This document shows, one piece after another, positions 1 through 64,000 of a DNA stretch of 64,000 nt. Source of the stretch: a virus. The notes beneath the pieces were generated by a model. It saw only the letters and a program-made list of their open reading frames with translations, was not told where the DNA came from and ran no database searches. Within the stretch, counting starts at the first letter, position 1. Every line of letters begins with the position of its first letter. The translations under genes and the position numbers were made by a program. The stretch lies in IMG/VR virus record IMGVR_UViG_3300045988_154953. The stretch is one strand, 5' to 3'.

Positions 1-1
1 T

Positions 2-460
2 CAGACTAATTATAACCAGACTGAGTTGAGTTATTCCAATCCTATCAATCAATCTAGAATAACATGGCATAAAGAGGATGCGATAGATACGATGGATAAT
101 GCACAGTCCTACATAAATTTGATTAAAGACAATATCGACTATGACCATCATATGAAATATGATGATTATGGAAAATGTGAGCTTTATGAGGAATTGTTTC
201 AGGTGATCTGTGAGGTTGTATGTGTAAATCATAAAACCGTGAGAATTGCAGGGGAAGATTATCCGTATGAGCTTGTGAAGTCAAGATTTTTGAAACTGAA
301 CGGTAGTCATTTGGAGTATGTGATTGATCGCATGAAGAATGTGAATGCAAAGATAAAAAACATAAAAGCATATATGATCACAGCGTTATATAATGCTCCA
401 AATACAATGAATCATTTTTATCAGCAGGAAGTGCGGTGCGATTTATATGGAATTCCATAA
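2..460 (+). CDS. 5'-truncated CDS, conserved phage/ICE-type protein (C-terminal part), function unknown
   Basis: Reading frame stays open to the window edge upstream of the track start at 26. Stop is TAA at 458-460. Confidence 0.6.
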   Translation, partial: QTNYNQTELSYSNPINQSRITWHKEDAIDTMDNAQSYINLIKDNIDYDHHMKYDDYGKCELYEELFQVICEVVCVNHKTVRIAGEDYPYELVKSRFLKLNGSHLEYVIDRMKNVNAKIKNIKAYMITALYNAPNTMNHFYQQEVRCDLYGIP

Positions 461-475
461 ACTAATCAATATAAT
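459..475 (+). promoter_or_regulatory. 17-nt intergenic motif copy M1 (AAACTAATCAATATAAT)
   Basis: Exact consensus. Overlaps the upstream stop codon and lies 33 nt before the ATG at 508. Confidence 0.6.
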
Positions 476-507
476 TTAGAGGATTATAAAAAAGCGGAGG
501 GTAAAAT

Positions 508-1506
508 ATGAATGGAATTACAGAATATGAGATGACGTTTCAACGAAAAATAAATAAAATTCTTGAAGAAAACAAAAATTTATATGGATTTTATGGGTTT
601 ATGACGAATATTTCAATTTCTTCTGCATATAACTATTTAAGACATATCGAAAGATTCTTGTTGTATCTTGATGGAAAACCTTTAAACGAATTGACGATTG
701 ATGATTTTACCGGATACATGATTAAAATCCAGAGGAAAGATAACGGAGAGAAAGTTACATCATCGTATAAAATTACTGTGTATTCAGCCTTAAAAAAATA
801 CGGAAAATACTTAGTAGGATCACATCAGTTAGAAAGTAATCCTATGGACTTTGTAGATCGACCAAAGGCAACAGAGAGTCAAGAAACTATTTCAAAACGA
901 GAAAATGGATATTTGACAACAGGTGAAATTAAGTCTTATATATCCGCAGTTAAACATGGGAGTGGCAATGATAAAAGTATAGCAATGCAAATGGAATGGA
1001 AAGAAAGAGATATGGCGATTATAATGATTTTCTTAAACACTGGTATAAGATGTTCAGCCCTAATGAAGCTTGATGTGAAAGATATAAATTTTCAACAGAA
1101 GACATTATCTGTTATTGACAAAGAGTCAAAATATAACGTATATAATTTATCTGATGAGATATTAAATATCATTAAAGATTGGCTAGATAAGAGGCGTTTA
1201 TTACTTTTTGGCACAGAAAATGATGCTTTGTTTATTTCTAATCGAAGAACACGTATGACACAAAACGCAATTTCTTATGTTGTCCAAAAATATGCATCCG
1301 ACATAAAAGGCAAACATATAACACCGCATAAATTAAGAGCAACATATGGTACACAGTTATACAACGCCACAAAAGATATTTATTTTGTGCAGCAGTGCTT
1401 AAAACATAATAGTCCAAAAACATCCGAATTATACATCAGAGGAAATGATAATAGCAATCAAACTGGCAAAGCTTCTGACATCATGAAGTATATAACACTA
1501 AACTAA
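508..1506 (+). CDS. tyrosine recombinase/integrase (XerC/XerD-like)
   Basis: SAM-like N-terminal domain. C-terminal HKLRATYG (HxxR) box and terminal LYIRG tyrosine. RBS GGAGGG. Confidence 0.85.
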   Translation: MNGITEYEMTFQRKINKILEENKNLYGFYGFMTNISISSAYNYLRHIERFLLYLDGKPLNELTIDDFTGYMIKIQRKDNGEKVTSSYKITVYSALKKYGKYLVGSHQLESNPMDFVDRPKATESQETISKRENGYLTTGEIKSYISAVKHGSGNDKSIAMQMEWKERDMAIIMIFLNTGIRCSALMKLDVKDINFQQKTLSVIDKESKYNVYNLSDEILNIIKDWLDKRRLLLFGTENDALFISNRRTRMTQNAISYVVQKYASDIKGKHITPHKLRATYGTQLYNATKDIYFVQQCLKHNSPKTSELYIRGNDNSNQTGKASDIMKYITLN

Positions 1507-1604
1507 TCATTTTAACATTTGAAACTTGATAAAATCCCAAATATAGTGTATTATAAAGGTAAATATCTATATAATTCATTGTTTGGATTTTTAAGGAGGG
1601 AAAT

Positions 1605-2876
1605 ATGTTAAAAGATAGGAGGACACTTGAATTATATTTAGAAAATTGTAATTTTGATATAGCCATAGATAATGAGAAATGTAAAGAAATATACGATTAT
1701 GCAAATCTAATTTATAATATTCCAAAGTCTTTAGTTTTAGATTATATGACTCAAAGAAAGTCTTTGGCTGAAGCATCTGAATTTGAATTGTTTATATTAT
1801 TAGATTCAATTCTCAAATTCACAAAAAATGAAAGTAAACTTACGACATATTTTACAGAAAAGGAGTTAAATTTTTATTCCACAGAAAAATTTCAAAACGA
1901 AAATATAAAATTTCCATTGGAATTTAAAGCTATACAAATAACAAATGATCAATGGATCGGAAAAATTAATGTTAAAACTTTAATGAAATTTCGTAAAGCG
2001 CAGCTTATCAATTACGATGCAAATACTCAACGTGTAATGACGAGGATTGTTCGTAATGAAAAAGTTGAATGGAAGATAACAACCAATAAAAAATCTGTAA
2101 ACGAAATTGCTAGAGAATATGAGAACAATACGTTTATTCCGAATACCATTACATTAAATATTCCTACAGATAGTGACGCAGACTTTTATTATGACGAAGA
2201 AACATGTACACTTATTATAAATAAACTTGAGCACTTTAATATAACAGATGGGTATCACAGATACTTAGCAGAAGCAGAAACGAGTGATAAAATTCCTGAT
2301 TTCGATTATCCGATGGAATTAAGAATCATTAATTTTACGGACGATAAAGCTAAAAGGTTTATATCCCAGGAAGAACATAAAAACCATATGAAAAAACTAG
2401 ATAGCAAATCAATGGATATGAATAATATGGCGAATATTACCGTAGAGAGATTGAATGACAATGTGAATTTTAATTTAAAAGGATTGATATCTCGAAATAG
2501 AGGAATCGTAAATTTTCCAATTCTTGCTGATTTAGTTGAGTATTTTTATTTTAAAAATACCCCTAAAAGTAAATCCAGGATAACAATGATACAAACAGTT
2601 AAGGAATTGACAGATAAAATCAATGAATTTACAGAATGTTATCCTGAATATCTTGAAAAAGAAATAGATTATAGTACAATATTATCTATGATGTTTTGTT
2701 TCAATTACTACAAAGATACAAACAAACCAAATATAAATGAAATAATCATTCGGCTTGCAGATAGAATAAGAAATACAAAAAATCCAACACTTCGTGATAA
2801 AAGATCTACTCCTAAAAAGATGAGGTTAGTTGAACAGGAATTATTAGAAGTTTTAAATGAGATGGAGGGAAAATAA
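1605..2876 (+). CDS. DGQHR/DndB-like (ParB/Srx-fold) domain protein
   Basis: ITDGYHRY motif resembles the DGQHR signature of the DndB/ParB-like family. RBS AGGAGGG. Confidence 0.55.
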   Translation: MLKDRRTLELYLENCNFDIAIDNEKCKEIYDYANLIYNIPKSLVLDYMTQRKSLAEASEFELFILLDSILKFTKNESKLTTYFTEKELNFYSTEKFQNENIKFPLEFKAIQITNDQWIGKINVKTLMKFRKAQLINYDANTQRVMTRIVRNEKVEWKITTNKKSVNEIAREYENNTFIPNTITLNIPTDSDADFYYDEETCTLIINKLEHFNITDGYHRYLAEAETSDKIPDFDYPMELRIINFTDDKAKRFISQEEHKNHMKKLDSKSMDMNNMANITVERLNDNVNFNLKGLISRNRGIVNFPILADLVEYFYFKNTPKSKSRITMIQTVKELTDKINEFTECYPEYLEKEIDYSTILSMMFCFNYYKDTNKPNINEIIIRLADRIRNTKNPTLRDKRSTPKKMRLVEQELLEVLNEMEGK

Positions 2877-2877
2877 T

Positions 2878-3636
2878 ATGCATGATACAAGTTGTTTTTA
2901 TAATGAGGAGTTAAAAAATAGATTTATTAATGATAAATCAGAAGAAATTATAAGCGTAACATCCATGTATTATATGTTCAAGAAAGTTGCAAAGATAGAA
3001 ACGGAATTGAATAAAGATTTATGTGATTGGAATTATTACGAAATAATGGAGTATTATAAATTACTTAATTGTTCTTCAATACAACCATTAATCATTATAA
3101 ATGCAATATTTTCACAGTATACACAATTTTGTTTGATGAACAATATTGTAAAAGACAGCCAGAATCATTATACAGAAGTTAAAAGAGAAATATTAATCAA
3201 ATGTATCAATAAATTAATATTGGATAAAAAATGCGTGGATCGAGAACAAGTTTTAACATGGATAGATGAATTGCCGAATCCGAAAGATCAATTTATTATG
3301 CTTGGTGTATTCGAATTTGGAAAGAGAAGAAATTACTATGATATTGCAAATGCTAAACCTGAAGATGTAGATTTACGAAATTGTACATTGAAACTGGAAA
3401 ATAGAACAGTAAAAATTTCAGAAAAATTAGTAGAGATAATAAAAGATTGCATGAGTACAAATTACTACTTTTCAGTTTCTGGTTCATTCTTAAAGAGAAT
3501 GCCGTTAATTTACGATGGACACATTGTTAAAAAGTATCCAAACGAGGAAATTAAATCAACCGATTATGCAAAGGAAGAAACATTTATCAAAGTCTTACAA
3601 GAAGTTTTAAATATCTTGGTGTTGAAAAATGGATGA
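2878..3636 (+). CDS. hypothetical protein, weak resemblance to a degenerate tyrosine-recombinase core
   Basis: ATG at 2878 follows GGAGGG. The track start at 2857 overlaps the upstream gene. No catalytic residues identified. Confidence 0.5.
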   Translation: MHDTSCFYNEELKNRFINDKSEEIISVTSMYYMFKKVAKIETELNKDLCDWNYYEIMEYYKLLNCSSIQPLIIINAIFSQYTQFCLMNNIVKDSQNHYTEVKREILIKCINKLILDKKCVDREQVLTWIDELPNPKDQFIMLGVFEFGKRRNYYDIANAKPEDVDLRNCTLKLENRTVKISEKLVEIIKDCMSTNYYFSVSGSFLKRMPLIYDGHIVKKYPNEEIKSTDYAKEETFIKVLQEVLNILVLKNG

Positions 3637-3821
3637 ACGGAGTGGCATTGGTAAATTCTGGCAAAATATATTCGATCAATCAAAAAGCGAAAGAATTAAA
3701 TATTTCTGGTAGAGATGTAATAAATAGCGATCATATAAAAGAAATAAATAATCAATATGATTCTAATATTGAAATAAATGCGCGTACATTTATTTTACAA
3801 TATGAAGATTACCTGGCCTAA
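3633..3821 (+). CDS. hypothetical protein (possibly the C-terminal continuation of 2878..3636)
   Basis: ATGA overlap with the upstream stop. Its frame is already open from 3555. Confidence 0.45.
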   Translation: MNGVALVNSGKIYSINQKAKELNISGRDVINSDHIKEINNQYDSNIEINARTFILQYEDYLA

Positions 3822-3846
3822 CCGGCTAGGTAATTTTATAAAATTT

Positions 3847-3863
3847 AAACTAATCAGTTTAAT
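3847..3863 (+). promoter_or_regulatory. 17-nt motif copy M2 (AAACTAATCAGTTTAAT)
   Basis: One mismatch to the consensus. Intergenic. Confidence 0.5.
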
Positions 3864-3928
3864 TATTCTATATTAATAGGAGGTGAGGATTTATGATTGC
3901 GATATGTACAAAATTTCAAAAAGAACAC

Positions 3929-3957
3929 TTGTTCTCAGACGAATAGTATGATATACT
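3929..3957 (+). promoter_or_regulatory. sigma-70/SigA-type promoter
   Basis: TTGTTC, 17 nt, TGaTATACT (extended -10), upstream of 4020. Confidence 0.55.
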
Positions 3958-4019
3958 ATTACCAGAACATATGTACACCATTTAATTAAATGTAATTTTA
4001 AACAGGAGGAAACGCGATA

Positions 4020-4355
4020 ATGAAGGAACACACTTTTTCAAATGTAAATAATAGAGTTGATAGATCTGCAATTATAGAAAAGTTAGAATATATATTGAAT
4101 GCTGCAAAAAATGCTGCTGATACATTTATGATATATATTTCTAACGATAACTTTGAATGCAGAAATAATGTTGATGCAAATGATTTTGAATTAGACGAAA
4201 AAGATTTTCATTTATCATATGGATCTTATGAGTTACATATTAATTTAAACGAAACTGATATAAAATATTTAGCAGCGGAGGAAAATAATTATGAAGGAGA
4301 ATTATTTATTTTTTCGTTAGTTAAATATAATACAGAAATCAGCATGGTCTTCTAA
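4020..4355 (+). CDS. hypothetical protein
   Basis: ORF with RBS AGGAGGAA. No recognisable motif. Confidence 0.6.
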   Translation: MKEHTFSNVNNRVDRSAIIEKLEYILNAAKNAADTFMIYISNDNFECRNNVDANDFELDEKDFHLSYGSYELHINLNETDIKYLAAEENNYEGELFIFSLVKYNTEISMVF

Positions 4356-4380
4356 TATTGGAAGTCCATCGAAAATATAT

Positions 4381-4397
4381 AGACTAATCAATATAAT
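4381..4397 (+). promoter_or_regulatory. 17-nt motif copy M3 (AGACTAATCAATATAAT)
   Basis: One mismatch. Intergenic. Confidence 0.5.
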
Positions 4398-4516
4398 ATT
4401 TATTGATTGATGATACATATACATATATGTATATGATAGTTGATATATTTTATTTTTTATTTGACGTAGCTGCTCAAATGCAGCTACGGACATAAAATAA
4501 ATCGAAAGGAAGATTA

Positions 4517-4666
4517 ATGATAAATGCAATTGTGTGGATTGTCATTGGAATTGTTATGTTCTTGTATTTATTTGCATGTTGTAAAGTTGGTTCAGATGCA
4601 GATGATTGGATGGATGAAAAATTCAATGAAGAAAATAAAAATAAAAAAGATGACACGCATTATTAA
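4517..4666 (+). CDS. small membrane protein (49 aa)
   Basis: ATG at 4517 after AAGGAAG. Translation MINAIVWIVIGIVMFLYLFACC has one TM helix followed by an acidic/basic tail. Preferred over the track ORF 4524..4706. Confidence 0.45.
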   Translation: MINAIVWIVIGIVMFLYLFACCKVGSDADDWMDEKFNEENKNKKDDTHY

Positions 4667-4922
4667 TAATATTAACAATGAAGATAACTTTGATACAAAA
4701 TATTAAGATTACTTAGAAGGAAAAATAATCAAATGACAAATCAGGAATTTTTAGAATTATGTGTAGAAAAGGTAAAGAGTTATACAAATAAACATTTGGA
4801 TAAGACAGACATGATAGAAATTACAAATGAAGATGTGTTTATAAAGAAGGCGAGAACACTCGCCACTTTAGTGGTGAGATGAATCGCCGACAAAGAGAGA
4901 ATATACATATGAGGTGATAATC

Positions 4923-5027
4923 ATGAAAGTAACGCATGGTCATGGATATGTGTATTCAATTCAATATCATATTGTTTGGTGTGTTAAAGCTATATTAAAA
5001 ATCAAAAACGAAAGTGAGGTGAAGACG
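4923..5027 (+). pseudogene. tnpA: remnant of IS200-type Y1 transposase TnpA (N-terminal ~22 aa only)
   Basis: MKVTHGHGYVYSIQYHIVWCVK matches the TnpA N-terminus, then similarity is lost. Confidence 0.6.
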
Positions 5028-6128
5028 GTGGAAAAGGCATATAAATATAGAATATATCCAAATAAAAAGCAAAAAGAACTTATTCATAAAACTTTTGGAT
5101 GTACTAGATTCGTATATAATACATATCTTGCAAAAAGAATTGAGAAATATGAAAAAGATAAAATCACATTTACTTATATACAATGTGCAAATGATATGAA
5201 AAATCTTAAAACTGAATTAGGATGACTTAAAGAAGTTGATTCTACTGCTCTTCAATCATCCCTTAAAGATTTAGATGTTGCTTATCAAAAATTTTTTAAA
5301 GAGCATGCTGGTTATCCAAAGTTTAAATCAAAGAAAACACATAAATATTCTTACAAGTCAAAATGTACTAATGAAAATATCCAGTATTGTGACAAGCATA
5401 TAAAATTACCTAAGCTTGGAATGGTAAAAACAAGAAACAAATTAATACCACAAGGAAGAATACTTAATGCAACTGTGTCACAAGAATCTAGTGGTAAATA
5501 TTATGTATCACTCTGCTGTACTGATGTAGATATAAAACCATTGGAAAAGACTGGAAATTCAATTGGAATTGATTTAGGAATTAAAGAATTTTGTATTACA
5601 TCAGATGGTGAAATGATAGAAAATCCAAAATATCTCAAGAAGTCTTTAGACAAACTTGCAAAGTTACAAAGAGAGTTGTCTCGAAAATCAAAAGGTGGTT
5701 CAAATTGTAATAAAGCAAGAATTAAGGTTGCAAGACAACACGAGAAAATTACAAATCAGAGAAAAGATTTTTTGCAGAAATTATCTACTAAAATTATTAA
5801 ATACAACGACATTATTTGTATTGAAGATTTACAAGTTAAAAACATGATTAAAAATCATAAACTTGCAAGAAGTATTGCAGATGTATCATGGTCTGAGTTC
5901 GTTAGACAGTTAGAGTACAAAGCTAATTGGTATGGTAAACAGATTGTAAAAGTAGATAAGTTCTTTGCAAGCTCACAGACTTGCAGTGTTTGTGGGTATG
6001 TTAATAAAGAAACAAAGAATCTTGGTATTCGTGAATGGGATTGCCCGCAATGCGGGACACATCATGATCGAGATATAAATGCTGCTATAAATATCTTAAA
6101 TGAAGGATTAAGAGTTTTGGCAGCATAA
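5028..6128 (+). pseudogene. tnpB: TnpB (OrfB/IS605 RNA-guided nuclease family) with one in-frame TGA at 5223-5225
   Basis: GTG start after GAGGTGA. AYKYRIYPN start motif. C-terminal CSVCG..CPQCG zinc finger and RuvC-like D residues. The TGA replaces the Trp of the conserved ..WLKEVDS.. motif. Confidence 0.8.
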
Positions 6129-6394
6129 TCATTTAAGAACGGTTGGAACAGGCGGGATAGCTTGGTAGATATTCTTGCAATGGTAAGAAGTTCCCAAGAA
6201 TCATGCCACTTTAGTGGTGTGAGGTTCAAAGTATGGTCATGTAAAACATTACAGAACAATAAGGCGCTGCTTAGTACAACGGTGACTGATGGTATGTATT
6301 ATGAGCTGACTTATAACGGAGATAAAAAAGAATTGTATTTCGATGCATATAAAAAATGGGAAAACATTAAGTATAGTTTGTAGGAGGAACAAAA

Positions 6395-8368
6395 TTGAGT
6401 AAATTAGATGAAATAAAAACACTTATTGCAAAATTAAACGAAGCCGCTTACTATTACTATCAAAAAGATGACCCAATTATAAGTGATAAACGGTATGATG
6501 AGTGGTATGATCAACTTGTGCAGCTTGAAAAAGAAACAGGAATTATATTAGCCAGTTCACCAACTCAAACTGTGCAGGGTTTCTTATTGAAGGATTTGAA
6601 AAAAGTTAAGCATATGCGACCTATGCTTTCTGCAAACAAGTCTAAAGATGTAAATGATATTAAAAAGTTCCTTAGTAATAAAAGGGGAATTGTTAGTTGG
6701 AAGATGGATGGTCTGACAATTGTATTAACGTATAAAGCAGGAAAGTTTATACAGGCTGTTACCAGAGGTACTGGAGAGATTGGTGAGGATGTAACCCATA
6801 CAATGAGAATGTGCGAAAATATTCCTTTGACTATCCCATATCCAATTGATATGACTGTACGTGGTGAATGTGTTATCTCATGGAACGAGTTTACAAGAAT
6901 AAATGATAAACTTATTGATAAATATAAACATCCTCGCAATTTAGCTGCAGGTACTGTTAGACAGCTCGATTCTAACATTGTTAAAGATAGAAAGATTATA
7001 TTTAAAGCTTTCGAGCTTGTGCAGGATGATAATTATAATCATCCAAAAGTCGCTGAGAAAATATATGATATTGGTGAATCATTTAATTTCTTATCTGAAT
7101 GTGGCTTTGATGTAGTTGAACACAATATTGTCACAAGAGATACTGTAGACACAATGATCGAAAAGTTTGACCCAGATCAATATGCATATCCTGTGGATGG
7201 ATTGATTTTTACATATGATGACTACGTATACGGAAAGCAACTTGGAACAACCTCTAAGTTTCCTCTGAATATGATAGCTCTTAAGTGGGAAGACGAGTTG
7301 TACGAAACTGTTTTAAGAGATATTGAATGGAATACAACTCGTACAGGTGTTATTAATCCTGTAGCCATATTTGATGAGATTGACTTGGATGGTGCTTTAA
7401 CAACTAGAGCAACGCTTCATAATGTATCTATCATTGAGTCGTTAAAATTAGGGATTGGTGATATTATTCAAGTGTACCGTTCAAATAAGGTTATCCCTAA
7501 AGTACATGACAACTTAACCAGAAGTAATACATATATTATTCCAAGCAGATGTCCTTGTTGTGGCGGTCACGCAATTGTAAAGAATGAAAATAATTCTAAG
7601 ATTTTATATTGTATAAATCCAGATTGTTCAGCAAAATTTACTTCTAAACTCGAAAATTTTGTAAGCAGAAATGGAATGAATATTGTTGGATTAAGCGGAC
7701 AAACGATTGAACAAATAGTTAATAAGGGATACGTGAATACATTTACAGATATTTATCACTTGTTAGAATATAAAAAAGAATTATCTACAATTCCTAAGAT
7801 GGGTGCTAAGTCAGTATCAAAATTATTAAATGCAATTGAAGATAGCAGAAAAACAGATTTAACTCATTTGATTACAGCTTTATCTATACCACTTATTGGA
7901 AAATCAACAGCGAAAGATATTGCAAAATATTGTCATGATGATGTTGATAAATTTGTATTTATTATGAATAACACATCTCTTGAATTAGCTGCAATTGATG
8001 GGGTTGGTGTGGCCGCTACAAAATCATTAGATGATTGGTGGAGTGAAAACGCAGATTTATTTTATGAATTATTGAAAGAATTAGATGTTGAGAAACCAGA
8101 AGATGCTTCTTTATCGACATCGGATGGAATTGATTTAACAGGTAAGACATTTGTTATTACTGGATCTCTAAATCATTTTATTAATAGAGATGCTTTAAAA
8201 GATAAGTTAGAAAACATGGGTGCGAAAGTTTCTGGTTCTGTAAGTAAAAATACATTTGCACTTATTTGTAATGACAAGGATAGTAATAGCGGCAAATCTA
8301 AGAAAGCAAAAGACATTGGAGTAAATGTTTGGAGCGAAGAAGATTTATTGATATTTATTGGAGAATAG
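6395..8368 (+). CDS. ligA: NAD+-dependent DNA ligase
   Basis: KMDGLT adenylation motif, Cys4 zinc finger (CPCCGG..C..C), HhH region and C-terminal BRCT (GKTFVITGSL). TTG start after AGGAGG. Confidence 0.9.
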   Translation: MSKLDEIKTLIAKLNEAAYYYYQKDDPIISDKRYDEWYDQLVQLEKETGIILASSPTQTVQGFLLKDLKKVKHMRPMLSANKSKDVNDIKKFLSNKRGIVSWKMDGLTIVLTYKAGKFIQAVTRGTGEIGEDVTHTMRMCENIPLTIPYPIDMTVRGECVISWNEFTRINDKLIDKYKHPRNLAAGTVRQLDSNIVKDRKIIFKAFELVQDDNYNHPKVAEKIYDIGESFNFLSECGFDVVEHNIVTRDTVDTMIEKFDPDQYAYPVDGLIFTYDDYVYGKQLGTTSKFPLNMIALKWEDELYETVLRDIEWNTTRTGVINPVAIFDEIDLDGALTTRATLHNVSIIESLKLGIGDIIQVYRSNKVIPKVHDNLTRSNTYIIPSRCPCCGGHAIVKNENNSKILYCINPDCSAKFTSKLENFVSRNGMNIVGLSGQTIEQIVNKGYVNTFTDIYHLLEYKKELSTIPKMGAKSVSKLLNAIEDSRKTDLTHLITALSIPLIGKSTAKDIAKYCHDDVDKFVFIMNNTSLELAAIDGVGVAATKSLDDWWSENADLFYELLKELDVEKPEDASLSTSDGIDLTGKTFVITGSLNHFINRDALKDKLENMGAKVSGSVSKNTFALICNDKDSNSGKSKKAKDIGVNVWSEEDLLIFIGE

Positions 8369-8373
8369 GTGGA

Positions 8374-8967
8374 ATGACGGAAGAAACAATATTAGAATAT
8401 AAAATTAGTGATCATGCTCAGAAAAGATATGCTGAACGTATCATTGGAAAAGATAATCAGGTTGAAATAAATCGTTTTGTAACTGAAAATAAAGACAAAA
8501 TTAAAACTGATATTAATAAAATGATTCAGTATGGAGAAATGATTTACGCCGGTATTCAATCTCAGAAAGATAACAAAGGAAAAGTAATAAATGTTTTCCT
8601 AAAGGATTGTTGGGTTGTTTTAGTGAATATACAAACACATATTGTTGTGACACTTTACAAGATTGATCTTGGATGTGGAGATGAATTCAATCAGATATAT
8701 GTTTCGAAAATGTTAAACAAGTTGAATGAGAAAAAGAAATTATTAGCGGAAACAAAATTTAATGTCGCTAAAGAATCTGAAGAATATAAAAATTTAATTT
8801 CTGATGCACAATCCCAAATCAACGAATATAAGAGTATGGTTAAAAATCTCGAATCAATGTGTATTGGATATCAAACTATCATTGATAATAACACTGTTAA
8901 AATAAAACAGGCAGATAGAGAAGTTGCTGACATTGTAAATACACTTATTAACAAAAAAGAATTTTAA
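8374..8967 (+). CDS. hypothetical coiled-coil protein
   Basis: ATG at 8374 is in the same frame as the track ORF, which starts inside ligA. Confidence 0.55.
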   Translation: MTEETILEYKISDHAQKRYAERIIGKDNQVEINRFVTENKDKIKTDINKMIQYGEMIYAGIQSQKDNKGKVINVFLKDCWVVLVNIQTHIVVTLYKIDLGCGDEFNQIYVSKMLNKLNEKKKLLAETKFNVAKESEEYKNLISDAQSQINEYKSMVKNLESMCIGYQTIIDNNTVKIKQADREVADIVNTLINKKEF

Positions 8968-8982
8968 ACTAGTCAATTTAAT
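8966..8982 (+). promoter_or_regulatory. 17-nt motif copy M4 (AAACTAGTCAATTTAAT)
   Basis: Ends 8 nt upstream of the -35 at 8991. Confidence 0.55.
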
Positions 8983-8990
8983 TATTAATA

Positions 8991-9019
8991 TTGACAGATA
9001 TATATAATTGTGATATCTT
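8991..9019 (+). promoter_or_regulatory. SigA-type promoter
   Basis: TTGACA, 17 nt, TGaTATCTT. Confidence 0.5.
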
Positions 9020-9020
9020 T

Positions 9021-9037
9021 AAACTATTCAATATAAT
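9021..9037 (+). promoter_or_regulatory. 17-nt motif copy M5 (AAACTATTCAATATAAT)
   Basis: Starts 2 nt after the -10 hexamer and lies 28 nt before the ATG at 9065. Confidence 0.55.
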
Positions 9038-9064
9038 TTTACTTTTTTGAAAGGAGAATAAAGC

Positions 9065-9454
9065 ATGAGTAAATTATTCAAATGTAGTATTTGCGGTAGA
9101 GAATATGATAATGTTAATGATTTTCTTAAATGCGTTACAAATTGTGCTGCGGATGTAAAGAGAAAAGAAAAAGAAGAAAGCGAACAAAGATTGGCGGAAA
9201 TCAATGCAGCTATCAATGGTGTTAAGCAAGCGAAGGCGTATTATGATCAGAAATTGAAAGAATTTAAAGAAAAGTATCCAAAAGAATATGAATTGAATTT
9301 TAGAAATGACTCTGGTTGTTTTTGTAATTGTTGTGATGATATTGCAAAAACTGTTCCAAAAAGTAAAAAAGACACAAATAATTCAAGTATAAAAACAACA
9401 TATGATTTTCAGGATACTGTAAATGAGATGTTAAATCTACTTAAATTACAATAG
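9065..9454 (+). CDS. hypothetical Cys-rich protein
   Basis: ORF with RBS AAAGGAG. CxxC pairs. Confidence 0.6.
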   Translation: MSKLFKCSICGREYDNVNDFLKCVTNCAADVKRKEKEESEQRLAEINAAINGVKQAKAYYDQKLKEFKEKYPKEYELNFRNDSGCFCNCCDDIAKTVPKSKKDTNNSSIKTTYDFQDTVNEMLNLLKLQ

Positions 9455-9463
9455 GTGAGTTGT

Positions 9464-10222
9464 ATGAAGTATAAAGTTGGAGATAGAGTTAAGATTAGAG
9501 AAGATTTGATAGTTGGTAAGAAGTATGGAGGTAAAATTCTAACAGAAGTTTTTGCAAGATATCGTGGTAGAATTAGCATAATTGATTTTTGTTATACTAA
9601 TTCTAATACTTATGAAATCAAGGATAGTCTTTTAAGTTTTCCAGAAGAAATGATTGAAGGATTTGCAGAAAATAAAACAAAGGAGAATGTTGAAATGCAT
9701 TATAGTAATATCAAAGGAGAAACTGAGAAATTTCATAAATTAGAAGAATGTGTCTCACTATTTGTAAAAATTAAAGATTATGTGATTATTGTACCAAATA
9801 AAGTTGTTGAAGTATTATTCGAAGATAGTAAAACTGAGAAAATGGTATGCCAGGAAAAGGATGATTTTGATATCAGAAGATGCTTATTCATTGCATTAGC
9901 AAAACATATGTACAAACAAGAATATACATTCGAAGGAATTGAGTATAAAGCAAATGAAATGATGTATATGAAAAAATATGTTAAGATGGTAGACAATGTA
10001 ATCAAAAAACATATCAAAGGTGAATTGGTTGTACAGAAGAAGAAACAACAAGAGCAGGAAGAAAAGGAGCGTATTGCTAGAAGACGAGCTAAAAGATATG
10101 CTTATAAAGAACGTCGTAAACAGAAAGAAGAAGCTCGTCAGATTGAAATGCAGAAAGAAGCTTATCTTAAAGCAATGAAAGAGTATGACTTAGAGAAAGC
10201 TGAAAAGAAAAAGAGTAAATAA
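9464..10222 (+). CDS. hypothetical protein with Lys/Glu/Arg-rich C-terminal tail
   Basis: ORF. ATG at 9464 lies within the track ORF. Confidence 0.6.
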   Translation: MKYKVGDRVKIREDLIVGKKYGGKILTEVFARYRGRISIIDFCYTNSNTYEIKDSLLSFPEEMIEGFAENKTKENVEMHYSNIKGETEKFHKLEECVSLFVKIKDYVIIVPNKVVEVLFEDSKTEKMVCQEKDDFDIRRCLFIALAKHMYKQEYTFEGIEYKANEMMYMKKYVKMVDNVIKKHIKGELVVQKKKQQEQEEKERIARRRAKRYAYKERRKQKEEARQIEMQKEAYLKAMKEYDLEKAEKKKSK

Positions 10223-10227
10223 CGCAG

Positions 10228-10244
10228 AAACTAATCAATTTAAT
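10228..10244 (+). promoter_or_regulatory. 17-nt motif copy M6 (AAACTAATCAATTTAAT)
   Basis: Lies 23 nt upstream of the ATG at 10267. Confidence 0.55.
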
Positions 10245-10266
10245 TTTACAGTTTGAGGAAATATAA

Positions 10267-12867
10267 ATGAATGGATTAAACAAAAATGAGGTTCTTGAAA
10301 GTAGAAGAACTTATGGAAGTAATAAGCTTCCAGAACCTAAAATGAAGAAATGGTATGATTTTGCTATACAAGCATTAACAGAAAAAATTACATTAATTTT
10401 AATCGCAATTGCAGTTTTACAGTTAGTTCTTGGAATAATTGGAGTTTCGGAAATTTCAACTCCAATTATGATTATTATCGTACTTGCAATCGTAACAATA
10501 CTTGGTATAAAAACAAATCTTGGAGTACAAAGATCAGCTGCCGAATTACGAGCGAGAACAGCAACCAGATATTGTGATGTAATTCGTAATGGAGAACTTC
10601 AAACAATAAATAAAGATGAACTAGTAGTTGGTGATCTTGTATGTGTGAGAATGGGACAAGAAATATTTGCAGATGGTTATTTGATTGAAGGTAAAATTTC
10701 AGTAAATAACGCTGCTATTAATGGTGAAACAAAAGAATGTAAGAAAACACCAATTGAAGGATACAAACATATAAAAACAACATCTACAGATGCTTATACA
10801 AATCAAAACTGTTTATTCGCAGGAACTACAGTTATGGCCGGTGAAGGTAAAATGATTGTTACAGATGTTGGTGTTAATACTATAAATGGTGATACACTTG
10901 TTAAAATGCAGACTCTTGAAGCACCTAAAACAGCTCTTGATATTGCACTTGATAATTTATGTGATTTTATCTCAAAATGGGGTACAATTGCAGCATTTGT
11001 AGCATTTGTTATTCTCATGATAACTAGTGTCATGCAAGTTGGTTTTGTGGAATATTTTAGTGGTGATATTCTTGATATTATTCATAAAATTGCATTGAAT
11101 TTTTCTGTAGCAGTAACAATTATTGTAGCTGCTGTACCAGAGGGTCTTCCAATGATTGTCAAGCTTGTTACAAAACAGAATGTTAATACAATGGAAAAAT
11201 TTAATATTCTTGCAAAAAATCCTGGAAAGATTCCAGAACTTGCTTATGTTGATATCATTTGCACAGATAAAACTGGTACATTAACAACAGGAATTATGAC
11301 ACCAAAGAAAATCATTGATGGATATGGAAATGAAGTTGATCAGAAATCAATTCTTTGGAGTAATATTAAAGATAATATTTGTTTAAATAATAGTGCTGCG
11401 TTTGATTCAGATGATAATATTACAGGCGGGAATTCAATTGACAGAGCACTTCTTGGACTGGTTTCTTCGGAACAATATAATGAAATCATTAACAGATATT
11501 CTGTTAAATTAAAACAGGTATTTAGTAGTGAAAATAAGTATTCTGCATTTACATGTTCTGATGGAGTTACATATTATAAAGGTGCTCCAGAAAAACTTAT
11601 TGACTCATGTACATCAGTTTTAAATTCTGGAGTAGAAATATTTTCTGATAACAACAAAAAGAAATTATATGAACATATTAAGGAAATGACAGAAAAGTCA
11701 ATGAGATGTATTGCTTTAACAATGAGTAATGAAGATTTGGTTGAAAATCAGCTTCCAAATAATATGACGTTTCTTGGTGTTATTGGAGTAGTAGATCCTG
11801 TAAGAGATGAAGTACCTGATGCTGTTAAAACAGCTCATGAAGCGGGTATACAGGTAATTGAAATTACAGGTGATTGTCTTGAAACAGCGAAAGCAGTTGC
11901 TGCGGAATGTGGAATTTACAAAAACGGTGATCTTGCCATTACAAATGATGAGTTTGAAAAAATGTCTGATGATGAAGTTAAATTAATCATTCCTAGATTG
12001 AGAGTTATTTCAAGATGTTCACCAAATACAAAATTAAGACTTGTAACTATTGCTCAAGAAGTAGGAAAATCAGTTGCCATGACAGGTGATGGAGTTAATG
12101 ATTCACCAGCATTAAAGAAAGCAGACGTTGGTTTTGGAATGCAAAGCGGATCTGATGTAGCAAAAGAAGCATCAGACATTATATTGACAGATGATAATTT
12201 TGCAAGTGTTGTAAAAGCAGTCGAACTTGGCAGAACATTCATGCACAATATTATGATGTTCCTTGAGTTTCAGCTCCCTATTAATATTTCACTTTTAATT
12301 TTGAGCGTAATTTATCCTATCATTGCGACAGGTGCATTACTTGCTTCTGTTCAAATTCTGATAATTAATATTATCATGGATTCTTTGAATTCATTATCAT
12401 TTGGTGGTGAGCCACCGAAAGAAGAATATATGCTAGAGAAACCTATTAAAAAAGGATCTGGACTTTTTATTAGAGGAGCAAAGAAACGAATTGCTGTTAG
12501 TACGATCACGTTTATTGTTTTATATGCGATTATTACATTTACTCCAATTAAGAATATGTTTTCGTCAGAAACAGAAGCTATGACCGCAAGATTTGCATTA
12601 CTTTGTTTTATGGCTGTGTTCAATGGGTTTAATATCCGTACAGAACATATGAATTTATTTAAAGGAATCGGAAAGAATAAGTTGTTTTTATATATTGCAA
12701 TTGGAATTTTTGTAATGACGATTGTTTTATGTAATGTTGTAGGATCATTCATTAAAGTGACTCAGTTGGATTCAATACATTGGTTAACAATTATTGCATT
12801 ATCATTTATTGTTATTCCAGTTGATCTTATCAGAAAGGTAATCGACCGTAAAACTAAGGAGGCATAA
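10267..12867 (+). CDS. P-type ATPase, Ca2+-ATPase-like (P2 type)
   Basis: DKTGTLT phosphorylation site, TGD, GDGVNDSPALKKADVG hinge, about 10 TM segments. Confidence 0.9.
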   Translation: MNGLNKNEVLESRRTYGSNKLPEPKMKKWYDFAIQALTEKITLILIAIAVLQLVLGIIGVSEISTPIMIIIVLAIVTILGIKTNLGVQRSAAELRARTATRYCDVIRNGELQTINKDELVVGDLVCVRMGQEIFADGYLIEGKISVNNAAINGETKECKKTPIEGYKHIKTTSTDAYTNQNCLFAGTTVMAGEGKMIVTDVGVNTINGDTLVKMQTLEAPKTALDIALDNLCDFISKWGTIAAFVAFVILMITSVMQVGFVEYFSGDILDIIHKIALNFSVAVTIIVAAVPEGLPMIVKLVTKQNVNTMEKFNILAKNPGKIPELAYVDIICTDKTGTLTTGIMTPKKIIDGYGNEVDQKSILWSNIKDNICLNNSAAFDSDDNITGGNSIDRALLGLVSSEQYNEIINRYSVKLKQVFSSENKYSAFTCSDGVTYYKGAPEKLIDSCTSVLNSGVEIFSDNNKKKLYEHIKEMTEKSMRCIALTMSNEDLVENQLPNNMTFLGVIGVVDPVRDEVPDAVKTAHEAGIQVIEITGDCLETAKAVAAECGIYKNGDLAITNDEFEKMSDDEVKLIIPRLRVISRCSPNTKLRLVTIAQEVGKSVAMTGDGVNDSPALKKADVGFGMQSGSDVAKEASDIILTDDNFASVVKAVELGRTFMHNIMMFLEFQLPINISLLILSVIYPIIATGALLASVQILIINIIMDSLNSLSFGGEPPKEEYMLEKPIKKGSGLFIRGAKKRIAVSTITFIVLYAIITFTPIKNMFSSETEAMTARFALLCFMAVFNGFNIRTEHMNLFKGIGKNKLFLYIAIGIFVMTIVLCNVVGSFIKVTQLDSIHWLTIIALSFIVIPVDLIRKVIDRKTKEA

Positions 12868-12868
12868 A

Positions 12869-13645
12869 ATGGGATTATTTGGTAAATTATTCAAAGGGAA
12901 CAAAGTTGATACGAAAGAAAATGAAGCTATACTAAAAAATAGCACAGTTAGTCAAAACGTGATTGACATGTCTAAGTCATCAGAAAACTTAAATAAAGTT
13001 CTGATCAATATGTCTAAAACCGGAAAAATTGATATGACAAAACATGTTGCACGAGTTGCACTTGCTATGGATTATTCTGGCAGTATGTATAATTTGTATG
13101 ACAATGGATCTGTACAGAATGTTATCACAAGACTTCTTCCTATCGCATTGAAATTCGATGATAATGGTGAACTTGAAGCTTGGTTGTTTTCTAATGGTAA
13201 AGAAAGACTTGCTGCAGTAACAACTGAAAATTATAAAAACTATGTAAAAAAAGTAATGATGAAGTCAGGAATGAGAATGGGCGGTACAAATTATGCGCCT
13301 GTATTGGAAGATATGGTGATGTATTATAAAGATATTGAACCAAGCACTGTTCCAGCATTTATCATTTTTATTACAGACGGAGAAAATTTCGACACCGATG
13401 AAACGAATAGAATTATAAAAGAGTTATCAAACTATAATATTTTTATTCAATTTATTGGTATTGGTAATGAAGATTTTAAATACCTTAAATCCTTAGATAA
13501 CATGAAAGGTAGAAAACATGATAATACAGGGTTTACAGCTGTAGAGGATATGAACAAAATGACAGACGAAGAGTTGTACACAGAAATACTTAGACAGTAT
13601 AGTGCTTGGTATGAACGTAGTAAAGGAGTAAATAAATATGAGTAA
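12869..13645 (+). CDS. vWA domain protein (TerF/TerY-like)
   Basis: MIDAS motif DYSGSM. FITDGEN motif. Confidence 0.75.
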   Translation: MGLFGKLFKGNKVDTKENEAILKNSTVSQNVIDMSKSSENLNKVLINMSKTGKIDMTKHVARVALAMDYSGSMYNLYDNGSVQNVITRLLPIALKFDDNGELEAWLFSNGKERLAAVTTENYKNYVKKVMMKSGMRMGGTNYAPVLEDMVMYYKDIEPSTVPAFIIFITDGENFDTDETNRIIKELSNYNIFIQFIGIGNEDFKYLKSLDNMKGRKHDNTGFTAVEDMNKMTDEELYTEILRQYSAWYERSKGVNKYE

Positions 13646-14276
13646 TGTAATTAATATGAGTAAGAATCAGAAAATTAATATGACTAAAGATAATGGTGAG
13701 GCAATTAAGAATTTCTTCATTGGTGTAAATTGGGATCAAAATAGATATGCTGGAGAAGCAGATATTGATTTTGATATCAATGGTTTCTTAACAAATTCTG
13801 ACAGAAAAGTAATATACCCAAAAGATATTGTTAATTATAATACATATAATAGCAACGATTATCCATGGGTTGAATATTCCGGTGATAATTTAACAGGTGA
13901 TAATTCTATAGGTATTACATTTGATGGAAAGCATTATGATGAGTATTTTATTGTACACGCTGATTTATTTCCAAATGATAGAACAGATTTTACTATTTGC
14001 TTAACAATTTATAGAGCGGTTCAAAGATTGCAGAATTTTGGTATGATAAGCAATGCTTCAATGATGATTTGTGATTATGATGATCCAAGTGATAAAAAAT
14101 GGGAGTTTAACCTTTCTGAAGATGAAAAATTTGAAAATTTAAATGCTGTAGAAATAGGAAGACTTTATCGTTACGGTAACGGATTTAAATTTCAAGCACT
14201 TGGATCAGGATATGTCGGTGGAATGACAGAGCTGTTCAAAAACTTTGGATTAGATATTGATGAAGGTAGGGATTGA
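13638..14276 (+). CDS. TerD-family stress protein
   Basis: GDNLTGD signature (TerD Ca2+-binding motif) and IGVNWD motif. Confidence 0.75.
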   Translation: MSNVINMSKNQKINMTKDNGEAIKNFFIGVNWDQNRYAGEADIDFDINGFLTNSDRKVIYPKDIVNYNTYNSNDYPWVEYSGDNLTGDNSIGITFDGKHYDEYFIVHADLFPNDRTDFTICLTIYRAVQRLQNFGMISNASMMICDYDDPSDKKWEFNLSEDEKFENLNAVEIGRLYRYGNGFKFQALGSGYVGGMTELFKNFGLDIDEGRD

Positions 14277-14279
14277 TAG

Positions 14280-15011
14280 GTGGCTGCAATTATAATTGTT
14301 ATTACCATTATTATAGTTGGTGTATTATTTTTCACAAAGACAGGCAAAAGATTGAGACTTAGAGCGTCAGGCACAGCAGAAGAAATGATAACAAAAGATG
14401 CTGCAACACCAAATGGAGCTAAAGCACACTATAATGCCGTTATTTCAAAAAAAGAAGAAGAATATCAGAACGTAAACAAATTTTATACTGAAACGCTTGG
14501 AAACATTAAATTCTATGAAACACAATTGCGTTCATTGCAAAAAGAAAATATGCAGTTAAACCTTAATATTAATAATTGTGTTGAGAAAAACGATGATAAT
14601 GGTGCTAAAGTATATTTAGGTCGTCAACAAGAAGTAAATGATAAGATTGATATTATCAAAAATACTTTAGTTGAATTACGAAGAAATTCTGAGCTTCAAA
14701 AGGAAAATTTAGATACATTATATGAAAATATTAATAATTTAAAGTCCGAAAAGGAAACTTCAGTTTTGACTCTTGAAGCAGCTGAGATAACAAAATCATT
14801 AAAATCCGCTCCTGGTGTTTATTCGCAAGAAGAAGATAAAATGCTTGAAAAAGTACGCGATGGAGTAAAGAAAGCTAAGAAAGAAGCAGATGGCGTTAGT
14901 ATCGCTTATGAAAATTCAATGGATGTTCAACAGAAACGTCTTGATAAGAAAATGAAAGATGACGAAGTTAATAGAAAGCTTAAACAACTAAAAGATGCTA
15001 AGAAAAAATAA
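14280..15011 (+). CDS. membrane-anchored coiled-coil protein, PspA/IM30-like (tentative)
   Basis: N-terminal TM helix followed by a long heptad-rich helical region of PspA-like composition. GTG start. Confidence 0.5.
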   Translation: MAAIIIVITIIIVGVLFFTKTGKRLRLRASGTAEEMITKDAATPNGAKAHYNAVISKKEEEYQNVNKFYTETLGNIKFYETQLRSLQKENMQLNLNINNCVEKNDDNGAKVYLGRQQEVNDKIDIIKNTLVELRRNSELQKENLDTLYENINNLKSEKETSVLTLEAAEITKSLKSAPGVYSQEEDKMLEKVRDGVKKAKKEADGVSIAYENSMDVQQKRLDKKMKDDEVNRKLKQLKDAKKK

Positions 15012-15026
15012 ACTAATCAATTTAAC
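15010..15026 (+). promoter_or_regulatory. 17-nt motif copy M7 (AAACTAATCAATTTAAC)
   Basis: Ends 8 nt upstream of the -35 at 15035. Confidence 0.55.
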
Positions 15027-15034
15027 AAAAAATA

Positions 15035-15066
15035 TTGACAGAAAATAATATATATGATATTATAAT
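15035..15066 (+). promoter_or_regulatory. SigA-type promoter of the RNA-array operon
   Basis: TTGACA, 17 nt, TGaTATTAT(AAT). Confidence 0.65.
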
Positions 15067-15096
15067 CATGTCAGCAAGGATAGTTTTTGTAAAATT

Positions 15097-15113
15097 AAAC
15101 TAATCAATATAAT
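15097..15113 (+). promoter_or_regulatory. 17-nt motif copy M8 (AAACTAATCAATATAAT)
   Basis: Exact consensus, about 35 nt downstream of the promoter. Confidence 0.55.
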
Positions 15114-15354
15114 TTCCAAATGGTTTAAAATTTCCATTTGTTGAAAGAATCTGGTGTACGGAGCACGATAAATTGTTTTATTTAATTATAAAATAATTTG
15201 TAAGAAATAAGTTCAATTCTTATTGATTCTTCTTTGGCTTGCTGAAGCCAATCTCATACTTTTCATTCCATATCTTCTTTATAAGCTCTGATCCAGTTTT
15301 GAAGAATACATTGGAAGATGTTCACTTACTCATCTATAAAAAAGTAAGTAATAT

Positions 15355-15437
15355 AGGAGTGTGGTGAAATTGGATAGACACCCCAGATTTTGATTCTGGT
15401 GTCGCAAGACGTGTGGGTTCGAGTCCCACCACTCCCG
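15355..15437 (+). tRNA. class II (long variable arm) tRNA with apparent anticodon UUG
   Basis: T arm GTGGG-TTCGAGT-CCCAC. 3-bp D stem with a 12-nt loop. Anticodon arm CCAGA-TTTTGAT-TCTGG. Variable arm GTC-GCAA-GAC. Discriminator G. A1xC72 mismatch. Confidence 0.6.
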
Positions 15438-15636
15438 CTATGAACAAACTCCGAAGTACAAGGATAGTAGTTCAGAATGGATCCATAAAACAATTAAAAC
15501 ATCAAAAATACGCTGTTTTATTTCTTTATATTTAAATCTCGGTTTGGAGTTTGTAAGAAACAGTCTTTAGGTTACGTTAATATCTAGAAAACTTACCGGA
15601 GTTCGGCACTCTGGAGTGGATGTCTACCACTCAAGT

Positions 15637-15706
15637 TGCACTGCTAATGGATTAGCTGCTAAGTAGTCATTGGCCATGCAGAAAGGTTCGATTCCTTTCA
15701 GTGCAA
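15637..15706 (+). ncRNA. tRNA-like gene with non-canonical D and anticodon arms
   Basis: Acceptor TGCACTG/CAGTGCA. T arm AAAGG-TTCGATT-CCTTT. D region CTAA-TGGA-TTAG. Best anticodon arm GCTAA-GTAGTCA-TTGGC has C at position 37. Confidence 0.45.
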
Positions 15707-15963
15707 TTAAATTCTTTATTTCAGAGAAGTGAATAATCAGCATTAGGCTTAACACAAATGATAAGCATAAACTTGTTGCCAAGTGATTCTTGTAAAAAGA
15801 TTATAGAGTAAACTATTAAAAATCCTGCAAATAATCTCGTAGATCAGAGATTATCAGATATCTAGTCAATAAAAGGCGTTCACGACATCTGACAGAGAAT
15901 ATTAATTATTATGAAATGTATAAAATTAATGCGGATCATTTGCTTAGAATCATGATTCAGGTT

Positions 15964-16026
15964 TGTTCATTGGTGTAAAGGTGCATATCAGAAATGATGG
16001 TTCTGGTTCGACTCCAGAATGAACAA
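15964..16026 (+). ncRNA. tRNA-like gene lacking an anticodon arm (63 nt)
   Basis: Acceptor TGTTCAT/ATGAACA, a D arm, and T arm TCTGG-TTCGACT-CCAGA. The anticodon arm is replaced by ATCA-GAAA-TGAT. Confidence 0.5.
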
Positions 16027-16126
16027 TTATCTCATAAGTAGAAATGAGATGTGAGGACGCTATCCAAAATATAAGAAATAGTAAGCTTATGGATTGCTTG
16101 TACAAATATGCTGAAAATCCACACTT

Positions 16127-16200
16127 AGGAAATTAGCTCAGTTGGTGAGAGCGGCGGCCTTATAAGCCGTGTGTGCTGGGTTCAAGTCCCAGATTTCCTA
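16127..16200 (+). tRNA. tRNA-Ile (anticodon UAU)
   Basis: Full cloverleaf: AGGAAAT/ATTTCCT, GCTC-AGTTGGTGA-GAGC, GCGGC-CTTATAA-GCCGT, CTGGG-TTCAAGT-CCCAG. No encoded CCA. Confidence 0.85.
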
Positions 16201-16387
16201 TTCAATATAAAATAAGTATAAATGAACCATATAAAATATTCATATGTCATTCACTCCTGTTTTTACATACAATCTTTTTGGTTCATTAAATTCTATTTTG
16301 TATTTAGGCGATTTCTGCAATTCAAAGAAATTATAAAGTTATAATTAGACTTAAAATCTAATCGATAAAATTATATCGTCTAGTAAT

Positions 16388-16456
16388 GGCTTCATGGCGT
16401 AAAGGTTAGCGCAATAATCTAGTAATGAGGATCTGGTTCGAATCCAGATGAAGCCA
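16388..16456 (+). ncRNA. tRNA-like gene with an unpaired, shortened anticodon region
   Basis: Acceptor GGCTTCA/TGAAGCC, a D arm, and T arm TCTGG-TTCGAAT-CCAGA. The 19-nt middle segment AATAATCTAGTAATGAGGA forms no stem. Confidence 0.5.
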
Positions 16457-16504
16457 GCAGTATTTATTACTGTAATTCTTTTATATACCCTCCAATACAA
16501 CAGA

Positions 16505-16557
16505 TAGACACTAACAGCAATTTTTACATATGGTATTAAAAATATTTATGGTGTCTA
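16505..16557 (+). ncRNA. stem-closed ACAGCAA element E1
   Basis: TAGACAC (16505-11) pairs with GTGTCTA (16551-57). ACAGCAA at 16514-20. Confidence 0.5.
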
Positions 16558-16563
16558 GAATAT

Positions 16564-16683
16564 GGAAGACGTAGGGAAGTGGCCAAACCCAACAAAGAAT
16601 AGTGGTTAGCTACTTAATCGCTTACAGCAAAGTTAATTGTAAAACAGGCAAGTTTTCGTGAGTTCGAATCTCACCGTCTTCCA
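16564..16683 (+). tRNA. interrupted class II tRNA-like gene (Tyr-like D arm), about 45-nt insertion carrying ACAGCAA
   Basis: Acceptor GAAGACG/CGTCTTC with G-1 and C73. D arm GGG-AAGTGGCCAAA-CCC. Variable arm AAAAC-AGGCAA-GTTTT. T arm GTGAG-TTCGAAT-CTCAC. ACAGCAA at 16624-30. Anticodon not assignable. Confidence 0.5.
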
Positions 16684-16688
16684 AACCT

Positions 16689-16811
16689 CGTCAGATAGTT
16701 TCAATTGGTAAAACACTGCTTAAATCAAATGTGATTAGTTAATTAATCACTAACAGCAATATTCTTATGATGGGCCTGGCAGAACTATAGGTTCGAATCC
16801 TATTCTGGCGA
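16689..16811 (+). tRNA. interrupted tRNA-like gene; the anticodon-stem halves are separated by about 57 nt
   Basis: Acceptor CGTCAGA/TCTGGCG. D arm GTTT-CAATTGGTA-AAAC. Stem CTGCT...GGCAG. Inner hairpin GTGATTA-GTTAAT-TAATCAC followed by TA-ACAGCAA (16753-59). T arm ATAGG-TTCGAAT-CCTAT. Confidence 0.5.
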
Positions 16812-16813
16812 TT

Positions 16814-16870
16814 TAGACGGATACAGCAATTTAATGGATAAGACTTTTAATCTTAATACCAAGCCGTCTA
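16814..16870 (+). ncRNA. stem-closed ACAGCAA element E2 with a Lys(UUU) anticodon stem-loop and no D/T arms
   Basis: TAGACGG/CCGTCTA 7-bp closing stem. ACAGCAA at 16823-29. TAAGA-CTTTTAA-TCTTA at 16839-55. Confidence 0.55.
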
Positions 16871-16877
16871 GTATATG

Positions 16878-16992
16878 AGGAATATAGCTCAGTTGGTAGA
16901 GCATCGGACAATACAAAAAAGAGTCTAGTTATAGACTTGAACAGCAAATTATAAAACTCTGACTGTCGTTGGTTCGAATCCAACTATTCCTC
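16878..16992 (+). tRNA. interrupted tRNA-like gene (Lys-like body); the anticodon-stem halves are separated by 49 nt
   Basis: Acceptor AGGAATA/TATTCCT. D arm GCTC-AGTTGGTA-GAGC. Stem TCGGA...TCTGA. Inner hairpin GAGTCTA-GTTA-TAGACTT followed by GA-ACAGCAA (16941-47). T arm GTTGG-TTCGAAT-CCAAC. Confidence 0.5.
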
Positions 16993-16994
16993 AT

Positions 16995-17059
16995 TAGGTG
17001 CAATTACAGCAAAAAGAAAAGCGTATAATTTGGGATTATAATAGCAAAAACTGCACCTA
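16995..17059 (+). ncRNA. stem-closed ACAGCAA element E3 with a Pro(UGG) anticodon stem-loop and no D/T arms
   Basis: TAGGTGCA/TGCACCTA 8-bp closing stem. ACAGCAA at 17006-12. TATAA-TTTGGGA-TTATA at 17024-40 (G at position 37, as in tRNA-Pro). Confidence 0.55.
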
Positions 17060-17066
17060 GTTTGTC

Positions 17067-17193
17067 AAGTGGGTAGCTCAGTGGTAGAGCACGATAATAA
17101 GATAATGTGTCGAGTACTTTAGTGACACTTACAGCAATTTTTCTTTTTTGCATTTTAAGCACGATGTCGTAGGTTCGAGTCCTGCCCCACTTG
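17067..17193 (+). tRNA. tRNA-Lys(UUU)-like gene with a 55-nt insertion between the D arm and the anticodon arm
   Basis: Acceptor AAGTGGG/CCCACTT. D arm GCTC-AGTGGTA-GAGC. Insertion 17092-17146 contains GTGTC..GACAC-TT-ACAGCAA. Anticodon arm TTTGC-ATTTTAA-GCACG (4 of 5 pairs). Variable loop ATGTC. T arm GTAGG-TTCGAGT-CCTGC. Confidence 0.55.
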
Positions 17194-17196
17194 TTT

Positions 17197-17268
17197 TAGA
17201 TGATAACAGCAATTCACGAAAATATAAACACATTTATTAAACAAGTATAAAAGTTATAAAATCATCTA
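17197..17268 (+). ncRNA. stem-closed ACAGCAA element E4
   Basis: TAGATGAT/ATCATCTA closing stem. ACAGCAA at 17206-12. Confidence 0.5.
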
Positions 17269-17276
17269 GCGATTAT

Positions 17277-17335
17277 AAGACAGTTACAGCAACACTATTA
17301 TATAAAAGACTTAAAATTTAAAACAAAACTGTCTT
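17277..17335 (+). ncRNA. stem-closed ACAGCAA element E5
   Basis: AAGACAGT/ACTGTCTT closing stem. ACAGCAA at 17286-92. Weak Leu(UAA)-like loop CTTAAAA. Confidence 0.5.
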
Positions 17336-17384
17336 GGAATCAAAGTAACTTTACAACAATTTTGGTTCAAAGGAGAATAAATTT

Positions 17385-18938
17385 ATGTTTATGAACGATT
17401 TAAAAGAAACGTTAAATGAAGATTTTAATGAATCTATCACCGAAAATAATGCCAATGGTTATAGAACAACAGGAAAAGAACTGTTGGATATGAACTTTAT
17501 GGTATCTTCGATGAGAAAAATGAGTGATAAACAAATTATTGATAAATTTGTAAAAGCTTTCTATGAAAATAAAATGTATGCAATTAAATGGTTGTATTAC
17601 GTAAGGGATGCTCGTGAGGGAGTTGGCGAGAGAAGATTGTTCAGAGTTTGTATGGAATATCTTGCAAAGAATCATACAGACATTGCAAAAGCCATGATCC
17701 CTTTGACAGCTGAATATGGTCGTTGGGATGACTTATTATCTTTACTTGATACAGAATTAGCTGACAATGTTATTAAATTATTTGGTGATCAGCTTACTGA
17801 AGATATGAAAAACTTGAAATCAAATAAACCTATTTCATTATTAGGTAAATGGATGCCTAGCTGCAATGCATCATCTAGAAAAACTAGAAAACTGGGTGTA
17901 GAGATTGCGGAAAAGCTTGGTATTTCTGAAAGGAAGTATAGAAAGATGCTTTCTGCCATCAGAAAATATCTTGACGTTGTAGAAGTTAAAATGGCTGCAG
18001 GACAATGGGATCAGATTGATTATTCAAAAGTTTCCTCAAGAGCTAATTTAATTTATAATAACGCTTTTCTGAGACATGATGAAGAACGTAGACGTAAATA
18101 CCTTGAAAGCTTGCAAAAAGGCGAAACAAAGATTAATGCCGGTGTATTATTTCCACATGATATTGTACATAAGTATTATAACTTAGATTATTGGCGTATC
18201 AATATTAAAAATTATGATACAGCACTTGAAGAAATGTGGAAGGCATTACCAGATTATGTGAATGGTGCTGGTAATACAATTTGTGTTGCTGATGGGTCTG
18301 GAAGTATGTACACAAGAGTAGGTGGCACAAATGTAATGGCGATTGAAGTAGCAAATGCTTTAGCAATTTATTTTTCCGAAAGATGCTCTGGACAGTTTAA
18401 GGATAATTATATAACCTTTAGTATGAATCCGAAACTTGTTAGTTTTAGTAGAGCTAAATCTTTAAAAGAGAAAATAGAAATTGCTTTAAAACACACCGAA
18501 TGTGCTAATACGAATATTGAAGCCGTATTTGATTTGATTCTTAAAACAGCAATTAGAAAAAATATGAAACAGGATGAATTACCGCAGAATATATTGATTT
18601 TATCGGACATGGAGTTCGATAGTTGTGTTGAATACAATAGAAGTAGCAGATGTAATCTCAATAGACCTACCAAAAGATTATTTAAAGTATTTGAAGAAAG
18701 ATATGCTGAACATGGCTATAAACTTCCAAGATTAGTATTTTGGAATATTTGTAGTAGAACTGGTACAATTCCTGTAAAAGAAAATGATTTAGGTGTAGCA
18801 CTTGTAAGTGGTTTCAGTCCGGCAGTTGTTAAGATGGTACTTAGTAATAGTACAGATCCACTTGAATGTTTACTTGAACAGTTGAATTCAGAAAGATATC
18901 AGCCGGTAGAAGATGCAATCAAGGATTTAGTTGCTTAA
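17385..18938 (+). CDS. DUF2828-type protein: helical N-terminal domain plus C-terminal vWA (Ro60/TROVE-like architecture)
   Basis: N-terminal TENNANGY..TG..LLD motif typical of DUF2828. MIDAS motif DGSGSM at about aa 305. RBS AAAGGAG. Confidence 0.7.
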   Translation: MFMNDLKETLNEDFNESITENNANGYRTTGKELLDMNFMVSSMRKMSDKQIIDKFVKAFYENKMYAIKWLYYVRDAREGVGERRLFRVCMEYLAKNHTDIAKAMIPLTAEYGRWDDLLSLLDTELADNVIKLFGDQLTEDMKNLKSNKPISLLGKWMPSCNASSRKTRKLGVEIAEKLGISERKYRKMLSAIRKYLDVVEVKMAAGQWDQIDYSKVSSRANLIYNNAFLRHDEERRRKYLESLQKGETKINAGVLFPHDIVHKYYNLDYWRINIKNYDTALEEMWKALPDYVNGAGNTICVADGSGSMYTRVGGTNVMAIEVANALAIYFSERCSGQFKDNYITFSMNPKLVSFSRAKSLKEKIEIALKHTECANTNIEAVFDLILKTAIRKNMKQDELPQNILILSDMEFDSCVEYNRSSRCNLNRPTKRLFKVFEERYAEHGYKLPRLVFWNICSRTGTIPVKENDLGVALVSGFSPAVVKMVLSNSTDPLECLLEQLNSERYQPVEDAIKDLVA

Positions 18939-18943
18939 AAAGA

Positions 18944-19008
18944 ATAGATACGCACAGCAATTAAGAAGTTTGGTTTAGGTTCACATCCTTTTTCAAATAT
19001 TTGTATCT
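18944..19008 (+). ncRNA. stem-closed ACAGCAA element E6
   Basis: TAGATAC/GTATCTA closing stem. ACAGCAA at 18953-59. Starts 6 nt after the stop of 17385..18938. Confidence 0.5.
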
Positions 19009-19037
19009 AGATAAAAAATAGAAACGTTAAAAGTTAT

Positions 19038-19064
19038 GCGTCAGTAAAGTTGCTGACGCATTTT
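19038..19064 (+). terminator. Rho-independent terminator ending the RNA-array operon
   Basis: GCGTCAG-N8-CTGACGC followed by ATTTT. Confidence 0.65.
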
Positions 19065-19081
19065 ACAAATAGGAGAAGTAA

Positions 19082-19372
19082 ATGGTTTTTTGTAGTGATG
19101 ATAGAAAAGAATTAATTGTGACATGTAAATGTGGATGCCAGGATTCAATTCATGTGAAAATAGATAAAGAAAGTCCAGACTATTATTGTTTGGTTACTTA
19201 TATGAATGGTAATTGGAGTAGAGATCAAGGAGATAAGATTCATAGAACAATTGGAAGAAAACTTAAGAAAATCTGGAGTATTATTCGCAATAAAGATTAC
19301 TATTATTCAGATATTATTATGAGAAAGTCAGATTTCAAGATATTAAAAAATTATATTAATGAGATTGAGTAG
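19082..19372 (+). CDS. hypothetical protein
   Basis: ORF with RBS AGGAGAAG. Confidence 0.6.
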   Translation: MVFCSDDRKELIVTCKCGCQDSIHVKIDKESPDYYCLVTYMNGNWSRDQGDKIHRTIGRKLKKIWSIIRNKDYYYSDIIMRKSDFKILKNYINEIE

Positions 19373-20377
19373 ATGCACATGTTACAAATTTTAGAATTGT
19401 TTGGTGGTATTGGAAGTCCAAGAGTAGCACTTCGCAATTTAGGTATTCCAGTAAAAGCCATTGACTATGTTGAAATTGATGCAAAGGCTGTAAGAAGTTA
19501 TAATGCAATGTTCGCATCGGAACTTCCTTATAAAACACAATCAGTTATTGGTTATAATTTACAACCAGATATCCTTATACATGGGAGTCCATGTCAGACC
19601 TTCAGTATAGCTGGTCATCAAGGTGGATTAACAAAAGAAAACGGTCGTATAAATAGAGGTGCCGGGGCTGATGAAGGATCTGGTTCGCAGTCATCTCTTA
19701 TGTGGGAAACAGTTAATATTATAAAACAAATGGGTGAATGGAAACCTAAAATTGTCATTTGGGAAAATGTAAAGAATATAACAAGCAAATATATGATACA
19801 TAATTTTGTTAAGTATCTTAACGTAATGGAAGAAATGGGATATACAAATTCATATGAATGTCTAGATGCAAGAGATTTTGGAATACCACAAGCGAGAGAA
19901 AGGGTATTTACAATTTCCTGTTTAAATGGCACAAAATTTAATTTTAAAACTTTGAAACATACTAAAATGAGACCTTTACAGAATTTTTTAGAAGATAATG
20001 TTTCTGAAAGATATTTAGTAACGCAGCCAAGTATTCTTTCTACCATCGGCAATACAAAAACGATCAAGAGAGCAACCGTAATTAAAGATTATGTATATAC
20101 AATTACAGAACGTCAAGATAGATGCCCGGCACAAATTATTGATGTTGGAAATGGCAAGTATAGATTTTTAACAGAATTAGAATGTTGGAGATTATTTGGA
20201 TATTCAGATGATGACTATTATGCTGCGGAAGCTGCTAATCCAAAACGTAAGAATGCGATTGTGAATAGAACTTTGTATCGACAAGCTGGTAATAGCATAG
20301 TGGTTCCAATATTTGAATCTATATTTGAACAGTGTTTAGATATATTAAATTATAATAAAGCAACAGTAGAGGAATAA
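19373..20377 (+). CDS. DNA (cytosine-5)-methyltransferase
   Basis: Motifs FGGIGS (I), PCQTFS (IV), ENV (VI), QARERVF (VIII) and GNS (X). Confidence 0.9.
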   Translation: MHMLQILELFGGIGSPRVALRNLGIPVKAIDYVEIDAKAVRSYNAMFASELPYKTQSVIGYNLQPDILIHGSPCQTFSIAGHQGGLTKENGRINRGAGADEGSGSQSSLMWETVNIIKQMGEWKPKIVIWENVKNITSKYMIHNFVKYLNVMEEMGYTNSYECLDARDFGIPQARERVFTISCLNGTKFNFKTLKHTKMRPLQNFLEDNVSERYLVTQPSILSTIGNTKTIKRATVIKDYVYTITERQDRCPAQIIDVGNGKYRFLTELECWRLFGYSDDDYYAAEAANPKRKNAIVNRTLYRQAGNSIVVPIFESIFEQCLDILNYNKATVEE

Positions 20378-20457
20378 TAATTAAATGAAGATTTTCAATT
20401 TTGGATTACATCTATTATCCATTGGAAATTTAGATGTTGTTAAAGTAGGAGGAAAAA

Positions 20458-20670
20458 ATGGATTGGATTAAATGTAGCGATAAACTTCCAGAAAATGACG
20501 AAAGATTTACAAATAGGAAAGCAATAGATGTATTAGTTACTACTAAATACAAAAGAGTAAGAAAAGTGCAACGAATATACGATAAATATTCAGGTATGTG
20601 GCATTGGAGTGGAAAAGCTAATTTACCAATTGCTTGGATGTATATGCCGGAACCTTATAAAGGAGATTAG
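20458..20670 (+). CDS. DUF551-like phage protein
   Basis: WIKCSDKLPEND.. N-terminus typical of DUF551. Confidence 0.55.
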   Translation: MDWIKCSDKLPENDERFTNRKAIDVLVTTKYKRVRKVQRIYDKYSGMWHWSGKANLPIAWMYMPEPYKGD

Positions 20671-20672
20671 AG

Positions 20673-21320
20673 ATGAGTAGCTGGACTTACATAAACGGTA
20701 CTATTACAGCAGAACCATTAGGACGAACGCAAGCTGAAAAAAGATATATTCTCGAAACAGTTTTAAATCATTTACCCATTGTCACAGGATCTGAAGGAAA
20801 TATGGATGTATATATCATTCAAAAAAATGGTTATAACAGTTCATTATCGCACGATGAGTTTGGAGAAAGAACCAATAATTTAGTAGATAGATATGGCAAT
20901 AAATCTTTTGATAGAGGGTGGATGAGAGTTCAGGATGAATATATCTTAGTCGTCAATGCTGCATTACGAGACAGAGAATTTGGTCAGACGTATAGAGAAT
21001 TCATAAAGTGGCTTGTAAGGCTCTGCAAACGAGTGATGTGTGAAGATGTCCTTGTTGAGATAAAGGGTTATAACAAGTCAACAGTAATCAAAGATAGAAA
21101 TATTCAAAATAAAGCGTATTCCTGGAAGAGTGTATTCGATAGTTTGTTTGAGGATCCAAGTTGGTGTAATAAAACCGAAGAACCTAATTGGACAGAATAT
21201 CTTATGTGGGACAGAGCTAAAGATTCATATTATCCAATGAAGCTGGCATATAAGTATTTTAATGATGAAGAAAATGACAAAGAAGTCGAGAGAAGAAAAA
21301 CATGGAGAAAGCATGAGTAA
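20673..21320 (+). CDS. hypothetical protein
   Basis: ORF tightly packed with its neighbours. Confidence 0.6.
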   Translation: MSSWTYINGTITAEPLGRTQAEKRYILETVLNHLPIVTGSEGNMDVYIIQKNGYNSSLSHDEFGERTNNLVDRYGNKSFDRGWMRVQDEYILVVNAALRDREFGQTYREFIKWLVRLCKRVMCEDVLVEIKGYNKSTVIKDRNIQNKAYSWKSVFDSLFEDPSWCNKTEEPNWTEYLMWDRAKDSYYPMKLAYKYFNDEENDKEVERRKTWRKHE

Positions 21321-21558
21321 TAAAATTGATAGGGTGTTGTCGATAGATATAAATTGTATATATACTCCAGACAATGAAAATTTATATCCAATAACGTTAC
21401 ATATGGAACAGCTTTCTAATTGCACAATTAGATTTTCAGATAATGGGAAAACATCAAATGATTTTAAAATAGATGAATCACAAGTCCTTAGTAATTTAAA
21501 AATAAAAACAGATTCGGCCTCATGTAAGTTTAAAGAAACAGTTTGCGCAGGTATATAA
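21314..21558 (+). CDS. hypothetical protein
   Basis: ATG at 21314 overlaps the upstream stop. Same frame as the track ORF 21262. Confidence 0.5.
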
Positions 21559-21864
21559 ATGAAATTTAAAGAAAAGTTATATATATTTTTAGAACGATCT
21601 AAGTTGTCAAATTCAGAATATTTGACAATGAAAGAAAAAGCAAAAAAATTTGATGAGATGTTAGCTGCAATTAGTATGGAAACAAACGCAGAATACTTAC
21701 CTGTTGAACGCCCAAATGGATGTGTCATTGCAAAAGTACTGATATCAAAAAGTTTGACTATTTCTGTTAATATACCAGACTTAATGAAAGGTGCAGGTAT
21801 TGTATATGATAGACAGCTTACGAATATAAAGGTTATCGAAGAAGAAAAGAATGGAGACAAATGA
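21559..21864 (+). CDS. hypothetical protein
   Basis: ORF. Confidence 0.55.
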   Translation: MKFKEKLYIFLERSKLSNSEYLTMKEKAKKFDEMLAAISMETNAEYLPVERPNGCVIAKVLISKSLTISVNIPDLMKGAGIVYDRQLTNIKVIEEEKNGDK

Positions 21865-21868
21865 ATAA

Positions 21869-22432
21869 ATGAGTTCAACAAAAGATAATACATATACTGA
21901 CACAGATGAAAGAACATTTTATTTATCAGATGATGTTGATAATGAATCTGTTGGTAAATTAGTATGGAATATTTTATATCAGATTCGAAAAGATGATGAA
22001 AAAGACGAAAAGGAAAAAGAATATAAACGTGATCCAATTAGGTTATATATTAATTCCTATGGCGGAAATGTCTATGATATGTGGGGACTGATTGATATTA
22101 TTCTTAATAGTAAAACACCAATTTACACATACTGCACTGGATATGCCATGAGTGGAGCCTTTAAAATTTTCTTAGCAGGACATAAAAGATATTGTTATAA
22201 ACATTCAACATTTATGTATCATCAGATGAATTGTTGGCGAAGTGGCAAATATCAGGATTTAGTAGAAAACAGAGAAGAAATGGATTGGTTAAATAAAAAA
22301 ATCGAAGAGTATGTAATTAATAGAACTAATCTTACTGAATGTGATATTAAGGATATTCGTGAAAAGAAAAAAGATTTCTATATTCATTCTGACAAAGCAA
22401 TCAATTTTGGAATTGTAGACGAGGTTTTATAA
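21869..22432 (+). CDS. ClpP-family serine protease
   Basis: YINSYGGNV, the GYAMSGAF active-site Ser context and MYHQM (His) match the ClpP fold. Confidence 0.8.
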   Translation: MSSTKDNTYTDTDERTFYLSDDVDNESVGKLVWNILYQIRKDDEKDEKEKEYKRDPIRLYINSYGGNVYDMWGLIDIILNSKTPIYTYCTGYAMSGAFKIFLAGHKRYCYKHSTFMYHQMNCWRSGKYQDLVENREEMDWLNKKIEEYVINRTNLTECDIKDIREKKKDFYIHSDKAINFGIVDEVL

Positions 22433-22449
22433 AACAAGGAGGTTTCACT

Positions 22450-22623
22450 ATGAGTAGCATTTCTGCTGGCGAATTAAAATATATCCTCAGTAGGTATCCA
22501 GATGATTATGAAGTTATCATGGAAATCACCACAAAGTACGATGTTGAAGCAGGAACGACTATTTCCTTCATCAATGGAATGAAAGTAAATCATGAAACCA
22601 AAGAAATTAGATTGATGAATTAG
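22450..22623 (+). CDS. hypothetical protein (57 aa, below the track cutoff)
   Basis: ATG after AAGGAGG. Fills a gap otherwise covered only by an antisense track ORF. Confidence 0.5.
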   Translation: MSSISAGELKYILSRYPDDYEVIMEITTKYDVEAGTTISFINGMKVNHETKEIRLMN

Positions 22624-22634
22624 GAGATTGAATT

Positions 22635-23213
22635 TTGAAAATAGATAAAAATAATCCAAATAGAGATTTTTTCTTACACAATTTGAAAAATATTATAAAA
22701 ACCGACAATGGATATATTCTTCAGAAGTGTTACAAAGAATTAGATAATGAAGAAATTATTGCGATAGGTGATGCTTCTTTAATGGACTATTCAAAGCACA
22801 ATTGCGATATATGTATCCATCATACTTCACTGGATTCTTGTTTAATCAGAAATCAATTAGAAAAACTACCACCAAATCATTTTAGATATTGTAATACCAT
22901 AAACAAGTGTGATGCCTATGAACCGATTCAGGAGCTTACCATTATAAAATCTAAAGAAGAAATGGTTCAGTTTATTGAAAAGACAGAGAATTTCTTTGGA
23001 TGTCCAGAGGATTATGAAAGCTATTATGGTTTTGAACGAATCTGGGACGAAGAAGGAGATGGCAGCATTCTTGAGACAACTAGAGAATATTACGATAGAG
23101 GTGGCGATTTTACAAACATTCCTGATAAGTTCCCGTGCGTAATATATTTTGGAATAATCGATGATGATTGTGTAAGAAGTGATCATTTAAAATGGATTTA
23201 CATTGGAAAATAA
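22635..23213 (+). CDS. hypothetical protein
   Basis: ORF with TTG start after AGGAG. Confidence 0.55.
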   Translation: MKIDKNNPNRDFFLHNLKNIIKTDNGYILQKCYKELDNEEIIAIGDASLMDYSKHNCDICIHHTSLDSCLIRNQLEKLPPNHFRYCNTINKCDAYEPIQELTIIKSKEEMVQFIEKTENFFGCPEDYESYYGFERIWDEEGDGSILETTREYYDRGGDFTNIPDKFPCVIYFGIIDDDCVRSDHLKWIYIGK

Positions 23214-23217
23214 GATT

Positions 23218-23595
23218 ATGGATAGATTAAGAGAAATTGGAACTATATCTGGAAAATATAGAGATTTAGAACATGAGATCAGAAGACTATTAAAAAATGA
23301 ATATGATGCATATATTCAAGAAAAACAAAATTTTACAATAAATCCATATCATTGGAGTAATAATAAGCGAAGAATGTATGGTCTCTGTACATTAAGGGGA
23401 AATGCAAATAAATTTCGTTCAAAAAAATTTCAATCGTTTAGAATAAATGATTGTATTTTCGATTTTATTACAGATGTAATGGATGAGTGTATTAAAAATG
23501 AAATTTTAGAATCATTAAACTATTTTGTTGAAATAAATGATATCACTTTAGGAGATAAAGATTTTGTTTGGAATTACAAACAGGAGGAAGTTTAA
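23218..23595 (+). CDS. hypothetical protein
   Basis: ORF. ATG at 23218. Confidence 0.55.
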   Translation: MDRLREIGTISGKYRDLEHEIRRLLKNEYDAYIQEKQNFTINPYHWSNNKRRMYGLCTLRGNANKFRSKKFQSFRINDCIFDFITDVMDECIKNEILESLNYFVEINDITLGDKDFVWNYKQEEV

Positions 23596-23598
23596 ATT

Positions 23599-23943
23599 AT
23601 GGATAGATTGTTACGAGAAAGTGATGTAATAAAAGTGATAAATGAACATACGAATGATGGAAAAATTGATAAGGATATTAGATACATTCTTGAAAATATC
23701 GAGACAGCATCTATAGATATTCCACCTTTAATGCTGAATGCAGAAAGGTCAGAAGCGTGTGATGAAAGTCCAAGGCCAAGGAAAGAAAAACGAGTGCAGT
23801 TATTCGAAAATAATAATCTTATCTTGGATCATCGTGGAAACAAATATTACTTATCATTCTTTGATGATGATGGTAAATTTCGTAGAGAAGTTACAATTAT
23901 ATTAAAGGATGACTATAAAGTTGTACTTTCTAATGGACAATAG
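23599..23943 (+). CDS. hypothetical protein
   Basis: ORF with RBS AGGAGGAAG. Confidence 0.6.
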   Translation: MDRLLRESDVIKVINEHTNDGKIDKDIRYILENIETASIDIPPLMLNAERSEACDESPRPRKEKRVQLFENNNLILDHRGNKYYLSFFDDDGKFRREVTIILKDDYKVVLSNGQ

Positions 23944-23953
23944 GTAATTAATA

Positions 23954-24157
23954 ATGGAAAAGTTATTGATAGATAGTATAGAGTATCAACAAAAAGTTTT
24001 GGATTGTATAGGCTCTGGAGAAATTGATAAATTTTTTGGAGTAACCTATTTTAAAAATCTTCCAGAGTCCGATGTGTGCAAACAAGCTATGATTTATGGA
24101 ATGACTATTGCATCTATGATAACAAGTAGATGTGATCGAATCGTCATTAAGGTATGA
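23954..24157 (+). CDS. hypothetical protein
   Basis: ORF. Confidence 0.5.
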   Translation: MEKLLIDSIEYQQKVLDCIGSGEIDKFFGVTYFKNLPESDVCKQAMIYGMTIASMITSRCDRIVIKV

Positions 24158-24272
24158 TCAATGGTAAGAATAAAATTCAAAAATGGTAGTTATAATGATG
24201 GAATGGATTCATTTAATGCTGCATTAGGTAGTTTTTCAATGTTTAAAGATTTAGTGGAGTTAAAAGATTGAT

Positions 24273-24560
24273 ATGAAAGTAATTGAATTAATCAATAGAC
24301 TAAACGAAATTGGTTATGATGAAAATACTGAATTGACGTTTAGTTGTATAGATGGCGATTCTGGAGAATATTATGATATTCCATTTGAAGAAATTTCTTG
24401 TGGAGAAGACCTCACAGGTGAACCTTATTGTAATGATGTGATTGATATTGAAGTAAATGTCGATGCAGCGGAAGACTATATAAAAGACAAATCGAATAAC
24501 CGCGTATATGATATAGTTAATCATTTAATAGAAGTTTTAAAAGGATATGATCTGTATTAA
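24273..24560 (+). CDS. hypothetical acidic protein
   Basis: ORF. Confidence 0.55.
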   Translation: MKVIELINRLNEIGYDENTELTFSCIDGDSGEYYDIPFEEISCGEDLTGEPYCNDVIDIEVNVDAAEDYIKDKSNNRVYDIVNHLIEVLKGYDLY

Positions 24561-24670
24561 ACAAAATCGAAAATCATAACAACTATATATAGTGTACATA
24601 TGATATATACAGACTATATATAGATATAAAAAGCTATTGAAATTCCGATTTCAATTGGAGGTGGAGAAAA

Positions 24671-25204
24671 ATGAATTTAAAATCAAAAAACGAGCAATCA
24701 AATAAAAAAACAAAAGTAACAAGTCTCGATATTATAGTAACTATGTATGGAGATAAACCATATTATGAAATTAAATACAAAAAATTGGGAGATGATTCTT
24801 ATTATATCGGTTACAGTTCTTTTAGTTTGAATCTTGTTCTTGATTGGAAGAGGGAACATTTCGAATTAGTTGAATGTAGAGATAGTGATAATTACGAAAC
24901 GATTATTGAACGATTAGAGCGTTTTGTAGATGCTCTTGATGAGGGGATTGATTCTATCTATGAACATCCCATGACAAATAAAGAAATTATTGATTATTTG
25001 GTATCGACTGGATTATACGAAAACACTGAAGGTGATATGTTCTATGAAAAGAAAATGCTTGATGAAAATAAAACAGTTCCAATTAGAGATTTGGTAGAAA
25101 GATTTGTTGATGTAGATAAGGAATTTAATGGAGAACCTTGGAACATCATGCAAATTCTAAAGAATATAGACATGGTTATTCCAGTAGAGGATAGAAAATG
25201 TTGA
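24671..25204 (+). CDS. hypothetical protein
   Basis: ORF with RBS GGAGGTGGAG. Confidence 0.6.
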   Translation: MNLKSKNEQSNKKTKVTSLDIIVTMYGDKPYYEIKYKKLGDDSYYIGYSSFSLNLVLDWKREHFELVECRDSDNYETIIERLERFVDALDEGIDSIYEHPMTNKEIIDYLVSTGLYENTEGDMFYEKKMLDENKTVPIRDLVERFVDVDKEFNGEPWNIMQILKNIDMVIPVEDRKC

Positions 25205-25302
25205 AATTGTAGCAGAAGAAAATTTTACCAAAGAGGATGTAAAATTGAGCATGATGCTGCGGTTGCTTATGATTTGGATATTATTTATGAGGAGGATTAA
25301 TT

Positions 25303-25608
25303 ATGATTATTACAGGAATGGATCACTTTCAGAGTGTATGTAAAAAGAAACTTGTTGAGTGGTACAACAATAGTGTTAAATGGCGCAACAATAATAGACG
25401 AGTAGATGCTCCCCAGATACCACAGATTGATTTAAGTAATGTATTTATTGTTTGGTCATGTAAGACTTTGCAGAATTACAAGTGCCTTGCATCAACTACC
25501 GTCAGTGGAGATGGAATCTATGCTGAATATACATACAATGGTGACAAACAGGAGCTGTATGAAGATGTGTACAAGAAGCTGACGAATACTTGTCATACAA
25601 AGGAATAG
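25303..25608 (+). CDS. hypothetical protein, intact paralog of the IS-disrupted gene at 4743/6231
   Basis: Shares ..VFIVWSCKTLQN.K.L.STTV..DG.Y.E.TYNGDK.ELY.D.YKK with the split gene. Confidence 0.65.
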   Translation: MIITGMDHFQSVCKKKLVEWYNNSVKWRNNNRRVDAPQIPQIDLSNVFIVWSCKTLQNYKCLASTTVSGDGIYAEYTYNGDKQELYEDVYKKLTNTCHTKE

Positions 25609-25720
25609 ATGAAATTTTATAAAATTGGTATCTCCTAAAACCATTAGAAAATAAGGGATTTAGAAATCAAAAAAGTGAACAAATCATATTATACGATTAG
25701 TTGGAAAGAGGTAAAATAAT

Positions 25721-25981
25721 ATGCCAGAGAAATTTTCAGTACAAGTCAAGAAAATAAATATTCAAGAATTTAATACTCAAATACAGAATTTTGAAAAATA
25801 TAATGATTTCAAACCATATATTTTTGTAAATCACGAAACAATAAAAGAATTAGATTCTATTATTGGAAGTGGAAGTGAACTTTGTACCTTTAAGGAATCT
25901 AATTGTTTTGTAGGAAAATTCACAGGACATAAAGTATATCAGGATAACACGTTAGGATATGGCGAGGTTGAATTGAGGTGA
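25721..25981 (+). CDS. hypothetical protein
   Basis: ORF. Confidence 0.55.
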   Translation: MPEKFSVQVKKINIQEFNTQIQNFEKYNDFKPYIFVNHETIKELDSIIGSGSELCTFKESNCFVGKFTGHKVYQDNTLGYGEVELR

Positions 25982-25985
25982 GAAT

Positions 25986-26354
25986 TTGAGTTGTAAGTAT
26001 CCAGAAAATAGTAGAAGTTATATGTTTTGTATTGGATGTAAAGAAGCAGATTCTTGTTCAAGTTCAACATTCAACATTCCAATGCCAGATAATGTAAAGC
26101 CACCAAAAAATTCTATTCCAACAGCTGCTGAAGCAAAAAATGTAACTGAGTTGGCTATAGAGAATTCTATCACCAAACAATTAGAAGAATTATCATTTAA
26201 AATAAATACAGCAATTCATAAAGGAAAATATGACATTACAAACGATGGTATTTTGGATCTAGAAGTAAAAAGAAGATTAGAAGATCTCGGTTATAATATT
26301 ACAATTGGGAATCAATATAACGAATCATATTATACGATTAGTTGGAAAGGATGA
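25986..26354 (+). CDS. hypothetical protein
   Basis: ORF with TTG start. Its 3' end carries the second copy of a 27-bp direct repeat. Confidence 0.55.
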   Translation: MSCKYPENSRSYMFCIGCKEADSCSSSTFNIPMPDNVKPPKNSIPTAAEAKNVTELAIENSITKQLEELSFKINTAIHKGKYDITNDGILDLEVKRRLEDLGYNITIGNQYNESYYTISWKG

Positions 26355-26359
26355 AAATA

Positions 26360-26593
26360 ATGAAGCCATTAATTTATTTCGATTTTGAAGAATGTAGTGA
26401 TAAAGATAGCGTAATAATCAAAAAATGTAGATTAGAGGAAATTTTAGATGAAGTATATCAGGCTGGATGTGAAGATGGGATGAGAGGATATCCGATTTCT
26501 AAATATACTTATACCACAACAAATAATAAATTAAAAATCAATAGTGATGCTCTTGGTAAAAGGTCTGATATTGAATTTACATGTAATGGATAA
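26360..26593 (+). CDS. hypothetical protein
   Basis: Same frame as the track ORF 26342. The ATG at 26360 has the best RBS spacing, but the start is uncertain. Confidence 0.5.
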   Translation: MKPLIYFDFEECSDKDSVIIKKCRLEEILDEVYQAGCEDGMRGYPISKYTYTTTNNKLKINSDALGKRSDIEFTCNG

Positions 26594-26633
26594 TATTTTA
26601 GATGAAAGCGTTGTTTCAACTGGTGCATTTTTA

Positions 26634-26807
26634 TGGAAAAAGTTATAAATGGACGAAAAATCATTGAAATTGCTTTAAATCCTATGTATACGACAAATGA
26701 TGATTATAAAAGCCTGGAAAATCAAGGATTTAGAGTACGTTGGATGGAAGAGAATGAAGGTAATGATAAAAATATTTTTCAACTTATAGTTGATGAAAAC
26801 CAATGAA
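26634..26807 (+). CDS. hypothetical protein (57 aa, below the track cutoff)
   Basis: ATG ORF (MEKVINGRKIIEIAL..) filling an otherwise empty gap. Confidence 0.4.
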
Positions 26808-26820
26808 AGGTTGATTTCAA

Positions 26821-27009
26821 ATGAAAAGGTTAATTAATTATATACGAAGTTGCTTTTGCAAACATGACTGGGAATTAATTTTTGATACTTATGCATATGG
26901 AGAACATTTAGATGGAACACCTTATAAATATCCATTATATCGTATGAAAACTTATCGTTGTAAAAAATGTGGAATAGAGAAGAAATATAAAAGCTGTGAT
27001 AACAGTTGA
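26821..27009 (+). CDS. small zinc-ribbon protein
   Basis: CxxH..CxxC pattern. Confidence 0.5.
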   Translation: MKRLINYIRSCFCKHDWELIFDTYAYGEHLDGTPYKYPLYRMKTYRCKKCGIEKKYKSCDNS

Positions 27010-27054
27010 AAGAAATCTTTCATGGGATGTGTGAAAGAATGGTGGTAAATTAAA

Positions 27055-28386
27055 ATGGAGGCTATGAACTGGAACCCGGTATTAAGCAAGTTTGTAGAAA
27101 TTAAAAATGAATTCAAAAAGAAACTTGGATATATAACTTACTATTATACTGAAGGTTACACAAACGAATCTCAAACTTGTTTAGAAAGATGGGTAGAATA
27201 TTTAAATGGTATTAAGCCGTTTAATCAATATCAAGAGTATGCAGATTTGCTTTCATGTCTTGAATTAAATCAATATGGAGATTTTCTTCTTTTAAGATAT
27301 GGAAGATATAGTAACATTTATGATGGTGAAATTGAAAAGTCTGGTGAGGATTTTTGGGATAGATATGAGGGTTTTTACAGAGAATGTAGAAGTATAGTAA
27401 TTGATGTAAAAAATGATTGTATTGTACTTTGCCCATTTCGCAAATTTTTTAATCTAAATGAGTTAGAAGAAACTAGTGAAGAAAACATTAATAAAAGAAT
27501 TGAGAACGCATCACTTATAGAATTTTCAAATAAATTAGATGGATCGATGCAAACAGCTACATGGTACGATGGTAAAATTATTATGGCTGGAAGTCAAGCA
27601 ATAAATCCAGAAAAATCGTGGAGATTACAGGATGGATACAGAATGATTCAAGCGTTGCCTGGATATGAGCAAATGCTTAAAATGCATCCTAACTTTACAT
27701 TTATATTTGAATATATCTCTTTGGCCGATGCTCATGTAGTAAAATATAAAAAAGAGCAAGAAGGTCTATATCTTATTGGTATTAGAGATAATTTAACAGG
27801 ACATGAACTTAGTTATCGTAAGGTGATAGATATTGCTAATCATTTTAATATTCCAACAACGGTATTATTTGATAAAACACTTGGACAAATCTTAAATGAA
27901 TTAGATAACAAAAGTTCAGAAGAAGCAGAAGGCTTTGTTATTAACATTGATGAATATAAAGTTAAAGTGAAATATAATGATTATGTACATATTCATAAAG
28001 CACTGTCTAAACTCTCTTCAATAAATCTTATTATTCGTTCTATTGCAGATGATCAGTACGATGATCTCTTATCTAAACTTCCAGCAGCTTATCATGATAG
28101 TGTAAAAAAAGTAGCTGCTATCGTATTCAGATATATAAAAGATACAGAACGAACTTCTAACGAATATTTTCAGCAAGCTCCAAAAACTAGTCAAAAAGAA
28201 TTCATGATCTGGATTGATAGAAATGTTCCTAAAAAGTTCCGTGGATTTTGTAGGGAATTGTATTTTGGAAACGAAATTAATGTAATTAAATTCAATCAAT
28301 CTGGAGATCCAAAATATTTAAAATTAAATCAAATGGGAGTAAATGATTACTCTACATTATTCACACAGGAGGAAGAAAATGAGTAA
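27055..28386 (+). CDS. ATP-dependent RNA ligase (T4 Rnl1-like)
   Basis: Nucleotidyl-transferase motif I KLDGS and EGFV(I) motif. Size and layout fit phage RNA ligases. Confidence 0.7.
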   Translation: MEAMNWNPVLSKFVEIKNEFKKKLGYITYYYTEGYTNESQTCLERWVEYLNGIKPFNQYQEYADLLSCLELNQYGDFLLLRYGRYSNIYDGEIEKSGEDFWDRYEGFYRECRSIVIDVKNDCIVLCPFRKFFNLNELEETSEENINKRIENASLIEFSNKLDGSMQTATWYDGKIIMAGSQAINPEKSWRLQDGYRMIQALPGYEQMLKMHPNFTFIFEYISLADAHVVKYKKEQEGLYLIGIRDNLTGHELSYRKVIDIANHFNIPTTVLFDKTLGQILNELDNKSSEEAEGFVINIDEYKVKVKYNDYVHIHKALSKLSSINLIIRSIADDQYDDLLSKLPAAYHDSVKKVAAIVFRYIKDTERTSNEYFQQAPKTSQKEFMIWIDRNVPKKFRGFCRELYFGNEINVIKFNQSGDPKYLKLNQMGVNDYSTLFTQEEENE

Positions 28387-29269
28387 ACCTATACTTTGGG
28401 TTATGGTAGGACTTTCGGGAAGCGGTAAGTCAACGATTGCTAAAAAAATTGCTGCTGATAATCCTAATACACTAATAATATCGTCAGATAATATTCGTGA
28501 AGAAATAACCGGTGATTATGAAGACCAGGAACATAACGCAGAAGTATTTAATATTTTTCATGATAGAATTCTCAAGAATCTTGAAAATAAACAGAACGTC
28601 GTAGCCGATGCTACAAATCTTACAATAAAATCCCGTAGATCAATTTTGAATAAAGTGAATGGATTAGATATTGAGAAAATATGTGTTATTATTCCAAAAC
28701 CATTTGAAAAGTGTAAAGAAGATAATTTACATAGAGAGCATCCTGTACCAGAAGATGTATTAAATAAACAGCTCAGAAGATTTCAAGTACCATTTAAAGA
28801 AGAAGGGTGGAATGAAATTAAAATCCATTATTTACAAAAAGATGGATATGAACCAAATGAGATTCGTTTCTTAGATATGGAAAGTTTTGATCAGAAGAAC
28901 CCGCATCATACTATGGATTTACTTGAGCATTGTACACATGCAACAGACATGTTTATCGAAAAACACAAATATTCGCCAGAATTTATAATTGGTGCTTTAT
29001 ATCATGATATTGGTAAGCTGTACACACAAACATTTGATGAAAACGGTATAGCTCATTACTACCAGCATCATGCGGTCGGTTCATATTTGTATTTTACTAG
29101 TATGTATCCAATAGGGAATCCTGTATTAGATACATGTTTTCTTATCAACTATCATATGATGCCATTTAGTTGGGAAAGCGATAAGTCAAAGAAAAAGTGG
29201 AAAAAGATATTTGGTAATTATAAATATCAAATGCTTTTAGATTTTAATGAATGTGACAAGGCGAGATAG
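28379..29269 (+). CDS. polynucleotide kinase (P-loop) fused to an HD-domain phosphohydrolase
   Basis: GLSGSGKST Walker A at the N-terminus. HHTMDLLEH and YHDIGK (HD motif) in the C-terminal half. ATG at 28379 after AGGAGGAAG overlaps the ligase stop. Confidence 0.7.
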   Translation: MSKPILWVMVGLSGSGKSTIAKKIAADNPNTLIISSDNIREEITGDYEDQEHNAEVFNIFHDRILKNLENKQNVVADATNLTIKSRRSILNKVNGLDIEKICVIIPKPFEKCKEDNLHREHPVPEDVLNKQLRRFQVPFKEEGWNEIKIHYLQKDGYEPNEIRFLDMESFDQKNPHHTMDLLEHCTHATDMFIEKHKYSPEFIIGALYHDIGKLYTQTFDENGIAHYYQHHAVGSYLYFTSMYPIGNPVLDTCFLINYHMMPFSWESDKSKKKWKKIFGNYKYQMLLDFNECDKAR

Positions 29270-29350
29270 GGATAATAGAACAGTAAAGGATATGATCTAT
29301 GAACTTATTAAGACATGTAGTGGTTCACAAGTGAGTAGGAGTGAAGCGAA

Positions 29351-29737
29351 TTGACGTTTGAAGAAAAAATACATGAATGTTGTCTACGATCAGATATAGC
29401 ATATGAAAAAATTCTTTTTTCTCCATGTGAAAAAGATTTGTATATCTTATATCCATCAGAATTAGCAAATGAACAGATTATTAAAGACAACATTCCAAAG
29501 ATGCTAAAAGTAATTAGAGAATATATAAAAGAGTCTGAGTTATATAATGGATACATGAATAGAGTTGATAAGTTTCATTTTGATTCACAGAAAACAGCAA
29601 TGATAAATGAAACGCATAGGCATCAAGAAAAAGCAGATGAACTGGCAGAAATTATGAATGAAGGAATTAGTCCTTATGCTTGGTATTATTATGATGTCAT
29701 GCAATATGGATATATTGTGTATTTAGATAATATTTAA
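29351..29737 (+). CDS. hypothetical protein
   Basis: ORF with TTG start after AGGAGTGAAG. Confidence 0.5.
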   Translation: MTFEEKIHECCLRSDIAYEKILFSPCEKDLYILYPSELANEQIIKDNIPKMLKVIREYIKESELYNGYMNRVDKFHFDSQKTAMINETHRHQEKADELAEIMNEGISPYAWYYYDVMQYGYIVYLDNI

Positions 29738-29751
29738 GGAGGGAACTAACA

Positions 29752-29934
29752 ATGGCAGAAGCAACAAGATTATGTCCAGTTTGTAGGACAATCATGAAAT
29801 CAGCAGCTTACAAGGTTGGAAAACAAGATGGAGTTGAAAGATTGGAAAATAATATTTTTACACCTGATGGTGTTGGTATTATCGGAAAACTTTTAGTATG
29901 TCCGAAATGTGGGAATGTAGCAGTGGTGAAATAA
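29752..29934 (+). CDS. small zinc-ribbon protein
   Basis: CPVC..CPKC. RBS AGGAGGG. Confidence 0.6.
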   Translation: MAEATRLCPVCRTIMKSAAYKVGKQDGVERLENNIFTPDGVGIIGKLLVCPKCGNVAVVK

Positions 29935-29937
29935 AGT

Positions 29938-30357
29938 ATGGAGAAAATAATTAGATATATGTGCGATTACTGCGGTGAATTGTTTAGCTCAGAAGATCGG
30001 TGTTTGGAACATGAAGAGTCACACGGGAAATCAGAAAAAGCCAATGAGATGCTTGATGCCGGTAATACGCTTGAAGAGATAAATACAGAATGCCATTTGT
30101 GGTCTGAAATACCTGATTATTTAAAGAATGTGACAAAAGATAATTGTTTCGTTATTAGTTATTGGCAATGTTGTGAAAAACCAGCTTACAGAATAGTTTC
30201 TATCACTCATAAAGGAAAATTGAGATTATTTGGTTGTGGTTCTTGGTCAGGTTATTACGGTAGTGAGTTAAATATCAGTGATAATAATTTAAAAAATCCA
30301 AGACTAAAAGAAGAGTTATTTGTTGATCCAAGATACGAAGAATTGTATGGATATTAG
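29938..30357 (+). CDS. hypothetical protein with an N-terminal C2H2-like zinc finger
   Basis: CDYCG..HEESH. Confidence 0.55.
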   Translation: MEKIIRYMCDYCGELFSSEDRCLEHEESHGKSEKANEMLDAGNTLEEINTECHLWSEIPDYLKNVTKDNCFVISYWQCCEKPAYRIVSITHKGKLRLFGCGSWSGYYGSELNISDNNLKNPRLKEELFVDPRYEELYGY

Positions 30358-30366
30358 GAGTTTATT

Positions 30367-30663
30367 ATGAAAATTAAATCAGATGGTTATTTTGGAGAAA
30401 ACATAACATTTACATGCGATCATTGTGCATGTATGTATGAAGTTGAATCAAAAGATGATTGGAAAATAAATCAAATTTCAACTCTAGCAGATTATGGTTT
30501 CAAAAAGATTCCAGAATACAATGTTGTTTGTCCAAAATGTAAGTGTGAAAAATATTTAGGTTTTCAGACAACAGATGTGCCATTCATGATTAATGGAATT
30601 ATTGACATTTTATCAGAGCGAAAAGATTGGGAAACAAGATTTCAAGTAAAATTAGAGGGTTAA
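30367..30663 (+). CDS. small zinc-ribbon protein
   Basis: CDHC..CPKC. Confidence 0.55.
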   Translation: MKIKSDGYFGENITFTCDHCACMYEVESKDDWKINQISTLADYGFKKIPEYNVVCPKCKCEKYLGFQTTDVPFMINGIIDILSERKDWETRFQVKLEG

Positions 30664-31106
30664 TGAATATGGAATTAGTTAATATAAATTTATTCGCTGA
30701 AGGATTTTATTCAGGAAGTATATATGAAGATAATATTTGGATCAAAAAATCTTCATATGAAAAATTAACAGATAATTTTCCAACTGAAATTTACATCGGT
30801 GATTTAGATGGGAAATATAGTGAAGTAGAAGGTAATATTAAAATTCAAAATTATTGGCACACAGATGAAGAATATGCGAAAAGCCTGTCAGACCATGAAA
30901 ATGACGGTGATTACCTTAAAGATTCTTTGATCAATTTATACGAAGAAAATGGTCTTGACTGGGAAGCGGAGCAACAAGAAATCAAAGAATATTTTGATGG
31001 TATTGATGTTTGGAAAACCATAGAAGTTTTTATCCTATCCAGCAAAGTCGATAAATTAAATAAATTCGTTAAAACTTTAATAAATCAAGGTAATAATAAT
31101 GATTGA
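30663..31106 (+). CDS. hypothetical acidic protein
   Basis: ATG overlaps the upstream TAA (TAATG). Confidence 0.55.
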   Translation: MNMELVNINLFAEGFYSGSIYEDNIWIKKSSYEKLTDNFPTEIYIGDLDGKYSEVEGNIKIQNYWHTDEEYAKSLSDHENDGDYLKDSLINLYEENGLDWEAEQQEIKEYFDGIDVWKTIEVFILSSKVDKLNKFVKTLINQGNNND

Positions 31107-31299
31107 TACAGAAATTAAATTAAGAGGATCTGCCGCAAAAGAATTTCATAAGATGATGACTTCCGTGGATATTGATTCACTGAATGCAAGAGATAAATTC
31201 ATTTCAAATTTGAATTATGATGTTGATGAAAATGGCATACTATCAATTGATATCTATGATTTAGATATTGATTTAAGTGTTATGCAAAATGAGTTTTAG
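31099..31299 (+). CDS. hypothetical protein
   Basis: ORF. Confidence 0.5.
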   Translation: MIDTEIKLRGSAAKEFHKMMTSVDIDSLNARDKFISNLNYDVDENGILSIDIYDLDIDLSVMQNEF

Positions 31300-31320
31300 T
31301 AGAGTAAACGAGGTAAATAT

Positions 31321-31542
31321 ATGGTAGGTACATTAAAAGAAATCACAGAAAATTATGAAAAACTACATAGACTTGAGATGATAAATACTATTCTTAGAAG
31401 GACATCAGAATATGTCAGCGATATAGTAGGAAGAGTATGTGATGATTTCGATGATTGCGAAGAATTTGAGGATTATATCACAGAGAGTGTGATTAAACAT
31501 GTCAAAGAAAATTTTGAAGTTTTAGAAAAATATATTAAATAA
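31321..31542 (+). CDS. hypothetical acidic protein
   Basis: ORF. Confidence 0.5.
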   Translation: MVGTLKEITENYEKLHRLEMINTILRRTSEYVSDIVGRVCDDFDDCEEFEDYITESVIKHVKENFEVLEKYIK

Positions 31543-31561
31543 ATACAAATGGAGAAAAATT

Positions 31562-31828
31562 ATGGAAATGATTTGTGTTGCCAAATGTACAGCGATTCAT
31601 AAAGAATCTAAGGCTCAGGGATTCTCCACTTTAAAAGTTGGAGATGTTGTTTACTTTTCAGCTGAACTTGCTGCCACTGGAAGAAGTAACAATGGAACAT
31701 ATGCAGCGTATGTTTGTATCGAAAATGAAAGAACATCAGAAATAGGGTATAAATCTTTTAATGAGCTTGGACGTTTACTTAGTAACTTCGAATTCGAACA
31801 GCTAAATGATAAAGAGGTAACTATATGA
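31562..31828 (+). CDS. hypothetical protein
   Basis: ORF. Confidence 0.5.
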   Translation: MEMICVAKCTAIHKESKAQGFSTLKVGDVVYFSAELAATGRSNNGTYAAYVCIENERTSEIGYKSFNELGRLLSNFEFEQLNDKEVTI

Positions 31829-32040
31829 AAATTCTAACAAGATTATTTACGAAGAATTTCACAAAACTTCCTCTGTTTTGGGTTACATTCAACTGGCAGC
31901 TATTCAAAACGAATGGCTCCAGAGGTTCTTGTATGTGTCATACCCATCCATGTTTAAAAAATGATGAACACATTATAAAAACTTTGAACGGATTATGTGA
32001 TTACGTCAGAGAAAATTATGATATGAGGAAGCTGATTTAA
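31825..32040 (+). CDS. hypothetical protein
   Basis: ORF with ATGA overlap. Confidence 0.5.
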   Translation: MKILTRLFTKNFTKLPLFWVTFNWQLFKTNGSRGSCMCHTHPCLKNDEHIIKTLNGLCDYVRENYDMRKLI

Positions 32041-32076
32041 GTAGATAAAACTAAATTTCAACAGGAGGATTAATTT

Positions 32077-32493
32077 ATGAAAAGACAAATTAGACGCGGA
32101 GTATTTGAAACAAATTCATCAAGTACTCATTCACTTACAATCTGCACCGAAGAAGAATTTGAACAGTGGAAAGAAGGAAAACTCCTTTTTAATGAATATA
32201 ATAATACGCATTTTGTAAAAGCAAATAAATTATCGGATTATGATAAGAAATGTGCCGCTCAGCATTATGAAGATAATAAAGATGAATTTTACAAAGATTG
32301 GTCGGATTTATCTCAGTCAGAAAAAGAAAAATATTATACAAAATATGCAAAAGAGAATTACATTGCAAATGAGGATGATGAAACTTATGAAGAATGGAGG
32401 CACGATGATTACCTTGAAATTTTTGTAAGTAAATATACAAGTAAAAGTGGTGATAAAATCGTTGCATTTGGTAAATATGGATACGATGGTTAA
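32077..32493 (+). CDS. hypothetical protein (FETNSSSTHS N-terminal motif)
   Basis: ORF with RBS AGGAGGA. Confidence 0.55.
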   Translation: MKRQIRRGVFETNSSSTHSLTICTEEEFEQWKEGKLLFNEYNNTHFVKANKLSDYDKKCAAQHYEDNKDEFYKDWSDLSQSEKEKYYTKYAKENYIANEDDETYEEWRHDDYLEIFVSKYTSKSGDKIVAFGKYGYDG

Positions 32494-32516
32494 TTTAGAT
32501 TAGGAAGATTTTGAGA

Positions 32517-33407
32517 ATGGAATTATTAGGGAGATATAAGAATGGTAATTTTACGACTACCATCTTGAGTAATGGAACAAAGATCAGAGAGACAGACGAG
32601 GATGAATTTATTCCAACTTTTGCAGAAAATATGGATATAAAAATAACAAATTTTTGTGATATTGGATGCCCATTCTGTCATGAAGGTAGTACAACATATG
32701 GAAAGTTTGGGGATATTCTGAATGAGAAATTCATTGATACACTTCATCTGTATCAAGAAGTTGCTCTTGGTGGTGGTGATGCTACAAGTCATCCTGATTT
32801 AATTCCATTTTTACAGAAACTCAAAGATAGAAAAGTTATTGTAAACATGACTGTTAATCAGATCCATTTTGAGAAGAAACAGGAACTTATTAGAAAACTT
32901 GTTAATGAAAAACTTATCTATGGTCTTGGTGTATCTCTTGTAAATCCCACAGAAAATTTTATTAAACTCATTAAACAATATCCAAATGCAGTTATCCATG
33001 TAATCAATGGTGTATTAAAGCTATCAGATGTAGAAGCTTTGGAGAATAATAATCTGAAGATGCTGATTCTTGGATACAAACATCTCAGGCGTGGTGGTGA
33101 CTTTTATACAGAAGATCACGACAATATTGTAACTAAACAGAACTGGTTATATGAAAATCTTGTTAATATTATTGATAAGTTCAAGGTCGTTAGTTTTGAT
33201 AATCTTGCAATTGACCAGTTAAATGTCAAAAGATTAATGACTGATGAAGAGTGGAACGAGTTTTATATGGGAGATGATGGCACAATGACTTACTACATTG
33301 ATATGGTAGAACGTAAATTTGCGAAAAGTTCAACGGCTGCATTTGATAAGAGATACAATTTATTGGATTCAGTTGACGATATGTTTCAAAAAATTGTATC
33401 TGAGTAA
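32517..33407 (+). CDS. radical SAM domain protein
   Basis: CDIGCPFC (CX3CX2C) followed by a GGGD glycine-rich motif. Confidence 0.7.
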   Translation: MELLGRYKNGNFTTTILSNGTKIRETDEDEFIPTFAENMDIKITNFCDIGCPFCHEGSTTYGKFGDILNEKFIDTLHLYQEVALGGGDATSHPDLIPFLQKLKDRKVIVNMTVNQIHFEKKQELIRKLVNEKLIYGLGVSLVNPTENFIKLIKQYPNAVIHVINGVLKLSDVEALENNNLKMLILGYKHLRRGGDFYTEDHDNIVTKQNWLYENLVNIIDKFKVVSFDNLAIDQLNVKRLMTDEEWNEFYMGDDGTMTYYIDMVERKFAKSSTAAFDKRYNLLDSVDDMFQKIVSE

Positions 33408-33437
33408 AATTGCAACAGATGGATTAAGGAGTATTAA

Positions 33438-33800
33438 ATGGATTGGAGAAATAGAAAATATTACGTTGTTACATTTTGTTATAATTCATTTGACATGAGA
33501 ATGAGTTATTTAAAACTTATTCCTAATATTAAGTTTACATATTATAAAAATATTCCAAAACAAATAGATGAGGCTGAGGAACGTGGTAATTATCAATTTA
33601 TGATTGGTGTCCCTCATGATTTTTCTTCCACTGTTGAGTATGAATTGGAAAAAGCAGAAAGAAAAGATCTATATTGTGAATGGAAAGAGATTAAACAAGA
33701 TTTGTCTAAGAAATATCTGGATGTATTTGGCAATCCAATGCCTTATAGAAGATGTGATATAAATCCGAACAAAATGTGTAATCATTGTATGAATTGTTAA
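33438..33800 (+). CDS. hypothetical protein
   Basis: ORF with RBS AAGGAG. Confidence 0.55.
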   Translation: MDWRNRKYYVVTFCYNSFDMRMSYLKLIPNIKFTYYKNIPKQIDEAEERGNYQFMIGVPHDFSSTVEYELEKAERKDLYCEWKEIKQDLSKKYLDVFGNPMPYRRCDINPNKMCNHCMNC

Positions 33801-33845
33801 AATTATTTTTTCATGTAGCGTCATATTCAGACGCATAGAGAGAGT

Positions 33846-34031
33846 ATGAATAATATTAAGAAAAATTCGAGAGGACTTAGAGCAGAATTAAAAGTTTATG
33901 ATGATTTCATAGTTGACAAGGAAGAGTCCGATAAAATTATAGAAGCATTTGCGAATATACCTGAGAAGTATATTGTGACATATGATACGTTATTATATAT
34001 GAGTTCTGCATTGAAAGAAGGTGATGAATAG
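33846..34031 (+). CDS. hypothetical protein
   Basis: ORF. Confidence 0.5.
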   Translation: MNNIKKNSRGLRAELKVYDDFIVDKEESDKIIEAFANIPEKYIVTYDTLLYMSSALKEGDE

Positions 34032-34457
34032 ATGGAGGTATTGGCAAATACGAAATATCAAGATGTTTATAGAATCACAGATGGTGTATTACTTATTGTG
34101 AACAAGTTTTTGTATAAAGATTATTCTAAGAAAACTAAACGTATTGTAGAAGTCAATAACACTGGAAGAGACAATTGTAAAACATACAATAAAGGATGTC
34201 AGTCTTGTCTGAAAGAGTTGAAAAAAGATTATCTTGACACATATGCAACAGTAACAATTCCTAAAGGTACAGTTCTGTATCATGGTTATCCAGTAGAACC
34301 TACAACTAAACCAGAGAATTATATCTATGAGATCAAAACCACAGGAAATTCATTTGGCGGTGATTATAGTGAAGTAATGGATATGATTAATAATGTTTGT
34401 GAAGTTATGGATGAGAATAATTTTGCTGACAATTCATGTTTGAAAGGTGAAAAATAA
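34032..34457 (+). CDS. hypothetical protein
   Basis: ORF. Confidence 0.55.
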   Translation: MEVLANTKYQDVYRITDGVLLIVNKFLYKDYSKKTKRIVEVNNTGRDNCKTYNKGCQSCLKELKKDYLDTYATVTIPKGTVLYHGYPVEPTTKPENYIYEIKTTGNSFGGDYSEVMDMINNVCEVMDENNFADNSCLKGEK

Positions 34458-35014
34458 TGTCTGATTTATATGTATATCTAATTCTTTCAAGAAACAAAGA
34501 TAACAAAGATATTCCTAATTTCAAAGAACGCGCAAAAACTATTTTAGAATATAAAGAAAACGAAGATAGAGTAATCAAAGAATTTCATAAGTTTGCAGCA
34601 GATGGAGTTCCAGGTGAAAGAGCAAGATTGTATCGTTCTGTAAATTCTAGAAACGAAGAAAAGATAAGAGAAGAACTTATTATTAAATTGCTGAGAGACA
34701 AACCAAGTATGACAAAATTAAATAAAACGTTAGCTTCTGTTGCACAGCAAGTCTATAACCGAGACGAAAGTAAATGGTTATTTGATTTTGATGTGGACGA
34801 TGAAGAAAAAGTAGATGATTTTGTTGACGATATTTACTTTTATTCTGAAATAGAAAGTCATGAATTACATAAAACACCACATGGTTACGCAATTGTAGTT
34901 CCTTATGGTTTCGATACAAGAGAGCTTATGGAGAAGTGGAAAAATTATGATATTACGTTGAAGAAAGACGAGTTATTATTTTTAGATATGATTGTGAATG
35001 CTACAAAAGTATAG
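34457..35014 (+). CDS. hypothetical protein
   Basis: ORF. Confidence 0.55.
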   Translation: MSDLYVYLILSRNKDNKDIPNFKERAKTILEYKENEDRVIKEFHKFAADGVPGERARLYRSVNSRNEEKIREELIIKLLRDKPSMTKLNKTLASVAQQVYNRDESKWLFDFDVDDEEKVDDFVDDIYFYSEIESHELHKTPHGYAIVVPYGFDTRELMEKWKNYDITLKKDELLFLDMIVNATKV

Positions 35015-35026
35015 AGGTGAAACATA

Positions 35027-35233
35027 TTGGTAAGTTTACCTAAGAAACCAAGCGCAATACCTTTAGAATATAGAGATGATTGCTGTTTAAGATGCATAAA
35101 ATCTGATGTGTGTAAATACAAAGAACAATTCAAAAATGCTCGTTATATTATGAAAAAGGCACTAGAAGGAAACAATTCTTTCTCTCAGCTGTTAGATATT
35201 GTAGATATTACGTGTAAGAAAATAAAGTTTTGA
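35027..35233 (+). CDS. hypothetical Cys-rich protein
   Basis: ORF with TTG start after GAGGTGA. Confidence 0.5.
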   Translation: MVSLPKKPSAIPLEYRDDCCLRCIKSDVCKYKEQFKNARYIMKKALEGNNSFSQLLDIVDITCKKIKF

Positions 35234-35234
35234 G

Positions 35235-35471
35235 GTGATGAACGTTTTATATTACATAATTTTTGTAGTGGTAATGATTTATTTTATTTTAAAATGTTTA
35301 TACGTTGTTGCAGCACACAATAAGCATTTACAGAAATTTTATTGTAAAATTGGTTGGCACTGTTATTATGATGATTATATTTTTCTGGATTATGACGGTA
35401 AAAATTATTATTGTAAATGTAAATGGTGTGGTAAGGAAGGTATCCTGGATGATCAGGGTAAATTATTTTAG
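35235..35471 (+). CDS. small membrane/zinc-ribbon protein
   Basis: N-terminal TM helix. CKCKWCG. Confidence 0.5.
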   Translation: MMNVLYYIIFVVVMIYFILKCLYVVAAHNKHLQKFYCKIGWHCYYDDYIFLDYDGKNYYCKCKWCGKEGILDDQGKLF

Positions 35472-35517
35472 ATAAAGCATGTGATACTAGAAAAGATATA
35501 CAAAAAATTTAATTTAA

Positions 35518-35556
35518 AAGGCGACTGTAAAGAGCTTTTGAACCAGTCGCCTTTTG
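35518..35556 (+). terminator. Rho-independent terminator
   Basis: AAGGCGACTG-N16-CAGTCGCCTT followed by TT. Confidence 0.6.
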
Positions 35557-35652
35557 GAGAATATGTTACATTGATAGTATAACATTTGAATAATATATTA
35601 TTCAATAGAATTTCAAAATTACAATATAAGAAATGGTAAAGAAAGGAATAAT

Positions 35653-36159
35653 ATGAAGGTTGCATTAACTGGTCATAGACCAGAAAGATTGGGGATGCCT
35701 GATAATGAATTAGATGATAAATGGAATAAAATAAGAGATTGGATTGTAAATAATCTTATACAAATGTTTCAGACAACACTGCTAGAAGATGATTCATTAG
35801 ATGTATATTGCGGAATGGCTACTGGAAGCGACATCTTATTTGGAATGAGTTCTGTTTTTCTAAAAATAGATATTGTTCCTCTGAAGTTACATTGTGTGCT
35901 TCCATGTAAAAATTACAATTCTTCACACAAATATTATAACGATATTAAGCTTCTTGCAGACGAATGGATAGAACTGTCAGAAGAGTTCTATAAAGGTTGT
36001 GATAATGTGAGAGATCAGTACATGGTTGATCACTGTGATGTATTATTGGCTATTTGGGATGGTAATAAATCTGGTGGTGTTTGGTCTACAATTCGAAAAG
36101 TACAAAAAGCTGGAAAACAAATTATATATTGTCCTAAAGAAATAGTAACGGGAGAATAG
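35653..36159 (+). CDS. SLOG/DUF1273-like protein (tentative)
   Basis: MKVALTGHRPERLG N-terminus resembles the YpsA/DUF1273 family. Confidence 0.45.
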   Translation: MKVALTGHRPERLGMPDNELDDKWNKIRDWIVNNLIQMFQTTLLEDDSLDVYCGMATGSDILFGMSSVFLKIDIVPLKLHCVLPCKNYNSSHKYYNDIKLLADEWIELSEEFYKGCDNVRDQYMVDHCDVLLAIWDGNKSGGVWSTIRKVQKAGKQIIYCPKEIVTGE

Positions 36160-36162
36160 TAG

Positions 36163-36501
36163 ATGAAGAAAGAATTAATAAAAGTATGGAAAGCAAAAGA
36201 ATTTGTTGGAGATTCTTATATTTTGGAAGATGAAGACATTGTTCTGAATTCTATTAAAGTATATAAAAATGTTGATTTTAACATTATTGGTCTGATGTGT
36301 TTTGATATATCTTTTGATAATAAGAGCATGGGCTATAAAATAATTGTCAAAGGAATACCGAGTGCATACACAATTATATATCAGGTTGTTATAGAAGGAT
36401 ACAAAATAAACATATCCGCAAATGATTTACCAAAATATAAGGATAAAAACGATAACATTACAATATGTTTTGACAATGAATTGAATGTTATAGAAAGATG
36501 A
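36163..36501 (+). CDS. hypothetical protein
   Basis: ORF. Confidence 0.55.
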   Translation: MKKELIKVWKAKEFVGDSYILEDEDIVLNSIKVYKNVDFNIIGLMCFDISFDNKSMGYKIIVKGIPSAYTIIYQVVIEGYKINISANDLPKYKDKNDNITICFDNELNVIER

Positions 36502-36505
36502 AATA

Positions 36506-36973
36506 ATGTTTATATTAAAAATTGTTCTTTTAACACTGATTATATACTCTACAATTTCAACATTGGTTTTTATTCTGTCGAAAGAGAATGAGAAAATTAT
36601 TACATTCTTTGGTTTAGGAGTTGTTGGAACAATATTATATTTTATTTGCAGAACTATCTGTAAAATACGAAACTATTTCAAATATCATTATAAAAAACGA
36701 TCTATATTCCAGGATAAGACTGGTGATAAATATATTTGTAGTGTAGACGAAGCATCTGACATAATGTGCCTTCAATCATATAAAATGATAAAAAGATACG
36801 CCCATCAATCAGAGTGGGAGGGATTGCCAGAAATACCGAAGGATGTAATATTACAGAGTAAACGAACTTGTAAATACTGTAAATATGATGATATGTGTGG
36901 AGAAGAATATGATTATATTTTATGTAATCGCTCAGAAAATGGAATAGAATATGATAAATTTGAAAAGAAATGA
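36506..36973 (+). CDS. membrane protein (2 TM) with a Cys-rich C-terminus
   Basis: ORF. Confidence 0.55.
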   Translation: MFILKIVLLTLIIYSTISTLVFILSKENEKIITFFGLGVVGTILYFICRTICKIRNYFKYHYKKRSIFQDKTGDKYICSVDEASDIMCLQSYKMIKRYAHQSEWEGLPEIPKDVILQSKRTCKYCKYDDMCGEEYDYILCNRSENGIEYDKFEKK

Positions 36974-36983
36974 GGTAGACTAT

Positions 36984-37313
36984 ATGCGACTTTTTTATTG
37001 TCCTAGATGCCAGCGAGAGCAGAAATTAACGTCCAATCCATATAAGAGGGAAGAAACGATAATAAATATCAGAGACGGCTATGGACGGCCAATACGGCAC
37101 TATAAATGCGAATGTGGCTACTATTTGGCGGGTAGCATGGACATAAGTGGGTACGATGAAAGTGATATTTCATACGCTAAAAATGTTATCTCTCTCTACA
37201 GTAATCTCAATTCTAACTCTGATTCTGGCTATGTTATTAGCAGCTTTTCTTTATCAAATACTAATCTATATGAACAGGCCAAAGCTGCCTATGAAAGAAG
37301 TCATCAAAAATAA
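36984..37313 (+). CDS. zinc-ribbon protein
   Basis: CPRC..CEC. ATG at 36984 after GAGGTAG. Confidence 0.5.
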   Translation: MRLFYCPRCQREQKLTSNPYKREETIINIRDGYGRPIRHYKCECGYYLAGSMDISGYDESDISYAKNVISLYSNLNSNSDSGYVISSFSLSNTNLYEQAKAAYERSHQK

Positions 37314-37327
37314 GGAGACAATTTGTT

Positions 37328-37618
37328 ATGGGTTTTACTAAACAACAACGTATAAATGAAGCAATAGAACTACTCACAACACATGGCTATATTGTGAGGC
37401 AAGACTTCTCTTCATTTATTGGCAAATGGGTATCTTTTTTGAAACCAGGAATGTTACCGGTATTACATGGGAGAGTTATAGATGAAATTGGAAAAGATGA
37501 TGCTATATTCAAAGTTAAATGCAAGAATAGTTGTTATCGATTCGTACATATGGATAATGTAATCGAGTTTCATGATAATAAACAAGATTGCTATGCCATT
37601 AAAAATAAATGGAATTAA
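37328..37618 (+). CDS. hypothetical protein
   Basis: ORF. N-terminus is similar to that of 38320..38493. Confidence 0.55.
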   Translation: MGFTKQQRINEAIELLTTHGYIVRQDFSSFIGKWVSFLKPGMLPVLHGRVIDEIGKDDAIFKVKCKNSCYRFVHMDNVIEFHDNKQDCYAIKNKWN

Positions 37619-37634
37619 GAGGATGTGATAAAAT

Positions 37635-37898
37635 ATGAGTTTTACTAAAAACTTTCCAGTTGATACTGGAACATTTGTAATTGTAGATTACGAAAATATT
37701 GATTTGAGAAATCCTAAAGAATTGCTTGGCAAAGTAGGTACAATAGCTGCTTATCAATGTGTAACAAAAAAAGAAGATATTTATATTGTAATGGTCTCTG
37801 GATATAAAGATTCATGGTGTGGCGAATATTTGCTTGATAAATGTTTGATAGCAACTGATGAACAAATTAAATTATATAAGAAAGAAATGGGAATATAA
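37635..37898 (+). CDS. hypothetical protein
   Basis: ORF. Confidence 0.55.
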   Translation: MSFTKNFPVDTGTFVIVDYENIDLRNPKELLGKVGTIAAYQCVTKKEDIYIVMVSGYKDSWCGEYLLDKCLIATDEQIKLYKKEMGI

Positions 37899-37900
37899 GT

Positions 37901-38137
37901 ATGGAAATAATTATTAAAGATGTGCCAGTATTTATTACAATAAGACAACGTTGTGATAAATGCAAAAAAGGTGATATGGAACGTACAAATCCGTATATTA
38001 CATTAACAACGTATCCAGCACAATATACACATAAATGTACTAATTGCGGCTGCGTTGAACATTATACAAAAAGTTATCCTTATTCTCAAGTTATTTCAGA
38101 AGCAGAATATAATAAAATAATGCATGATAAAGCTTGA
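37901..38137 (+). CDS. zinc-ribbon protein
   Basis: CDKC..CTNCG. Confidence 0.55.
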   Translation: MEIIIKDVPVFITIRQRCDKCKKGDMERTNPYITLTTYPAQYTHKCTNCGCVEHYTKSYPYSQVISEAEYNKIMHDKA

Positions 38138-38147
38138 AGGAGTAAAT

Positions 38148-38336
38148 ATGTGTGAGTTATGTAATGATGAATCAAGTAGTTGTGAAGTATTTTATAATGA
38201 CATATTAGGAGAATACTATTTAGATGTTGAGACAATGCAATGGGATGATTATGATGATGAATTCTTACATATAAAAATAAATATTTCGTATTGTCCATAT
38301 TGCGGAAGGAAATTAAACAATGAGAGAAAAGAATAA
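38148..38336 (+). CDS. zinc-ribbon protein
   Basis: CELC..CPYCG. ATG after AAGGAG. Confidence 0.55.
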   Translation: MCELCNDESSSCEVFYNDILGEYYLDVETMQWDDYDDEFLHIKINISYCPYCGRKLNNERKE

Positions 38337-38493
38337 AAATATTCTGGAGGCAATCGATCTATTAAAATCTAATGGATATTTTGTAATAAAGAAGCCGAAG
38401 AAAATATGTAAAACGGCTGAACGTTGCAGTGAGTTTGGTTGTGGTGAATGTTTAGATTGCAATTGTTTTGTATGTCTTTTAGGTAACGAGTAA
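38320..38493 (+). CDS. hypothetical Cys-rich protein (57 aa, below the track cutoff)
   Basis: MREKNKNILEAIDLLKSNGYFV.. resembles the N-terminus of 37328. The antisense track ORF 38313..38498 is rejected. Confidence 0.5.
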   Translation: MREKNKNILEAIDLLKSNGYFVIKKPKKICKTAERCSEFGCGECLDCNCFVCLLGNE

Positions 38494-38746
38494 AACATAT
38501 ATGAGGTAAAAAGAATCGAAAAGCTGCGATGCTGAAAAGATGAAGGTGAAGGCTAGATGTAAAGATCTAGTCAACTGATGAGCGTATGGATTGAAACTCT
38601 GATGAGAATATAATATCCAGGAACAACCCTCGACCTTAACATATAATGATGAAGGATAATGATGCTCTCATAGAATACAGAAAATGAATGTATTCTTAAT
38701 TAAAACTATAATGGAGGATTGGAATAGAGTTTTGGAAATTAGAAAA

Positions 38747-38776
38747 CCACACTCATATTTTAGAGTGTGGTTATTG
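38747..38776. terminator. bidirectional Rho-independent terminator
   Basis: CCACACTC-N8-GAGTGTGG, flanked by AGAAAA on the left and TTATTG on the right. Confidence 0.6.
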
Positions 38777-38816
38777 AGAAAAAAGGAAACTAAATATGAC
38801 AATATATAGAATAGAA

Positions 38817-38996
38817 TCATTTAGAATTGTGTTTATCTTTAGAAACCATGGTAGTTATGTATTTGACTTTCTCATCAGAAAGTTCAGGATGTTTACAGAT
38901 GTGGATTATTGTGAACATTTTCAATCCTAAATATCCTAAATAACAAATACTAACAGGTTCAAAGATTTTAATAATTTGTGTTAGTGTTTCTAACAA
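38817..38996 (-). CDS. small hydrophobic protein (59 aa); the only convincing minus-strand gene
   Basis: TTG start 5 nt after GAAGGGAGGG on the minus strand. One hydrophobic segment (PVSICYLGYLGLKMFTIIHIC). Followed by the terminator at 38747-38776. Confidence 0.5.
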   Translation of the reverse strand: MLETLTQIIKIFEPVSICYLGYLGLKMFTIIHICKHPELSDEKVKYITTMVSKDKHNSK

Positions 38997-39039
38997 CTCT
39001 ACCCTCCCTTCTTTATAGTATTTCATAAAAGTTGGGGAA

Positions 39040-39141
39040 TTGTACGCCCAGAATAGGGCAAAGATATTTAATTTCCAAAGCGTACCATACTACAAACTGG
39101 TACTTCGTATGATATACAATATCGGGCATTCTGGCGTGCAA
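39040..39141. repeat. long imperfect inverted repeat in a divergent intergenic region
   Basis: TTGTACGCCCAGAAT (39040-54) pairs with ATTCTGGCGTGCAA (39128-41), 14 bp with one bulge. Inner hairpin GTACCA-N10-TGGTAC. Confidence 0.5.
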
Positions 39142-39233
39142 CTTATAAAAGATACGATAGCTTCTATACGATCAGCTTGGTATTAGTATATCATACAGAA
39201 TAATCAAAGTGAAGAATTTAAAGGAGACGAACA

Positions 39234-39500
39234 ATGAAGAAATTTTTGCTTGGTACATTTTTAGTACTTTCGATTGGATTAACTGGTTGTCAAACGGCAG
39301 CTAAAAACTTTGGTGGCTCTATAACAATTGATCTTGATCCAAATCAGAAACTAGAAGAGATCACATGGAAAGATGATGATTTATGGTATCTTACAAGACC
39401 AATGACATCAGATGACAATGCAGAAACACATACATTTCAGCAGTCAAAAGATCTCGGTGTGTTTGAAGGAACTGTAACCATTGTAGAGCATAAGAAATAA
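39234..39500 (+). CDS. lipoprotein
   Basis: Signal peptide with lipobox LTGC. RBS AAAGGAG. Confidence 0.7.
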   Translation: MKKFLLGTFLVLSIGLTGCQTAAKNFGGSITIDLDPNQKLEEITWKDDDLWYLTRPMTSDDNAETHTFQQSKDLGVFEGTVTIVEHKK

Positions 39501-39539
39501 ACAAGAGAAGAAGGCTAATTTAAATATTAAAAATAAGAG

Positions 39540-40103
39540 GTGATTAAAATAGAGACAGAATGTTATATTAACTACGATACAGGAAGTACACATCAAGCAA
39601 ATTCTTATTGTTGTTCAAATGGAATTAAAATTATAAAAAACAACTATAATAAATCAAATTTAAGCGGAGTATTAGAATTACCGAAAAGAATTCGTACACT
39701 CTGTGAGAATTGTGATTCTGAGTTAGAGATTACAGAAAAAGACGCACATGTTGGATGGTTAGGATTGAAATATATTACTTGTCCATGTTGTGGCAAAGAA
39801 AGCTGCGTTGAAGAATTAGAAGAAACCAATATCACAAAAGATAATATTAAATTTCCTACACATTTTCGAAGAGTTGTAAAAACTAATCGTGGTACTGTCG
39901 ATATAAAAGAAGATGAGATAAATAAAAATATTCAAAAAGGGATAGAGTATCTTAGAAATAACAAAAATGAATTTTATTACTATACGCAATTTGGCGATTT
40001 ATTTCTAATTATATTCAGATATGAAGACGATGAAGAGTATACTATTATGATAACAAAAGATTACTATGAAGCTAACGCATCTTTTAAATATGAAGATTTT
40101 TAG
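39540..40103 (+). CDS. hypothetical Cys-rich protein
   Basis: ORF with GTG start after AAGAGG. Confidence 0.5.
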   Translation: MIKIETECYINYDTGSTHQANSYCCSNGIKIIKNNYNKSNLSGVLELPKRIRTLCENCDSELEITEKDAHVGWLGLKYITCPCCGKESCVEELEETNITKDNIKFPTHFRRVVKTNRGTVDIKEDEINKNIQKGIEYLRNNKNEFYYYTQFGDLFLIIFRYEDDEEYTIMITKDYYEANASFKYEDF

Positions 40104-40116
40104 AAAGTGTGATAAT

Positions 40117-40377
40117 ATGATTATGATTAATTTAGACTGTCTTGAAACAGCTAGTAAACTTGTATCAATGTGCGAAAAGTATAAAGATCAGATGGACATG
40201 GATGTGATATATGGTAGGTATGTTATTGATGCTTGTAGCATTCTTGCCGTAACCTCTCTTGTAGGAAATATTGTAAAAATTCAAGCAAATTGTAACGACA
40301 ATTCTTCACTTCAGTCTCTTAAAAATGATATTATTTCAATTGGCGGTTGGGTTCCAATACAATTCAAAAAAGAATGA
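40117..40377 (+). CDS. HPr-like domain protein (tentative)
   Basis: ..GRYVIDACSILAVTSLVGNIVKIQ.. resembles the core of HPr-family proteins. Confidence 0.4.
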   Translation: MIMINLDCLETASKLVSMCEKYKDQMDMDVIYGRYVIDACSILAVTSLVGNIVKIQANCNDNSSLQSLKNDIISIGGWVPIQFKKE

Positions 40378-40406
40378 AAATTTTACAGAAATTGTGCGAC
40401 AACTTG

Positions 40407-40435
40407 TTGACAAACTATTATGTAAATGTTATAAT
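40407..40435 (+). promoter_or_regulatory. SigA-type promoter
   Basis: TTGACA, 17 nt, TGtTATAAT. Confidence 0.65.
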
Positions 40436-40472
40436 AACTATAACAGCATAAAGCTGTTAAATAAAACAACGG

Positions 40473-40489
40473 AAACTAATCAATATAAT
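40473..40489 (+). promoter_or_regulatory. 17-nt motif copy M9 (AAACTAATCAATATAAT)
   Basis: Exact consensus, 30 nt before the ATG at 40519. Confidence 0.55.
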
Positions 40490-40518
40490 TTTACAACATT
40501 GAAAGAAAGGATGCTTTA

Positions 40519-40866
40519 ATGAAAAAAAATGAATTATTAACAGCCGATGTTGTTCTTAGCTCAAAGGGCAGCTATGGTATTGTACTTAAAAACACATCAA
40601 AAGGTGATTTGATCAAATGGTTTAGAAACAAGAAAGATGAAGTTATTCATAAATTTCGATCATTTGACATGTTAAATGATGACTTGTCTTTCAAATATGA
40701 TTCAGATAATAGAATCATCAAAGTATATAGAATTACAGATCCGCATGATATGACAACTCAGGCTGCTATTGATGATAAGTATTTGATCTGGGAAGAACAA
40801 ATTAAAGAAGTTACTATGGCTGAGCTTGAAGAAAAGTTTGGCTGCAAAGTAAAAATTGTAAAGTAG
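40519..40866 (+). CDS. hypothetical protein
   Basis: ORF with RBS AAGGA. Confidence 0.6.
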   Translation: MKKNELLTADVVLSSKGSYGIVLKNTSKGDLIKWFRNKKDEVIHKFRSFDMLNDDLSFKYDSDNRIIKVYRITDPHDMTTQAAIDDKYLIWEEQIKEVTMAELEEKFGCKVKIVK

Positions 40867-40879
40867 AAAGGAAGAGATA

Positions 40880-41239
40880 ATTATTAGCACAGAAGTTTTA
40901 GAAACATTATTATCATCAATTGATGAAGACCCTACAATTGTTTTACCGGTAGTTAGAGAGTATATTAATAAATACAAACCTTTAGTATATGGTTTATTAA
41001 AAGAAGTTGTTGAAGTTTGTAAAGACTATTCAAATTACACCGAATATCAAGAAACAGTAGCAAAAGTAAAAAGAAATACATACGAAGCCTATCTCAATGT
41101 TGGTTTTACAGAAGATCAAGCACTTGCATTGATGTTAAATGATAATCTTCAACTCATGAAAAATTTCAAAACCAATTCTACAAAAACATCTAATAATTCT
41201 ATTACATCTAAATCAAAAATCCCATTAAGAAATAATTAA
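40880..41239 (+). CDS. hypothetical protein with an apparent non-canonical (ATT/ATA) start
   Basis: 120-codon open frame from 40862 to TAA at 41237-39. No ATG/GTG/TTG in its first 85 or so codons. RBS AAAGGAAGAG at 40867-76. Missing from the track. Confidence 0.45.
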   Translation: MISTEVLETLLSSIDEDPTIVLPVVREYINKYKPLVYGLLKEVVEVCKDYSNYTEYQETVAKVKRNTYEAYLNVGFTEDQALALMLNDNLQLMKNFKTNSTKTSNNSITSKSKIPLRNN

Positions 41240-41370
41240 AAAATCTTTAAAAAATTCTCAAAAATTTTACTAGTTTAGGTGACGTATGAAAAATAAATAT
41301 ATTAGAAAGGGTAACAGAATAGTAAGTGTGCGTGACGCACCTTGGTTTGCCTTCGGAAAGGAGGTTGACC

Positions 41371-41595
41371 GTGAAAAATCCAGAACAACATAAAAAAATA
41401 TATCAAAATCATGAAATTAAATGCAATATGTGCGGTACATTTTATATTTCAGATGAAGAAATACATTTTGATGAACGTGGATATGGATACAGTACAAAAT
41501 ATTGCAATTGTCCAAAATGTGGAAAATTTATAATTTTAAAACATATTGAAGATTACGGATTTGATGTCAATTTTGACGAAAGATTTTACGAATAA
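41371..41595 (+). CDS. zinc-ribbon protein
   Basis: GTG at 41371 after AAAGGAGG. CNMCG..CPKCG. Confidence 0.55.
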   Translation: MKNPEQHKKIYQNHEIKCNMCGTFYISDEEIHFDERGYGYSTKYCNCPKCGKFIILKHIEDYGFDVNFDERFYE

Positions 41596-41721
41596 ATTTC
41601 ATGTCTAAAACTTATAGAATATCTGAAAATATCTCGTGTTAACTCCCGATTATTAAAAAATTACAAAATATAAAACATTTTAATAGAACTATATTATTCA
41701 AATTTAAAAGGAGAAATTTTA

Positions 41722-42672
41722 ATGAAAGAACTTAAAAATTTAGTATCAATCAAAGGAAAGTTAGTAAAAAATACAATTGAAGAATTTACTACAAAGAAGG
41801 GCGAAGATGCAATTGGCGGAAGTTTAACACTAAGAACAGCCGATGACAGTGAACATGAAGTTAATTTCTTTGCTTTTAAATATAAAAAAGATGAAAATAA
41901 AAATTTTACATCCGAAGAAAGTTATTTTTACAAAAAGTATATCGATGCTATGAATCTTAAAGATATTGAACATTGTGCAGATGGTGAAATGCCAGATATT
42001 ATTTCTATTGATGATGGTATGTTCATAGCAAATGATTTTAAAGGCAGCGATGGTAATGTTGTTTCAACTAACAAGATTTCAGCAAGATTTATTAACCGAG
42101 TTGAACCAAAGGATTACGAAAACACAATATTAGATGCAAAATTTGAAGTTGAGGGAATTATCGAATCAATTACAGATGAAGTGCGAAATGATATTTCTAC
42201 CGGAAATCTTATAATCCAGATGAATGCTATTAATCAGAGAGCAGATAAATTTGGGAAAGATGCAAATTATGAAGTTGATTCTCTTATTCCAATCAGAATG
42301 ACAGTTGATAAATCTATGGCAAATGATTTCAAGAGCGCTGGCTATTATGATGGTTGTTTCACAAAACTTACAGGTGTAATTGTCAACAATGTTGAAATTG
42401 AAAAAGTGACCGAAAAAGCAGCATTTGGCCCAGATATTGTCAAGACAGTGAAGAGAACAATTAGAAAAAATGATGTGAAGTCTGGTCTTGCCCCATCTAC
42501 AATTTTTGAACATGAACTTACACAAGATATCATTGATACATTACAGGCTAAGAGAAAAGCTAAATTAGCTGAAGTTAAAGCCGGTGAATCATCTAGTCAG
42601 ATTGCTGAAGGATTCCAGAAAAATACTAGTACACCAGCTCCCCAGACTACATATAATCCATTTGCACAGTAA
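41722..42672 (+). CDS. putative ssDNA-binding/replication protein (assigned by position)
   Basis: First gene of the replication block. OB-like repeat composition and a C-terminal tail ..YNPFAQ. Confidence 0.35.
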   Translation: MKELKNLVSIKGKLVKNTIEEFTTKKGEDAIGGSLTLRTADDSEHEVNFFAFKYKKDENKNFTSEESYFYKKYIDAMNLKDIEHCADGEMPDIISIDDGMFIANDFKGSDGNVVSTNKISARFINRVEPKDYENTILDAKFEVEGIIESITDEVRNDISTGNLIIQMNAINQRADKFGKDANYEVDSLIPIRMTVDKSMANDFKSAGYYDGCFTKLTGVIVNNVEIEKVTEKAAFGPDIVKTVKRTIRKNDVKSGLAPSTIFEHELTQDIIDTLQAKRKAKLAEVKAGESSSQIAEGFQKNTSTPAPQTTYNPFAQ

Positions 42673-42722
42673 AATAATATAGTTAAAAAAAACGAAAATT
42701 ATAAAAGGAGATAATATAAAAT

Positions 42723-43706
42723 ATGGTAGGAAATTTATTAGATTTACAACCAAATAAAGTGTCAGTGGACTTAACTCAATATTCTACAGTATGGATGGGT
42801 GATACTGGCGTTGGTAAAACAACAACACTTATGAAATTTTTAAAAGAACTTGTTCCAGATAAAGATCCATTTTTTTTAGAGTTTGAAGATAGATATCAGA
42901 ATATTCCTGGTATTATGGCTCAGAAAGTCAATAGCATGTCGGATTTCAAATCAATTATTGCACAGTTAAGAAATCCAGCATTAAAGCAAAAATTTTCATG
43001 TATTGTAATTGATACATTAGATAAATTTGAAGAAAGTTGTGAGAGATATGTACTTGAAAATAGAGATGCTGAAATCCTCAAAGATGTAGGTGCATTTGGC
43101 GAAGGATCTCTTCGTTTTAAAAGTGCTTTAAGAAATATTGGAATTATTCAGAGTCTTGGTTACACTGTTCATTTTATTGCTCAATCAACTCACAGTAAAG
43201 ATTTTGAGACAAAAAAAGAAAGTGATGCTCTCAAGCTCAATAAAAATACTTTTTCCTATTGTAGAGAAGCAGCATTTTTAGTTGGATATATGTATAAAGA
43301 AAAAGATGAACGATATATTACTTTCAAGAAATGTGAAAAATACCCAGATTTAAAAGATACGTTTGGACTTCCAGAAAAAATCAATGTTAAAGATTTAAAA
43401 AATGTTTGGACAAAATCTGTCGAAAGTTTAGGCGGAGAATTTATCACAAAAGAAAAGACTATTGATAAAACTATTCAAACAGAAGATTTTGATTCAATTA
43501 AAGCAAGAGGTGTCGAATTAGGCAGTCTGCTTGCTTCGAATGGTCATCTTCCTGAAGCAACAGCTGTTCTTCAGCGTAATCTTGGTTTGGATGATAATGG
43601 CAATGTTAAAATGTTCGATTCTCTTAGAGATACACAATTAGATCTTACAAAAGTCATTGTTATGGAACTTGAAGAATTGGTTCAGAAATACAAAATTAAA
43701 GCGTAA
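42723..43706 (+). CDS. RecA-fold AAA ATPase (Sak4/AAA_24-like)
   Basis: Walker A GDTGVGKTT. Walker B IVIDTLD. Confidence 0.65.
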   Translation: MVGNLLDLQPNKVSVDLTQYSTVWMGDTGVGKTTTLMKFLKELVPDKDPFFLEFEDRYQNIPGIMAQKVNSMSDFKSIIAQLRNPALKQKFSCIVIDTLDKFEESCERYVLENRDAEILKDVGAFGEGSLRFKSALRNIGIIQSLGYTVHFIAQSTHSKDFETKKESDALKLNKNTFSYCREAAFLVGYMYKEKDERYITFKKCEKYPDLKDTFGLPEKINVKDLKNVWTKSVESLGGEFITKEKTIDKTIQTEDFDSIKARGVELGSLLASNGHLPEATAVLQRNLGLDDNGNVKMFDSLRDTQLDLTKVIVMELEELVQKYKIKA

Positions 43707-43711
43707 CATAA

Positions 43712-43738
43712 CGGAGGGATTTTCCCTCCGGTTATTTA
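43712..43738 (+). terminator. Rho-independent terminator (possibly partial)
   Basis: CGGAGGG-ATTTT-CCCTCCG followed by GTTATTT. Confidence 0.5.
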
Positions 43739-43752
43739 CAAGGTGGGTATGC

Positions 43753-44247
43753 ATGGGTAGATTATCAACATGTAGAGGCTGTGGAAAGAAATTAAAAAAA
43801 GAAGAAAAATTTATGCATTCATCAAAACCATATTGTGAGGAATGCTTTAAAAAAGTTGAAAGAGAATCTACTGAATATAAGCGATTGATTGAATTTATAT
43901 GTAATAATTATGAACTAGATAAACCAACAGGGTTCATTCTGAAACAAATTAAAGAATTAAAAAATGACTGTGGATACAATTATGCAGCAATGGAGTATAC
44001 ACTTTGGTATTGCAAAGAAGTCTTAAATAAACCTTTAAAAGAAAAATATGGTGTATCACTTATTAAATATTATTACGAAGATGCTAAAAATTATTATGCA
44101 CAACAGGAAAAATTAAAGAAACAAATTGATAAATTGTCAGATGCAAAGATTAAAACTAAAATCGTAAAACATATTTCGATGAATTCTGATAATCGATCAT
44201 CTTTGATAAATTTAGATGAATTACTAAAAGGTGGTGACTCAAATTAA
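43753..44247 (+). CDS. zinc-ribbon protein of the replication module
   Basis: CRGCG..CEEC. ATG after AAGGTGGG. Confidence 0.5.
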   Translation: MGRLSTCRGCGKKLKKEEKFMHSSKPYCEECFKKVERESTEYKRLIEFICNNYELDKPTGFILKQIKELKNDCGYNYAAMEYTLWYCKEVLNKPLKEKYGVSLIKYYYEDAKNYYAQQEKLKKQIDKLSDAKIKTKIVKHISMNSDNRSSLINLDELLKGGDSN

Positions 44248-45856
44248 TTTTGAACAACAAGTGGATAAAAAAGCAATATTCTTACTTTTTGGATGTTATT
44301 GTTTGAATCCAAGATATGTATTAGATGAGCGTTATTCAACAAATATAAATGATTATCCTGAAAATTTTCATAAAATGATATTTGGGTCAATTGTTAATAT
44401 TGCCAAAAAAGGCAACGTCGAAAAAATTACACCTATTGATATTGAAAACGACATTGCTCAGTTTGAAGCAGCAGTTTCATTGTGGAAAAATAATAATGGT
44501 TGGGATTATATTGAATCAGCCATCGAAATGACATCTGATAATACAATGAATATTGCAAAATATCATGATGATGTTCGTAAATATTCAATTGTACGGAACG
44601 CTATAGAATATCTAAAAATGGATATTACTTTTTTATATGATGAAAATGATGACGAAAAGCTAGAAAATTTTAATAAAATGACTAGCACAGATGTTTTAAA
44701 TGAAATAAATAATAAATTTATTGATTTTAAATCAATGTGGAAAAATATGTTTGGGGATAATTATTCATTTAAAGTAGGAGATGGTATTGAATGTAGATTA
44801 TTAGAACATAAAGAGCAGCAGAATGTATATGGCTATCCTTTCCAATCTGGATATTTAACAACAGTATATAGAGGTATGAGACCAAAAAAATACATATTAA
44901 GAAGTTCTGTATCTGGCGGTGGCAAATCAAGAAGTTCTCTTGCAGATGGATGTAATATGGTTTCTGATCGAATATATGATTGGAACAAAAAAGAATGGAT
45001 ATCAACAGGTGAAAGTAAGCCAGTATTATTTATTTCTACAGAATTGGAAAAAGAAGAAATACAAGATATCATACTTGCTCATGTGAGTGGAATTGAGCAA
45101 GACAGGATTGAAACTTGGGATAATATTACCTCTGAAGAAGAAGATATTTTAAATAAATCCACAAAATATATTGAATCATATGAATATTATGTCGAATATA
45201 TGCCAGATTTTACAATCGATCTCATTTCTCAGACAATTGAAAAATATATCTTAAATTATAAAATAGTCGCCTGTTTCTTTGACTATATAAATGATTCCCC
45301 CTCATTATATGAATATTATTACAATAAAACACATACACGACTTAGAACAGATCAGATTTTATTTTTGTTTAGTGCAGCTTTAAAGTCTGTTTGCAATAAA
45401 TTTGGTATATATCTTGGTTCAGCTACTCAGTTGAATGATAATTATAAAGAAGATAATAATAAAGATGCAGGTGCATTAAAAGGATCTAAAGCAATCATCG
45501 AAAAAGCTGATGGTGGTATTTTGGCATTACCTGTTACTCACAAAGATTTAAAAAGACTTAAACCAATACTTGAAAGTGATGGTAGTTTTGGAAAACTTGT
45601 TCCGAATATGTCGTATTATATTTTCAAAAATCGTGGTGGTAAGTGGAAATCAATTATTATTTGGACAAAGCTAAATATGGGAACAATGAGAGAAGTAGAT
45701 TGTTTTGTAACGGATTATAATTATGAAATTATAACAAATATTGAACAAACACTTATTGATTTTAAACTTGAAGATGTTGGTGATGTCGGAATTATTGAAT
45801 CAGATGTAGATGTTTTAGGATCTGACTTAGCAACACAATTATCAAAAACGTTTTAG
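44231..45856 (+). CDS. DnaB-like replicative helicase
   Basis: RecA-like C-terminal domain with Walker A SGGGKS and Walker B FFDYI. N-terminal DnaB-like helical domain. Confidence 0.7.
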   Translation: MVTQINFEQQVDKKAIFLLFGCYCLNPRYVLDERYSTNINDYPENFHKMIFGSIVNIAKKGNVEKITPIDIENDIAQFEAAVSLWKNNNGWDYIESAIEMTSDNTMNIAKYHDDVRKYSIVRNAIEYLKMDITFLYDENDDEKLENFNKMTSTDVLNEINNKFIDFKSMWKNMFGDNYSFKVGDGIECRLLEHKEQQNVYGYPFQSGYLTTVYRGMRPKKYILRSSVSGGGKSRSSLADGCNMVSDRIYDWNKKEWISTGESKPVLFISTELEKEEIQDIILAHVSGIEQDRIETWDNITSEEEDILNKSTKYIESYEYYVEYMPDFTIDLISQTIEKYILNYKIVACFFDYINDSPSLYEYYYNKTHTRLRTDQILFLFSAALKSVCNKFGIYLGSATQLNDNYKEDNNKDAGALKGSKAIIEKADGGILALPVTHKDLKRLKPILESDGSFGKLVPNMSYYIFKNRGGKWKSIIIWTKLNMGTMREVDCFVTDYNYEIITNIEQTLIDFKLEDVGDVGIIESDVDVLGSDLATQLSKTF

Positions 45857-45870
45857 TAGGGAGGTATATA

Positions 45871-46947
45871 ATGACCGCCCAGGAATTGAAAAAACGACTA
45901 AAAGAAGATGATATTCGAAAGTTGTTGATAGAAATGGGAGCAACTTTCTATTATGAAGATGATGACATATGGATAACAGATACCATATGTCATCATGGAA
46001 CTAAACCGAAATTATATTTCTATAAAGATTCCATGTCATTTCATTGTTATACAGAATGTGGGCAAATGGACATTATCGGTGTAGTAATGGGATACAAAGA
46101 TTATGCTCAAGAAGATTTTCAAAAAGCTATCAATTGGATATGTAAAAAATTAAATATTGATAATTGTGAATATGGCTTTGGTAAACAGGAACAGATTTCA
46201 GATTGGGAATTTATTAGGAAATATAAAAGAAATAAAAAGGAAACAAAAGAAAAATCATTAATTCCATATAATAAGAGCATTTTGAATATTTTCCAAAAAT
46301 TCTATTCGAAACAATGGATTGATGAAGGAATTTCGATTAAGAGTATGAAAAAATACAATATTTTATATTCTACTTGGCAGCAAAAAATAATTATACCTCA
46401 TTATGATATGAATAATAGATTAGTTGGAGTTCGTGCAAGGTCAATGTTAGACGAAGATATTGAAATTTATGGTAAATATTCTCCATTTAAAGTGGGAAAT
46501 AAATTTTATAATCATTCTCTTGGTATGAATTTATTTGGATTAAATTATAACATAAACGCTATTCAAAAGAAAAGAAAAATAATGCTCGTTGAAGCCGAGA
46601 AATCTGTGCTTCAAACAGATACGATGTTCGGTGAAGATAACTTTACAGTCGCTTTGTGTGGAAGTAACTTAACAGATTATCAAAAGGGGATAATTTTAAT
46701 GCTCGGTGTAAGAGAAGTGATCATAGCATTAGATAAACAATATCAAACATTAGATTCAGAAGAATGTAAAAAATGGGCAAAACATATAAAGGATAAGATT
46801 ATTGATAAATTAAGTCCATTTTTTGTTGTATCTGTATTATGGGATACAAATGATTTACTTAAATATAAAGATAGTCCGACAGATAGAGGTAAAGAAACTT
46901 TACTTCAATTGATGGATAATAAAATATATGTAGGAACTAATCAATAA
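45871..46947 (+). CDS. DNA primase (DnaG-type: CHC2 zinc finger plus TOPRIM)
   Basis: CHHG..HCYTECG zinc finger. TOPRIM VEAEKS and ALDKQ. Confidence 0.8.
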   Translation: MTAQELKKRLKEDDIRKLLIEMGATFYYEDDDIWITDTICHHGTKPKLYFYKDSMSFHCYTECGQMDIIGVVMGYKDYAQEDFQKAINWICKKLNIDNCEYGFGKQEQISDWEFIRKYKRNKKETKEKSLIPYNKSILNIFQKFYSKQWIDEGISIKSMKKYNILYSTWQQKIIIPHYDMNNRLVGVRARSMLDEDIEIYGKYSPFKVGNKFYNHSLGMNLFGLNYNINAIQKKRKIMLVEAEKSVLQTDTMFGEDNFTVALCGSNLTDYQKGIILMLGVREVIIALDKQYQTLDSEECKKWAKHIKDKIIDKLSPFFVVSVLWDTNDLLKYKDSPTDRGKETLLQLMDNKIYVGTNQ

Positions 46948-46962
46948 GGAAGGAGTGTAAAT

Positions 46963-48702
46963 TTGAGTTTCAAATATGACGTATTAGGTAAGGTTAGATT
47001 CGGAAATGAGTTAGAAGATATTTTGAAATTAAAAGGTATCAAAGATATAGACTCCTTTCTGAATCCTACTATCAAAAATACAGAGAGTGAATTACTTTTT
47101 GATAATATAGAAAAAGCAAGAGATTTGTTTATAAAGCATATAAGCAATAAAGATGTTATAGATTTACTGGTAGATTGTGATGTTGATGGATTTACATCAG
47201 CATCCAATATTTATCAGTATATAAAAAGATTAAGTCCTGACATTGAAGTTAGATGTTTTATTCACAAAGGTAAAACTCATGGATTATCCGAATTTGTGGA
47301 TAGTATGTGTGAAGACGATTCAAATCTTGTTATTGTTCCAGATGCAGGTTCAGGAAATTTTAAGGAATGTGAAAAACTTATAACACATGGAAAAGATGTA
47401 ATTATTTTAGATCATCATAGTATTGATGCAAGTGATAATCCTGCAATAGTTGTAAATAACCAACTTTCGGATAGAATAACAGACAAAGCTATGACTGGTG
47501 TTGGAATTACATATAAATTCACAAAGCTATTGGATAAGTATTATGGTGTGAATTATGCAGATGATTATTTGGACTTAGTTGCGTTGGGGATGATTGGAGA
47601 TAGGGCTGATACATTTAATCTTCAAACAAGATATCTTATATTAAAAGGATTGGAACAGATACAAAATAAAGTTAATAAAAATAAACTTATATCTGTTCTA
47701 GTAGATGCTCAAATGTATTCAATGAATAATAAAATCACAATAAATGGAATTGGATTTTATGTATGTCCTCTTATGAACTCAATGATTCGATTGGGAGAAT
47801 ATGAAGATAAGTGTTATATGTTTGAAGCATTATGTAACTCTGATAGAATGCTTGACAGAAAAGTACGAGGAAAAGGTGTAGTCAATATGACTATTCAAGA
47901 ATATGTTCTAAAAGCTTGTCAATCATCAAATAGAAAACAGAAAAAAATAACAGAGGAAAGTGCTGCTGTTTTATCTGAGGAAATTAAGAAGTTTAATATG
48001 GACAAATTACCTATTCTTGTATGTAATGCAAGAGATGATGTTGATAGTAATTCAACAGGACTTATTGCAAATAGATTGGCTGATCAATACAGAAGACCAT
48101 GCTTATTAATGAGACGGGTGGGAGATATTTGCAAAGGTAGTGGTAGAGGTAGTGATAAATGCGAAATATTAAATTTTAATCAATGGTGTAAAGATACAGA
48201 ATTATTTAACAAAGTGAAAGGGCATCCAGAAGCATTTGGATGTGAAATTACTTATGAGAATACTAATAAATTATTATATTTGTTATCTACAATGAGAAAA
48301 ATTGATGAACCAACTTATCATGTATATAACGTTTATGAAGCTGATAAGATTTACGATCAAATTATTAAAAATGTAGCTAAATGGGATTGTATATGGGGTA
48401 ATTCTGTAAGTGAACCTATTTTCTTAATTAAAAGTGTACCTTGTAATAAATATAATTTGTATCTTCTTGGTTCTAAACAAAATAAAATTGAATTTACATA
48501 TCATAATATAAAATTTGTAAAACAAACAAAAGGTAGTTCATTGGCTTCTTTATACAAAGAGATTGTATCGATTGGAGAAAATGTTGAATTTGATATCATT
48601 GGTAGATTTTCAATCGATTACAAATCTGGAAAAACAGCACAAGTATTAATTGAAGATTGGATGTTTTACAAAAGTGATAAAGCGCAAGGATTTTTTGGTT
48701 AA
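46963..48702 (+). CDS. DHH-family phosphoesterase (RecJ-like)
   Basis: DCDVDGFTS, PDAGSG and LDHHS motifs. TTG start after AAGGAG. Confidence 0.7.
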   Translation: MSFKYDVLGKVRFGNELEDILKLKGIKDIDSFLNPTIKNTESELLFDNIEKARDLFIKHISNKDVIDLLVDCDVDGFTSASNIYQYIKRLSPDIEVRCFIHKGKTHGLSEFVDSMCEDDSNLVIVPDAGSGNFKECEKLITHGKDVIILDHHSIDASDNPAIVVNNQLSDRITDKAMTGVGITYKFTKLLDKYYGVNYADDYLDLVALGMIGDRADTFNLQTRYLILKGLEQIQNKVNKNKLISVLVDAQMYSMNNKITINGIGFYVCPLMNSMIRLGEYEDKCYMFEALCNSDRMLDRKVRGKGVVNMTIQEYVLKACQSSNRKQKKITEESAAVLSEEIKKFNMDKLPILVCNARDDVDSNSTGLIANRLADQYRRPCLLMRRVGDICKGSGRGSDKCEILNFNQWCKDTELFNKVKGHPEAFGCEITYENTNKLLYLLSTMRKIDEPTYHVYNVYEADKIYDQIIKNVAKWDCIWGNSVSEPIFLIKSVPCNKYNLYLLGSKQNKIEFTYHNIKFVKQTKGSSLASLYKEIVSIGENVEFDIIGRFSIDYKSGKTAQVLIEDWMFYKSDKAQGFFG

Positions 48703-48710
48703 GGCGGTGA

Positions 48711-51290
48711 ATTAAAATAATAAACAAAAGTAAAATTTGGGGATACGATTTCGAAGTATATTCGGCTATTCCAGGTGGCGGATGGTTTTGTGTGACATTT
48801 ATTAATTATGAAGATAGAACAAATGAGATCGTAATTGTAAATAATAGAGCTGAATTGATTCAATTTTATAATAATCACAAAGATGATATTTTTATTTCAT
48901 ATAATGGTAGACAGTATGATACGGGTATTCTCAAAGGAATACTTGATGGAATGAATGTTGGATACGTAAATGATAAATTGATCAAAGAAGGTAAGAAACC
49001 GTTCCAAGTTGTTAAAAATGCAAAAAAATATCCATTTAATGACTATGATACAATTCTTAAAGATAAGTCACTTAAACAATTAGAAGCTTTTATGGGTGAC
49101 GACATTCGCGAGACAGAAGTAGACTTTAATATTTCCAGACCGCTAACAGATGTAGAAATACAACAAACATTGTATTATAATCATCATGATGTAATTGAGG
49201 TATTAAGAGTCTTAGATTATTGTTGGGATGATTTTGAAGGTCAATTAGATATCATTGAATTATATGGTCTAGACATGTCATATTTCACAAAAACAAAAGT
49301 TCAATTAGCTTCTAAAATTCTAAACGCTGTAAGTCAACATACTCTTGATGATGAATTTGAAATTCGAATTCCTGATACAATTAAATTATCAGATAAATAT
49401 AAATTTATTTCAGAATGGTATCTTAATCCTAAGAATTGGAGATATAAAGAATATTTACATTCAGAAGATGATCAACATAATAATCAATTATGTTGTATTG
49501 TTGCCGGTATTCCTCATGTGTTTGCATGGGGAGGATGTCATGGAGCAGATGATAAACAAGCTGTATTTGAAGGTATAATCCTCCACGCAGATGTTTCTTC
49601 GATGTATCCAACAACTGATATCGAATATGGATTATTAAGTAGGAAATTTAAGAATCCTGATGATTTTAGACAAATGCGAGATTTCAGATTGAAACTTAAA
49701 GCAGATGGTGATTCTAAAAATAAAGCATTGAAACCTATGATAAACGGTGTATACGGGGCTTCAAAAGATAGAAATAATCCATGTTATGATCCACTTATGG
49801 CTAATTTAACTTGTGTATTTGGTCAGATGTTTATTTTGGATTTAATTGATAAGCTAGAGCCTTATTGTAGATTATTACAAACTAATACAGATGGTATTTT
49901 TGTTCTTTGTAAAAATGAAGAAATGAAAAACAAAGTCATTGAAATTACAAACGAAGTAGGAAAACGACTCAGGATGGAGTTTGAAATAGATGAATACACA
50001 AAATTAATTCAAAAGGATGTAAACAATTATATCGCTGTTATGAAAAATGGTAAATTGGAATGTAAAGGTGCAATGGTTAAATTTAATAAACCAATTGACA
50101 ATGATTTACCTATTCTCAATGATGCTGTTAGAAATTATCTTGCTGAGGGAATTCCTGTTGAAGAAACAATTAATAATTGTACAGATTATATTAAATTCCA
50201 AAAAGTAATAAAATTATCGGCTAAATATAAAGAAATTTGGTATGGCAATGGTGTAGCTGCAAAAGATGGAAAGATTACTTCAATAAATGGAGAATTATTA
50301 AAGGGTAAAGTACATAGAGTATTTGCTAGTAAACGTCCATCGGATGGGTCAATTTACAAATTGAAGATTGAAAAAGGTGTTAAATCATATGAACAGTTTG
50401 CAAATACACCTGCTCATTTGTTTATAGATAATGAAGATATTCATAATAAAAACATCCCTGAATACTTGGATAAAGAATATTATGTCAATGAAGCAAAAAA
50501 GCGAATAGATATGTTTTTGACTAAAGATAAAGAAAAAGTTGATAAAAATCCAGTTATATTATTTAAATGTATGTCTGAAAGTCCTACATTTTATGATTTT
50601 TTAGAGAAGTGTTCGGAAAATAAGATAACAAAGAAAATTTTAGAACAATATTTAATAGCGGACTGTTGTTCTAATTATGGTAAAACCAAAAAATTGTTAT
50701 TATTTAGAGATTATTTTCTTTTATTATATAAAAAAGATAAAATTAACTTAACTACATTGAACAAAAAATTCTCTGATGATAAAATCAAATCTATCATTTT
50801 ATTAAATTCAGAATTATCAAAAACCGGAAAGTCTTATACAAATCTTGATTCTAAAAAATGTCTATTAGAAATTTTCGATATTATCCCAGATGAACATATA
50901 GATATATACGACATAATGGAGATGCAAATTAACAAGTTCGGAACAGTTCGATATAAAGATTCATTGATGGATAACAGGTACTTTGTATTAAACACAAGAA
51001 ATGTTATTGCTCCGAATTTAACTCTTTATAATATTGGAACAGGCGAAATAGAATATAGAAAAATAAAAAAAGAAATATTTAAAATTCTTCCATTGCAGGA
51101 CGGAGATATCATTGATGTTAAGAATTGTGAAAAACAATTTGATATGAAAATTATTGGCAAAGACGATGAAGGAAAAAATATTTTAGCTGCTAACATTGAT
51201 AAAGAATATGATGTGATCACACAATATGAAATTGTTTATAGAAAATATAATAAAAAGCATAGTCTTTTAATAGATCGTGAGGAATGTTGA
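48711..51290 (+). CDS. family B DNA polymerase (start codon non-canonical, ATT 48711 or ATA 48717)
   Basis: ExoI YDFEV (48744-58) lies upstream of the track start at 48792. ExoII NGRQYD. PolA DVSSMYPT. PolB KPMINGVYG. PolC TNTDGI. Confidence 0.85.
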   Translation: MKIINKSKIWGYDFEVYSAIPGGGWFCVTFINYEDRTNEIVIVNNRAELIQFYNNHKDDIFISYNGRQYDTGILKGILDGMNVGYVNDKLIKEGKKPFQVVKNAKKYPFNDYDTILKDKSLKQLEAFMGDDIRETEVDFNISRPLTDVEIQQTLYYNHHDVIEVLRVLDYCWDDFEGQLDIIELYGLDMSYFTKTKVQLASKILNAVSQHTLDDEFEIRIPDTIKLSDKYKFISEWYLNPKNWRYKEYLHSEDDQHNNQLCCIVAGIPHVFAWGGCHGADDKQAVFEGIILHADVSSMYPTTDIEYGLLSRKFKNPDDFRQMRDFRLKLKADGDSKNKALKPMINGVYGASKDRNNPCYDPLMANLTCVFGQMFILDLIDKLEPYCRLLQTNTDGIFVLCKNEEMKNKVIEITNEVGKRLRMEFEIDEYTKLIQKDVNNYIAVMKNGKLECKGAMVKFNKPIDNDLPILNDAVRNYLAEGIPVEETINNCTDYIKFQKVIKLSAKYKEIWYGNGVAAKDGKITSINGELLKGKVHRVFASKRPSDGSIYKLKIEKGVKSYEQFANTPAHLFIDNEDIHNKNIPEYLDKEYYVNEAKKRIDMFLTKDKEKVDKNPVILFKCMSESPTFYDFLEKCSENKITKKILEQYLIADCCSNYGKTKKLLLFRDYFLLLYKKDKINLTTLNKKFSDDKIKSIILLNSELSKTGKSYTNLDSKKCLLEIFDIIPDEHIDIYDIMEMQINKFGTVRYKDSLMDNRYFVLNTRNVIAPNLTLYNIGTGEIEYRKIKKEIFKILPLQDGDIIDVKNCEKQFDMKIIGKDDEGKNILAANIDKEYDVITQYEIVYRKYNKKHSLLIDREEC

Positions 51291-53647
51291 TGGAAGAAAA
51301 TATTTTAAAAGAAGAAAATATTTTAAAATTTGAATGCGTTTTGGATAGAATTTTCTATCCAAAATATTCTAAAAAAGTAAATTCTGGTGAGTTCGCCATA
51401 TTTAATGCTGCTATTACGAAATGGTTAGATAATAAAGTAGAAAATTTAGATTTAATTAAATTAAAAGGTATATCTCCTTGTCTAGAGTATGGAACTACAT
51501 ATAAAGTATTCTGCAAATTAGCTGACACACATGAAAAGTTTGGAGATACATATCAACTTATATATATTAGCAAATGTATTGATATTTCAAGTAAAGATAA
51601 GCAAAAAGAATTTTTAAAAAGTATATTGCCGGAAATTACGGTAGAGAGATTATTTGAGAAATATGACGATGTTATACAACTTTTAGAAAATAGAGATGTG
51701 AAATCTCTTATGGAAGTAAAAGGTATTGGTAATCAAGTAGCTTTAAGAATAATTGATGAATACGAAGAATCTAAAGACTATAGTTCTATTTATATGGAAC
51801 TTGGTAAATTGGGTTTAACTCACACATTCATAAAAAAATTAGTAGATTTTTATAATTCTCCAGATACAGTTATTGATGTCATAAGAAACAATCCATATGA
51901 TTTAATACGTATAGATGGAATAGGATTTAAAAGAGCGGATGAAATTGCATGTAAAGTTGGAATAGGACAATACGACATTACACGAGTTAAAGGTTTTTTG
52001 ATGTATCATTTGAATGAACAAGGTGAAGCCGGTAAAAGTTTTTTAAATTACCAAGAATTAATGAAGGCACTCTACGATACACTTGGATATATTCCAGAGA
52101 ATATTGTTAATAGTACAGCTAAACAAATGATCGAAAACACAGATGTGATAGTACTTGACAATGGATCAAAAATCGCCTTAAAAAAATTTTATAATCTGGA
52201 AAATAACATAATGAGAGAACTTGTACGTCTTCAAATTGGAAGAGTAAAAGTAATAGAAAATAATCACGACAATGAAAGTGATTCTTGCGAATATATTCCA
52301 AAATCATTTAATATCTATGATTGGGAATCAACGATAAAAAGAGTAGAAGAAAATCAAGGTTTTACTTTCACAGATGAACAGAGAGCTGCTATTAAATTAA
52401 GTCTTGACAATAATGTAATTGAAATAACAGGATCTGCTGGCTGTGGTAAAACTAGTACAGCAAATGGTATTTGTTCACTATATGATGATTATAATATTCT
52501 GGCTTGTGCGTTATCTGGTAAAGCAAGTGTAAGAATTACAGAAGCAACTGGATTACCAGCATCTACAATTCATAAAGCATTAGAATATCAGAATGGTGCT
52601 TTTTCTAGAAATAAATACAATAAATTATGTGTGGATATTGTTCTTATCGATGAAGCAACGATGATAAATGGTAGTTTGTTTTTGGCGTTATTAGAATCTA
52701 TTCCAACAGGAGCAAAGGTGATCATTATGGGTGACGTACAACAGCTTACTCCAATTGGTAATTGCCAGGTATTTGCAGATATTCTCGATAGTGATGTATT
52801 ACCAGTCGCTAGACTTACAAAACCTCATAGACAAGCTCTTAAAAGTGGTATAATTCCAACATCTATAAAAATAGCAAATCAAGAACAAATTTTTAGTGGC
52901 AGCTTCGTTGGAAATACTATTCTTGGGGAATTAAAAGATATGGAATTAGATATTTCAAATCCAAAAGAAACAATTCAAGATTGTATCATCAAACATTTTC
53001 AAACTGAAATGAATAAATTTAACGATGTGATGGAAGTACAAATATGCGTTCCAATGAAGCTAAGAGGAGATTTATCTTGTTATAATCTTAATACTAAAAT
53101 TCAGAATATATACAATCCAAAATTAAATGACTGTAACGAAATAGAAATTATTTTAGATAAGAAAAATGACGAATTTAAAAAATATGTAATTAGAGAAAAT
53201 GACAAAGTAATCAACACCAAAAATAATTACAAATGTTTTAATTCTAATGGTGAAGTAACTCCTGTATTTAATGGTAATATTGGAATCGTAAAAAAGATTG
53301 AAGATGATGGATATTGCTTAATTGATTTTGTGGGAATTGGAGAAGTATTATTTAGTAAAAGTGATACAAATAATCTTGAATTAGCATATGCTTGTACCAC
53401 ACATCGTCTCCAAGGATCTGGATTTACTGTAACAATTGTAGGAATGGATTCTAGTAGTTATATAATGAATAATTCTGAATTACTTTATACAGCTATCACA
53501 AGAGCTAAAAAATATTGTGTTTTAGTTGGTGATAATCATGCTATTAGAAAAGCAATTCAAACAAAAGAAGCAAATACTAAACAAACATTTTTAAAGAAAA
53601 TGTTACTTGAAAATGCATATAAATTAAAAGAAAAGGAGAATAATTAA
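51290..53647 (+). CDS. RecD-like SF1 helicase
   Basis: N-terminal HhH region. Walker A GSAGCGKT. LIDEATM. C-terminal SF1B motifs (TTHRLQGSG). Confidence 0.8.
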   Translation: MEENILKEENILKFECVLDRIFYPKYSKKVNSGEFAIFNAAITKWLDNKVENLDLIKLKGISPCLEYGTTYKVFCKLADTHEKFGDTYQLIYISKCIDISSKDKQKEFLKSILPEITVERLFEKYDDVIQLLENRDVKSLMEVKGIGNQVALRIIDEYEESKDYSSIYMELGKLGLTHTFIKKLVDFYNSPDTVIDVIRNNPYDLIRIDGIGFKRADEIACKVGIGQYDITRVKGFLMYHLNEQGEAGKSFLNYQELMKALYDTLGYIPENIVNSTAKQMIENTDVIVLDNGSKIALKKFYNLENNIMRELVRLQIGRVKVIENNHDNESDSCEYIPKSFNIYDWESTIKRVEENQGFTFTDEQRAAIKLSLDNNVIEITGSAGCGKTSTANGICSLYDDYNILACALSGKASVRITEATGLPASTIHKALEYQNGAFSRNKYNKLCVDIVLIDEATMINGSLFLALLESIPTGAKVIIMGDVQQLTPIGNCQVFADILDSDVLPVARLTKPHRQALKSGIIPTSIKIANQEQIFSGSFVGNTILGELKDMELDISNPKETIQDCIIKHFQTEMNKFNDVMEVQICVPMKLRGDLSCYNLNTKIQNIYNPKLNDCNEIEIILDKKNDEFKKYVIRENDKVINTKNNYKCFNSNGEVTPVFNGNIGIVKKIEDDGYCLIDFVGIGEVLFSKSDTNNLELAYACTTHRLQGSGFTVTIVGMDSSSYIMNNSELLYTAITRAKKYCVLVGDNHAIRKAIQTKEANTKQTFLKKMLLENAYKLKEKENN

Positions 53648-54172
53648 ATGGCTAATATATATGATTTAACAGGTGAATTTCTTCAGCTTTTGGATATGTT
53701 AGAAGATGAAGAAGTAGATGAACAAGTGATTATGGATACTTTGGAATCAGTTGAATGTGAAATTGAAGATAAAGCAGATGGATACGCTAAGATCATAAAA
53801 TCACTTGAATCTGATATAAATGGTTTTCAGAAAGAAATTGAACGACTTACTTCTCGTAAAAAGACGTATGAAAACAGAATTAAATGGTTAAAACAAAATC
53901 TTGAACTGTGTATGAGAGCGATAGGAAAGAAGAAATTTACGACAAATCTATTTTCATTTAATATTCAGAAAAACGGTGGAAAAAGAAAACTTACGATAGA
54001 TGTTGATATTAAAAACATTCCAGAAGAATACAGAATAAAACAACCAGATGCTGTAGATGGTGAAAAATTGAGAGAATATTTAAAAGAAAATGGACTCGAA
54101 GGAAAAGATGGATCTATTAACTGTGAGTGGTGTCATTTGGAACCACAGGGTGAAAGCTTGAGAATCAGATAA
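53648..54172 (+). CDS. Gp157-family phage protein
   Basis: MANIYDLTGEFLQLLDMLEDEE.. is typical of the siphovirus Gp157 family. Confidence 0.6.
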   Translation: MANIYDLTGEFLQLLDMLEDEEVDEQVIMDTLESVECEIEDKADGYAKIIKSLESDINGFQKEIERLTSRKKTYENRIKWLKQNLELCMRAIGKKKFTTNLFSFNIQKNGGKRKLTIDVDIKNIPEEYRIKQPDAVDGEKLREYLKENGLEGKDGSINCEWCHLEPQGESLRIR

Positions 54173-54174
54173 TT

Positions 54175-54191
54175 AAACTAATCAATTTAAT
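54175..54191 (+). promoter_or_regulatory. 17-nt motif copy M10 (AAACTAATCAATTTAAT)
   Basis: Ends 9 nt upstream of the -35 at 54201. Confidence 0.55.
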
Positions 54192-54200
54192 TAAAGCATA

Positions 54201-54229
54201 TTGACAAAATACAAATATGATGATATAGT
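54201..54229 (+). promoter_or_regulatory. SigA-type promoter
   Basis: TTGACA, 17 nt, TGaTATAGT. Confidence 0.65.
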
Positions 54230-54262
54230 ATATACAGATTCAAGTGGAGTATAACAAAAATT

Positions 54263-54279
54263 AAACTAATCAATTTAAT
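54263..54279 (+). promoter_or_regulatory. 17-nt motif copy M11 (AAACTAATCAATTTAAT)
   Basis: About 35 nt downstream of the promoter. Confidence 0.55.
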
Positions 54280-54332
54280 TTTTATTATACAAGTAAGATA
54301 TGCTATATCATCATATTTTTTTGGGGTGAGAA

Positions 54333-54762
54333 ATGTATAAACAGATTATTATAGTTAGAAAAGACTTGAACATGTCAATTGGGAAAATTTGCAGTCAAGT
54401 ATCACACGGCTCTATGGCGTTTTTAACAACGTTTATTCGAAATAATACCGACTTAGATGGTCATGTTGATGGATATATAAATGAATGTATATACCATAAA
54501 TGGATCAACGGGTCTTTTACAAAAGTAGTATTAGAATCAAAAAAACAAAAATCAATTACTCAAAGCTGTTAAAATGGCAGAAGATATGGGAATGAATGAA
54601 GGAGTAGATTTCTTTCTTATAAAAGATAATTGTCTTACAGAACTTAAACCAGAAGAATATGATGAAAATGGAGTCGGAAGAACGTTGACATGTATTGGAT
54701 TCCGGCCAATGGATTCAGAAATAATAGATAAAATAGGTAAAAAATTTCAGTTATACAATTAA
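54333..54762 (+). CDS. peptidyl-tRNA hydrolase, PTH2 (archaeal/eukaryotic) type, interrupted by a +1 frameshift in an A7 run
   Basis: The N-terminal part (..IIVRKDLNMSIGKICSQVSHGS..) and the C-terminal part (..TLTCIGFRP..) are in frames 0 and +1. The frames overlap at 54535-54572. A7 run at 54539-45. Confidence 0.7.
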
Positions 54763-54777
54763 ACTAATCAATATAAT
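54761..54777 (+). promoter_or_regulatory. 17-nt motif copy M12 (AAACTAATCAATATAAT)
   Basis: Exact consensus. Overlaps the stop of the pth2-like gene. Confidence 0.55.
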
Positions 54778-54821
54778 ATTACATAGTTAATTAAAACTCA
54801 AAAGAATATAGGAGGACTAAA

Positions 54822-55367
54822 ATGAAAAAACGGATTCTTTGTGTAATTGATGTCCAAAATGATTTCATTGATGGGTCACTAGGAACACCAGAAGCACAAG
54901 CTATTATTCCTAATGTTGAGAAAAAGATTGATGAGTATATCACCAATGGTAATCCAATTATTTTTACAAGAGATACACATTTCTTAAATTATTCTAAAAC
55001 TCAGGAAGGTAAAAAACTTCCTATACACCATTGTATTAAAGATACTCATGGATGGCAAATTGGTATTAAAACAACACCTGGATCGTATGAAATTATTAAT
55101 AAATTATCAGTTGGATATTACGATTGGAAGTCATTTCTGAATAAATTTATTAATACATATTTTATAGATGATGAAGATTTGATAATAGAATTAATCGGTC
55201 TTGATACAGATATCTGTGTAATATCAAATGCTATTATTATCAAGGCTGCATATCCAGAAACAAATATTGTTGTTGATGCGTCTTGCTGTGCCGGTTCTAC
55301 ACCAGAAAAACATAAAGCTGCATTAGAAGTTATGAAGAGTTGTCAAATAGATGTGATTGGAGAGTAA
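54822..55367 (+). CDS. pncA: nicotinamidase/isochorismatase-family hydrolase
   Basis: VIDVQNDF and the GLDTDICV catalytic Cys context. Confidence 0.75.
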   Translation: MKKRILCVIDVQNDFIDGSLGTPEAQAIIPNVEKKIDEYITNGNPIIFTRDTHFLNYSKTQEGKKLPIHHCIKDTHGWQIGIKTTPGSYEIINKLSVGYYDWKSFLNKFINTYFIDDEDLIIELIGLDTDICVISNAIIIKAAYPETNIVVDASCCAGSTPEKHKAALEVMKSCQIDVIGE

Positions 55368-56000
55368 ATGGATAAATATTTAAGCGTTATAACAAATTTT
55401 GGCTGCCATTATACTTGCCCATATTGCATTGTAAAGAACAACAATCTTCATATCCCAAAAACAACAATCGAAGGCTTAGATAACTTAGAGGAAGAAATAA
55501 AGAAAAATAATTGTAATTGGGTATCTATCTCTGGTGGCGGTGATCCACTGTGGAATTTCGAACGAAATAGATTTTGGTATTATAAATTTGCTGCGATTAT
55601 TACTGGATTGGATGTTAATATTGAACTGCATACAAGTATTATTAATCCGCCTTCTTACATTGCATTATTTAAAAGAATAGTTTACCATTTACATAATTTT
55701 GAACAATTATCATTAATTTATCGTTTGAATGATGAAATAGTTAGAGTTGTATTCGTAGTCACAGAAGACTTTACAGAAGAATTAATCGACAAAATAGCAG
55801 CATTTTGTAAAGAATCTAAACAAATTGATGAACTCAGTTTTAGACAAATGGTTGATGATAACTATCAGAACACAGATTATTACAGAGATTATTTACGAGC
55901 TGGCCATCAAAAGGATTGGTGGTACATAGAACAATGTGATTACAATTTATATTACTGTGAGAACAAAATATATACAGAATACAGAATGATTGGAGAGTAA
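55368..56000 (+). CDS. small radical-SAM-like protein
   Basis: CHYTCPYC (CX3CX2C) and ISGGGDP. Confidence 0.55.
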   Translation: MDKYLSVITNFGCHYTCPYCIVKNNNLHIPKTTIEGLDNLEEEIKKNNCNWVSISGGGDPLWNFERNRFWYYKFAAIITGLDVNIELHTSIINPPSYIALFKRIVYHLHNFEQLSLIYRLNDEIVRVVFVVTEDFTEELIDKIAAFCKESKQIDELSFRQMVDDNYQNTDYYRDYLRAGHQKDWWYIEQCDYNLYYCENKIYTEYRMIGE

Positions 56001-56002
56001 AC

Positions 56003-56839
56003 ATGATAAAAATTGATGACGAGATTGTACAGATTGAAAAGTTTCCAGATGGTACACCTAGAATTAATATTGATACGAACGATATTTTAGAAAAGTATAA
56101 TGTTGGTTGCGGATTTATTATAATCACATGGTTGTATGAAAATGATGCTGAGATGTTCTATCTGTTATTAGTTAAGAAACACCTTGAAAGATTTTTTACT
56201 AATGTTGATTACTATTTATATCTTTCATATATACCAAATGCGAGGATGGATAGAACTAAATCAAATGATGAAGTCTTTACATTAAAGTATTTCTGTGACT
56301 TTATCAATTGGTTAAAATTTTCTGTTGTTTATGTATTAGATGCTCATAGTGATGTTTCAGTAGCATTAATTAATAACTGCTTCAATGAAAATCCAAAGAC
56401 TTATATCAATAATGCGCTTACTATAATCGCAAATAATGATATAATTCTATATTTCCCTGATGCTGGTGCAGCTAAACGCTACTCTGGATTATTCCCAGAG
56501 ATTCCTTATTGCTATGGTGAGAAGAATAGAGATTGGAAAACAGGTAAAATCCTTGGACTTAACGTCAGAACTAATGGTATTAAGCTTAAAGGAAAAGATA
56601 TTCTGATTATTGATGATATTTGCAGCTACGGTGGTTCAATATTTTATAGTGCTAAAACATTAAAAGAACTTGGTGTTAATAAAATTTATGCTTATGCAAC
56701 ACATACTGAAAATTCAGTTCTTGACCATGAGAAAGGTACACTTATTAAATCATTAGAAGATGGTACAGTAGAATGTCTATTTACAACCAATAGTTTATTT
56801 ACTGGTAAGCATAACAAAATCAGTGTTATGGAGGTTTAA
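56003..56839 (+). CDS. ribose-phosphate pyrophosphokinase homologue (Prs/Adps-like)
   Basis: PRPP-type binding loop IIDDICSYGGS. Length and layout fit the Prs family. Confidence 0.7.
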   Translation: MIKIDDEIVQIEKFPDGTPRINIDTNDILEKYNVGCGFIIITWLYENDAEMFYLLLVKKHLERFFTNVDYYLYLSYIPNARMDRTKSNDEVFTLKYFCDFINWLKFSVVYVLDAHSDVSVALINNCFNENPKTYINNALTIIANNDIILYFPDAGAAKRYSGLFPEIPYCYGEKNRDWKTGKILGLNVRTNGIKLKGKDILIIDDICSYGGSIFYSAKTLKELGVNKIYAYATHTENSVLDHEKGTLIKSLEDGTVECLFTTNSLFTGKHNKISVMEV

Positions 56840-56840
56840 A

Positions 56841-58310
56841 ATGAATAATATCTCATTTATGTTGATGGCAGATACATATAAAAATACAAATCCAGATGCA
56901 ATGCCTCAAGGATTAACAAAATTAACATCATATATTACACCGAGAAAATCTATGTTTAAAAATATTGATAAAGTAGTTTTCTTTGGTTTACAGGGATTTA
57001 TTAAAGAATTCTTGATTGATTTGGTGAATGATTCTTTCTTTAATAGAGATAGAAAAGAAGTTCTTAATGAATATAAAACATACCTTGATGCACAGATTGG
57101 TTCTCATAGTTATGATATCCAACGAATCGCAGATTTATATGATTTGGGATATCTACCAATTGAGATGAAGGCGCTGCCAGAAGGTTCATTAGTATCAATG
57201 GGTGTTCCATGTATCGAACTTACAAATACTCATCCAGATTTTGCTTGGGTTGTGCAATGGATCGAATGTATATGTCAGTCAGAAACTTTTGGTACATGTA
57301 ATTGGGCTACTATGGCTCATGAGTATCGTAAATTAGCAAATGTATTCTACAACAAAACAACAGACTCTAATCCTGCAATGGCAATGGCCGATTTTGGATT
57401 TAGAGGACTTGGTGTAGATAATGGTATTAGAGCTAGTAGTTCATGGTTGCTGTCATTTAACAAAACTTCTACAATCCCGGCAATGCAGTATATTGATAAA
57501 ATGTATTCTGCAGAATGCGCTAAAAATCATATTGGTATTGGTGCTGTAAGTCTTGAACATGCAACAGTTTGTGCTAATCTTGCTGTATGTGAAACAGAAG
57601 AAAATCTATTAAGAAGATTACTTACAACAGTTTATAAAGATACTTCGTTTAGTTACGTTTCTGATACATTCGATTACTGGTCTCTTATCAATGATACTCT
57701 CCCTAAACTTCGAAAAGAAATTGAAGAACATAATGGTAAATTCCTTGTTCGTCCAGATAGCGGTGATATTGTAGATATTTCTGTTAAAACAGTACAGAGA
57801 TTATGGAAAATTTTTGGTGGAACAGTCAATCTAAAAGGTTATAAAGAATTAGATCCTAAAGTTGGCATCATTTATGGTGATGGTTGTCAATATGAGAAAA
57901 TTAAAGAAATTTGGACAAAGCTTGAAAGTTTAGGTTTTGCTGCAAATACAATTCTTTTTGGTGTTGGTGCATTCTCATTTACAGCTATGTGTACTCCAGA
58001 TGATGGTATGGTTTGTCTCACAAGAGATACATTTGGTTTCGCAATGAAAAGTACAGATTGTGTAATAGATGATCGTGAACATACTATCCAAAAAAATCCT
58101 AAAACTGATCAGAATCATCTAAAAAAATCGCATAAAGGTTTATGTTGTGTAACAAAAGAAGATGATAAATTTGTTTGTCATGATGGTTACACATCCGAAA
58201 CCATTCCAGAAGATAATCTTCTTACAACAGTATTTAAAGATGGAAAACTTGTACGAGAAGATATATTTATAAATATTCGTAATAGATTAAATGGAGAAAA
58301 TGATGATTAA
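56841..58310 (+). CDS. nicotinamide phosphoribosyltransferase homologue (Nampt/NadV/Namat-like)
   Basis: N-terminal MADTYK motif. Size about 490 aa. RPDSGD motif. Confidence 0.8.
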   Translation: MNNISFMLMADTYKNTNPDAMPQGLTKLTSYITPRKSMFKNIDKVVFFGLQGFIKEFLIDLVNDSFFNRDRKEVLNEYKTYLDAQIGSHSYDIQRIADLYDLGYLPIEMKALPEGSLVSMGVPCIELTNTHPDFAWVVQWIECICQSETFGTCNWATMAHEYRKLANVFYNKTTDSNPAMAMADFGFRGLGVDNGIRASSSWLLSFNKTSTIPAMQYIDKMYSAECAKNHIGIGAVSLEHATVCANLAVCETEENLLRRLLTTVYKDTSFSYVSDTFDYWSLINDTLPKLRKEIEEHNGKFLVRPDSGDIVDISVKTVQRLWKIFGGTVNLKGYKELDPKVGIIYGDGCQYEKIKEIWTKLESLGFAANTILFGVGAFSFTAMCTPDDGMVCLTRDTFGFAMKSTDCVIDDREHTIQKNPKTDQNHLKKSHKGLCCVTKEDDKFVCHDGYTSETIPEDNLLTTVFKDGKLVREDIFINIRNRLNGENDD

Positions 58311-58830
58311 AATTATAGACGGTGATTTATTTAATACGAATGCTAAGTTCATCTGTCATCAAGTAAATTGTCAAGGACAGATGAATTCCGGTGTAGCTTT
58401 ACAAATTAAACAGAAATATCCACATGCATACGAAGAATATATAAAACTTTTAAATCAAACATCTGGTGATGTACTTAGTAAGATTCAAATCATACCAGTT
58501 AAATCAGAATATTTAGAATATGATTGTGGTAGTCTTGCGGTTCCATATACTGAGCAGTGGATTTGTAATATGTTTGCTCAAGATAAATATGGTTATGATG
58601 GAAAAATGTATACATCTCTAGAAGCATTACAGAATTGTTTTACTCAATTGTATTGGCTTACATGTGAGAGGAATAATAATTTCAATGCTAAAATTGCTAT
58701 GCCTTATGGGATTGGTTGCGTAAGAGGCGGAGCTGATTGGAACGTAGTATATAAAATGATAGAGGATACGTTCGTTAATAGAGAAGTAGAATTGTGGAGG
58801 TATGATAAAGATAATAGTAACAGAAGATGA
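58300..58830 (+). CDS. macro-domain protein (ADP-ribose binding/hydrolase)
   Basis: IIDGDLF..ICHQVNCQGQMNSGVA. Confidence 0.7.
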   Translation: MMIKIIDGDLFNTNAKFICHQVNCQGQMNSGVALQIKQKYPHAYEEYIKLLNQTSGDVLSKIQIIPVKSEYLEYDCGSLAVPYTEQWICNMFAQDKYGYDGKMYTSLEALQNCFTQLYWLTCERNNNFNAKIAMPYGIGCVRGGADWNVVYKMIEDTFVNREVELWRYDKDNSNRR

Positions 58831-59768
58831 AATTGGAAAAATATATGGATGTTATAAAGTAATAGGTATTGCTAACGATAGAATTTCTCCTCAAGGTCAA
58901 ATTAAAAAGTATTATAAATGTAAATGCATAAATTGTGGAAATACAAAAGAACTTAATGCTTATAAGGTTCGCCATAACAATTATAAATATTGTGAAAAAT
59001 GCAGACCGAAACATAAAGAAACAAAAACTAAAATTGGGAAAAAATTTGGTCATTTAACTGTAGTTGAACGAGCAGATAATTATATTCAACCAAACGGTTC
59101 TATAAAAGTTGTATGGAAATGTTTATGCGAGTGTGGAAATACAATTAATGTTACGGATACACATTTAAAATCTGGCCATACAACAAGTTGTGGTTGTTTT
59201 CACAAAAAGATAATGCAGGATTTTTTAATAAAAGATATTAGCGGTCAAAAATTTGGCAAATTGACAGTATTGGAAAAAGCATATATAAAAAACGGGAGAC
59301 AGTATTGGCATTGTAAATGTGATTGTGGGAAAACTTGCATTGCATATACGACATCTTTGTTATCTGGGAAAAGAAAATCCTGTGGTTGCCTCATATCTAA
59401 AGCAGAATATGAATTAAGTTTATATTTAGACAAATAATATTCCATATGAATCACAATATAAATTTGACGATTGTAAAGATATAAGATGTTTACCTTTTGA
59501 TTTTGTTATATTTGATAAAAATAAAAATATAACAATGGCTATCGAATTAAATGGTGCACAACATTATCATCCTTTTACATATTCCAATGAAGATAAAGTA
59601 ACTCAAATATTGAATTTAAAAGACAGGCAGAAAAAAGATAAAATTAAACGAGATTATTGTCTCAAAAATAATATTCCGTTATTAGTAGTTAAATACACAA
59701 ACTTTAATAAAAAAGAAGAACTTTTTGATAATTTCTATAAAAATATTGTAGGGGAAAAATATGCATAA
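58802..59768 (+). pseudogene. free-standing endonuclease-like gene (three Zn-ribbon repeats plus a DUF559/Vsr-like nuclease C-terminus), +1 frameshifted
   Basis: 58802..59437 ends ..LSLYLDK-TAA. The +1 frame is open from 59430 and reads NNIPYESQYKFDDCKDIRCLPFDFVIF..IELNGAQHY. Confidence 0.6.
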
Positions 59769-60507
59769 CTTTAACGTAAAAAATGTGACAGATGATGTTG
59801 TTAAATGGGTTAAAAATTTATTTGAAAAAAACTTTCCTGAAAAAAATTGTTGCATTGCTTTATCTGGAGGGAAAGATTCTAGTGTTGTAGCCGCTATTAG
59901 TGTGAATGCATTAGGGAGAGATAAGGTTAAAGCTATAATGTTGCCGCAGCACGAACAAGCAGATATTGATTATAGTATTTTATGTGCAGAACATTTAGGA
60001 ATTGAATACAAAATTATTAATATTGGAGAAACTGTAGATTCTATTATATCTGAAATGAAATCCAACGGAGTAAATATTACAGAACAAGCAATTACTAATG
60101 TTCCTGCAAGAATACGAATGGCAGAATTGTACTTCTATGCTCAATGTAACAACGGCATTCCCAGTTGTAATTGCAATCTTTCAGAAGATTGGGTTGGATA
60201 TGCAACTTATGGTGGTGATGGATTTGGATCTTTTGCACCATTGTCAAATCTTACTGTAACAGAAGTCAAAGCAATTGGCAGAGAGCTTGGACTTCCAAAA
60301 GAACTGATTGAAAAAATACCAACAGATGGCTTATGCGGGAAAACAGATGAAGATAACCTTGGATTTACATACGATGTACTGGATAAATATATCAGAACCG
60401 GTAAAATTGACGATTTGTCAGTAAAAGAAAAGATTGATTCTATGCATGAAAAGAATCTGTTTAAGTTACAACCAATGCCATACTTTAAATATACGCCAAA
60501 TAATTAG
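59761..60507 (+). CDS. nadE: NH3-dependent NAD+ synthetase
   Basis: PP-loop SGGKDSS. Confidence 0.8.
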   Translation: MHNFNVKNVTDDVVKWVKNLFEKNFPEKNCCIALSGGKDSSVVAAISVNALGRDKVKAIMLPQHEQADIDYSILCAEHLGIEYKIINIGETVDSIISEMKSNGVNITEQAITNVPARIRMAELYFYAQCNNGIPSCNCNLSEDWVGYATYGGDGFGSFAPLSNLTVTEVKAIGRELGLPKELIEKIPTDGLCGKTDEDNLGFTYDVLDKYIRTGKIDDLSVKEKIDSMHEKNLFKLQPMPYFKYTPNN

Positions 60508-60522
60508 TCCAGGTAGTTTATT

Positions 60523-60723
60523 ATGACAGAAGAAAAGTTTAAGAAATGTAAAGATTTAGACAATGATATAAGAATAATGAACAAACTTTTCGAAGAAAGA
60601 AACTATTCAAATTATGATCTTCTTGTGAACATTGCACATTTTTCTTCGAGGTTTAAAGATGAATTTTTCGAGTGGTTAGATGAAACACAACGAAAATATA
60701 TGAAAGAATTCAAGGAGTTATAA
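60523..60723 (+). CDS. hypothetical protein
   Basis: ORF. Confidence 0.5.
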   Translation: MTEEKFKKCKDLDNDIRIMNKLFEERNYSNYDLLVNIAHFSSRFKDEFFEWLDETQRKYMKEFKEL

Positions 60724-60915
60724 ATGACTATAACAAATGTATTGTTTGTAATGATTATGACATTGTTCATATCTTCAGGTATCGCAACAATTATTATTGA
60801 ACTTTTTTATGAAGACGAAAACGTAATCGCGTTGTTTGGCTTTGGAATAACGGGAAATCTCATAGCGTTAGTTTTATATGTAATAAGAGGAATGTATGAA
60901 AGATTTAAAAATTAA
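60724..60915 (+). CDS. small membrane protein (2 TM)
   Basis: ORF, hydrophobic. Confidence 0.5.
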   Translation: MTITNVLFVMIMTLFISSGIATIIIELFYEDENVIALFGFGITGNLIALVLYVIRGMYERFKN

Positions 60916-61375
60916 AAAATATGAAAAACCTTTAGATATAATAATTCATAAAATTGATTATTCTGAGGGTGGAAAAGAATCTGATGTATATTGGATGAAT
61001 CAAGGATTAGGTAATGCACATACTCATGGAATGGGGCAATATGGTTTTATTGATATATGTTTAGGTATAGATTTAGAAGAAAGAAGAACATACTTTATTT
61101 TGAATACGATTTGTGAATTAATTTGCGATCCAAATGAAGAATTTGATTTTTCAGTAAAACATATTGTTTATGACAAAAATGATGAGATACAATTTGAATT
61201 CCATTTAATTCCAGCATTTTGTTATAATGAACCAAGTTTTTTAGTTATACTCGCTGATGAAGATGGTCATTATCCAACTGATTTAATCTGTAAAGAACCT
61301 TATAATTTACAATACGTAAATCATTGTGATATTGAAATAATCCATAAAAATTACATGTATAGCTGCAATAATTGA
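60896..61375 (+). CDS. hypothetical protein
   Basis: ORF. Confidence 0.55.
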   Translation: MKDLKIKKYEKPLDIIIHKIDYSEGGKESDVYWMNQGLGNAHTHGMGQYGFIDICLGIDLEERRTYFILNTICELICDPNEEFDFSVKHIVYDKNDEIQFEFHLIPAFCYNEPSFLVILADEDGHYPTDLICKEPYNLQYVNHCDIEIIHKNYMYSCNN

Positions 61376-61391
61376 TTACAAGGAGAAGAAT

Positions 61392-62048
61392 ATGATTAAA
61401 CTATTTACTCATAGTGACAGAGATGGACAAGGGTGCGCTGTTTTAGCTAAATTAGCTTTTGAAGACAATGTAGACATTGAATATTGTAACTATGACGATA
61501 TTAATGATAAAGTAAAAGATTTTTGCGCTAATTATTGTAGAGATAGAAACGTTAGAGAAAAATATGAACATGTTTATATTACAGACATTTCTATTACAGA
61601 AGAATTAGCTAGAAAAATAAATAATTTATCTCTATTTGAACATATCACATTATTAGACCATCATCCCACAGCTTTAAAATTGAATAAATTCAGTTGGTGC
61701 AAAGTTTCTGTTGATAATTCAGAAGGATTAAAGACATCTGGTACAGAATTGTTCTACCAGTGTCTACTTTCAACAAACTGCTTTTCTGATAAATTAAAAA
61801 GCAGTGAATACTTGAAAAGATTCGTTGAATTGACAAGGGATTATGATACCTGGAGATGGACAACTCTTGGTGAAAACGGGCTTATTTGTAAACAGTTAAA
61901 TGACCTGATGTACATTTATGGTATGGATAACTTTACTGATTGGTGTATAAAAGGAATATTAAATAAATCATTTCCTAGATTATCATTAGAAGATCAAATT
62001 GTTCTCAGTATTAGACAGCAGGAGATTGAAAATTTATTTAGGAAATAA
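61392..62048 (+). CDS. DHH-domain phosphoesterase (NrnA/NrnB-like N-terminal domain only)
   Basis: HSDRDGQG and LLDHHPT motifs. No DHHA1 domain follows. Confidence 0.55.
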   Translation: MIKLFTHSDRDGQGCAVLAKLAFEDNVDIEYCNYDDINDKVKDFCANYCRDRNVREKYEHVYITDISITEELARKINNLSLFEHITLLDHHPTALKLNKFSWCKVSVDNSEGLKTSGTELFYQCLLSTNCFSDKLKSSEYLKRFVELTRDYDTWRWTTLGENGLICKQLNDLMYIYGMDNFTDWCIKGILNKSFPRLSLEDQIVLSIRQQEIENLFRK

Positions 62049-62107
62049 TGAGTATAAAAATGAAATTATTCAACAACTGGATTAAAGCCACAGTATAGAG
62101 GTGTAAC

Positions 62108-63370
62108 ATGAAAAGTAATATTTTTATTCCAAAAACGATTAATGTTGGATATCAAAATCGAAATGATACATATACTGGTAAACTTGCTTATGTTATTTAT
62201 TACGATGAGAAAGGTAAGTTGAGAAAAGAGACATCTTGGAATAGTTGGCGTAATAAAGATATTCCAAATGATGAGTTTGAAAATGTTCCAACTGAAGGTT
62301 TTGTTCTCAATAAGAAAGCAGGTGATTACTCTACAGGATGGGATCACAGACATGCATATTGCAGAGTATATGACCCAAGAGGATTTGAATTTGAAATTAC
62401 CATTGAGAATTTATTGTACATTCTTGAAAATGCAACTTGTATTCCAGGCAAAGGATTACAAGGCGAATTTGTGTATGGATGGGATGGTACAGATTTAGTT
62501 CTTATGCCAGTTGTTGCACCTGACTATAAGCAAATCGCAGCTTATAACAAGATTGTGCATAATAACGAATCTATAAAGACAAGGGACTTGCTTCTAGGTG
62601 CCACATATCTTACGAAAGAAAATACTGAATGGATCTATATGGGACGTTTTGAAACATATGGATATGGATACAAATTTGTGCAAGATGGTAAAATTATGAG
62701 AACTAAGCGATACAGTGATCTCCCGACAGAAGGAAGTTATATGGGACGCAAAGTAATTTCTCATAAAAGTATTAACAATCTTCCATATGGGAAGATGCAT
62801 TGGTTCGCAATATTATACAATGATAAATATGTATTTGAGCAATTCAAAAGTGTTCCTAAAAATAAACTTATCAGTTGTGTTGATGATAAATGCACTTCTA
62901 AATATTCTGAAATCTATGATGAAATGGAATCATCTTATCAGTTTTCTCCAATAGATGACAGTAAGGATAAAATCATAAATATTCCATTTGAAGATTTTTA
63001 TGCAAAAGCAGTTAATACATACGTATATGACGATGAAACAAGAAAATATGTTGATGTGCAGTTTATGGCTAATGCTAATGGAGAATACACCAAATATGAA
63101 ATGAGAACGCCATATAGATCAGAAGATAATGGTAAATATATTGTTTATAAATATAGAAAAACAAATATGTATTATGGTGATGAAGAACTTATTGATATCT
63201 TCCCGACACAAGAGAAGGAAGTAACAGATTCTTATGGAATAAAGAGAATAGAAACGCATATGATTCCAGTTTCTATTGAAACAGTTTTTGAAAAATTAAA
63301 GCCAGTGTGCAAACAAAAATATTTAGCAAATGGCAGGGAATATAACAAGGAGTTTTTGTTTAATGAGTAA
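62108..63370 (+). CDS. hypothetical protein (420 aa)
   Basis: Long ORF with no recognisable motif. Confidence 0.6.
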   Translation: MKSNIFIPKTINVGYQNRNDTYTGKLAYVIYYDEKGKLRKETSWNSWRNKDIPNDEFENVPTEGFVLNKKAGDYSTGWDHRHAYCRVYDPRGFEFEITIENLLYILENATCIPGKGLQGEFVYGWDGTDLVLMPVVAPDYKQIAAYNKIVHNNESIKTRDLLLGATYLTKENTEWIYMGRFETYGYGYKFVQDGKIMRTKRYSDLPTEGSYMGRKVISHKSINNLPYGKMHWFAILYNDKYVFEQFKSVPKNKLISCVDDKCTSKYSEIYDEMESSYQFSPIDDSKDKIINIPFEDFYAKAVNTYVYDDETRKYVDVQFMANANGEYTKYEMRTPYRSEDNGKYIVYKYRKTNMYYGDEELIDIFPTQEKEVTDSYGIKRIETHMIPVSIETVFEKLKPVCKQKYLANGREYNKEFLFNE

Positions 63371-63779
63371 AAATGATGATAGAATTTTAGAACTAAAGAA
63401 GCAGATTGATGAAAAGAAAAAACTATTGGCAGATAAAAATACAAGATTTGTACCAGAGACAAATTGCGTATTAACGATGAATAAAAATAGTACAAATATT
63501 AATGTGTGTTCTAACGAAGAATTGAAGTTGCTATTAATTTCATTGAATGCATATTTAATGTCCGCAAAAGACCTTGGTATGAACGACTTCGAAATCTCTG
63601 GATATAGCGTAACATCATGGATCAAAGATATTAAAAATAAATTAGATATTTTTAATTTGAAGAAACAGCAGTCAGATTTGAAAACAATGGAACAAAAGCT
63701 AGATAAACTTCTTTCTGATGATAAGAAAACTGAGCTTGAATTAAATGACATTGCTGCGCTGTTAAAATTGGAGAAATAA
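63363..63779 (+). CDS. hypothetical coiled-coil protein
   Basis: ATG at 63363 overlaps the upstream stop. Confidence 0.55.
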   Translation: MSKNDDRILELKKQIDEKKKLLADKNTRFVPETNCVLTMNKNSTNINVCSNEELKLLLISLNAYLMSAKDLGMNDFEISGYSVTSWIKDIKNKLDIFNLKKQQSDLKTMEQKLDKLLSDDKKTELELNDIAALLKLEK

Positions 63780-63861
63780 TATGACCAAAAATAAAGAAAA
63801 TTTTATATTCTGATGGAACGATAAAATTATATGAAAGTGGTGATTTGACTTGAATCCTATT

Positions 63862-64000
63862 ATGTATTTAATAGTTATTGTGGATGCTATTATAGTTTGG
63901 TTTCTATTAACGATTGTGTTTAAACCATTAGGATCAATTATTTCTAAGATATGGGATGACACATCTAAAACATTAAATGAAAAAGAAGAGAAAGAAGAGG
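63862..64000 (+). CDS. 3'-truncated small membrane protein
   Basis: MYLIVIVDAIIVWFLLTIVF.. runs off the window. The antisense track ORF is rejected. Confidence 0.35.
   Translation, partial: MYLIVIVDAIIVWFLLTIVFKPLGSIISKIWDDTSKTLNEKEEKEE

What the first reader, a model, noticed from the sequence alone, without database searches (positions are those of the whole stretch)
16505..19008. Ten copies of a co-varying 'helix strand + 1-3 nt (usually 2) + ACAGCAA' RNA module concentrated in 2.5 kb
ACAGCAA occurs ten times on the + strand, at 16514, 16624, 16753, 16823, 16941, 17006, 17131, 17206, 17286 and 18953. By eye I found only about four scattered copies in the other 61 kb (10558, 26208, 29594, 52457), which fits chance.

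In nine of the ten copies, the 7-8 nt lying 1-3 nt upstream of the motif form one strand of a helix. I could not find a clean partner for the copy inside gene F (16624). The helix sequence differs between copies, but the partner strand always compensates.
- Stand-alone copies, with the partner 40-55 nt downstream and closing the element: TAGACAC/GTGTCTA, TAGACGG/CCGTCTA, TAGGTGCA/TGCACCTA, TAGATGAT/ATCATCTA, AAGACAGT/ACTGTCTT, TAGATAC/GTATCTA.
- Copies embedded in tRNA genes, with the partner just upstream so it forms a capped hairpin: GAGTCTA-GTTA-TAGACTT, GTGATTA-GTTAAT-TAATCAC, GTGTC-N12-GACAC.

Compensatory change across nine of the ten copies argues for a selected RNA (or ssDNA) structure rather than a DNA-binding site. 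The layout of a 7-nt helix strand, 2 nt, then ACAG mirrors tRNA positions 1-7, 8-9 and 10-13. The embedded form looks like a circular permutation of the stand-alone form (3' strand, loop, 5' strand, ACAGCAA). I know of no described RNA family with this signature.
Basis: seen in the sequence. Interest (0 to 1): 0.9.

Follow-up and report, generated by a model that had tools for sequence, protein, structure and literature searches.

The report
RNA handles for phage Ro60-like protein
The repeated "helix + ACAGCAA" unit is a real, widespread and apparently undescribed structured RNA that flanks a phage gene for a Ro60-like RNA-binding protein, either alone with an anticodon-loop mimic or grafted into tRNAs, so it is most likely that protein's RNA partner, a new kind of "Y RNA".

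Summary
ACAGCAA is strongly over-represented (21 vs 8±3 expected). Eleven + strand copies lie in 16514-18960, and all ten non-coding ones sit next to a 6-10 bp helix. The unit is a conserved RNA module: P1 helix 5'-WAGRCRC/GYGYCUW-3', two nt, unpaired ACAGCAA, then a second helix.

A covariance model finds all six stand-alone copies here, and 130 more in related loci, all on the gene's strand. Both helices covary.

The decisive context is the gene between the copies (17385-18938, DUF2828+DUF7788). Its predicted fold matches Ro60 over the full length. Modules adjoin this gene in 73 of 80 viral loci and 61 of 80 genome loci. An RNA-only pattern search led back to the gene in 81 of 127 cases, always co-oriented.

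Stand-alone modules often enclose an anticodon stem-loop mimic, mostly tRNA-Lys UUU. Embedded modules are the same junction circularly permuted. They either split the anticodon stem of a tRNA or replace its anticodon loop.

Best reading: a new Y-RNA-like family that serves as the binding handle of a Ro60-like protein, carrying tRNA-shaped cargo. Binding and function are inferred, not shown. Whether the tRNA-borne copies are spliced out is open.

The parts
15035..15063 (+). Best sigma-70-like promoter (TTGACA-17-TG-TATTAT) at the head of the 2.4 kb non-coding tRNA/module array
   Evidence: 11 of 12 matches, extended -10. Function is inferred only.
16305..16382 (+). Degenerate stand-alone module S0: P1 TAGGCGAT/ATCGTCTA, motif variant CTGCAAT, inner anticodon-like hairpin TTAGA-CTTAAAA-TCTAA (16345-16361)
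   Evidence: Sequence. Partial R1 hit at 16343-16371.
16505..16557 (+). Stand-alone module S1 (P1 TAGACAC/GTGTCTA, ACAGCAA at 16514)
   Evidence: R1 35.3 bits, E 9e-7. Helix.
16564..16683 (+). tRNA-like gene A (class II body) with embedded module: capped P1 16601-16622, ACAGCAA 16624-16630. No canonical anticodon loop.
   Evidence: ARAGORN with introns allowed. The corresponding tRNA gene in L004 (assigned by its matching acceptor/D-arm sequence; orthology was not tested) keeps a Tyr GUA loop.
16688..16812 (+). tRNA-like gene B with embedded module: capped P1 16731-16750, ACAGCAA 16753-16759. Anticodon stem CTGCT/GGCAG, loop replaced.
16814..16870 (+). Stand-alone module S2 with tRNA-Lys-type anticodon stem-loop TAAGA-CTTTTAA-TCTTA
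   Evidence: R1 61.5 bits, E 1e-13.
16877..16993 (+). tRNA-like gene C (Phe-like body) with embedded module: capped P1 16921-16938 (GAGTCTA-GTTA-TAGACTT), ACAGCAA 16941-16947. Anticodon stem TCGGA/TCTGA, loop replaced.
   Evidence: Rfam tRNA 51.8 bits with a 48-nt insertion.
16995..17059 (+). Stand-alone module S3 with Pro-type loop TATAA-TTTGGGA-TTATA
   Evidence: R1 49.2 bits.
17066..17194 (+). tRNA-Lys(UUU) D with a 55-nt insertion (17094-17148) between nt 28 and 29 of the anticodon stem. Capped P1 17107-17128, ACAGCAA 17131-17137, anticodon loop ATTTTAA 17152-17158.
   Evidence: Rfam tRNA 43 bits; split-stem analysis.
17197..17268 (+). Stand-alone module S4 (P1 TAGATGAT/ATCATCTA)
   Evidence: R1 16.4 bits; helix.
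17277..17335 (+). Stand-alone module S5, the last before the gene; it ends 49 nt before the start codon
   Evidence: R1 39.1 bits. The same position is occupied in L002, L004 and many other loci.
17337..17368 (+). Conserved hairpin GAAUCAAA...UUUGGUUC between S5 and the Shine-Dalgarno sequence
   Evidence: Sequence. Role unknown.
17385..18938 (+). Gene for the Ro60-like protein (DUF2828 + DUF7788/vWA, 517 aa, intact MIDAS D303-S305-S307...T376...D408)
   Evidence: Pfam; PHROG 850 'RNA-binding protein'; model pLDDT 90.6. The top 13 PDB fold matches are all Ro60/TROVE, TM 0.36-0.59, with 0.59 for the best match. Alignment.
18945..19009 (+). Stand-alone module S6, directly after the stop codon
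   Evidence: R1 24.2 bits; helix. The same position is occupied in L002 and L004.
19038..19059 (+). Terminator-like hairpin GCGTCAG-N8-CTGACGC followed by ATTTT; probable end of the transcription unit
   Evidence: Read from the sequence. Not called by the scan (short T tract).

Best explanation
The module is the cognate RNA 'handle' of the Ro60-like protein encoded in its midst. It is the functional counterpart of the Ro60-binding stem of Y RNAs.

Anatomy (shown). A two-helix junction:
- P1: 7 bp, 5'-WAGRCRC paired to GYGYCUW-3'.
- About 2 unpaired nt.
- Invariant single-stranded ACAGCAA and an A/U-rich linker on one strand.
- An A-rich strand ending in AAW on the other side.
- A second helix, P2.

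The junction occurs in three topologies:
(i) Stand-alone, 50-75 nt. P1 is formed by the two ends, and P2 is a hairpin that often copies a tRNA anticodon stem-loop.
(ii) Inserted after nt 28/29 of a tRNA anticodon stem. P1 is capped by a GNNA-type loop, and the tRNA's own anticodon stem-loop takes the place of P2.
(iii) Replacing the anticodon loop of a tRNA-like RNA, whose anticodon stem is P2.

Mechanism (inferred).
- The array 15035-19060 is transcribed as one unit with the tRNAs.
- RNase P and RNase Z cuts at the neighbouring tRNAs release the stand-alone modules as small RNAs.
- The Ro60-like ring binds the semi-conserved P1 helix plus the ACAGCAA strand.
- The resulting ribonucleoproteins display an anticodon loop or a whole tRNA shape.
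- The copy 45-50 nt upstream of the start codon may also feed back on the protein's own translation.

Likely role (most speculative). tRNA-centred conflict with the host: bait or shield against anticodon nucleases, or a platform for tRNA quality control and repair together with the phage's Rnl1-like ligase and Pnk/HD enzyme.
For: Structure:
- P1 was predicted independently by RNAalifold on a MAFFT alignment, with compensatory changes in all 7 pairs.
- P1 and P2 are 96.8-98.4% paired. Covariation is 0.67-0.82, against 0.18-0.22 in shuffles and at most 0.15 when the partner is slid.
- The capped form is 99% paired. It is present at 96 of 162 tRNA-embedded sites, against 4.5% of random positions.

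Strand specificity: 130 of 130 hits and 55 of 57 hits lie on the gene's strand.

Linkage to the protein:
- Helix-bearing ACAGCAA counts on + vs - strand are 230 vs 10 in 80 IMG/VR loci (73 loci positive) and 123 vs 7 in 80 GTDB loci (61 positive), at 37-65% protein identity.
- Several 'negative' loci carry variant motifs (TCAGCAA, GCAGCAA, ACAGCAG) at the same place.
- In a locus at 37% identity, the single module sits between a near-consensus sigma-70-type promoter (TTGACT-17-TATAAT, read from the sequence) and the Shine-Dalgarno sequence.
- Reverse test: an RNA-only pattern found at least 120 viral stretches. In 81 of 127 matches the gene is in the same stretch, 81 of 81 co-oriented, at a median distance of about 45 nt.
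- The remaining matches lie in large tRNA arrays.

Protein: confident model. Its 13 best PDB fold matches are all Ro60/TROVE, including a phage Ro60 shown to bind Y-like RNAs encoded upstream of its gene (PMC12135203). Ro60 also tops the profile-sequence search, weakly.

Precedent: bacterial and phage Y RNAs are encoded next to Ro60 and contain a tRNA mimic (PMC4201824).

Cargo:
- 45 of 161 stand-alone modules hold a 5-bp/7-nt anticodon-type hairpin, against 5.2 in shuffles; 16 of them are CUUUUAA.
- These RNAs lack D and T arms, so the loop is not kept for decoding.
- Three of the four embedded tRNAs in the window have no usable anticodon.
- L024 has both an intact tRNA-Asn and a module-bearing Asn-like tRNA.

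Repair genes in the window.
Against: - No binding, expression or processing data exist here. The protein-RNA link rests on genomic association and on analogy with Ro60/Y RNA.
- The module shows no sequence or Rfam similarity to Y RNAs.
- The protein is only a remote fold relative of Ro60 (11-16% identity, TM 0.36-0.59) and does not hit Pfam TROVE.
- Modules also track tRNA arrays, so part of the association with the gene could be indirect.
- In class-A tRNAs, exact removal of the insertion would restore a perfect tRNA. That is what an intron would look like.
- The alignments used for pair counts were selected by helix-finding scripts or fitted by the model, which inflates the percentage paired.
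Confidence: 0.6

Rival explanations
1. A new kind of protein-dependent tRNA intron and spacer signal. The module marks segments to be cut out of tRNA precursors. An endonuclease (unknown, possibly guided by the Ro60-like protein) excises the insertion after nt 28/29, and the phage's Pnk/HD and Rnl1-like ligase rejoin the halves. The stand-alone copies would be processing signals or spent relatives.
For: - In 34 embedded tRNAs, removing the insertion leaves a perfect 5-bp anticodon stem and a canonical 7-nt loop (Asn GUU, Lys UUU, Thr UGU, Ser, Cys). Window tRNA D is one of these.
- A heal-and-seal enzyme pair is encoded 9 kb downstream.
- A 40-55 nt arm on the anticodon stem should be incompatible with ribosome binding (established knowledge of tRNA-ribosome contacts).
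Against: - It does not explain stand-alone modules that carry their own anticodon-like hairpin.
- It does not explain the class-B tRNAs, where no excision register gives a usable anticodon loop.
- It does not explain the copy in the 5' UTR of the gene in phages where it is the only copy.
- No bulge-helix-bulge motif and no group I intron signal is present.
- The two junction strands are unconserved A/U-rich sequence.
Confidence: 0.15
2. A purely cis-acting leader or operator: the module is a translational feedback site for the DUF2828 mRNA, and the other copies are titrating or duplicated operators without a function of their own as small RNAs.
For: - A module typically ends 15-50 nt before the start codon.
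- In L001 and L085 it is the only element between promoter and Shine-Dalgarno sequence.
Against: - Up to 10-16 copies occur per locus, including copies downstream of the stop codon, copies inside tRNAs, and copies kilobases away within tRNA arrays.
- A selected anticodon-type hairpin is not needed for an operator.
Confidence: 0.1
3. A small self-cleaving ribozyme that punctuates the tRNA precursor and excises itself from tRNAs.
For: - Position between tRNAs and within tRNAs.
- Compact size.
- Small ribozymes linked to phage tRNAs have been reported (from memory, not checked here).
Against: - No hit to any ribozyme family in Rfam 15, even at E <= 5.
- Only one 7-nt strand is invariant. The opposite strand and the linkers are unconserved, which is too little for a catalytic core.
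- The tight linkage to one protein gene is not expected for a ribozyme.
Confidence: 0.04
4. A DNA-level element (miniature inverted-repeat transposon, recombination site, protein operator), or a chance repeat.
For: - Terminal inverted repeats of 7-10 bp.
- At first sight, short direct repeats appear to flank some insertions.
Against: - Strict strand bias (130:0).
- G-U pairs that would be A-C mismatches on the other strand.
- The interior varies while the pairing is kept.
- The apparent direct repeats are explained by the split anticodon stem.
- Motif enrichment is far beyond chance.
Confidence: 0.02

Closest known systems
Y RNAs and bacterial/phage YrlA-type Y RNAs with Ro60 (Rsr); Rfam Y_RNA; Chen et al. 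2014, PMC4201824
   Same: - Small non-coding RNAs encoded next to the gene of a ring-shaped TROVE+vWA protein.
- A stem formed by the 5' and 3' ends, with conserved sequence beside an internal loop.
- A second, modular domain that mimics tRNA.
- Several paralogous RNAs per locus.
   Different: - The protein is a remote fold relative (DUF2828/DUF7788), not a Pfam TROVE member.
- The RNA signature (WAGRCRC helix + ACAGCAA) is unrelated, and no Y RNA model matches.
- The mimic is an anticodon stem-loop, or a complete tRNA with open acceptor ends, not a T/D-arm elbow closed at the acceptor.
- The handle occurs in three circularly permuted contexts.
- The modules are interleaved with real tRNA genes.
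Thermus phage phiLo Ro60 with Yrl1/Yrl2 (PMC12135203; PDB 9KOP, 9L5Y)
   Same: - A phage-encoded Ro60 homologue whose partner RNAs lie just upstream of its gene.
- Among the best structural matches of the window's protein.
   Different: - The Yrl RNAs have the classical stem-bulge-stem with a CGAA motif.
- There are two copies, not an array.
- No tRNA grafting has been described.
tRNA introns (bacterial group I introns in the anticodon loop; archaeal/eukaryal bulge-helix-bulge introns, including non-canonical positions)
   Same: - Extra sequence inside a tRNA gene at or near the anticodon arm.
- In class A, exact removal restores a canonical tRNA.
   Different: - 40-55 nt, so far too small for group I.
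- No bulge-helix-bulge motif.
- The same element also exists free-standing and in a 5' UTR.
- It is tied to a Ro60-like gene.
Phage T4 tRNA repair (Pnkp + Rnl1) against the PrrC anticodon nuclease, and phage tRNAs that neutralise tRNA-targeting defences (e.g. PARIS, PMC11464382)
   Same: - A phage locus that combines tRNA genes, an Rnl1-like ligase and a polynucleotide kinase.
- The commonest mimic is the tRNA-Lys UUU loop, the PrrC and PARIS target (PrrC target from established knowledge; PARIS target from memory of that paper; its only look-up here was for other terms and returned no passages).
   Different: - No Ro60-like protein or RNA handle is known in those systems.
- A decoy role here is conjecture.

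Membership tests
Y RNA / YrlA (Ro60-associated ncRNA) | Encoded adjacent to a Ro60/TROVE-family gene | tested here: met
   Modules flank the Ro60-like gene in 73/80 and 61/80 loci, co-oriented. The protein's fold matches Ro60.
Y RNA / YrlA (Ro60-associated ncRNA) | Sequence/structure match to the Y RNA covariance models (conserved bulged Ro-binding helix) | tested here: not met
   No Y_RNA or related Rfam hit in 14500-19500 at E <= 5. The consensus here is WAGRCRC + ACAGCAA.
Y RNA / YrlA (Ro60-associated ncRNA) | Terminal 5'/3' stem next to an internal loop, plus a distal effector domain that mimics tRNA | tested here: met
   P1 is formed by the ends, there is an internal loop with ACAGCAA, and the distal part is an anticodon-type hairpin or a tRNA. 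The kind of mimic differs from YrlA.
Y RNA / YrlA (Ro60-associated ncRNA) | Physical binding to the Ro60 protein | not testable with these tools
   Needs EMSA, RIP or a complex structure.
Ro60/TROVE protein family (for the gene 17385-18938) | HEAT-repeat ring plus C-terminal vWA domain with MIDAS | tested here: met
   The model has pLDDT 90.6. Full-length Foldseek matches go to Ro60 only, at E 1.6e-8 to 2.2e-5. D-x-S-x-S, T and D are invariant or nearly invariant.
Ro60/TROVE protein family (for the gene 17385-18938) | Match to the Pfam TROVE domain / sequence homology to Ro60 | tested here: not met
   Pfam gives DUF2828, DUF7788 and a weak VWA_2 only. phmmer vs PDB finds nothing. The profile vs PDB gives Ro60 on top, but only at E 0.017.
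tRNA (RF00005), for the four host genes of embedded modules | Cloverleaf with acceptor, D and T arms and a 7-nt anticodon loop | tested here: inconclusive
   Acceptor, D and T arms are present in all four. A canonical anticodon loop is present only in 17066-17194 (Lys UUU). The other three have none.
Group I or bulge-helix-bulge tRNA introns | Group I core helices (>200 nt), or a bulge-helix-bulge motif at both splice sites | tested here: not met
   The insertions are 40-55 nt. There is no intron family hit. The junction strands are unconserved A/U-rich linkers. The bulge-helix-bulge motif was not searched for formally.
Small self-cleaving ribozymes (hammerhead, twister, pistol, hatchet, HDV-like) | Match to the family's conserved catalytic core | tested here: not met
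   No Rfam hit at E <= 5. Only one 7-nt strand is invariant.

The most novel reading that the evidence does not exclude
A large, unrecognised class of phage ribonucleoproteins. A Ro60-like protein carries interchangeable 'bait' RNAs through a portable, circularly permutable RNA handle. The baits are free anticodon stem-loops (mostly tRNA-Lys UUU) and whole tRNAs. The particles would intercept, shield from, or repair the damage of host anticodon nucleases. The same handle grafted into the anticodon stem would also make a new type of conditionally removable tRNA insertion, processed with the phage's own kinase/phosphatase and RNA ligase.
Probability: 0.25. Interest if true: 0.9.

Novelty: new variant of a known kind. 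Interest (0 to 1): 0.78.

Why it matters
DUF2828 is a very large family with no known function: about 6,900 clusters at 50% identity, mostly from phages and prophages of gut Clostridia.

This finding gives the family a concrete, testable RNA partner and places it beside Ro60, whose bacterial and phage biology is still poorly understood.

The RNA is unusual in itself. One small junction works in three permuted topologies, and it is the first case I know of (own knowledge plus the negative searches here) of a protein-binding handle built into the anticodon stem of otherwise canonical tRNAs.

If the anticodon-loop mimics are baits, this would be a new phage strategy in the tRNA-centred arms race. 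If the insertions are removed, it would be a new kind of tRNA intron in bacterial viruses. Either outcome can be tested directly with one protein and a 57-nt RNA.

Tried and rejected
- Rfam at gathering and at E <= 5 gave only tRNA hits; no ribozyme, Y RNA or intron family.
- Integron attC-like site: the ends do not fit GTTRRRY (read).
- Transposon-like insertion with target duplications: AGAGA x2 in L004 and AGCACGAT x2 in the window looked like duplications. They are explained by a split anticodon stem and by a coincidence of stem sequences.
- 'Armless mini-tRNA' reading of stand-alone modules: there is no T or D arm and no CCA, and many copies lack the anticodon-type hairpin (116 of 161).
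- Joining upstream and downstream loop pieces of the class-B tRNAs to recover an anticodon: by inspecting the flanking sequences listed, I found no register that gives the same anticodon across the corresponding tRNAs of different loci (correspondence judged by sequence similarity; orthology not tested).
- The search for related loci with the single protein found one locus only; an alignment was needed.
- Literature searches for DUF2828, TROVE+vWA+phage+tRNA, anticodon mimic/decoy, interrupted phage tRNAs and the motif itself found no description of this RNA.
- My recollection that PARIS also targets tRNA-Asn/Thr was not borne out by a look-up.
- The R1 hit at 26199-26254 lies inside an ORF and lacks the AGRC signature, so I treated it as chance.

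Full report
1. The observation

The window is a 30% G+C phage-like genome with nearly all genes on the + strand. Positions 15012-17384 form a 2.4 kb non-coding tRNA array.

ACAGCAA occurs 21 times on both strands, against 8.06 +/- 3.04 expected; no shuffle reaches 21. Nine + strand copies lie between 16514 and 17292. One follows the gene's stop codon (18954, not 18953).

Every non-coding copy is preceded, 0-3 nt upstream, by one strand of a 6-10 bp helix. In L002 the 3' strand of that hairpin reads CACT instead of CGCT, a one-sided change that turns a U-G wobble into a U-A pair.

A degenerate eleventh module with CTGCAAT lies at 16305-16382.

2. It is a conserved RNA family

Relatives of the phage at 75-79% protein identity (L002, L004) have the same array, with different helix sequences that still pair.

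From 32 stand-alone copies in other phages I built a covariance model, R1.
- In the window it recovers all six stand-alone copies at 61.5 to 16.4 bits. The reverse strand of the same places scores 6-11 bits.
- Over 68 sources it gives 130 hits at E <= 0.001, all on the + strand.
- In 80 loci from bacterial genomes, which were not used to build the model, it gives 57 hits, 55 of them on the + strand.

Pairing statistics:
- On the model alignment, 98.4% of cells pair and all 12 pairs show compensatory changes. The covariation score is 0.674, against 0.177 in shuffles and at most 0.144 with slid partners.
- On the plain MAFFT alignment the figures are 96.8% and 0.818 against 0.222.
- RNAalifold predicts P1 on its own.
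- Caveat: the sequences were chosen by helix-finding scripts or by the model, which inflates the percentage paired. The strand bias and the slid controls are the less biased evidence.

The consensus is 5'-WAGRCRC NN ACAGCAA WUUW ... hairpin ... AAW GYGYCUW-3'. P1 is therefore semi-conserved, not freely variable. That pattern is what sequence-specific recognition of a helix would produce.

3. Three topologies of one junction

Stand-alone copies have P1 formed by the two ends and a second helix, P2, as a hairpin.

In 45 of 161 stand-alone copies, P2 is a 5-bp stem with a 7-nt loop that has U at position 2 and a purine at position 6, which is an anticodon stem-loop. Shuffled interiors give 5.2. 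The loops are CUUUUAA (16 copies; tRNA-Lys UUU), CUUGAAA, CUGUUAA and UUUGGGA, among others. The stems covary. In the window, S2 carries the Lys loop and S3 a Pro-type loop.

Embedded copies have P1 closed by a short loop, typically RRGUCUU-GNNA-AAGRCYY, then 2 nt, then ACAGCAA.
- The hairpin is 99% paired in 62 selected examples.
- It is present at 96 of 162 ACAGCAA sites that are followed by a T-loop, against 4.5% of random positions.

Mapping the host tRNAs shows two classes:
- Class A. The insertion sits in the 5' strand of the anticodon stem after nt 28 or 29. The two pieces of the strand together pair perfectly with the 3' strand, and the loop is canonical (Asn GUU, Lys UUU, Thr UGU, Ser, Cys). 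Window tRNA D (17066-17194, Lys UUU, insertion 17094-17148) is of this class.
- Class B. The anticodon stem is intact and the module replaces the loop, and no excision register gives a usable anticodon. Window genes A, B and C are of this class.

In all three contexts the order P1 strand - 2 nt - ACAGCAA - about 10 nt linker - helix is kept.

4. The context that explains it

The gene flanked by the copies (17385-18938) is DUF2828 + DUF7788, with a weak vWA match. PHROGs calls it 'RNA-binding protein'.
- An AlphaFold model from 44 homologues is confident (pLDDT 90.6, pTM 0.88).
- Its 13 best PDB matches are all Ro60/TROVE proteins aligned over the full length, with E from 1.6e-8 to 2.2e-5 and TM up to 0.59. 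They include frog and human Ro60, Deinococcus Rsr and the Ro60 of Thermus phage phiLo. The next matches are isolated vWA domains.
- The MIDAS residues are invariant or nearly invariant.
- Sequence methods barely see the relationship.

Ro60 proteins bind Y RNAs. These are encoded next to the gene in more than 250 bacteria and phages and contain a tRNA-like domain (PMC4201824). The phiLo protein binds two Y-like RNAs found just upstream of its gene (PMC12135203).

5. The RNA and the gene travel together

- In 80 IMG/VR loci found through the protein (37-60% identity), ACAGCAA occurs 371 times on the gene's strand and 35 times on the other. With an adjoining helix the counts are 230 against 10, and 73 loci are positive.
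- In 80 GTDB loci, mostly Lachnospiraceae and other gut Clostridia, the helix-bearing counts are 123 against 7, and 61 loci are positive.
- Several negative loci have variant motifs at the same place.
- In L001 (37% identity) the only module lies between a near-consensus sigma-70-type promoter (TTGACT-17-TATAAT, read from the sequence) and the ribosome-binding site of the gene.
- Reverse test: the RNA-only pattern AAGACACNNACAGCAAN{25,55}GTGTCTT found at least 120 viral stretches. In 81 of 127 matches a DUF2828 gene is in the same stored stretch, always co-oriented, at a median distance of about 45 nt.
- Most of the rest are cut close to an end. Six of the seven with room on both sides sit inside large phage tRNA arrays, on the tRNA strand; the seventh, L184, has no tRNA called in its stretch.

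6. How it most likely works

Shown:
- the structure;
- its three topologies;
- strand specificity;
- linkage to the Ro60-like gene and to tRNA arrays.

Inferred:
- The array is one transcription unit, from the promoter at 15035-15063 to the hairpin at 19038-19059.
- Stand-alone modules start 1-3 nt after a tRNA's discriminator base and end 5-6 nt before the next tRNA, so RNase Z and RNase P would release them.
- The Ro60-like protein binds P1 plus the ACAGCAA strand. This is comparable to Ro60 holding a helix on its surface and a single strand in its cavity (established from the Ro60 structures named).
- The complex then displays an anticodon loop or a tRNA body.

Because stand-alone copies cannot decode, their canonical loops must be kept for recognition by something that reads anticodon loops. 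By parsimony the same may hold for the embedded tRNAs.
- Three of the four embedded tRNAs in the window have no anticodon.
- L024 has an intact tRNA-Asn as well as a module-bearing one.
- The window also encodes an Rnl1-like RNA ligase and a kinase/HD enzyme, the tool kit of tRNA repair.

A role as bait, shield or repair platform against anticodon nucleases is therefore attractive, but it is conjecture.

7. Rivals

The main rival is that class-A insertions are introns of a new kind, removed by an unknown nuclease and resealed by the phage enzymes. Exact excision would restore perfect tRNAs. This does not account for stand-alone copies, class-B genes or the 5' UTR copies, and it could coexist with the main reading.

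A purely cis-regulatory leader, a self-cleaving ribozyme and a DNA-level repeat fit the data poorly.

8. Novelty

No Rfam 15 family matches, and targeted literature searches found no description.

The kind of system is known: a Ro60-type protein with adjacent, partly tRNA-like partner RNAs. This RNA family, its protein subfamily, the anticodon-loop mimic and the grafting into tRNA anticodon stems appear to be new. I file it as a new variant of a known kind. It works like a Y RNA, but it fails the sequence/structure membership test for the Y RNA families.

Noticed in passing
window 15963-16027: tRNA-like gene whose anticodon arm is a 4-bp stem capped by a GAAA tetraloop (ATCA-GAAA-TGAT), so it has no anticodon. 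ARAGORN calls it only at a lowered threshold.
   Followed up: partly
window 16388-16457: tRNA-like gene (Rfam 44.8 bits) with a short, mismatched anticodon arm. In L002 (4974-5044) a similar short tRNA-like gene at the corresponding place in the array has ACAGCAA overlapping the 3' strand of its D-stem.
   Followed up: partly
window 15146-15232: ARAGORN 'tRNA-???' with a long A/U-rich stem in place of the anticodon arm. A similar element is in L002 (about 3630-3720).
   Followed up: no
window 17337-17368: Conserved hairpin GAAUCAAA...UUUGGUUC between the last module and the ribosome-binding site of the Ro60-like gene. It is also present in L002 and L004 and could gate translation or processing.
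   Followed up: partly
window 18546-18552: ACAGCAA inside the Ro60-like ORF, at the same codons in L002 and L004 (7165). It has no adjoining helix and probably reflects a coding constraint (T-A-I).
   Followed up: partly
window 27055-29269: Rnl1-like RNA ligase (27055-28386) overlapping a polynucleotide kinase + HD phosphohydrolase gene (28343-29269): a heal-and-seal RNA repair pair.
   Followed up: partly
window 10267-15011: P-type cation ATPase, TerF-like vWA, TerD and a PspA-like gene directly upstream of the tRNA array: a Ter-type stress or conflict cluster in a phage.
   Followed up: no
window 5421-6128 and 508-1506: A 235-aa TnpB-like protein (OrfB_IS605 + Cas12f-like TNB domain), possibly truncated, and a tyrosine integrase.
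   Followed up: no
window 56003-58310: NAMPT-like nicotinamide phosphoribosyltransferase and a PRPP-synthetase-like gene, suggesting NAD+ salvage, a known phage counter-defence theme.
   Followed up: no
L011 1718, L012 2011, L009 2177, L028 1870 and others: A subclass of embedded modules has a 4-6 bp P1 capped by a 10-12 nt loop with a conserved ACGGNGGCGG-like sequence, in class II-like tRNAs with Cys, Ser or similar loops.
   Followed up: no
L267 7532-7818: A phage tRNA array that contains modules also encodes a tmRNA (tag DEFDYALAA).
   Followed up: no
window 26199-26254: Weak R1 hit (24 bits) inside an ORF. Its helix is AAAAUAA/UAUUUU without the AGRC signature, so it is probably chance.
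   Followed up: partly

What the first reader, a model, noticed from the sequence alone, without database searches (positions are those of the whole stretch)
16814..17059. Two inter-tRNA spacers are 57-65 nt mini-tRNA-like RNAs with perfect Lys(UUU) and Pro(UGG) anticodon arms but no D or T arms
E2 reads as:
- 7-bp closing stem TAGACGG/CCGTCTA
- 18 unpaired nt containing ACAGCAA
- TAAGA-CTTTTAA-TCTTA, the canonical tRNA-Lys loop with C32, U33 and A37
- 8 nt, then the 3' strand of the closing stem

E3 reads as:
- 8-bp closing stem TAGGTGCA/TGCACCTA
- the ACAGCAA region
- TATAA-TTTGGGA-TTATA, with U33, anticodon UGG and G37, as in tRNA-Pro

Two perfect 5-bp/7-nt arms with isotype-correct loop positions among six short elements is unlikely by chance. 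They fill the whole spacer, starting 2-3 nt after one tRNA and ending about 7 nt before the next.

Two readings fit. They could be armless tRNAs like those of some metazoan mitochondria. They could also be anticodon-stem-loop mimics acting as decoys or baits for anticodon nucleases. tRNA-Lys(UUU) is the classic PrrC target, and this phage also carries an RNA ligase and kinase.
Basis: partly seen in the sequence, partly recalled or inferred. Interest (0 to 1): 0.8.

Follow-up and report, generated by a model that had tools for sequence, protein, structure and literature searches.

The report
Anticodon-arm RNAs partnering a phage Ro60-like protein
The two spacer elements are real anticodon-arm mimics, and they belong to a large, apparently undescribed family of phage small RNAs that share a "helix + ACAGCAA" handle and sit next to a Ro60-like protein gene, so they are most likely Y-RNA-like partners of that protein rather than tiny tRNAs.

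Summary
E2 (16814-16871) and E3 (16995-17060) fold as described: a closing stem, unpaired ACAGCAA, and a perfect 5-bp/7-nt Lys(UUU) or Pro(UGG) anticodon arm.

They are not isolated. The window holds 9 ACAGCAA copies in 780 nt, all on one strand. Five lie in spacer elements and four inside tRNA genes. A sixth spacer-type element follows the next gene.

That gene (17385-18938, DUF2828+DUF7788) is predicted to have the Ro60 fold. In 160 related loci the same helix+ACAGCAA element lies beside the homologous gene, and all 287 covariance-model hits are on the gene's strand. It also occurs in cultured phages: FelixO1, Listeria LP-125, Campylobacter, Staphylococcus, Enterococcus, KVP40, Lak and mycobacteriophage Kingsolomon. 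In Kingsolomon the same handle encloses a YrlA-type tRNA-like domain.

A search from the RNA pattern alone recovers the gene in 80 of 120 loci. About 40% of the short elements carry an anticodon-like arm (58 with at least 5 bp, against 7 expected).

Best reading: these are Y-RNA analogues whose variable module mimics an anticodon arm. Binding, and a decoy or repair role, are inferred. The armless-tRNA reading is not supported. No Rfam family or paper describing it was found.

The parts
15035..15063 (+). Near-consensus sigma-70-type promoter (TTGACA-17-TATTAT with TG) at the head of the tRNA/element array. No terminator-like site lies between it and the DUF2828 gene, apart from one that is simply a tRNA T arm.
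   Evidence: function inferred
16505..16558 (+). E1. Closing stem TAGACAC/GTGTCTA plus G, ACAGCAA at 16514-16520. The inner hairpin is not anticodon-like.
   Evidence: R1 covariance model 38.7 bits, E 1.8e-7; fold z -3.2
16564..16682 (+). Class II tRNA-like gene with an insertion that contains ACAGCAA (16624-16630) in the anticodon region. No clean anticodon loop could be reconstructed.
16689..16811 (+). tRNA scaffold. The region enclosed by its anticodon stem (CTGCT/GGCAG) holds hairpin GTGATTAGTTAATTAATCAC (16731-16750), then TA, then ACAGCAA (16753-16759).
16814..16871 (+). E2 (the finding). 7-bp closing stem, AT, ACAGCAA, then a Lys(UUU)-type anticodon arm TAAGA-CUUUUAA-UCUUA, then an unpaired G.
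   Evidence: best R1 hit in the window, 58.7 bits, E 1e-12; MFE fold; coordinates
16877..16993 (+). tRNA scaffold (Rfam tRNA 51.8 bits). Between anticodon-stem strands TCGGA/TCTGA lies a 48-nt insertion: hairpin 16921-16938, then GA, then ACAGCAA 16941-16947.
16995..17060 (+). E3 (the finding). 8-bp closing stem, ATT, ACAGCAA, then a Pro(UGG)-type arm UAUAA-UUUGGGA-UUAUA, then an unpaired G.
   Evidence: R1 36.5 bits, E 6e-7; fold; coordinates
17067..17193 (+). tRNA-Lys(UUU)-like gene. Hairpin 17107-17128, TT and ACAGCAA 17131-17137 are inserted in the 5' strand of the anticodon stem. Removing the insertion between positions 28 and 29 would give CGTGC-ATTTTAA-GCACG.
   Evidence: splicing not shown
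17197..17269 (+). E4. Closing stem TAGATGAT/ATCATCTA plus G, ACAGCAA at 17206-17212. The inner part is A/U-rich with no anticodon arm.
   Evidence: R1 15.5 bits
17277..17336 (+). E5. Closing stem AAGACAGTT/AACTGTCTT plus G, ACAGCAA at 17286-17292. It holds a degenerate CUUAAAA loop and ends 48 nt before the start codon.
   Evidence: R1 43.3 bits, E 1e-8
17385..18938 (+). Gene for a 517-aa DUF2828 + DUF7788 (vWA) protein with a predicted Ro60 fold. Proposed protein partner of the elements.
   Evidence: Pfam; AF2 model pLDDT 76.5; Foldseek top three PDB hits are Ro60 entries 1yvr, 2i91 and 9nen, full length, E 1.5e-5
18945..19010 (+). A further element starting 7 nt after the stop codon. Closing stem TAGATAC/GTATCTA plus G, ACAGCAA at 18954-18960.
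   Evidence: R1 27.6 bits, E 1.3e-4
27055..29269 (+). T4 Rnl1-family RNA ligase (27055-28386) and an overlapping AAA_33 kinase (28343-29269). This is RNA-repair context, about 8 kb downstream.

Best explanation
E2 and E3 are two members of a widespread family of phage small RNAs.

**Anatomy.** The family is defined by a portable handle: a 7-9-bp helix whose 5' strand is followed, after 0-3 nt, by invariant single-stranded ACAGCAA.
- In the stand-alone form (E1-E5 and the post-gene copy), the helix closes the RNA and ends in an unpaired G.
- In four neighbouring tRNA genes the same handle is circularly permuted. The helix is capped by a loop, and the handle is inserted just 5' of the anticodon loop.

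**Partner.** The handle is most likely the binding site of the Ro60-like ring protein (HEAT-repeat ring plus vWA domain) encoded just downstream at 17385-18938. These RNAs would then be functional analogues of Y RNAs: a conserved protein-binding stem plus a variable effector module.

**E2 and E3.** In these two the effector module faithfully mimics an anticodon stem-loop, Lys-UUU in E2 and Pro-UGG in E3.

**Likely working.**
- The array is transcribed with the tRNAs from the promoter at about 15035.
- The elements are released by the enzymes that trim the flanking tRNAs.
- The Ro60-like protein binds the helix/ACAGCAA handle.
- The particle then displays an anticodon arm, or holds the anticodon arm of a complete phage tRNA.
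- It would take part in anticodon-loop damage and repair together with the phage RNA ligase and kinase. It could act as a bait or decoy for host anticodon nucleases, or as a platform that brings repair enzymes to anticodon loops.

**Shown:** the anatomy, the conservation, the strand- and gene-linkage, and the predicted Ro60 fold of the protein.
**Inferred:** expression as separate RNAs, protein binding, and the decoy or repair role.
For: 1. Linkage from protein to RNA.
- In 80 viral loci with DUF2828 homologues (49-69% identity), ACAGCAA occurs 471 times on the gene strand and 31 times on the other.
- Covariance model R1 gives 212 hits there, all on the gene strand.
- In 80 independent loci from bacterial genome assemblies it gives 75 hits, again all on the gene strand. 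67 of those 80 loci have at least one upstream copy.

2. Linkage from RNA to protein. An RNA-only pattern search returned 120 viral loci. 80 of them hold a DUF2828 homologue within the DNA fetched, 79 on the same strand.

3. Depth of conservation.
- The element lies next to the gene in a 37%-identical homologue (L001).
- It is also present in FelixO1, Listeria LP-125, Campylobacter NCTC12673, Staphylococcus SEP9, Enterococcus ZJGS2 and KVP40, and weakly (14.5 bits) in Lak-B2, whose protein is 24% identical.

4. Within the 64-kb window, 7 of the 8 full-length R1 hits lie within 2.5 kb of the gene.

5. The protein's predicted structure matches Ro60 over its full length, and Ro60 entries are the top three PDB hits. 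Mycobacteriophage records annotate it as 'Ro-like RNA binding protein'.

6. Mycobacteriophage Kingsolomon.
- The same handle (TGGACCCC-C-ACAGCAA ... GGGGTCCA-G) encloses a region matching Rfam YrlA, the known tRNA-like Y RNA.
- That match scores 37.9 bits (E 6e-7), below the family's gathering score.
- It is flanked by two stand-alone elements, one with a CUGCUAA arm.

7. Both helices covary: 96% of cells are paired and 12 of 12 pairs show compensatory changes in the independent set.

8. RNA-repair neighbours.
- Rnl2-type RNA ligases lie next to the gene in at least 23 viral loci, and a cysteine desulfurase in 22.
- An RtcB-like ligase is nearby in Listeria LP-125.
- An Rnl1-type ligase and a kinase are in this window.

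9. This mirrors known Y RNA biology. Y RNAs are encoded within 4 kb of Ro60 on the same strand, have a conserved 5'-strand motif in a terminal stem, and in bacteria carry tRNA-like modules (PMC4201824).
Against: - No binding or expression data exist; all evidence is comparative.
- The handle sequence (ACAGCAA) differs from the known Ro60-binding motifs (GGUCCGA, GNCGAA).
- E2 and E3 do not match the Rfam Y_RNA or YrlA models.
- They are shorter (58-66 nt) than known Y RNAs (80-130 nt).
- The protein is not a Pfam TROVE member, and the structural match has only a moderate TM-score (0.45) from a model with pLDDT 76.
- About 60% of stand-alone elements lack an anticodon arm, so mimicry of the anticodon arm is not a general property of the family.
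- 40 of the 120 pattern-derived loci show no gene in the DNA held, some with more than 5 kb on both sides.
- Handles inside otherwise good tRNAs fit an intron-like role at least as well.
Confidence: 0.6

Rival explanations
1. The helix+ACAGCAA module is an intron-like or processing element. In the tRNA genes it would be cut out by a protein endonuclease and the exons joined by the phage RNA ligase and kinase, giving functional tRNAs. The stand-alone elements would be free-standing or decayed copies. The Ro60-like protein would act as a splicing or chaperone cofactor, or be unrelated.
For: - In 86 of 132 module-bearing tRNAs a canonical loop (U33, R37) lies directly 5' of the anticodon-stem 3' strand.
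- Removing the insertion restores a perfect 5-bp stem, for example CG|TGC-AUUUUAA-GCACG in the window and CGU|GC-CUGUUAA-GCACG in L006.
- Insertion sites vary (26/27, 28/29, 29/30, 31/32), as do non-canonical archaeal introns.
- RNA ligase genes are adjacent.
- 'Enigmatic introns' have been reported in Lak phage tRNAs (bioRxiv 10.1101/356790), and Lak-B2 carries a homologue plus an element.
Against: - No endonuclease candidate was found.
- No conserved nucleotides mark the junctions, and the distance from ACAGCAA to the 3' junction varies from 4 to 14 nt.
- No pair of the same tRNA with and without the insertion was found.
- Several lineages have degenerate loops lacking U33.
- In one conserved class the hairpin loop pairs with the 3' trailer, which implies a larger stable RNA.
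- This reading does not explain the stand-alone elements, the YrlA-type member, or the copies with no tRNA nearby.
Confidence: 0.17
2. The elements are cis-acting signals and not free RNAs. They would be either autoregulatory operators in the leader of the DUF2828 mRNA, or punctuation that directs nuclease processing of the tRNA array.
For: - The element nearest the gene ends a median of 69 nt before the start codon.
- In KVP40 the 3' strand of the closing stem overlaps the start codon of the gene.
- The elements fill the spaces between tRNAs, and no terminator separates the array from the gene.
Against: - There are up to 10 copies per locus, up to 2.5 kb upstream, and also downstream of the gene (FelixO1, Staphylococcus SEP9, L081).
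- Copies lie inside tRNAs.
- The inner anticodon arms are maintained by compensatory change. A pure cleavage signal or operator would not need that.
Confidence: 0.1
3. E2 and E3 are armless (D- and T-arm-less) decoding tRNAs that are given CCA, charged and used in translation.
For: - They have a 7-8-bp terminal stem with one unpaired 3' G, like an acceptor stem with a discriminator base.
- They have a perfect 5-bp/7-nt anticodon arm with U33 and R37.
- Some relatives keep a T arm, or both D and T arms, inside the same closing stem (L006:2823, L068:4704).
- The set of anticodons seen is broad.
Against: - The same closing-stem consensus is shared across all anticodons, so there is no isotype-specific acceptor identity.
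- The connectors are 18-21 nt and 8-11 nt, and hold an invariant non-tRNA heptamer.
- Most family members have no anticodon arm.
- Neither ARAGORN nor Rfam tRNA detects them.
- From general knowledge: bacterial aminoacyl-tRNA synthetases, EF-Tu and ribosomes are not known to use such RNAs.
Confidence: 0.03
4. The elements are decaying relics of tRNA genes or selfish repeats with no function, and the anticodon arms are leftovers.
For: - Many elements have degenerate or absent arms. E5 has a weak CUUAAAA hairpin, and 59 of 99 gene-proximal elements have none.
- The array also holds other broken tRNA-like sequences.
Against: - ACAGCAA is invariant, and both helices change in a compensatory way, across phages of Firmicutes, Proteobacteria, Actinobacteria and Bacteroidota whose proteins are only 24-40% identical.
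- Strand bias is strict (287 to 0).
- Lengths peak tightly at 57-67 nt.
Confidence: 0.05

Closest known systems
Y RNAs, especially bacterial and phage YrlA (Rfam RF02553), with Ro60/Rsr
   Same: - Small RNAs encoded beside a Ro60-fold protein gene, on the same strand, often in several copies.
- The terminal stem is formed by the two ends, with a short conserved motif on its 5' strand.
- The second module is variable and derived from tRNA.
- RNA ligase genes lie nearby (rsr-yrlBA-rtcBA in Salmonella).
- In mycobacteriophage Kingsolomon a YrlA-like T/D-arm domain sits inside the very handle described here.
   Different: - The protein belongs to DUF2828/DUF7788 and is not a Pfam TROVE member.
- The conserved motif is ACAGCAA, not GGUCCGA or GNCGAA.
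- The RNAs are half the size.
- The mimicked part is the anticodon arm, which YrlA lacks.
- The handle also occurs circularly permuted inside complete tRNAs.
- Binding is untested.
Armless mitochondrial tRNAs of nematodes and mites
   Same: A terminal 7-bp stem plus an anticodon arm, with no D or T arm, in an RNA of about 60 nt.
   Different: - The connectors are long and carry an invariant heptamer.
- One stem consensus is shared by all 'isotypes'.
- Most relatives have no anticodon arm.
- The elements are linked to a Ro60-like gene.
tRNA introns: archaeal bulge-helix-bulge introns at non-canonical sites, bacterial group I introns, and the 'enigmatic introns' of Lak megaphage tRNAs
   Same: Insertions of 30-70 nt in or beside the anticodon stem of phage tRNAs. 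Removing them would restore a normal anticodon arm. Their positions vary.
   Different: - They are far too short for group I introns, and no Rfam ribozyme matches.
- No bulge-helix-bulge motif was identified, and none sits at position 37/38.
- The same module also exists as stand-alone RNAs.
Anticodon-arm mimics used as protein-binding sites (the E. coli thrS operator) and minimal anticodon-stem-loop substrates of anticodon nucleases such as PrrC and colicins E5 and D
   Same: An isolated 5-bp/7-nt anticodon arm is enough for recognition by anticodon-binding proteins. This rests on established knowledge and was not tested here.
   Different: Here the arm is mounted on a conserved handle, is encoded in tRNA arrays, and comes with many different anticodons.

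Membership tests
Y RNA / YrlA | Encoded within about 4 kb of a Ro60-type protein gene, on the same strand | tested here: met
   Six stand-alone elements and four embedded modules lie within 900 nt upstream, or 7 nt downstream, of the Ro60-fold gene. All 287 model hits in 160 related loci are on the gene strand.
Y RNA / YrlA | Terminal stem formed by the 5' and 3' ends, carrying the protein-binding site | tested here: met
   The 7-9-bp closing stem shows compensatory changes at all 7 pairs. That it is the binding site is inferred.
Y RNA / YrlA | Ro60-binding motif GGUCCGA or GNCGAAN0-1G on the 5' strand | tested here: not met
   The conserved motif is CRC-N(0-3)-ACAGCAA (R = purine). The known motifs are as given in PMC4201824.
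Y RNA / YrlA | Match to the Rfam Y_RNA or YrlA covariance models | tested here: not met
   No such hit in 14800-17450 even at E <= 5. A sub-threshold YrlA hit occurs only in mycobacteriophage Kingsolomon, inside the same handle.
Y RNA / YrlA | Physically bound by the Ro60 protein | not testable with these tools
   Needs immunoprecipitation or a gel-shift assay.
Ro60 / TROVE proteins (the neighbouring gene) | Pfam TROVE domain | tested here: not met
   Only DUF2828, DUF7788 and a weak VWA_2 hit. A profile search of PDB sequences finds no Ro60.
Ro60 / TROVE proteins (the neighbouring gene) | Helical-repeat ring followed by a vWA domain (the Ro60 fold) | tested here: met
   For the AF2 model, the Foldseek top three hits are Ro60 entries 1yvr, 2i91 and 9nen, aligned over more than 510 columns, E 1.5e-5 to 1.5e-4, TM 0.38-0.45.
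Canonical tRNA | Cloverleaf with D and T arms, detected by tRNA models | tested here: not met
   ARAGORN, with and without intron mode, and Rfam tRNA give no hit for E2 or E3.
Canonical tRNA | Anticodon arm of 5 bp with a 7-nt loop, U33 and a purine at 37 | tested here: met
   E2: UAAGA-CUUUUAA-UCUUA. E3: UAUAA-UUUGGGA-UUAUA.
Armless mitochondrial-type tRNA | Short connectors in place of the D and T arms, and an acceptor stem specific to each isotype | tested here: not met
   The connectors are 18 and 8 nt in E2, and 21 and 11 nt in E3, and hold the invariant ACAGCAA. The same WAGRC/GYCTWG stem consensus is used with Lys, Ser, Cys, Asn, Pro, Ile and other loops.
Armless mitochondrial-type tRNA | CCA addition and aminoacylation | not testable with these tools
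   CCA is not encoded. Needs experiment.
tRNA introns (for the embedded copies) | Group I catalytic core | tested here: not met
   The insertions are 30-70 nt, and no Rfam intron or ribozyme hit was found.
tRNA introns (for the embedded copies) | Bulge-helix-bulge motif at the splice sites | not tested
   Only partial pairing between the two linkers was seen by eye. No systematic search was made.
tRNA introns (for the embedded copies) | Removal in vivo with ligation of the exons | not testable with these tools
   Needs tRNA sequencing.

The most novel reading that the evidence does not exclude
Tailed phages of many bacterial phyla carry a Ro60-like particle whose RNA subunits are modular. A universal helix/ACAGCAA handle is grafted onto anticodon-arm mimics, onto YrlA-type tRNA-like domains, and into the anticodon stems of the phage's own tRNAs.

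The particle would be an anti-defence device. It would bait host anticodon nucleases with decoy arms, and shield or repair phage tRNAs together with the linked RNA ligases.

The anticodon triplet of the decoys would evolve fast to track host nuclease specificity. A first hint: in 19 near-identical element pairs, 19% of anticodon positions differ, against 4% of flank positions and 0.5% of stem positions.
Probability: 0.25. Interest if true: 0.9.

Novelty: new variant of a known kind. Interest (0 to 1): 0.8.

Why it matters
- DUF2828 "RNA-binding" proteins are very common. More than 7,000 homologues reached E <= 1e-20 in the protein search, and 710 cultured phage genomes hold one, including FelixO1, KVP40 and the Listeria, Staphylococcus, Enterococcus, Campylobacter and mycobacteriophage groups. 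I found no report of an RNA partner or a function for them.
- A simple, searchable RNA handle next to the gene gives that family a candidate ligand and makes the question testable in model phages.
- It would extend Ro60/Y RNA biology to a second protein family and to a new kind of tRNA mimicry: the anticodon arm, which YrlA lacks.
- It may explain the odd "pseudo" or "intron-containing" tRNAs annotated in large phages.
- If the arms serve as baits for anticodon nucleases, or as repair platforms, this would be a new phage counter-defence against tRNA-targeting immunity.

Tried and rejected
- **Known RNA families.** Rfam at gathering and at E <= 5 finds only tRNAs in the region. No ribozyme, riboswitch, Y RNA or YrlA matches.
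- **DNA similarity.** blastn of 16380-17380 against 50,697 phage records gave no match. The exact-protein look-up returned only identical contigs.
- **ARAGORN intron mode.** It places the 'introns' at inconsistent positions and uses ACAGCAA as exon sequence, so it is unreliable here.
- **Target-site duplication.** Direct repeats flank some insertions (GCACGAT in 17067-17193; TCAGA in L004:889). The repeat-bounded segment would include the anticodon loop itself, so a DNA-transposon reading was dropped.
- **Same tRNA with and without the insertion.** None was found with blastn-short.
- **Base-pairing target for ACAGCAA.** The complement TTGCTGT is rare on either strand of the loci, so protein recognition is favoured.
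- **Special role for the element nearest the gene.** No preferred anticodon was seen.
- **Sequence-profile search of the PDB.** No Ro60 was found. Only the fold comparison shows the relationship.
- **Literature.** Searches for DUF2828, TROVE/Y RNA in phages, ACAGCAA, phage tRNA introns, anticodon-arm decoys and 'Ro-like' found no description of this element. Supplementary sequences of the Lak phage and YrlA papers are not held.
Full report
**1. The observation**

- E2 runs: TAGACGG, then AT, ACAGCAA, UUUAAUGGA, the arm UAAGA-CUUUUAA-UCUUA, AUACCAAG, then CCGUCUA and an unpaired G.
- E3 has an 8-bp stem UAGGUGCA/UGCACCUA, ACAGCAA, and the arm UAUAA-UUUGGGA-UUAUA.
- RNAfold returns this structure as the minimum-energy and centroid fold of E2 (z = -3.05). 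It returns the same helices for E3 (z = -2.25).
- Neither element is seen by ARAGORN or Rfam tRNA.

**2. The surroundings in the window**

- ACAGCAA occurs nine times between 16514 and 17292, always on the + strand. Window-wide there are 21 copies against 8 expected.
- Five copies sit in spacer elements of one design, E1 to E5. In each, a closing stem's 5' strand ends 0-3 nt before ACAGCAA and an unpaired G follows the 3' strand.
- Four copies sit inside tRNA genes (16564-16682, 16689-16811, 16877-16993, 17067-17193). There a capped hairpin directly precedes ACAGCAA, and the whole insertion lies in the anticodon region.
- Topologically the embedded form is a circular permutation of the stand-alone form. 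In both, the order is helix, 0-3 nt, ACAGCAA, a linker, then an anticodon arm.
- A near-consensus promoter lies at 15035-15063. No terminator separates the array from the next gene.
- That gene, 17385-18938, is DUF2828 + DUF7788/vWA. A sixth stand-alone element starts 7 nt after its stop codon.

**3. Link to the gene**

- A 37%-identical homologue in an unrelated viral contig has one such element about 15 nt upstream of its start codon (L001).
- In 80 viral loci (49-69% protein identity), ACAGCAA occurs 471 times on the gene strand and 31 times on the other. Most copies are within 2.5 kb upstream, and some lie just downstream.
- A covariance model built from 35 elements (R1) gives 212 hits in these loci, all on the gene strand.
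- In 80 further loci from bacterial genome assemblies, mostly gut Clostridia, it gives 75 hits, again all on the gene strand.
- In that independent set 96.4% of cells pair, and all 12 pairs of both helices show compensatory changes. The alignment is fitted to the model, so this leans towards the structure. The slid-partner control drops to 33-50% paired.
- The reverse test needs no protein information. 80 of them hold a DUF2828 homologue in the DNA fetched, 79 on the same strand, typically 30-200 nt downstream.

**4. The protein**

- An AlphaFold2 model (pLDDT 76.5) has Ro60 as its three best PDB matches: 1yvr, 2i91 and 9nen. The alignments are full length, with E 1.5e-5 to 1.5e-4 and TM 0.38-0.45.
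- Sequence methods do not see the relationship.
- tblastn finds homologues in 710 cultured phage genomes. Mycobacteriophage records call it 'Ro-like RNA binding protein'.

**5. Cultured phages**

| Phage | Where the elements lie |
|---|---|
| FelixO1 | In the tRNA spacers just after the gene |
| Listeria LP-125 | Just upstream of the gene; an RtcB-like ligase is downstream |
| Campylobacter NCTC12673 | Between tRNA-Tyr and the gene; one has a CUGAUAA arm |
| Staphylococcus SEP9 | Three copies after the gene |
| Enterococcus ZJGS2 | One model hit upstream of the gene; a second ACAGCAA copy with an anticodon-like hairpin and a T arm |
| KVP40 | The closing stem overlaps the start codon |
| Lak-B2 (24% identical protein) | Weak hit about 100 nt upstream of the gene |
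| Cyanophage B3 | Variant motifs UCAGCAA and ACUGCAA |

Mycobacteriophage Kingsolomon is the most telling case.

- The gene is followed by an element, then a region that matches Rfam YrlA, then another element.
- The YrlA match scores 37.9 bits (E 6e-7), below the family's gathering score.
- The YrlA-like T/D-arm domain is itself enclosed by UGGACCCC-C-ACAGCAA ... GGGGUCCA-G.

So one handle carries a known type of tRNA-like Y RNA domain, anticodon-arm mimics, other hairpins, or whole tRNAs.

**6. The anticodon arms**

- Of 167 distinct short elements, 72 have a hairpin of at least 4 bp with a 7-nt loop, U33 and R37, against 16 expected.
- 58 have at least 5 bp, against 7 expected.
- The loops are classic anticodon loops: CUUUUAA is the commonest, followed by CUUGAAA, CUGCAAA, CUGUUAA, UUUGGGN, CUGAUAA, CUGCUAA, CUCAUAA and CUGAAAA. 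Their stems differ freely.
About 60% of elements carry something else.
- In 19 near-identical pairs the anticodon triplet differs far more often (19%) than flanks (4%) or stems (0.5%). For example, CCGUUAA and CUUUUAA occur with identical flanks. The sample is small and the pairs are not independent, so this is only a hint.

**7. The embedded copies**

- In 86 of 132 cases a canonical loop lies just 5' of the anticodon-stem 3' strand.
- The handle sits 5' of the loop at 26/27, 28/29-29/30 or 31/32.
- Deleting it would restore perfect stems. In the window this gives tRNA-Lys(UUU); in relatives Asn, Thr and Pro.
- One tRNA body carries GUU, UUU, UGU or GCU in different phages.
- Whether these insertions are spliced out or kept cannot be told from sequence.
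- In one conserved class the hairpin loop pairs with the 3' trailer, with covariation. That points to a larger stable RNA.

**8. Interpretation**

The best-supported reading is that helix + ACAGCAA is the binding handle of the Ro60-like protein. E2 and E3 would be Y-RNA-like RNAs whose effector module is an anticodon-arm mimic.

This rests on gene linkage in both directions, depth of conservation, the predicted Ro60 fold, the YrlA-type member, and the parallels with published Y RNA biology (PMC4201824; PMC7824862).

The context is RNA repair:

- Rnl2-type ligases lie next to the gene in at least 23 loci, and a cysteine desulfurase in 22.
- An RtcB-like ligase lies nearby in Listeria LP-125.
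- Rnl1 and a kinase are in this window.

This fits a role in anticodon-loop damage or repair, or in baiting anticodon nucleases. That step is inference. Rival readings are scored separately: an intron or processing signal, a cis-regulatory leader, an armless tRNA, or a relic.

**9. Comparison and novelty**

- The elements work like Y RNAs but fail the sequence-defined membership tests for Y_RNA and YrlA. They also fail the tests for tRNA and for armless tRNA.
- No Rfam family matches, and seven literature searches found no description.
- The 'enigmatic' tRNA introns of Lak phages may be the embedded form, but this could not be checked.
- I rate it a new variant of a known kind: a Ro60-type ribonucleoprotein with a new protein family, a new RNA handle and a new mimicry module.

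Noticed in passing
L022:1690-1790, L008:2455-2560, L014:590-700, L013:1945-2050, L033:2110-2215 and about 25 more related loci: One conserved class of handle-bearing tRNA-like genes starts GGGAGCGTCCGGTGGCAG... and has loops CUGCAAA, CUGGAAA or CUUGAAA. In it, the loop of the hairpin before ACAGCAA is complementary to the 3' trailer just after the tRNA-like end, and the pairing covaries: GACGGT/ACCGTC, AGTGGG/CCCACT, GGTGGA/TCCACC, AACGGC/GCCGTT. The mean longest Watson-Crick run is 5.63, against 4.29 +/- 0.17 when partners are permuted. This implies a pseudoknotted RNA that extends beyond the tRNA 3' end.
   Followed up: partly
L168:3450-3515 (Vibrio phage KVP40): One helix+ACAGCAA element has its closing stem (ACATT/AATGT) overlapping the start codon of the DUF2828 gene, and the ribosome-binding site lies inside the element. 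This may be a translational autoregulatory operator.
   Followed up: no
19 near-identical pairs of short elements from the viral loci, e.g. L042:4612 against L045:4612, L032:1046 against L035:1267, L036:2170 against L049:2837: Near-identical elements differ mainly at the anticodon triplet (11 of 57 positions). Flanks differ at 22 of 497 positions and stems at 1 of 190. This hints at fast change or switching of the mimicked anticodon.
   Followed up: partly
window 16388-16457, 15960-16027, 15595-15706, 15146-15232: The array holds other aberrant tRNA-like sequences without ACAGCAA. One has good acceptor, D and T arms but no pairable anticodon stem (Rfam tRNA 44.8 bits). Others include a 65-nt form with a reduced D arm and further fragments with T arms.
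   Followed up: no
L165:2477-3028 (Listeria phage LP-125): A ROOL RNA match (87.4 bits, E 1.6e-16, just below the gathering score of 99.1) lies within the tRNA array upstream of the DUF2828 gene.
   Followed up: no
L167:7832-7900 and 7922-7983 (Prevotella phage Lak-B2): A distant DUF2828 homologue (24% identity) has a helix+ACAGCAA element about 100 nt upstream, and a second copy with ACCGCAA. Lak phages were reported to have 'enigmatic introns' in tRNAs, which may be the embedded form of this handle.
   Followed up: partly
L172:5250-5530 (Synechococcus phage B3): Variant handles are present: TAGATGAT-TCAGCCA...ATCATCTAG (two copies), TAGGTGGT-TCAGCAA...ACCACCTAG, and a 110-nt annotated 'tRNA-Pseudo-GCA' carrying hairpin + TA + ACTGCAA. 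The core of the motif tolerates some change in cyanophages.
   Followed up: no
window 5421-6128: A TnpB-like ORF (OrfB_IS605 + Cas12f1-like TNB) lies in the phage genome, near two tyrosine-recombinase-type genes (508-1506, 2857-3636) and a DndB-like gene.
   Followed up: no
window 10267-15011: Directly upstream of the tRNA/element array lie a P-type cation ATPase, a vWA-TerF-like protein, a TerD protein and a weak PspA-like protein. In relatives and in mycobacteriophage Kingsolomon an SPFH/Band-7 gene sits upstream of the Ro60-like gene.
   Followed up: no
window 56003-60507: An NAD salvage and synthesis cluster: a PRPP-synthetase-like protein, a NAMPT/NAPRTase-family protein and NAD synthase. 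Phages are known to use such clusters against NAD-depleting defences.
   Followed up: no
L004-L083, 1.6-2.9 kb downstream of the gene start: A class-V aminotransferase (cysteine desulfurase type) directly follows the DUF2828 gene in 22 viral loci. This may link to thiolation of tRNA wobble uridines (Lys, Glu, Gln).
   Followed up: no

What the first reader, a model, noticed from the sequence alone, without database searches (positions are those of the whole stretch)
17277..19064. Ro60/TROVE-like vWA protein encoded inside the RNA array and bracketed by two stem-closed RNAs: a candidate phage Ro-Y RNA-like RNP
ORF 17385..18938 has the DUF2828 N-terminal signature (TENNANGY..TG..LLD) followed by a vWA domain with MIDAS motif DGSGSM. 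That gives the same helical-repeat-plus-vWA architecture as Ro60/Rsr.

The gene sits in the same promoter-to-terminator unit (15035 to 19064) as the tRNA-like genes. Element E5 ends 50 nt upstream of it, and E6 starts 6 nt downstream.

In bacteria, Rsr is encoded next to its Y RNAs. Those RNAs are closed by a 5'/3' terminal stem and, in YrlA, contain a tRNA-like domain.

Here, terminal-stem-closed RNAs with a semi-conserved TAGAC/GTCTA helix plus a single-stranded ACAGCAA, together with tRNA bodies whose anticodon loop is replaced by an extended arm, would be natural ligands for such a protein. An array of about ten candidate ligands next to one Ro-like gene has not, to my knowledge, been described.
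Basis: inference. Interest (0 to 1): 0.8.

Follow-up and report, generated by a model that had tools for sequence, protein, structure and literature searches.

The report
Ro-like phage protein with ACAGCAA RNAs
A phage gene for a protein built like the RNA-binding Ro60 protein sits among about ten small hairpin and tRNA-like RNA genes that all carry the tag ACAGCAA, and the same gene-plus-RNA pairing recurs in many unrelated phages, which points to an undescribed protein-RNA particle, probably acting on tRNA damage or turnover during infection.

Summary
ORF 17385..18938 encodes a 517-aa DUF2828 + DUF7788 protein with an all-helical N-terminal half and a vWA domain. Its MIDAS metal-site residues are invariant across the family.

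The six best full-length structure matches are all Ro60/TROVE proteins, and profile comparison links the vWA half to Ro60. The N-terminal half on its own shows no significant TROVE similarity, so a Ro-like ring is not shown.

The stronger result concerns the RNAs. Ten ACAGCAA copies flank the gene on its strand. Six are hairpins with a covarying closing helix, and four sit inside tRNA-like bodies.

In 173 homologous loci, 76% have ACAGCAA 30-250 nt upstream of the start codon, against 1.5% expected by chance. A covariance model finds the element next to the gene, always on its strand, in eight phage genera at E≤1. The motif with a closing stem is visible in three more, for six host phyla in all. 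It finds nothing in the T4 or T5 tRNA regions.

No Rfam family and no paper in the searched library describes the element. Many elements contain anticodon-arm-like or T-arm-like hairpins.

The best reading is a Ro/Y-RNA-like particle formed by a divergent protein family and its own RNA motif. Binding is inferred, not shown.

The parts
15035..15063 (+). Promoter-like site (TTGACA-17-TATTAT, with TG upstream of the second hexamer) at the head of the tRNA/small-RNA array
   Evidence: It is the best + strand match in the scan (11 of 12). It is a consensus match only.
16503..16559 (+). E1: stand-alone ACAGCAA hairpin (closing helix TAGACAC/GTGTCTA)
   Evidence: Covariance model R1 gives 45.1 bits, E 5e-9. 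The fold has a 9-bp terminal stem, z -3.2.
16566..16686 (+). tRNA-like RNA (acceptor-like stem and T arm) carrying ACAGCAA at 16624 after an internal hairpin
   Evidence: Read from the sequence. The fold shows a terminal stem and a T-arm hairpin. It falls below the Rfam tRNA threshold.
16688..16812 (+). tRNA-like RNA carrying ACAGCAA at 16753 directly 3' of the hairpin GTGATTA/TAATCAC
16812..16872 (+). E2: stand-alone ACAGCAA hairpin with an inner anticodon-arm-like hairpin (loop CUUUUAA)
   Evidence: R1 gives 55.3 bits, E 1e-11. Fold. Loop class.
16878..16992 (+). tRNA body with a 48-nt insert in the anticodon loop that contains hairpin GTCTA/TAGAC followed by ACAGCAA (16941)
   Evidence: Rfam tRNA 51.8 bits, with the insert shown in the alignment. 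Fold.
16993..17061 (+). E3: stand-alone ACAGCAA hairpin (closing helix AGGTGCA/TGCACCT)
   Evidence: R1 gives 29 bits, E 8e-5. Fold.
17067..17193 (+). tRNA body whose anticodon arm is replaced by a 68-nt insert containing hairpin GTGTC/GACAC followed by ACAGCAA (17131)
   Evidence: Rfam tRNA 43 bits. R1 hits 17120-17170 at E 0.01. The insert is flanked by a GCACGAT direct repeat.
17195..17270 (+). E4: stand-alone ACAGCAA hairpin (closing helix TAGATGAT/ATCATCTA)
   Evidence: R1 gives 23.3 bits, E 0.0024, and this element was not in the seed alignment. Fold.
17275..17337 (+). E5: ACAGCAA hairpin in the leader of the gene. This is the best-conserved position of the element family.
   Evidence: R1 gives 52.5 bits, E 6e-11. 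76% of 173 homologous loci have ACAGCAA 30-250 nt upstream of the start codon.
17385..18938 (+). DUF2828 + DUF7788 protein (PHROG 850): helical N-terminal half plus a Ro60-type vWA domain with an intact MIDAS site
18943..19011 (+). E6: ACAGCAA hairpin directly after the stop codon, with an inner T-arm-like hairpin (AGGTTCACATCCT)
   Evidence: R1 gives 34.2 bits, E 3e-6. Fold. A downstream copy is seen in only about 10% of homologous loci.
19038..19064 (+). Possible intrinsic terminator (GCGTCAG-N8-CTGACGC followed by ATTTT)
   Evidence: Visible in the sequence. The terminator scan did not call it.

Best explanation
The gene encodes a divergent Ro60-like RNA-binding protein. It has a helical N-terminal half and a Ro60-type vWA/MIDAS C-terminal half. 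The ACAGCAA elements around it are its cognate small RNAs, playing the role that Y RNAs play for Ro60.

The proposed course of events is as follows:
- The array is transcribed together with the phage tRNAs.
- tRNA-processing enzymes cut it into hairpins of about 55-75 nt and tRNA-like RNAs of about 115-130 nt.
- In each RNA a helix strand runs 3' into single-stranded ACAGCAA. The protein recognises this junction.
- The variable remainder of each RNA is tRNA-like (an anticodon-arm-like hairpin, a T arm or a whole tRNA body). It brings the particle to enzymes or substrates that act on tRNA, such as exoribonucleases, the RNA repair enzymes encoded nearby, or host tRNA-cleaving defence nucleases.
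- The copy in the gene's own leader (E5) may also let the protein control its own synthesis.

Shown here: the protein architecture and its best matches, the RNA motif and its covarying helix, and the conserved same-strand adjacency across distant phages.

Inferred: transcription and processing, binding, and the downstream function.
For: Protein:
- The six best Foldseek PDB matches of the full-length model are all Ro60/TROVE proteins over 508-575 columns, with E from 2e-10 to 4e-5. The next matches are generic vWA proteins at E 1e-2 or worse.
- The best PDB sequence matches of the family profile are Ro60.
- 17 of 62 family members weakly match Pfam vWA_Ro60.
- hhalign to Ro60/Rsr profiles aligns 167-169 columns of the vWA domain at E 7.5e-5 and 2.3e-4.
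- The MIDAS residues are invariant.
- PHROG 850 is annotated 'RNA-binding protein'.

RNA element:
- There are ten same-strand copies in the window.
- In the closing helix, 7 of 8 pairs show changes on both sides. 85% of cells are paired, against 31-54% when the partner strand is slid, and no shuffle out of 500 reached the observed covariation score.

Association with the gene:
- In 80 IMG/VR loci, ACAGCAA occurs 537 times on the gene strand and 43 times on the other.
- 76% of 173 loci have it 30-250 nt upstream of the start codon, against 1.5% expected.
- All 56 model hits at E≤0.01 in 80 GTDB loci, and all 22 hits at E≤1 in 12 GenBank phage loci, lie on the gene strand.
- Model hits at E≤1 fall in phages of Bacillus, Listeria, Enterococcus, Staphylococcus, Campylobacter, Klebsiella, E. 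coli and Synechococcus. Stem-closed motifs were read by eye in phages of Mycobacterium, Sinorhizobium and Fusobacterium (the Fusobacterium copy was a seed sequence). Protein identity to the query is 32-39%.
- The T5 and T4 tRNA regions give no hit at E≤10.
- No other protein neighbour is conserved.

tRNA mimicry and context:
- 31% of short elements have an anticodon-arm-like inner hairpin, against 4% in shuffled sequences. 13 have a T-loop hairpin, against 0.5 expected.
- Four copies in the window sit inside tRNA-like bodies.
- RNA repair genes lie nearby: Rnl1 and a polynucleotide-kinase-like kinase in this phage, RtcB in Listeria phage P100plus, and an RNA ligase in Serratia phage BF.

Precedent: Ro60 partners are encoded within 4 kb on the same strand and carry a terminal stem, a short motif (GNCGAA or CGAA) and a tRNA-like domain (PMC4201824, PMC12135203).
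Against: - There is no binding, expression or processing data.
- The N-terminal half alone has no significant TROVE match by fold. Its best matches are generic ARM/HEAT repeats at E 0.4 or worse, and no Ro60 entry is in the top 50. It has none by profile either, with probabilities below 2%.
- Pfam TROVE does not match at E≤1.
- The full-length model is only moderate (pLDDT 76; TM-score 0.36-0.57 to Ro60 structures).
- The motif differs from the Y RNA motif, and no Rfam Y RNA model matches.
- Two phages with the gene, a KVP40-like Vibrio phage and Serratia phage BF, show no evident element.
- In the reverse search, only 23 of 120 motif-bearing IMG/VR stretches contained the gene. Those stretches were short and many matches were probably chance.
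- The sequences used for the covariation count were pre-selected for having a helix.
Confidence: 0.6

Rival explanations
1. The ACAGCAA hairpins are cis-acting signals of the transcript, not free RNA partners. They could be processing or punctuation sites of the tRNA operon, and for E5 a translational operator in the leader of the DUF2828 mRNA. They may or may not be bound by the protein.
For: - The best-conserved copy lies a median of 95 nt upstream of the start codon, and its 3' arm is usually 25-45 nt from the ATG.
- The elements abut tRNA genes with gaps of 1-6 nt.
- No free-RNA data exist.
Against: - There are many copies per locus. Some lie downstream of the gene and some inside tRNA-like bodies.
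- The exact 7-mer is kept in phages of hosts with very different RNase sets, including Actinobacteria, Firmicutes, Proteobacteria and Campylobacter. This argues against recognition by a host RNase.
- The T4 and T5 tRNA arrays lack the element.
- An autoregulatory role for E5 is compatible with, and would in fact require, binding by the protein.
Confidence: 0.2
2. The elements are tRNA-mimic decoys or substrates that act on their own or with other factors, for example against host anticodon nucleases or with the RNA ligase and kinase repair enzymes. The DUF2828 protein is a vWA/MIDAS adaptor with a different, protein-directed role and is merely encoded in the same region.
For: - Anticodon-arm-like and T-arm-like inner hairpins are strongly enriched.
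- RNA repair genes are common neighbours.
- vWA/MIDAS domains usually bind proteins.
- The N-terminal TROVE homology is not established.
Against: - DUF2828 is the only protein neighbour conserved across all the lineages examined.
- The elements flank the gene even where no tRNA genes or ligase are annotated in the stretch examined: Mycobacterium phage Rose5, Fusobacterium phage FNU3 and Staphylococcus phage S-CoN_Ph1.
- ACAGCAA itself is not a tRNA feature, so it needs its own reader.
Confidence: 0.12
3. The elements are decaying tRNA genes or small mobile insertions that spread within phage tRNA arrays, and the motif is a relic or an insertion signature without RNA-level function.
For: - The 68-nt insert in tRNA-like 17067-17193 is flanked by a GCACGAT direct repeat.
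- HNH homing endonuclease genes are frequent in these arrays.
- tRNA-derived hairpins occur inside the elements.
Against: - The helices covary while the 7-mer stays exact across phyla.
- The orientation is strictly that of the gene strand: 56 of 56 and 22 of 22 model hits.
- The position upstream of the start codon is conserved.
- The element is absent from T4 and T5.
Confidence: 0.05

Closest known systems
Bacterial Ro60 (Rsr) with its Y RNAs YrlA and Yrn1 (PMC4201824)
   Same: - The protein has a helical half plus a vWA/MIDAS half of about 500-540 aa.
- The partner RNAs are encoded within a few kb on the same strand.
- Each RNA has a terminal 5'/3' stem, with a short conserved motif on the 5' side of a large loop.
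- A second module of the RNA mimics tRNA.
- There are genomic links to RNA repair ligases such as RtcB.
   Different: - The N-terminal half is not detectably TROVE by sequence.
- The motif is ACAGCAA, not GNCGAA.
- There are up to about ten copies per locus, embedded in a phage tRNA operon.
- Some copies have the motif inserted in the anticodon position of an otherwise open tRNA body, and others carry only an anticodon-arm-like hairpin.
- No Rfam Y RNA model matches.
Thermus phage phiLo Ro60 with Yrl1 and Yrl2 (PMC12135203; PDB 9l5y, 9kop)
   Same: - It is a phage-encoded Ro-type protein with small RNAs encoded just upstream.
- Its structures are the best structural matches of the model made here (E 2e-10 and 2e-8).
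- The authors propose that it counters host RNA turnover by attenuating PNPase.
   Different: - phiLo Ro60 is a canonical TROVE protein, and its RNAs carry CGAA.
- Sequence similarity to the DUF2828 profile is insignificant (E 0.7).
Stable RNAs of unknown function in the T4 (rnaC, rnaD) and T5 (RNA1, RNA2, RNA3 and others) tRNA clusters
   Same: They are small, partly tRNA-like RNAs co-encoded with phage tRNAs, and their function is unknown (annotations).
   Different: They give no hit to the ACAGCAA model at E≤10. No DUF2828 gene is annotated in those regions.
PHROG 850 / Pfam DUF2828 + DUF7788 proteins of cultured phages
   Same: This is the same family. 710 GenBank phage records have a homologue, and some are already annotated 'RNA-binding protein' or 'Ro-like RNA binding protein'.
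   Different: The searched literature describes no RNA partner, function or structure for the family.

Membership tests
Pfam DUF2828 + DUF7788 (PHROG 850) | Matches to both Pfam models above their gathering scores, and a full-length match to the PHROG profile | tested here: met
   DUF2828 scores 138.6 bits (cut-off 29) and DUF7788 scores 149.6 bits (cut-off 27.1). phrog_850 matches at E 1e-138 over residues 3-506.
Ro60 / TROVE proteins | TROVE (HEAT-repeat ring) domain detectable by sequence (Pfam PF05731) | tested here: not met
   There is no TROVE hit at E≤1 for the protein or for any of 62 family members. hhalign of the N-terminal halves gives probabilities of 0.1-1.7%.
Ro60 / TROVE proteins | C-terminal vWA domain of the Ro60 type with a MIDAS site | tested here: met
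   hhalign aligns 167-169 columns at E 7.5e-5 (probability 62%) and E 2.3e-4 (probability 44%). 17 of 62 members weakly hit PF25045 vWA_Ro60. D303, S305, S307, T376 and D408 are invariant. The support is moderate, not strong.
Ro60 / TROVE proteins | Overall fold: a closed helical ring packed against the vWA domain | tested here: inconclusive
   For the full-length model the six best PDB matches are all Ro60/TROVE, with TM-scores of 0.36-0.57 over more than 500 columns. The N-terminal-only model matches only generic ARM/HEAT repeats at E 0.4 or worse. Ring closure could not be inspected.
Ro60 / TROVE proteins | Binds Y RNAs and misfolded RNAs | not testable with these tools
   This needs a gel-shift assay, RNA immunoprecipitation or a structure of the complex.
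Y RNAs (YrlA type) | Encoded within about 4 kb of the protein gene, on the same strand | tested here: met
Y RNAs (YrlA type) | Terminal stem formed by the 5' and 3' ends | tested here: met
   This holds for the six stand-alone elements, and the helix covaries in 36 sequences. In the four tRNA-like copies the terminal stem is the acceptor-like stem.
Y RNAs (YrlA type) | Conserved GNCGAA or CGAA motif, or a match to Rfam Y RNA models | tested here: not met
   The motif is ACAGCAA, or UCAGCAA in a cyanophage. Rfam gives no match other than tRNA at E≤5.
Y RNAs (YrlA type) | A tRNA-like module | tested here: met
   Rfam tRNA hits at 16878-16992 and 17067-17193 carry the motif in an insert. T-arm-like and anticodon-arm-like hairpins are enriched inside the short elements. 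The topology differs from YrlA.
tRNA (for the chimeric bodies) | Cloverleaf with a 7-nt anticodon loop | tested here: not met
   48-nt and 68-nt inserts replace the anticodon loop or arm. ARAGORN does not call them.

The most novel reading that the evidence does not exclude
ACAGCAA is a protein-recognition tag grafted onto a set of tRNA mimics: anticodon-arm mimics with loops such as CUUUUAA, CUUGAAA, CUCAUAA and CUGUUAA, T-arm minihelices, and whole tRNA bodies. With the DUF2828 protein they would form a widespread, undescribed class of phage particles that sense, decoy or repair damage by host tRNA-cleaving defence nucleases. This would be an RNA-based counter-defence present in many cultured phages, including relatives of Felix O1 and P100.
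Probability: 0.25. Interest if true: 0.85.

Novelty: new variant of a known kind. Interest (0 to 1): 0.7.

Why it matters
Ro60 with its Y RNAs is a long-studied but still poorly understood RNA surveillance system. A second protein family with the same layout, and its own unmistakable RNA tag, would give an independent view of how such particles work.

The family is large. It has about 6,900 clusters at 50% identity and homologues in 710 cultured-phage records. These include well-studied, genetically tractable phage groups that infect E. coli, Salmonella, Listeria, Staphylococcus and Campylobacter.

The prediction can be tested directly with a gel-shift assay, an RNA pull-down and a deletion mutant.

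The work also gives a name and a search model to many unannotated gaps in phage tRNA regions, and it explains some 'pseudo-tRNA' calls. The tRNA-mimicking parts of the RNAs, together with neighbouring RNA ligase and kinase genes, connect the system to the current question of how phages survive host nucleases that cut tRNAs.

Tried and rejected
- **Nucleotide search of GenBank phages** with 15000-19400 found no match.
- **PDB sequence search** with the single protein and with a profile of close relatives found nothing useful. Only a more diverse profile reached Ro60, and weakly.
- **PADLOC and NCBIfam** gave no hit.
- **Collecting Ro60 relatives with a human Ro60 fragment** returned only fragments. 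Instead I used the Xenopus sequence, verified as identical to PDB 1yvp, together with the human Ro60 and Deinococcus Rsr sequences read. I then added a deeper bacterial Rsr alignment.
- **N-terminal-domain-only tests** for TROVE similarity gave no significant result, by fold or by profile.
- **Reverse search for TAGACACNNACAGCAA in IMG/VR** was only partly informative. The stored stretches are short and many matches lack the closing arm.
- **A conserved small ORF downstream of the gene** as a third partner was rejected.
- **Short introns.** I considered that the inserts in the tRNA bodies might be introns. I could not derive a normal 7-nt anticodon loop by any simple excision, so I did not pursue it.
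- **Known self-cleaving ribozymes or riboswitches** were considered, but Rfam gave nothing.
- **Literature searches** for DUF2828, for 'ACAGCAA' with phage, for 'Ro-like RNA binding protein', for TROVE with phage, and for tRNA-like decoys found no description of this RNA. The library does not hold most subscription-journal papers.
Full report
**What is in the window.** ORF 17385..18938 (+ strand, 517 aa) starts at an ATG preceded by AAGGAG. It matches Pfam DUF2828 (E 3e-40) and DUF7788 (E 1e-43), and weakly VWA_2. It also matches PHROG 850, annotated 'RNA-binding protein', at E 1e-138.

The window belongs to a metagenomic phage contig of about 215 kb. The closest relatives of the protein lie on contigs binned with gut Clostridia and Lachnospiraceae genomes.

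The quoted N-terminal string and the DGSGSM motif are present. In a 62-sequence alignment reaching down to 39% identity, D303, S305, S307, T376 and D408 are invariant. Together they form a complete MIDAS metal site.

The upstream region holds genuine tRNAs (Gln at 15355, Ile at 16127) and several tRNA-like bodies. Two of these have inserts of 48 and 68 nt in place of the anticodon loop.

ACAGCAA occurs 21 times in the window against 8 expected. Ten of these copies lie on the + strand between 16514 and 18954. Six are hairpins of 57-76 nt with an 8-10 bp terminal stem and ACAGCAA at the 5' edge of the loop. In the other four the motif follows a short local hairpin inside a tRNA-like body.

E5 ends 47 nt before the ATG and E6 starts 5 nt after the stop codon. 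A strong promoter-like site lies at 15035. The putative terminator at 19038-19064 is visible in the sequence, but the scan did not call it.

**Is the protein Ro60-like?** A full-length AlphaFold2 model (pLDDT 76, pTM 0.67) was compared with the PDB. The six best matches are all Ro60/TROVE proteins:
- a 'Trove domain' structure, 9kop (E 2e-10);
- two chains of Thermus phage phiLo Ro60, 9l5y (E 2e-8 and 3e-7);
- Deinococcus Rsr (E 9e-6);
- human Ro60 (E 1e-5);
- Xenopus Ro60 (E 4e-5).

These alignments span 508-575 columns with TM-scores of 0.36-0.57. Generic vWA proteins follow at E 1e-2 or worse.

At the sequence level the diverse family profile finds Ro60 as its best PDB match, but only weakly and only in the vWA region (E 0.03-0.06). 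17 of 62 members weakly hit Pfam vWA_Ro60. hhalign against Ro60/Rsr profiles aligns 167-169 vWA columns at E 7.5e-5 and 2.3e-4. The Ro60 sequences used were checked against PDB entries.

The N-terminal half is a different matter. Modelled alone, it matches only generic ARM/HEAT/TOG solenoids at E 0.4 or worse. Profile comparisons with the Ro60 ring domain are insignificant.

My conclusion is that the architecture and the vWA half are Ro60-like. The N-terminal half is a helical repeat domain, and its homology to TROVE and its ring closure remain unproven here.

Others have already annotated this family as Ro-like or RNA-binding. 710 GenBank phage records have a homologue, and some mycobacteriophage records name it 'Ro-like RNA binding protein'.

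**The RNA association is the main finding.**
- In 80 IMG/VR loci encoding homologues of 56-75% identity, ACAGCAA occurs 537 times on the gene strand and 43 times on the other. The copies cluster in the 2 kb upstream of the gene.
- The 20 nt upstream of the motif show a consensus close to AAAGRCRC-NN-ACAGCAA-UUUU.
- The same stem-closed element lies beside the gene in phages whose proteins are only 32-39% identical to the query:
  - Bacillus phage PBC2, including a TAGACAC..ACAGCAA..GTGTCTA copy nearly identical in design to E1;
  - Enterococcus phage EFDG1;
  - Listeria phage P100plus;
  - Staphylococcus phage S-CoN_Ph1;
  - Campylobacter phage CP81;
  - E. coli phage heid (a Felixounavirus);
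  - Klebsiella phage KP13-16;
  - Sinorhizobium phage phiN3;
  - Fusobacterium phage FNU3;
  - the GC-rich Mycobacterium phage Rose5;
  - Synechococcus phage B3, which has a UCAGCAA variant.
- Across 173 loci, 76% have an exact ACAGCAA 30-250 nt upstream of the start codon on the coding strand, against 1.5% expected. The median distance is 95 nt.
- A perfect adjoining helix of at least 7 bp is found at 55% of motif sites, against 10-20% at control sites.
- The helix covaries, with examples such as AAGGCAGT/ACTGCCTT, GAGACGCTA/TAGCGTCTC and AGGGTATTT/AAATACCCT.
- In a MAFFT alignment of 36 elements, 7 of 8 pairs change on both sides. 85% of cells pair, against 31-54% with slid partners, and no shuffle out of 500 reaches the observed covariation score. 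The caveat is that these sequences were chosen because they had a helix.

A covariance model built from that alignment gives the following:
- It recovers all six hairpins in the window, including one that was not in the seed.
- It finds significant hits in phages outside the seed set: CP81 (E 1e-7), PBC2 (1e-7), the Staphylococcus phage (3e-7), Listeria (4e-4), EFDG1 (5e-4), Klebsiella (8e-4) and Synechococcus (1e-3). All 22 hits at E≤1 lie on the gene strand.
- It gives 56 hits at E≤0.01 in 80 GTDB loci, again all on the gene strand.
- It gives no hit at E≤10 in the T5 tRNA region (24 kb, 25 annotated tRNA genes plus its stable RNAs) or in the T4 tRNA region.

The element is therefore not a general feature of phage tRNA arrays. 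No other protein neighbour is conserved across these phages.

There are exceptions. A KVP40-like Vibrio phage and Serratia phage BF have the gene without an evident element. A reverse search from the motif found the gene in only 23 of 120 short IMG/VR stretches, many of which were probably chance matches.

**What the RNAs look like.** The invariant feature is a helix strand that continues 3', after 0-3 nt, into single-stranded ACAGCAA. In the stand-alone hairpins the partner strand comes from the 3' end of the RNA. In the tRNA-like bodies it comes from a short upstream hairpin.

The rest of each RNA varies but is often derived from tRNA. Of 321 short elements, 31% contain an inner hairpin with a 7-nt anticodon-type loop, against 4% in shuffled sequences. 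The commonest loops are CUUUUAA, CUUGAAA, CUCAUAA, CUGUUAA and CUGCAAA. Another 13 contain a T-loop hairpin, against 0.5 expected.

In the window, E2 has a CUUUUAA hairpin and E6 has a T-arm-like hairpin. The overall picture is a short tag placed on tRNA-like scaffolds of different sizes.

**Comparison with what is known.** Bacterial and phage Ro60 partners (YrlA, Yrl1 and Yrl2) are found within 4 kb of the protein gene on the same strand. They have a terminal stem flanking a loop that carries a short motif (GNCGAA or CGAA), and YrlA has a tRNA-like module (PMC4201824; PMC12135203). A review of jumbo phages notes TROVE proteins as part of phage RNA repair systems (PMC7824862).

The system here has the same layout but differs in four ways:
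- a different and much larger protein family, with about 6,900 clusters at 50% identity;
- a different motif;
- many copies per locus;
- integration into a tRNA operon.

RNA repair genes are frequent neighbours. This phage has a T4 Rnl1-type ligase and a P-loop kinase 8 kb downstream. Listeria phage P100plus has RtcB 1.3 kb downstream. Serratia phage BF has an RNA ligase directly upstream.

I found no Rfam family and no paper in the searchable library describing the RNA or linking DUF2828 to an RNA.

**Mechanism and confidence.** The reading I favour, at about 0.6, is that the protein binds the helix/ACAGCAA junction and forms particles analogous to Ro60 with Y RNA. The tRNA-like parts of the RNAs would then direct these particles to tRNA-related enzymes or substrates. 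The leader copy E5 may add autoregulation.

The sequence, structural-model and comparative facts above are shown. Transcription, processing, binding and function are inferred.

The rivals are:
- purely cis-acting signals (0.2);
- RNAs that act without this protein (0.12);
- decaying or mobile tRNA relics (0.05).

The protein's Ro-likeness is real for the vWA half and for the overall architecture, unproven for the ring, and already hinted at in annotations made by others. The conserved ACAGCAA RNA family appears to be undescribed. I rate the finding a new variant of a known kind, with interest 0.7.

Noticed in passing
window 26197-26256 (+): The ACAGCAA covariance model gives a further hit (33.8 bits, E 4e-6) inside ORF 25986-26354 (122 aa, TTG start), about 0.8 kb upstream of the RNA ligase gene. 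It could be an embedded element or a false positive in AT-rich coding DNA.
   Followed up: partly
window 27055-28386 and about 28343-29269 (+): A T4 Rnl1-type RNA ligase gene is followed by a P-loop kinase gene (Pfam AAA_33, KTI12, Zeta_toxin). Together they look like a tRNA repair pair, 8 kb downstream of the DUF2828 gene.
   Followed up: partly
window 17089-17095 and 17159-17165: The 7-nt direct repeat GCACGAT flanks the 68-nt ACAGCAA-bearing insert of tRNA-like 17067-17193. This is reminiscent of an insertion or duplication event.
   Followed up: no
window 12869-14276 (+), and further upstream: A vWA-TerF-like gene and a TerD gene lie directly upstream of the array. Before them come a P-type cation ATPase gene and an NAD-dependent DNA ligase gene, which is unusual cargo for a phage.
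   Followed up: no
window 15146-15232 and 16388-16456 (+): There are further odd tRNA-like genes without ACAGCAA. ARAGORN calls the first 'tRNA-???' with a 2-nt anticodon. The second is an Rfam tRNA hit with a defective anticodon arm.
   Followed up: no
L212 2366 and 4305 (Synechococcus phage B3): The stem-closed elements flanking the DUF2828 gene carry UCAGCAA instead of ACAGCAA, so the core of the motif may be CAGCAA.
   Followed up: partly
L085 (KVP40-like Vibrio phage VH1_2019) and L211 (Serratia phage BF): These phages have the DUF2828 gene but no evident stem-closed ACAGCAA element within the 2.5-4 kb flanks examined. In Serratia phage BF an RNA ligase gene lies directly upstream.
   Followed up: partly
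L083 3400-3830 (Enterococcus phage EFDG1): Three tandem tRNA-like units share a larger conserved block (…GTTCCAACC..AGG..GCCGGAACATAAAGAA..ACAGCAA/ACAGCGA… followed by a T arm). This suggests a lineage-specific, more elaborate version of the RNA in Herelleviridae.
   Followed up: no
L296 (T5 28000-52000) and L297 (T4 68000-75000): The classical 'stable RNAs of unknown function' in the T5 and T4 tRNA clusters are not members of the ACAGCAA family. The model gives no hit at E≤10.
   Followed up: yes
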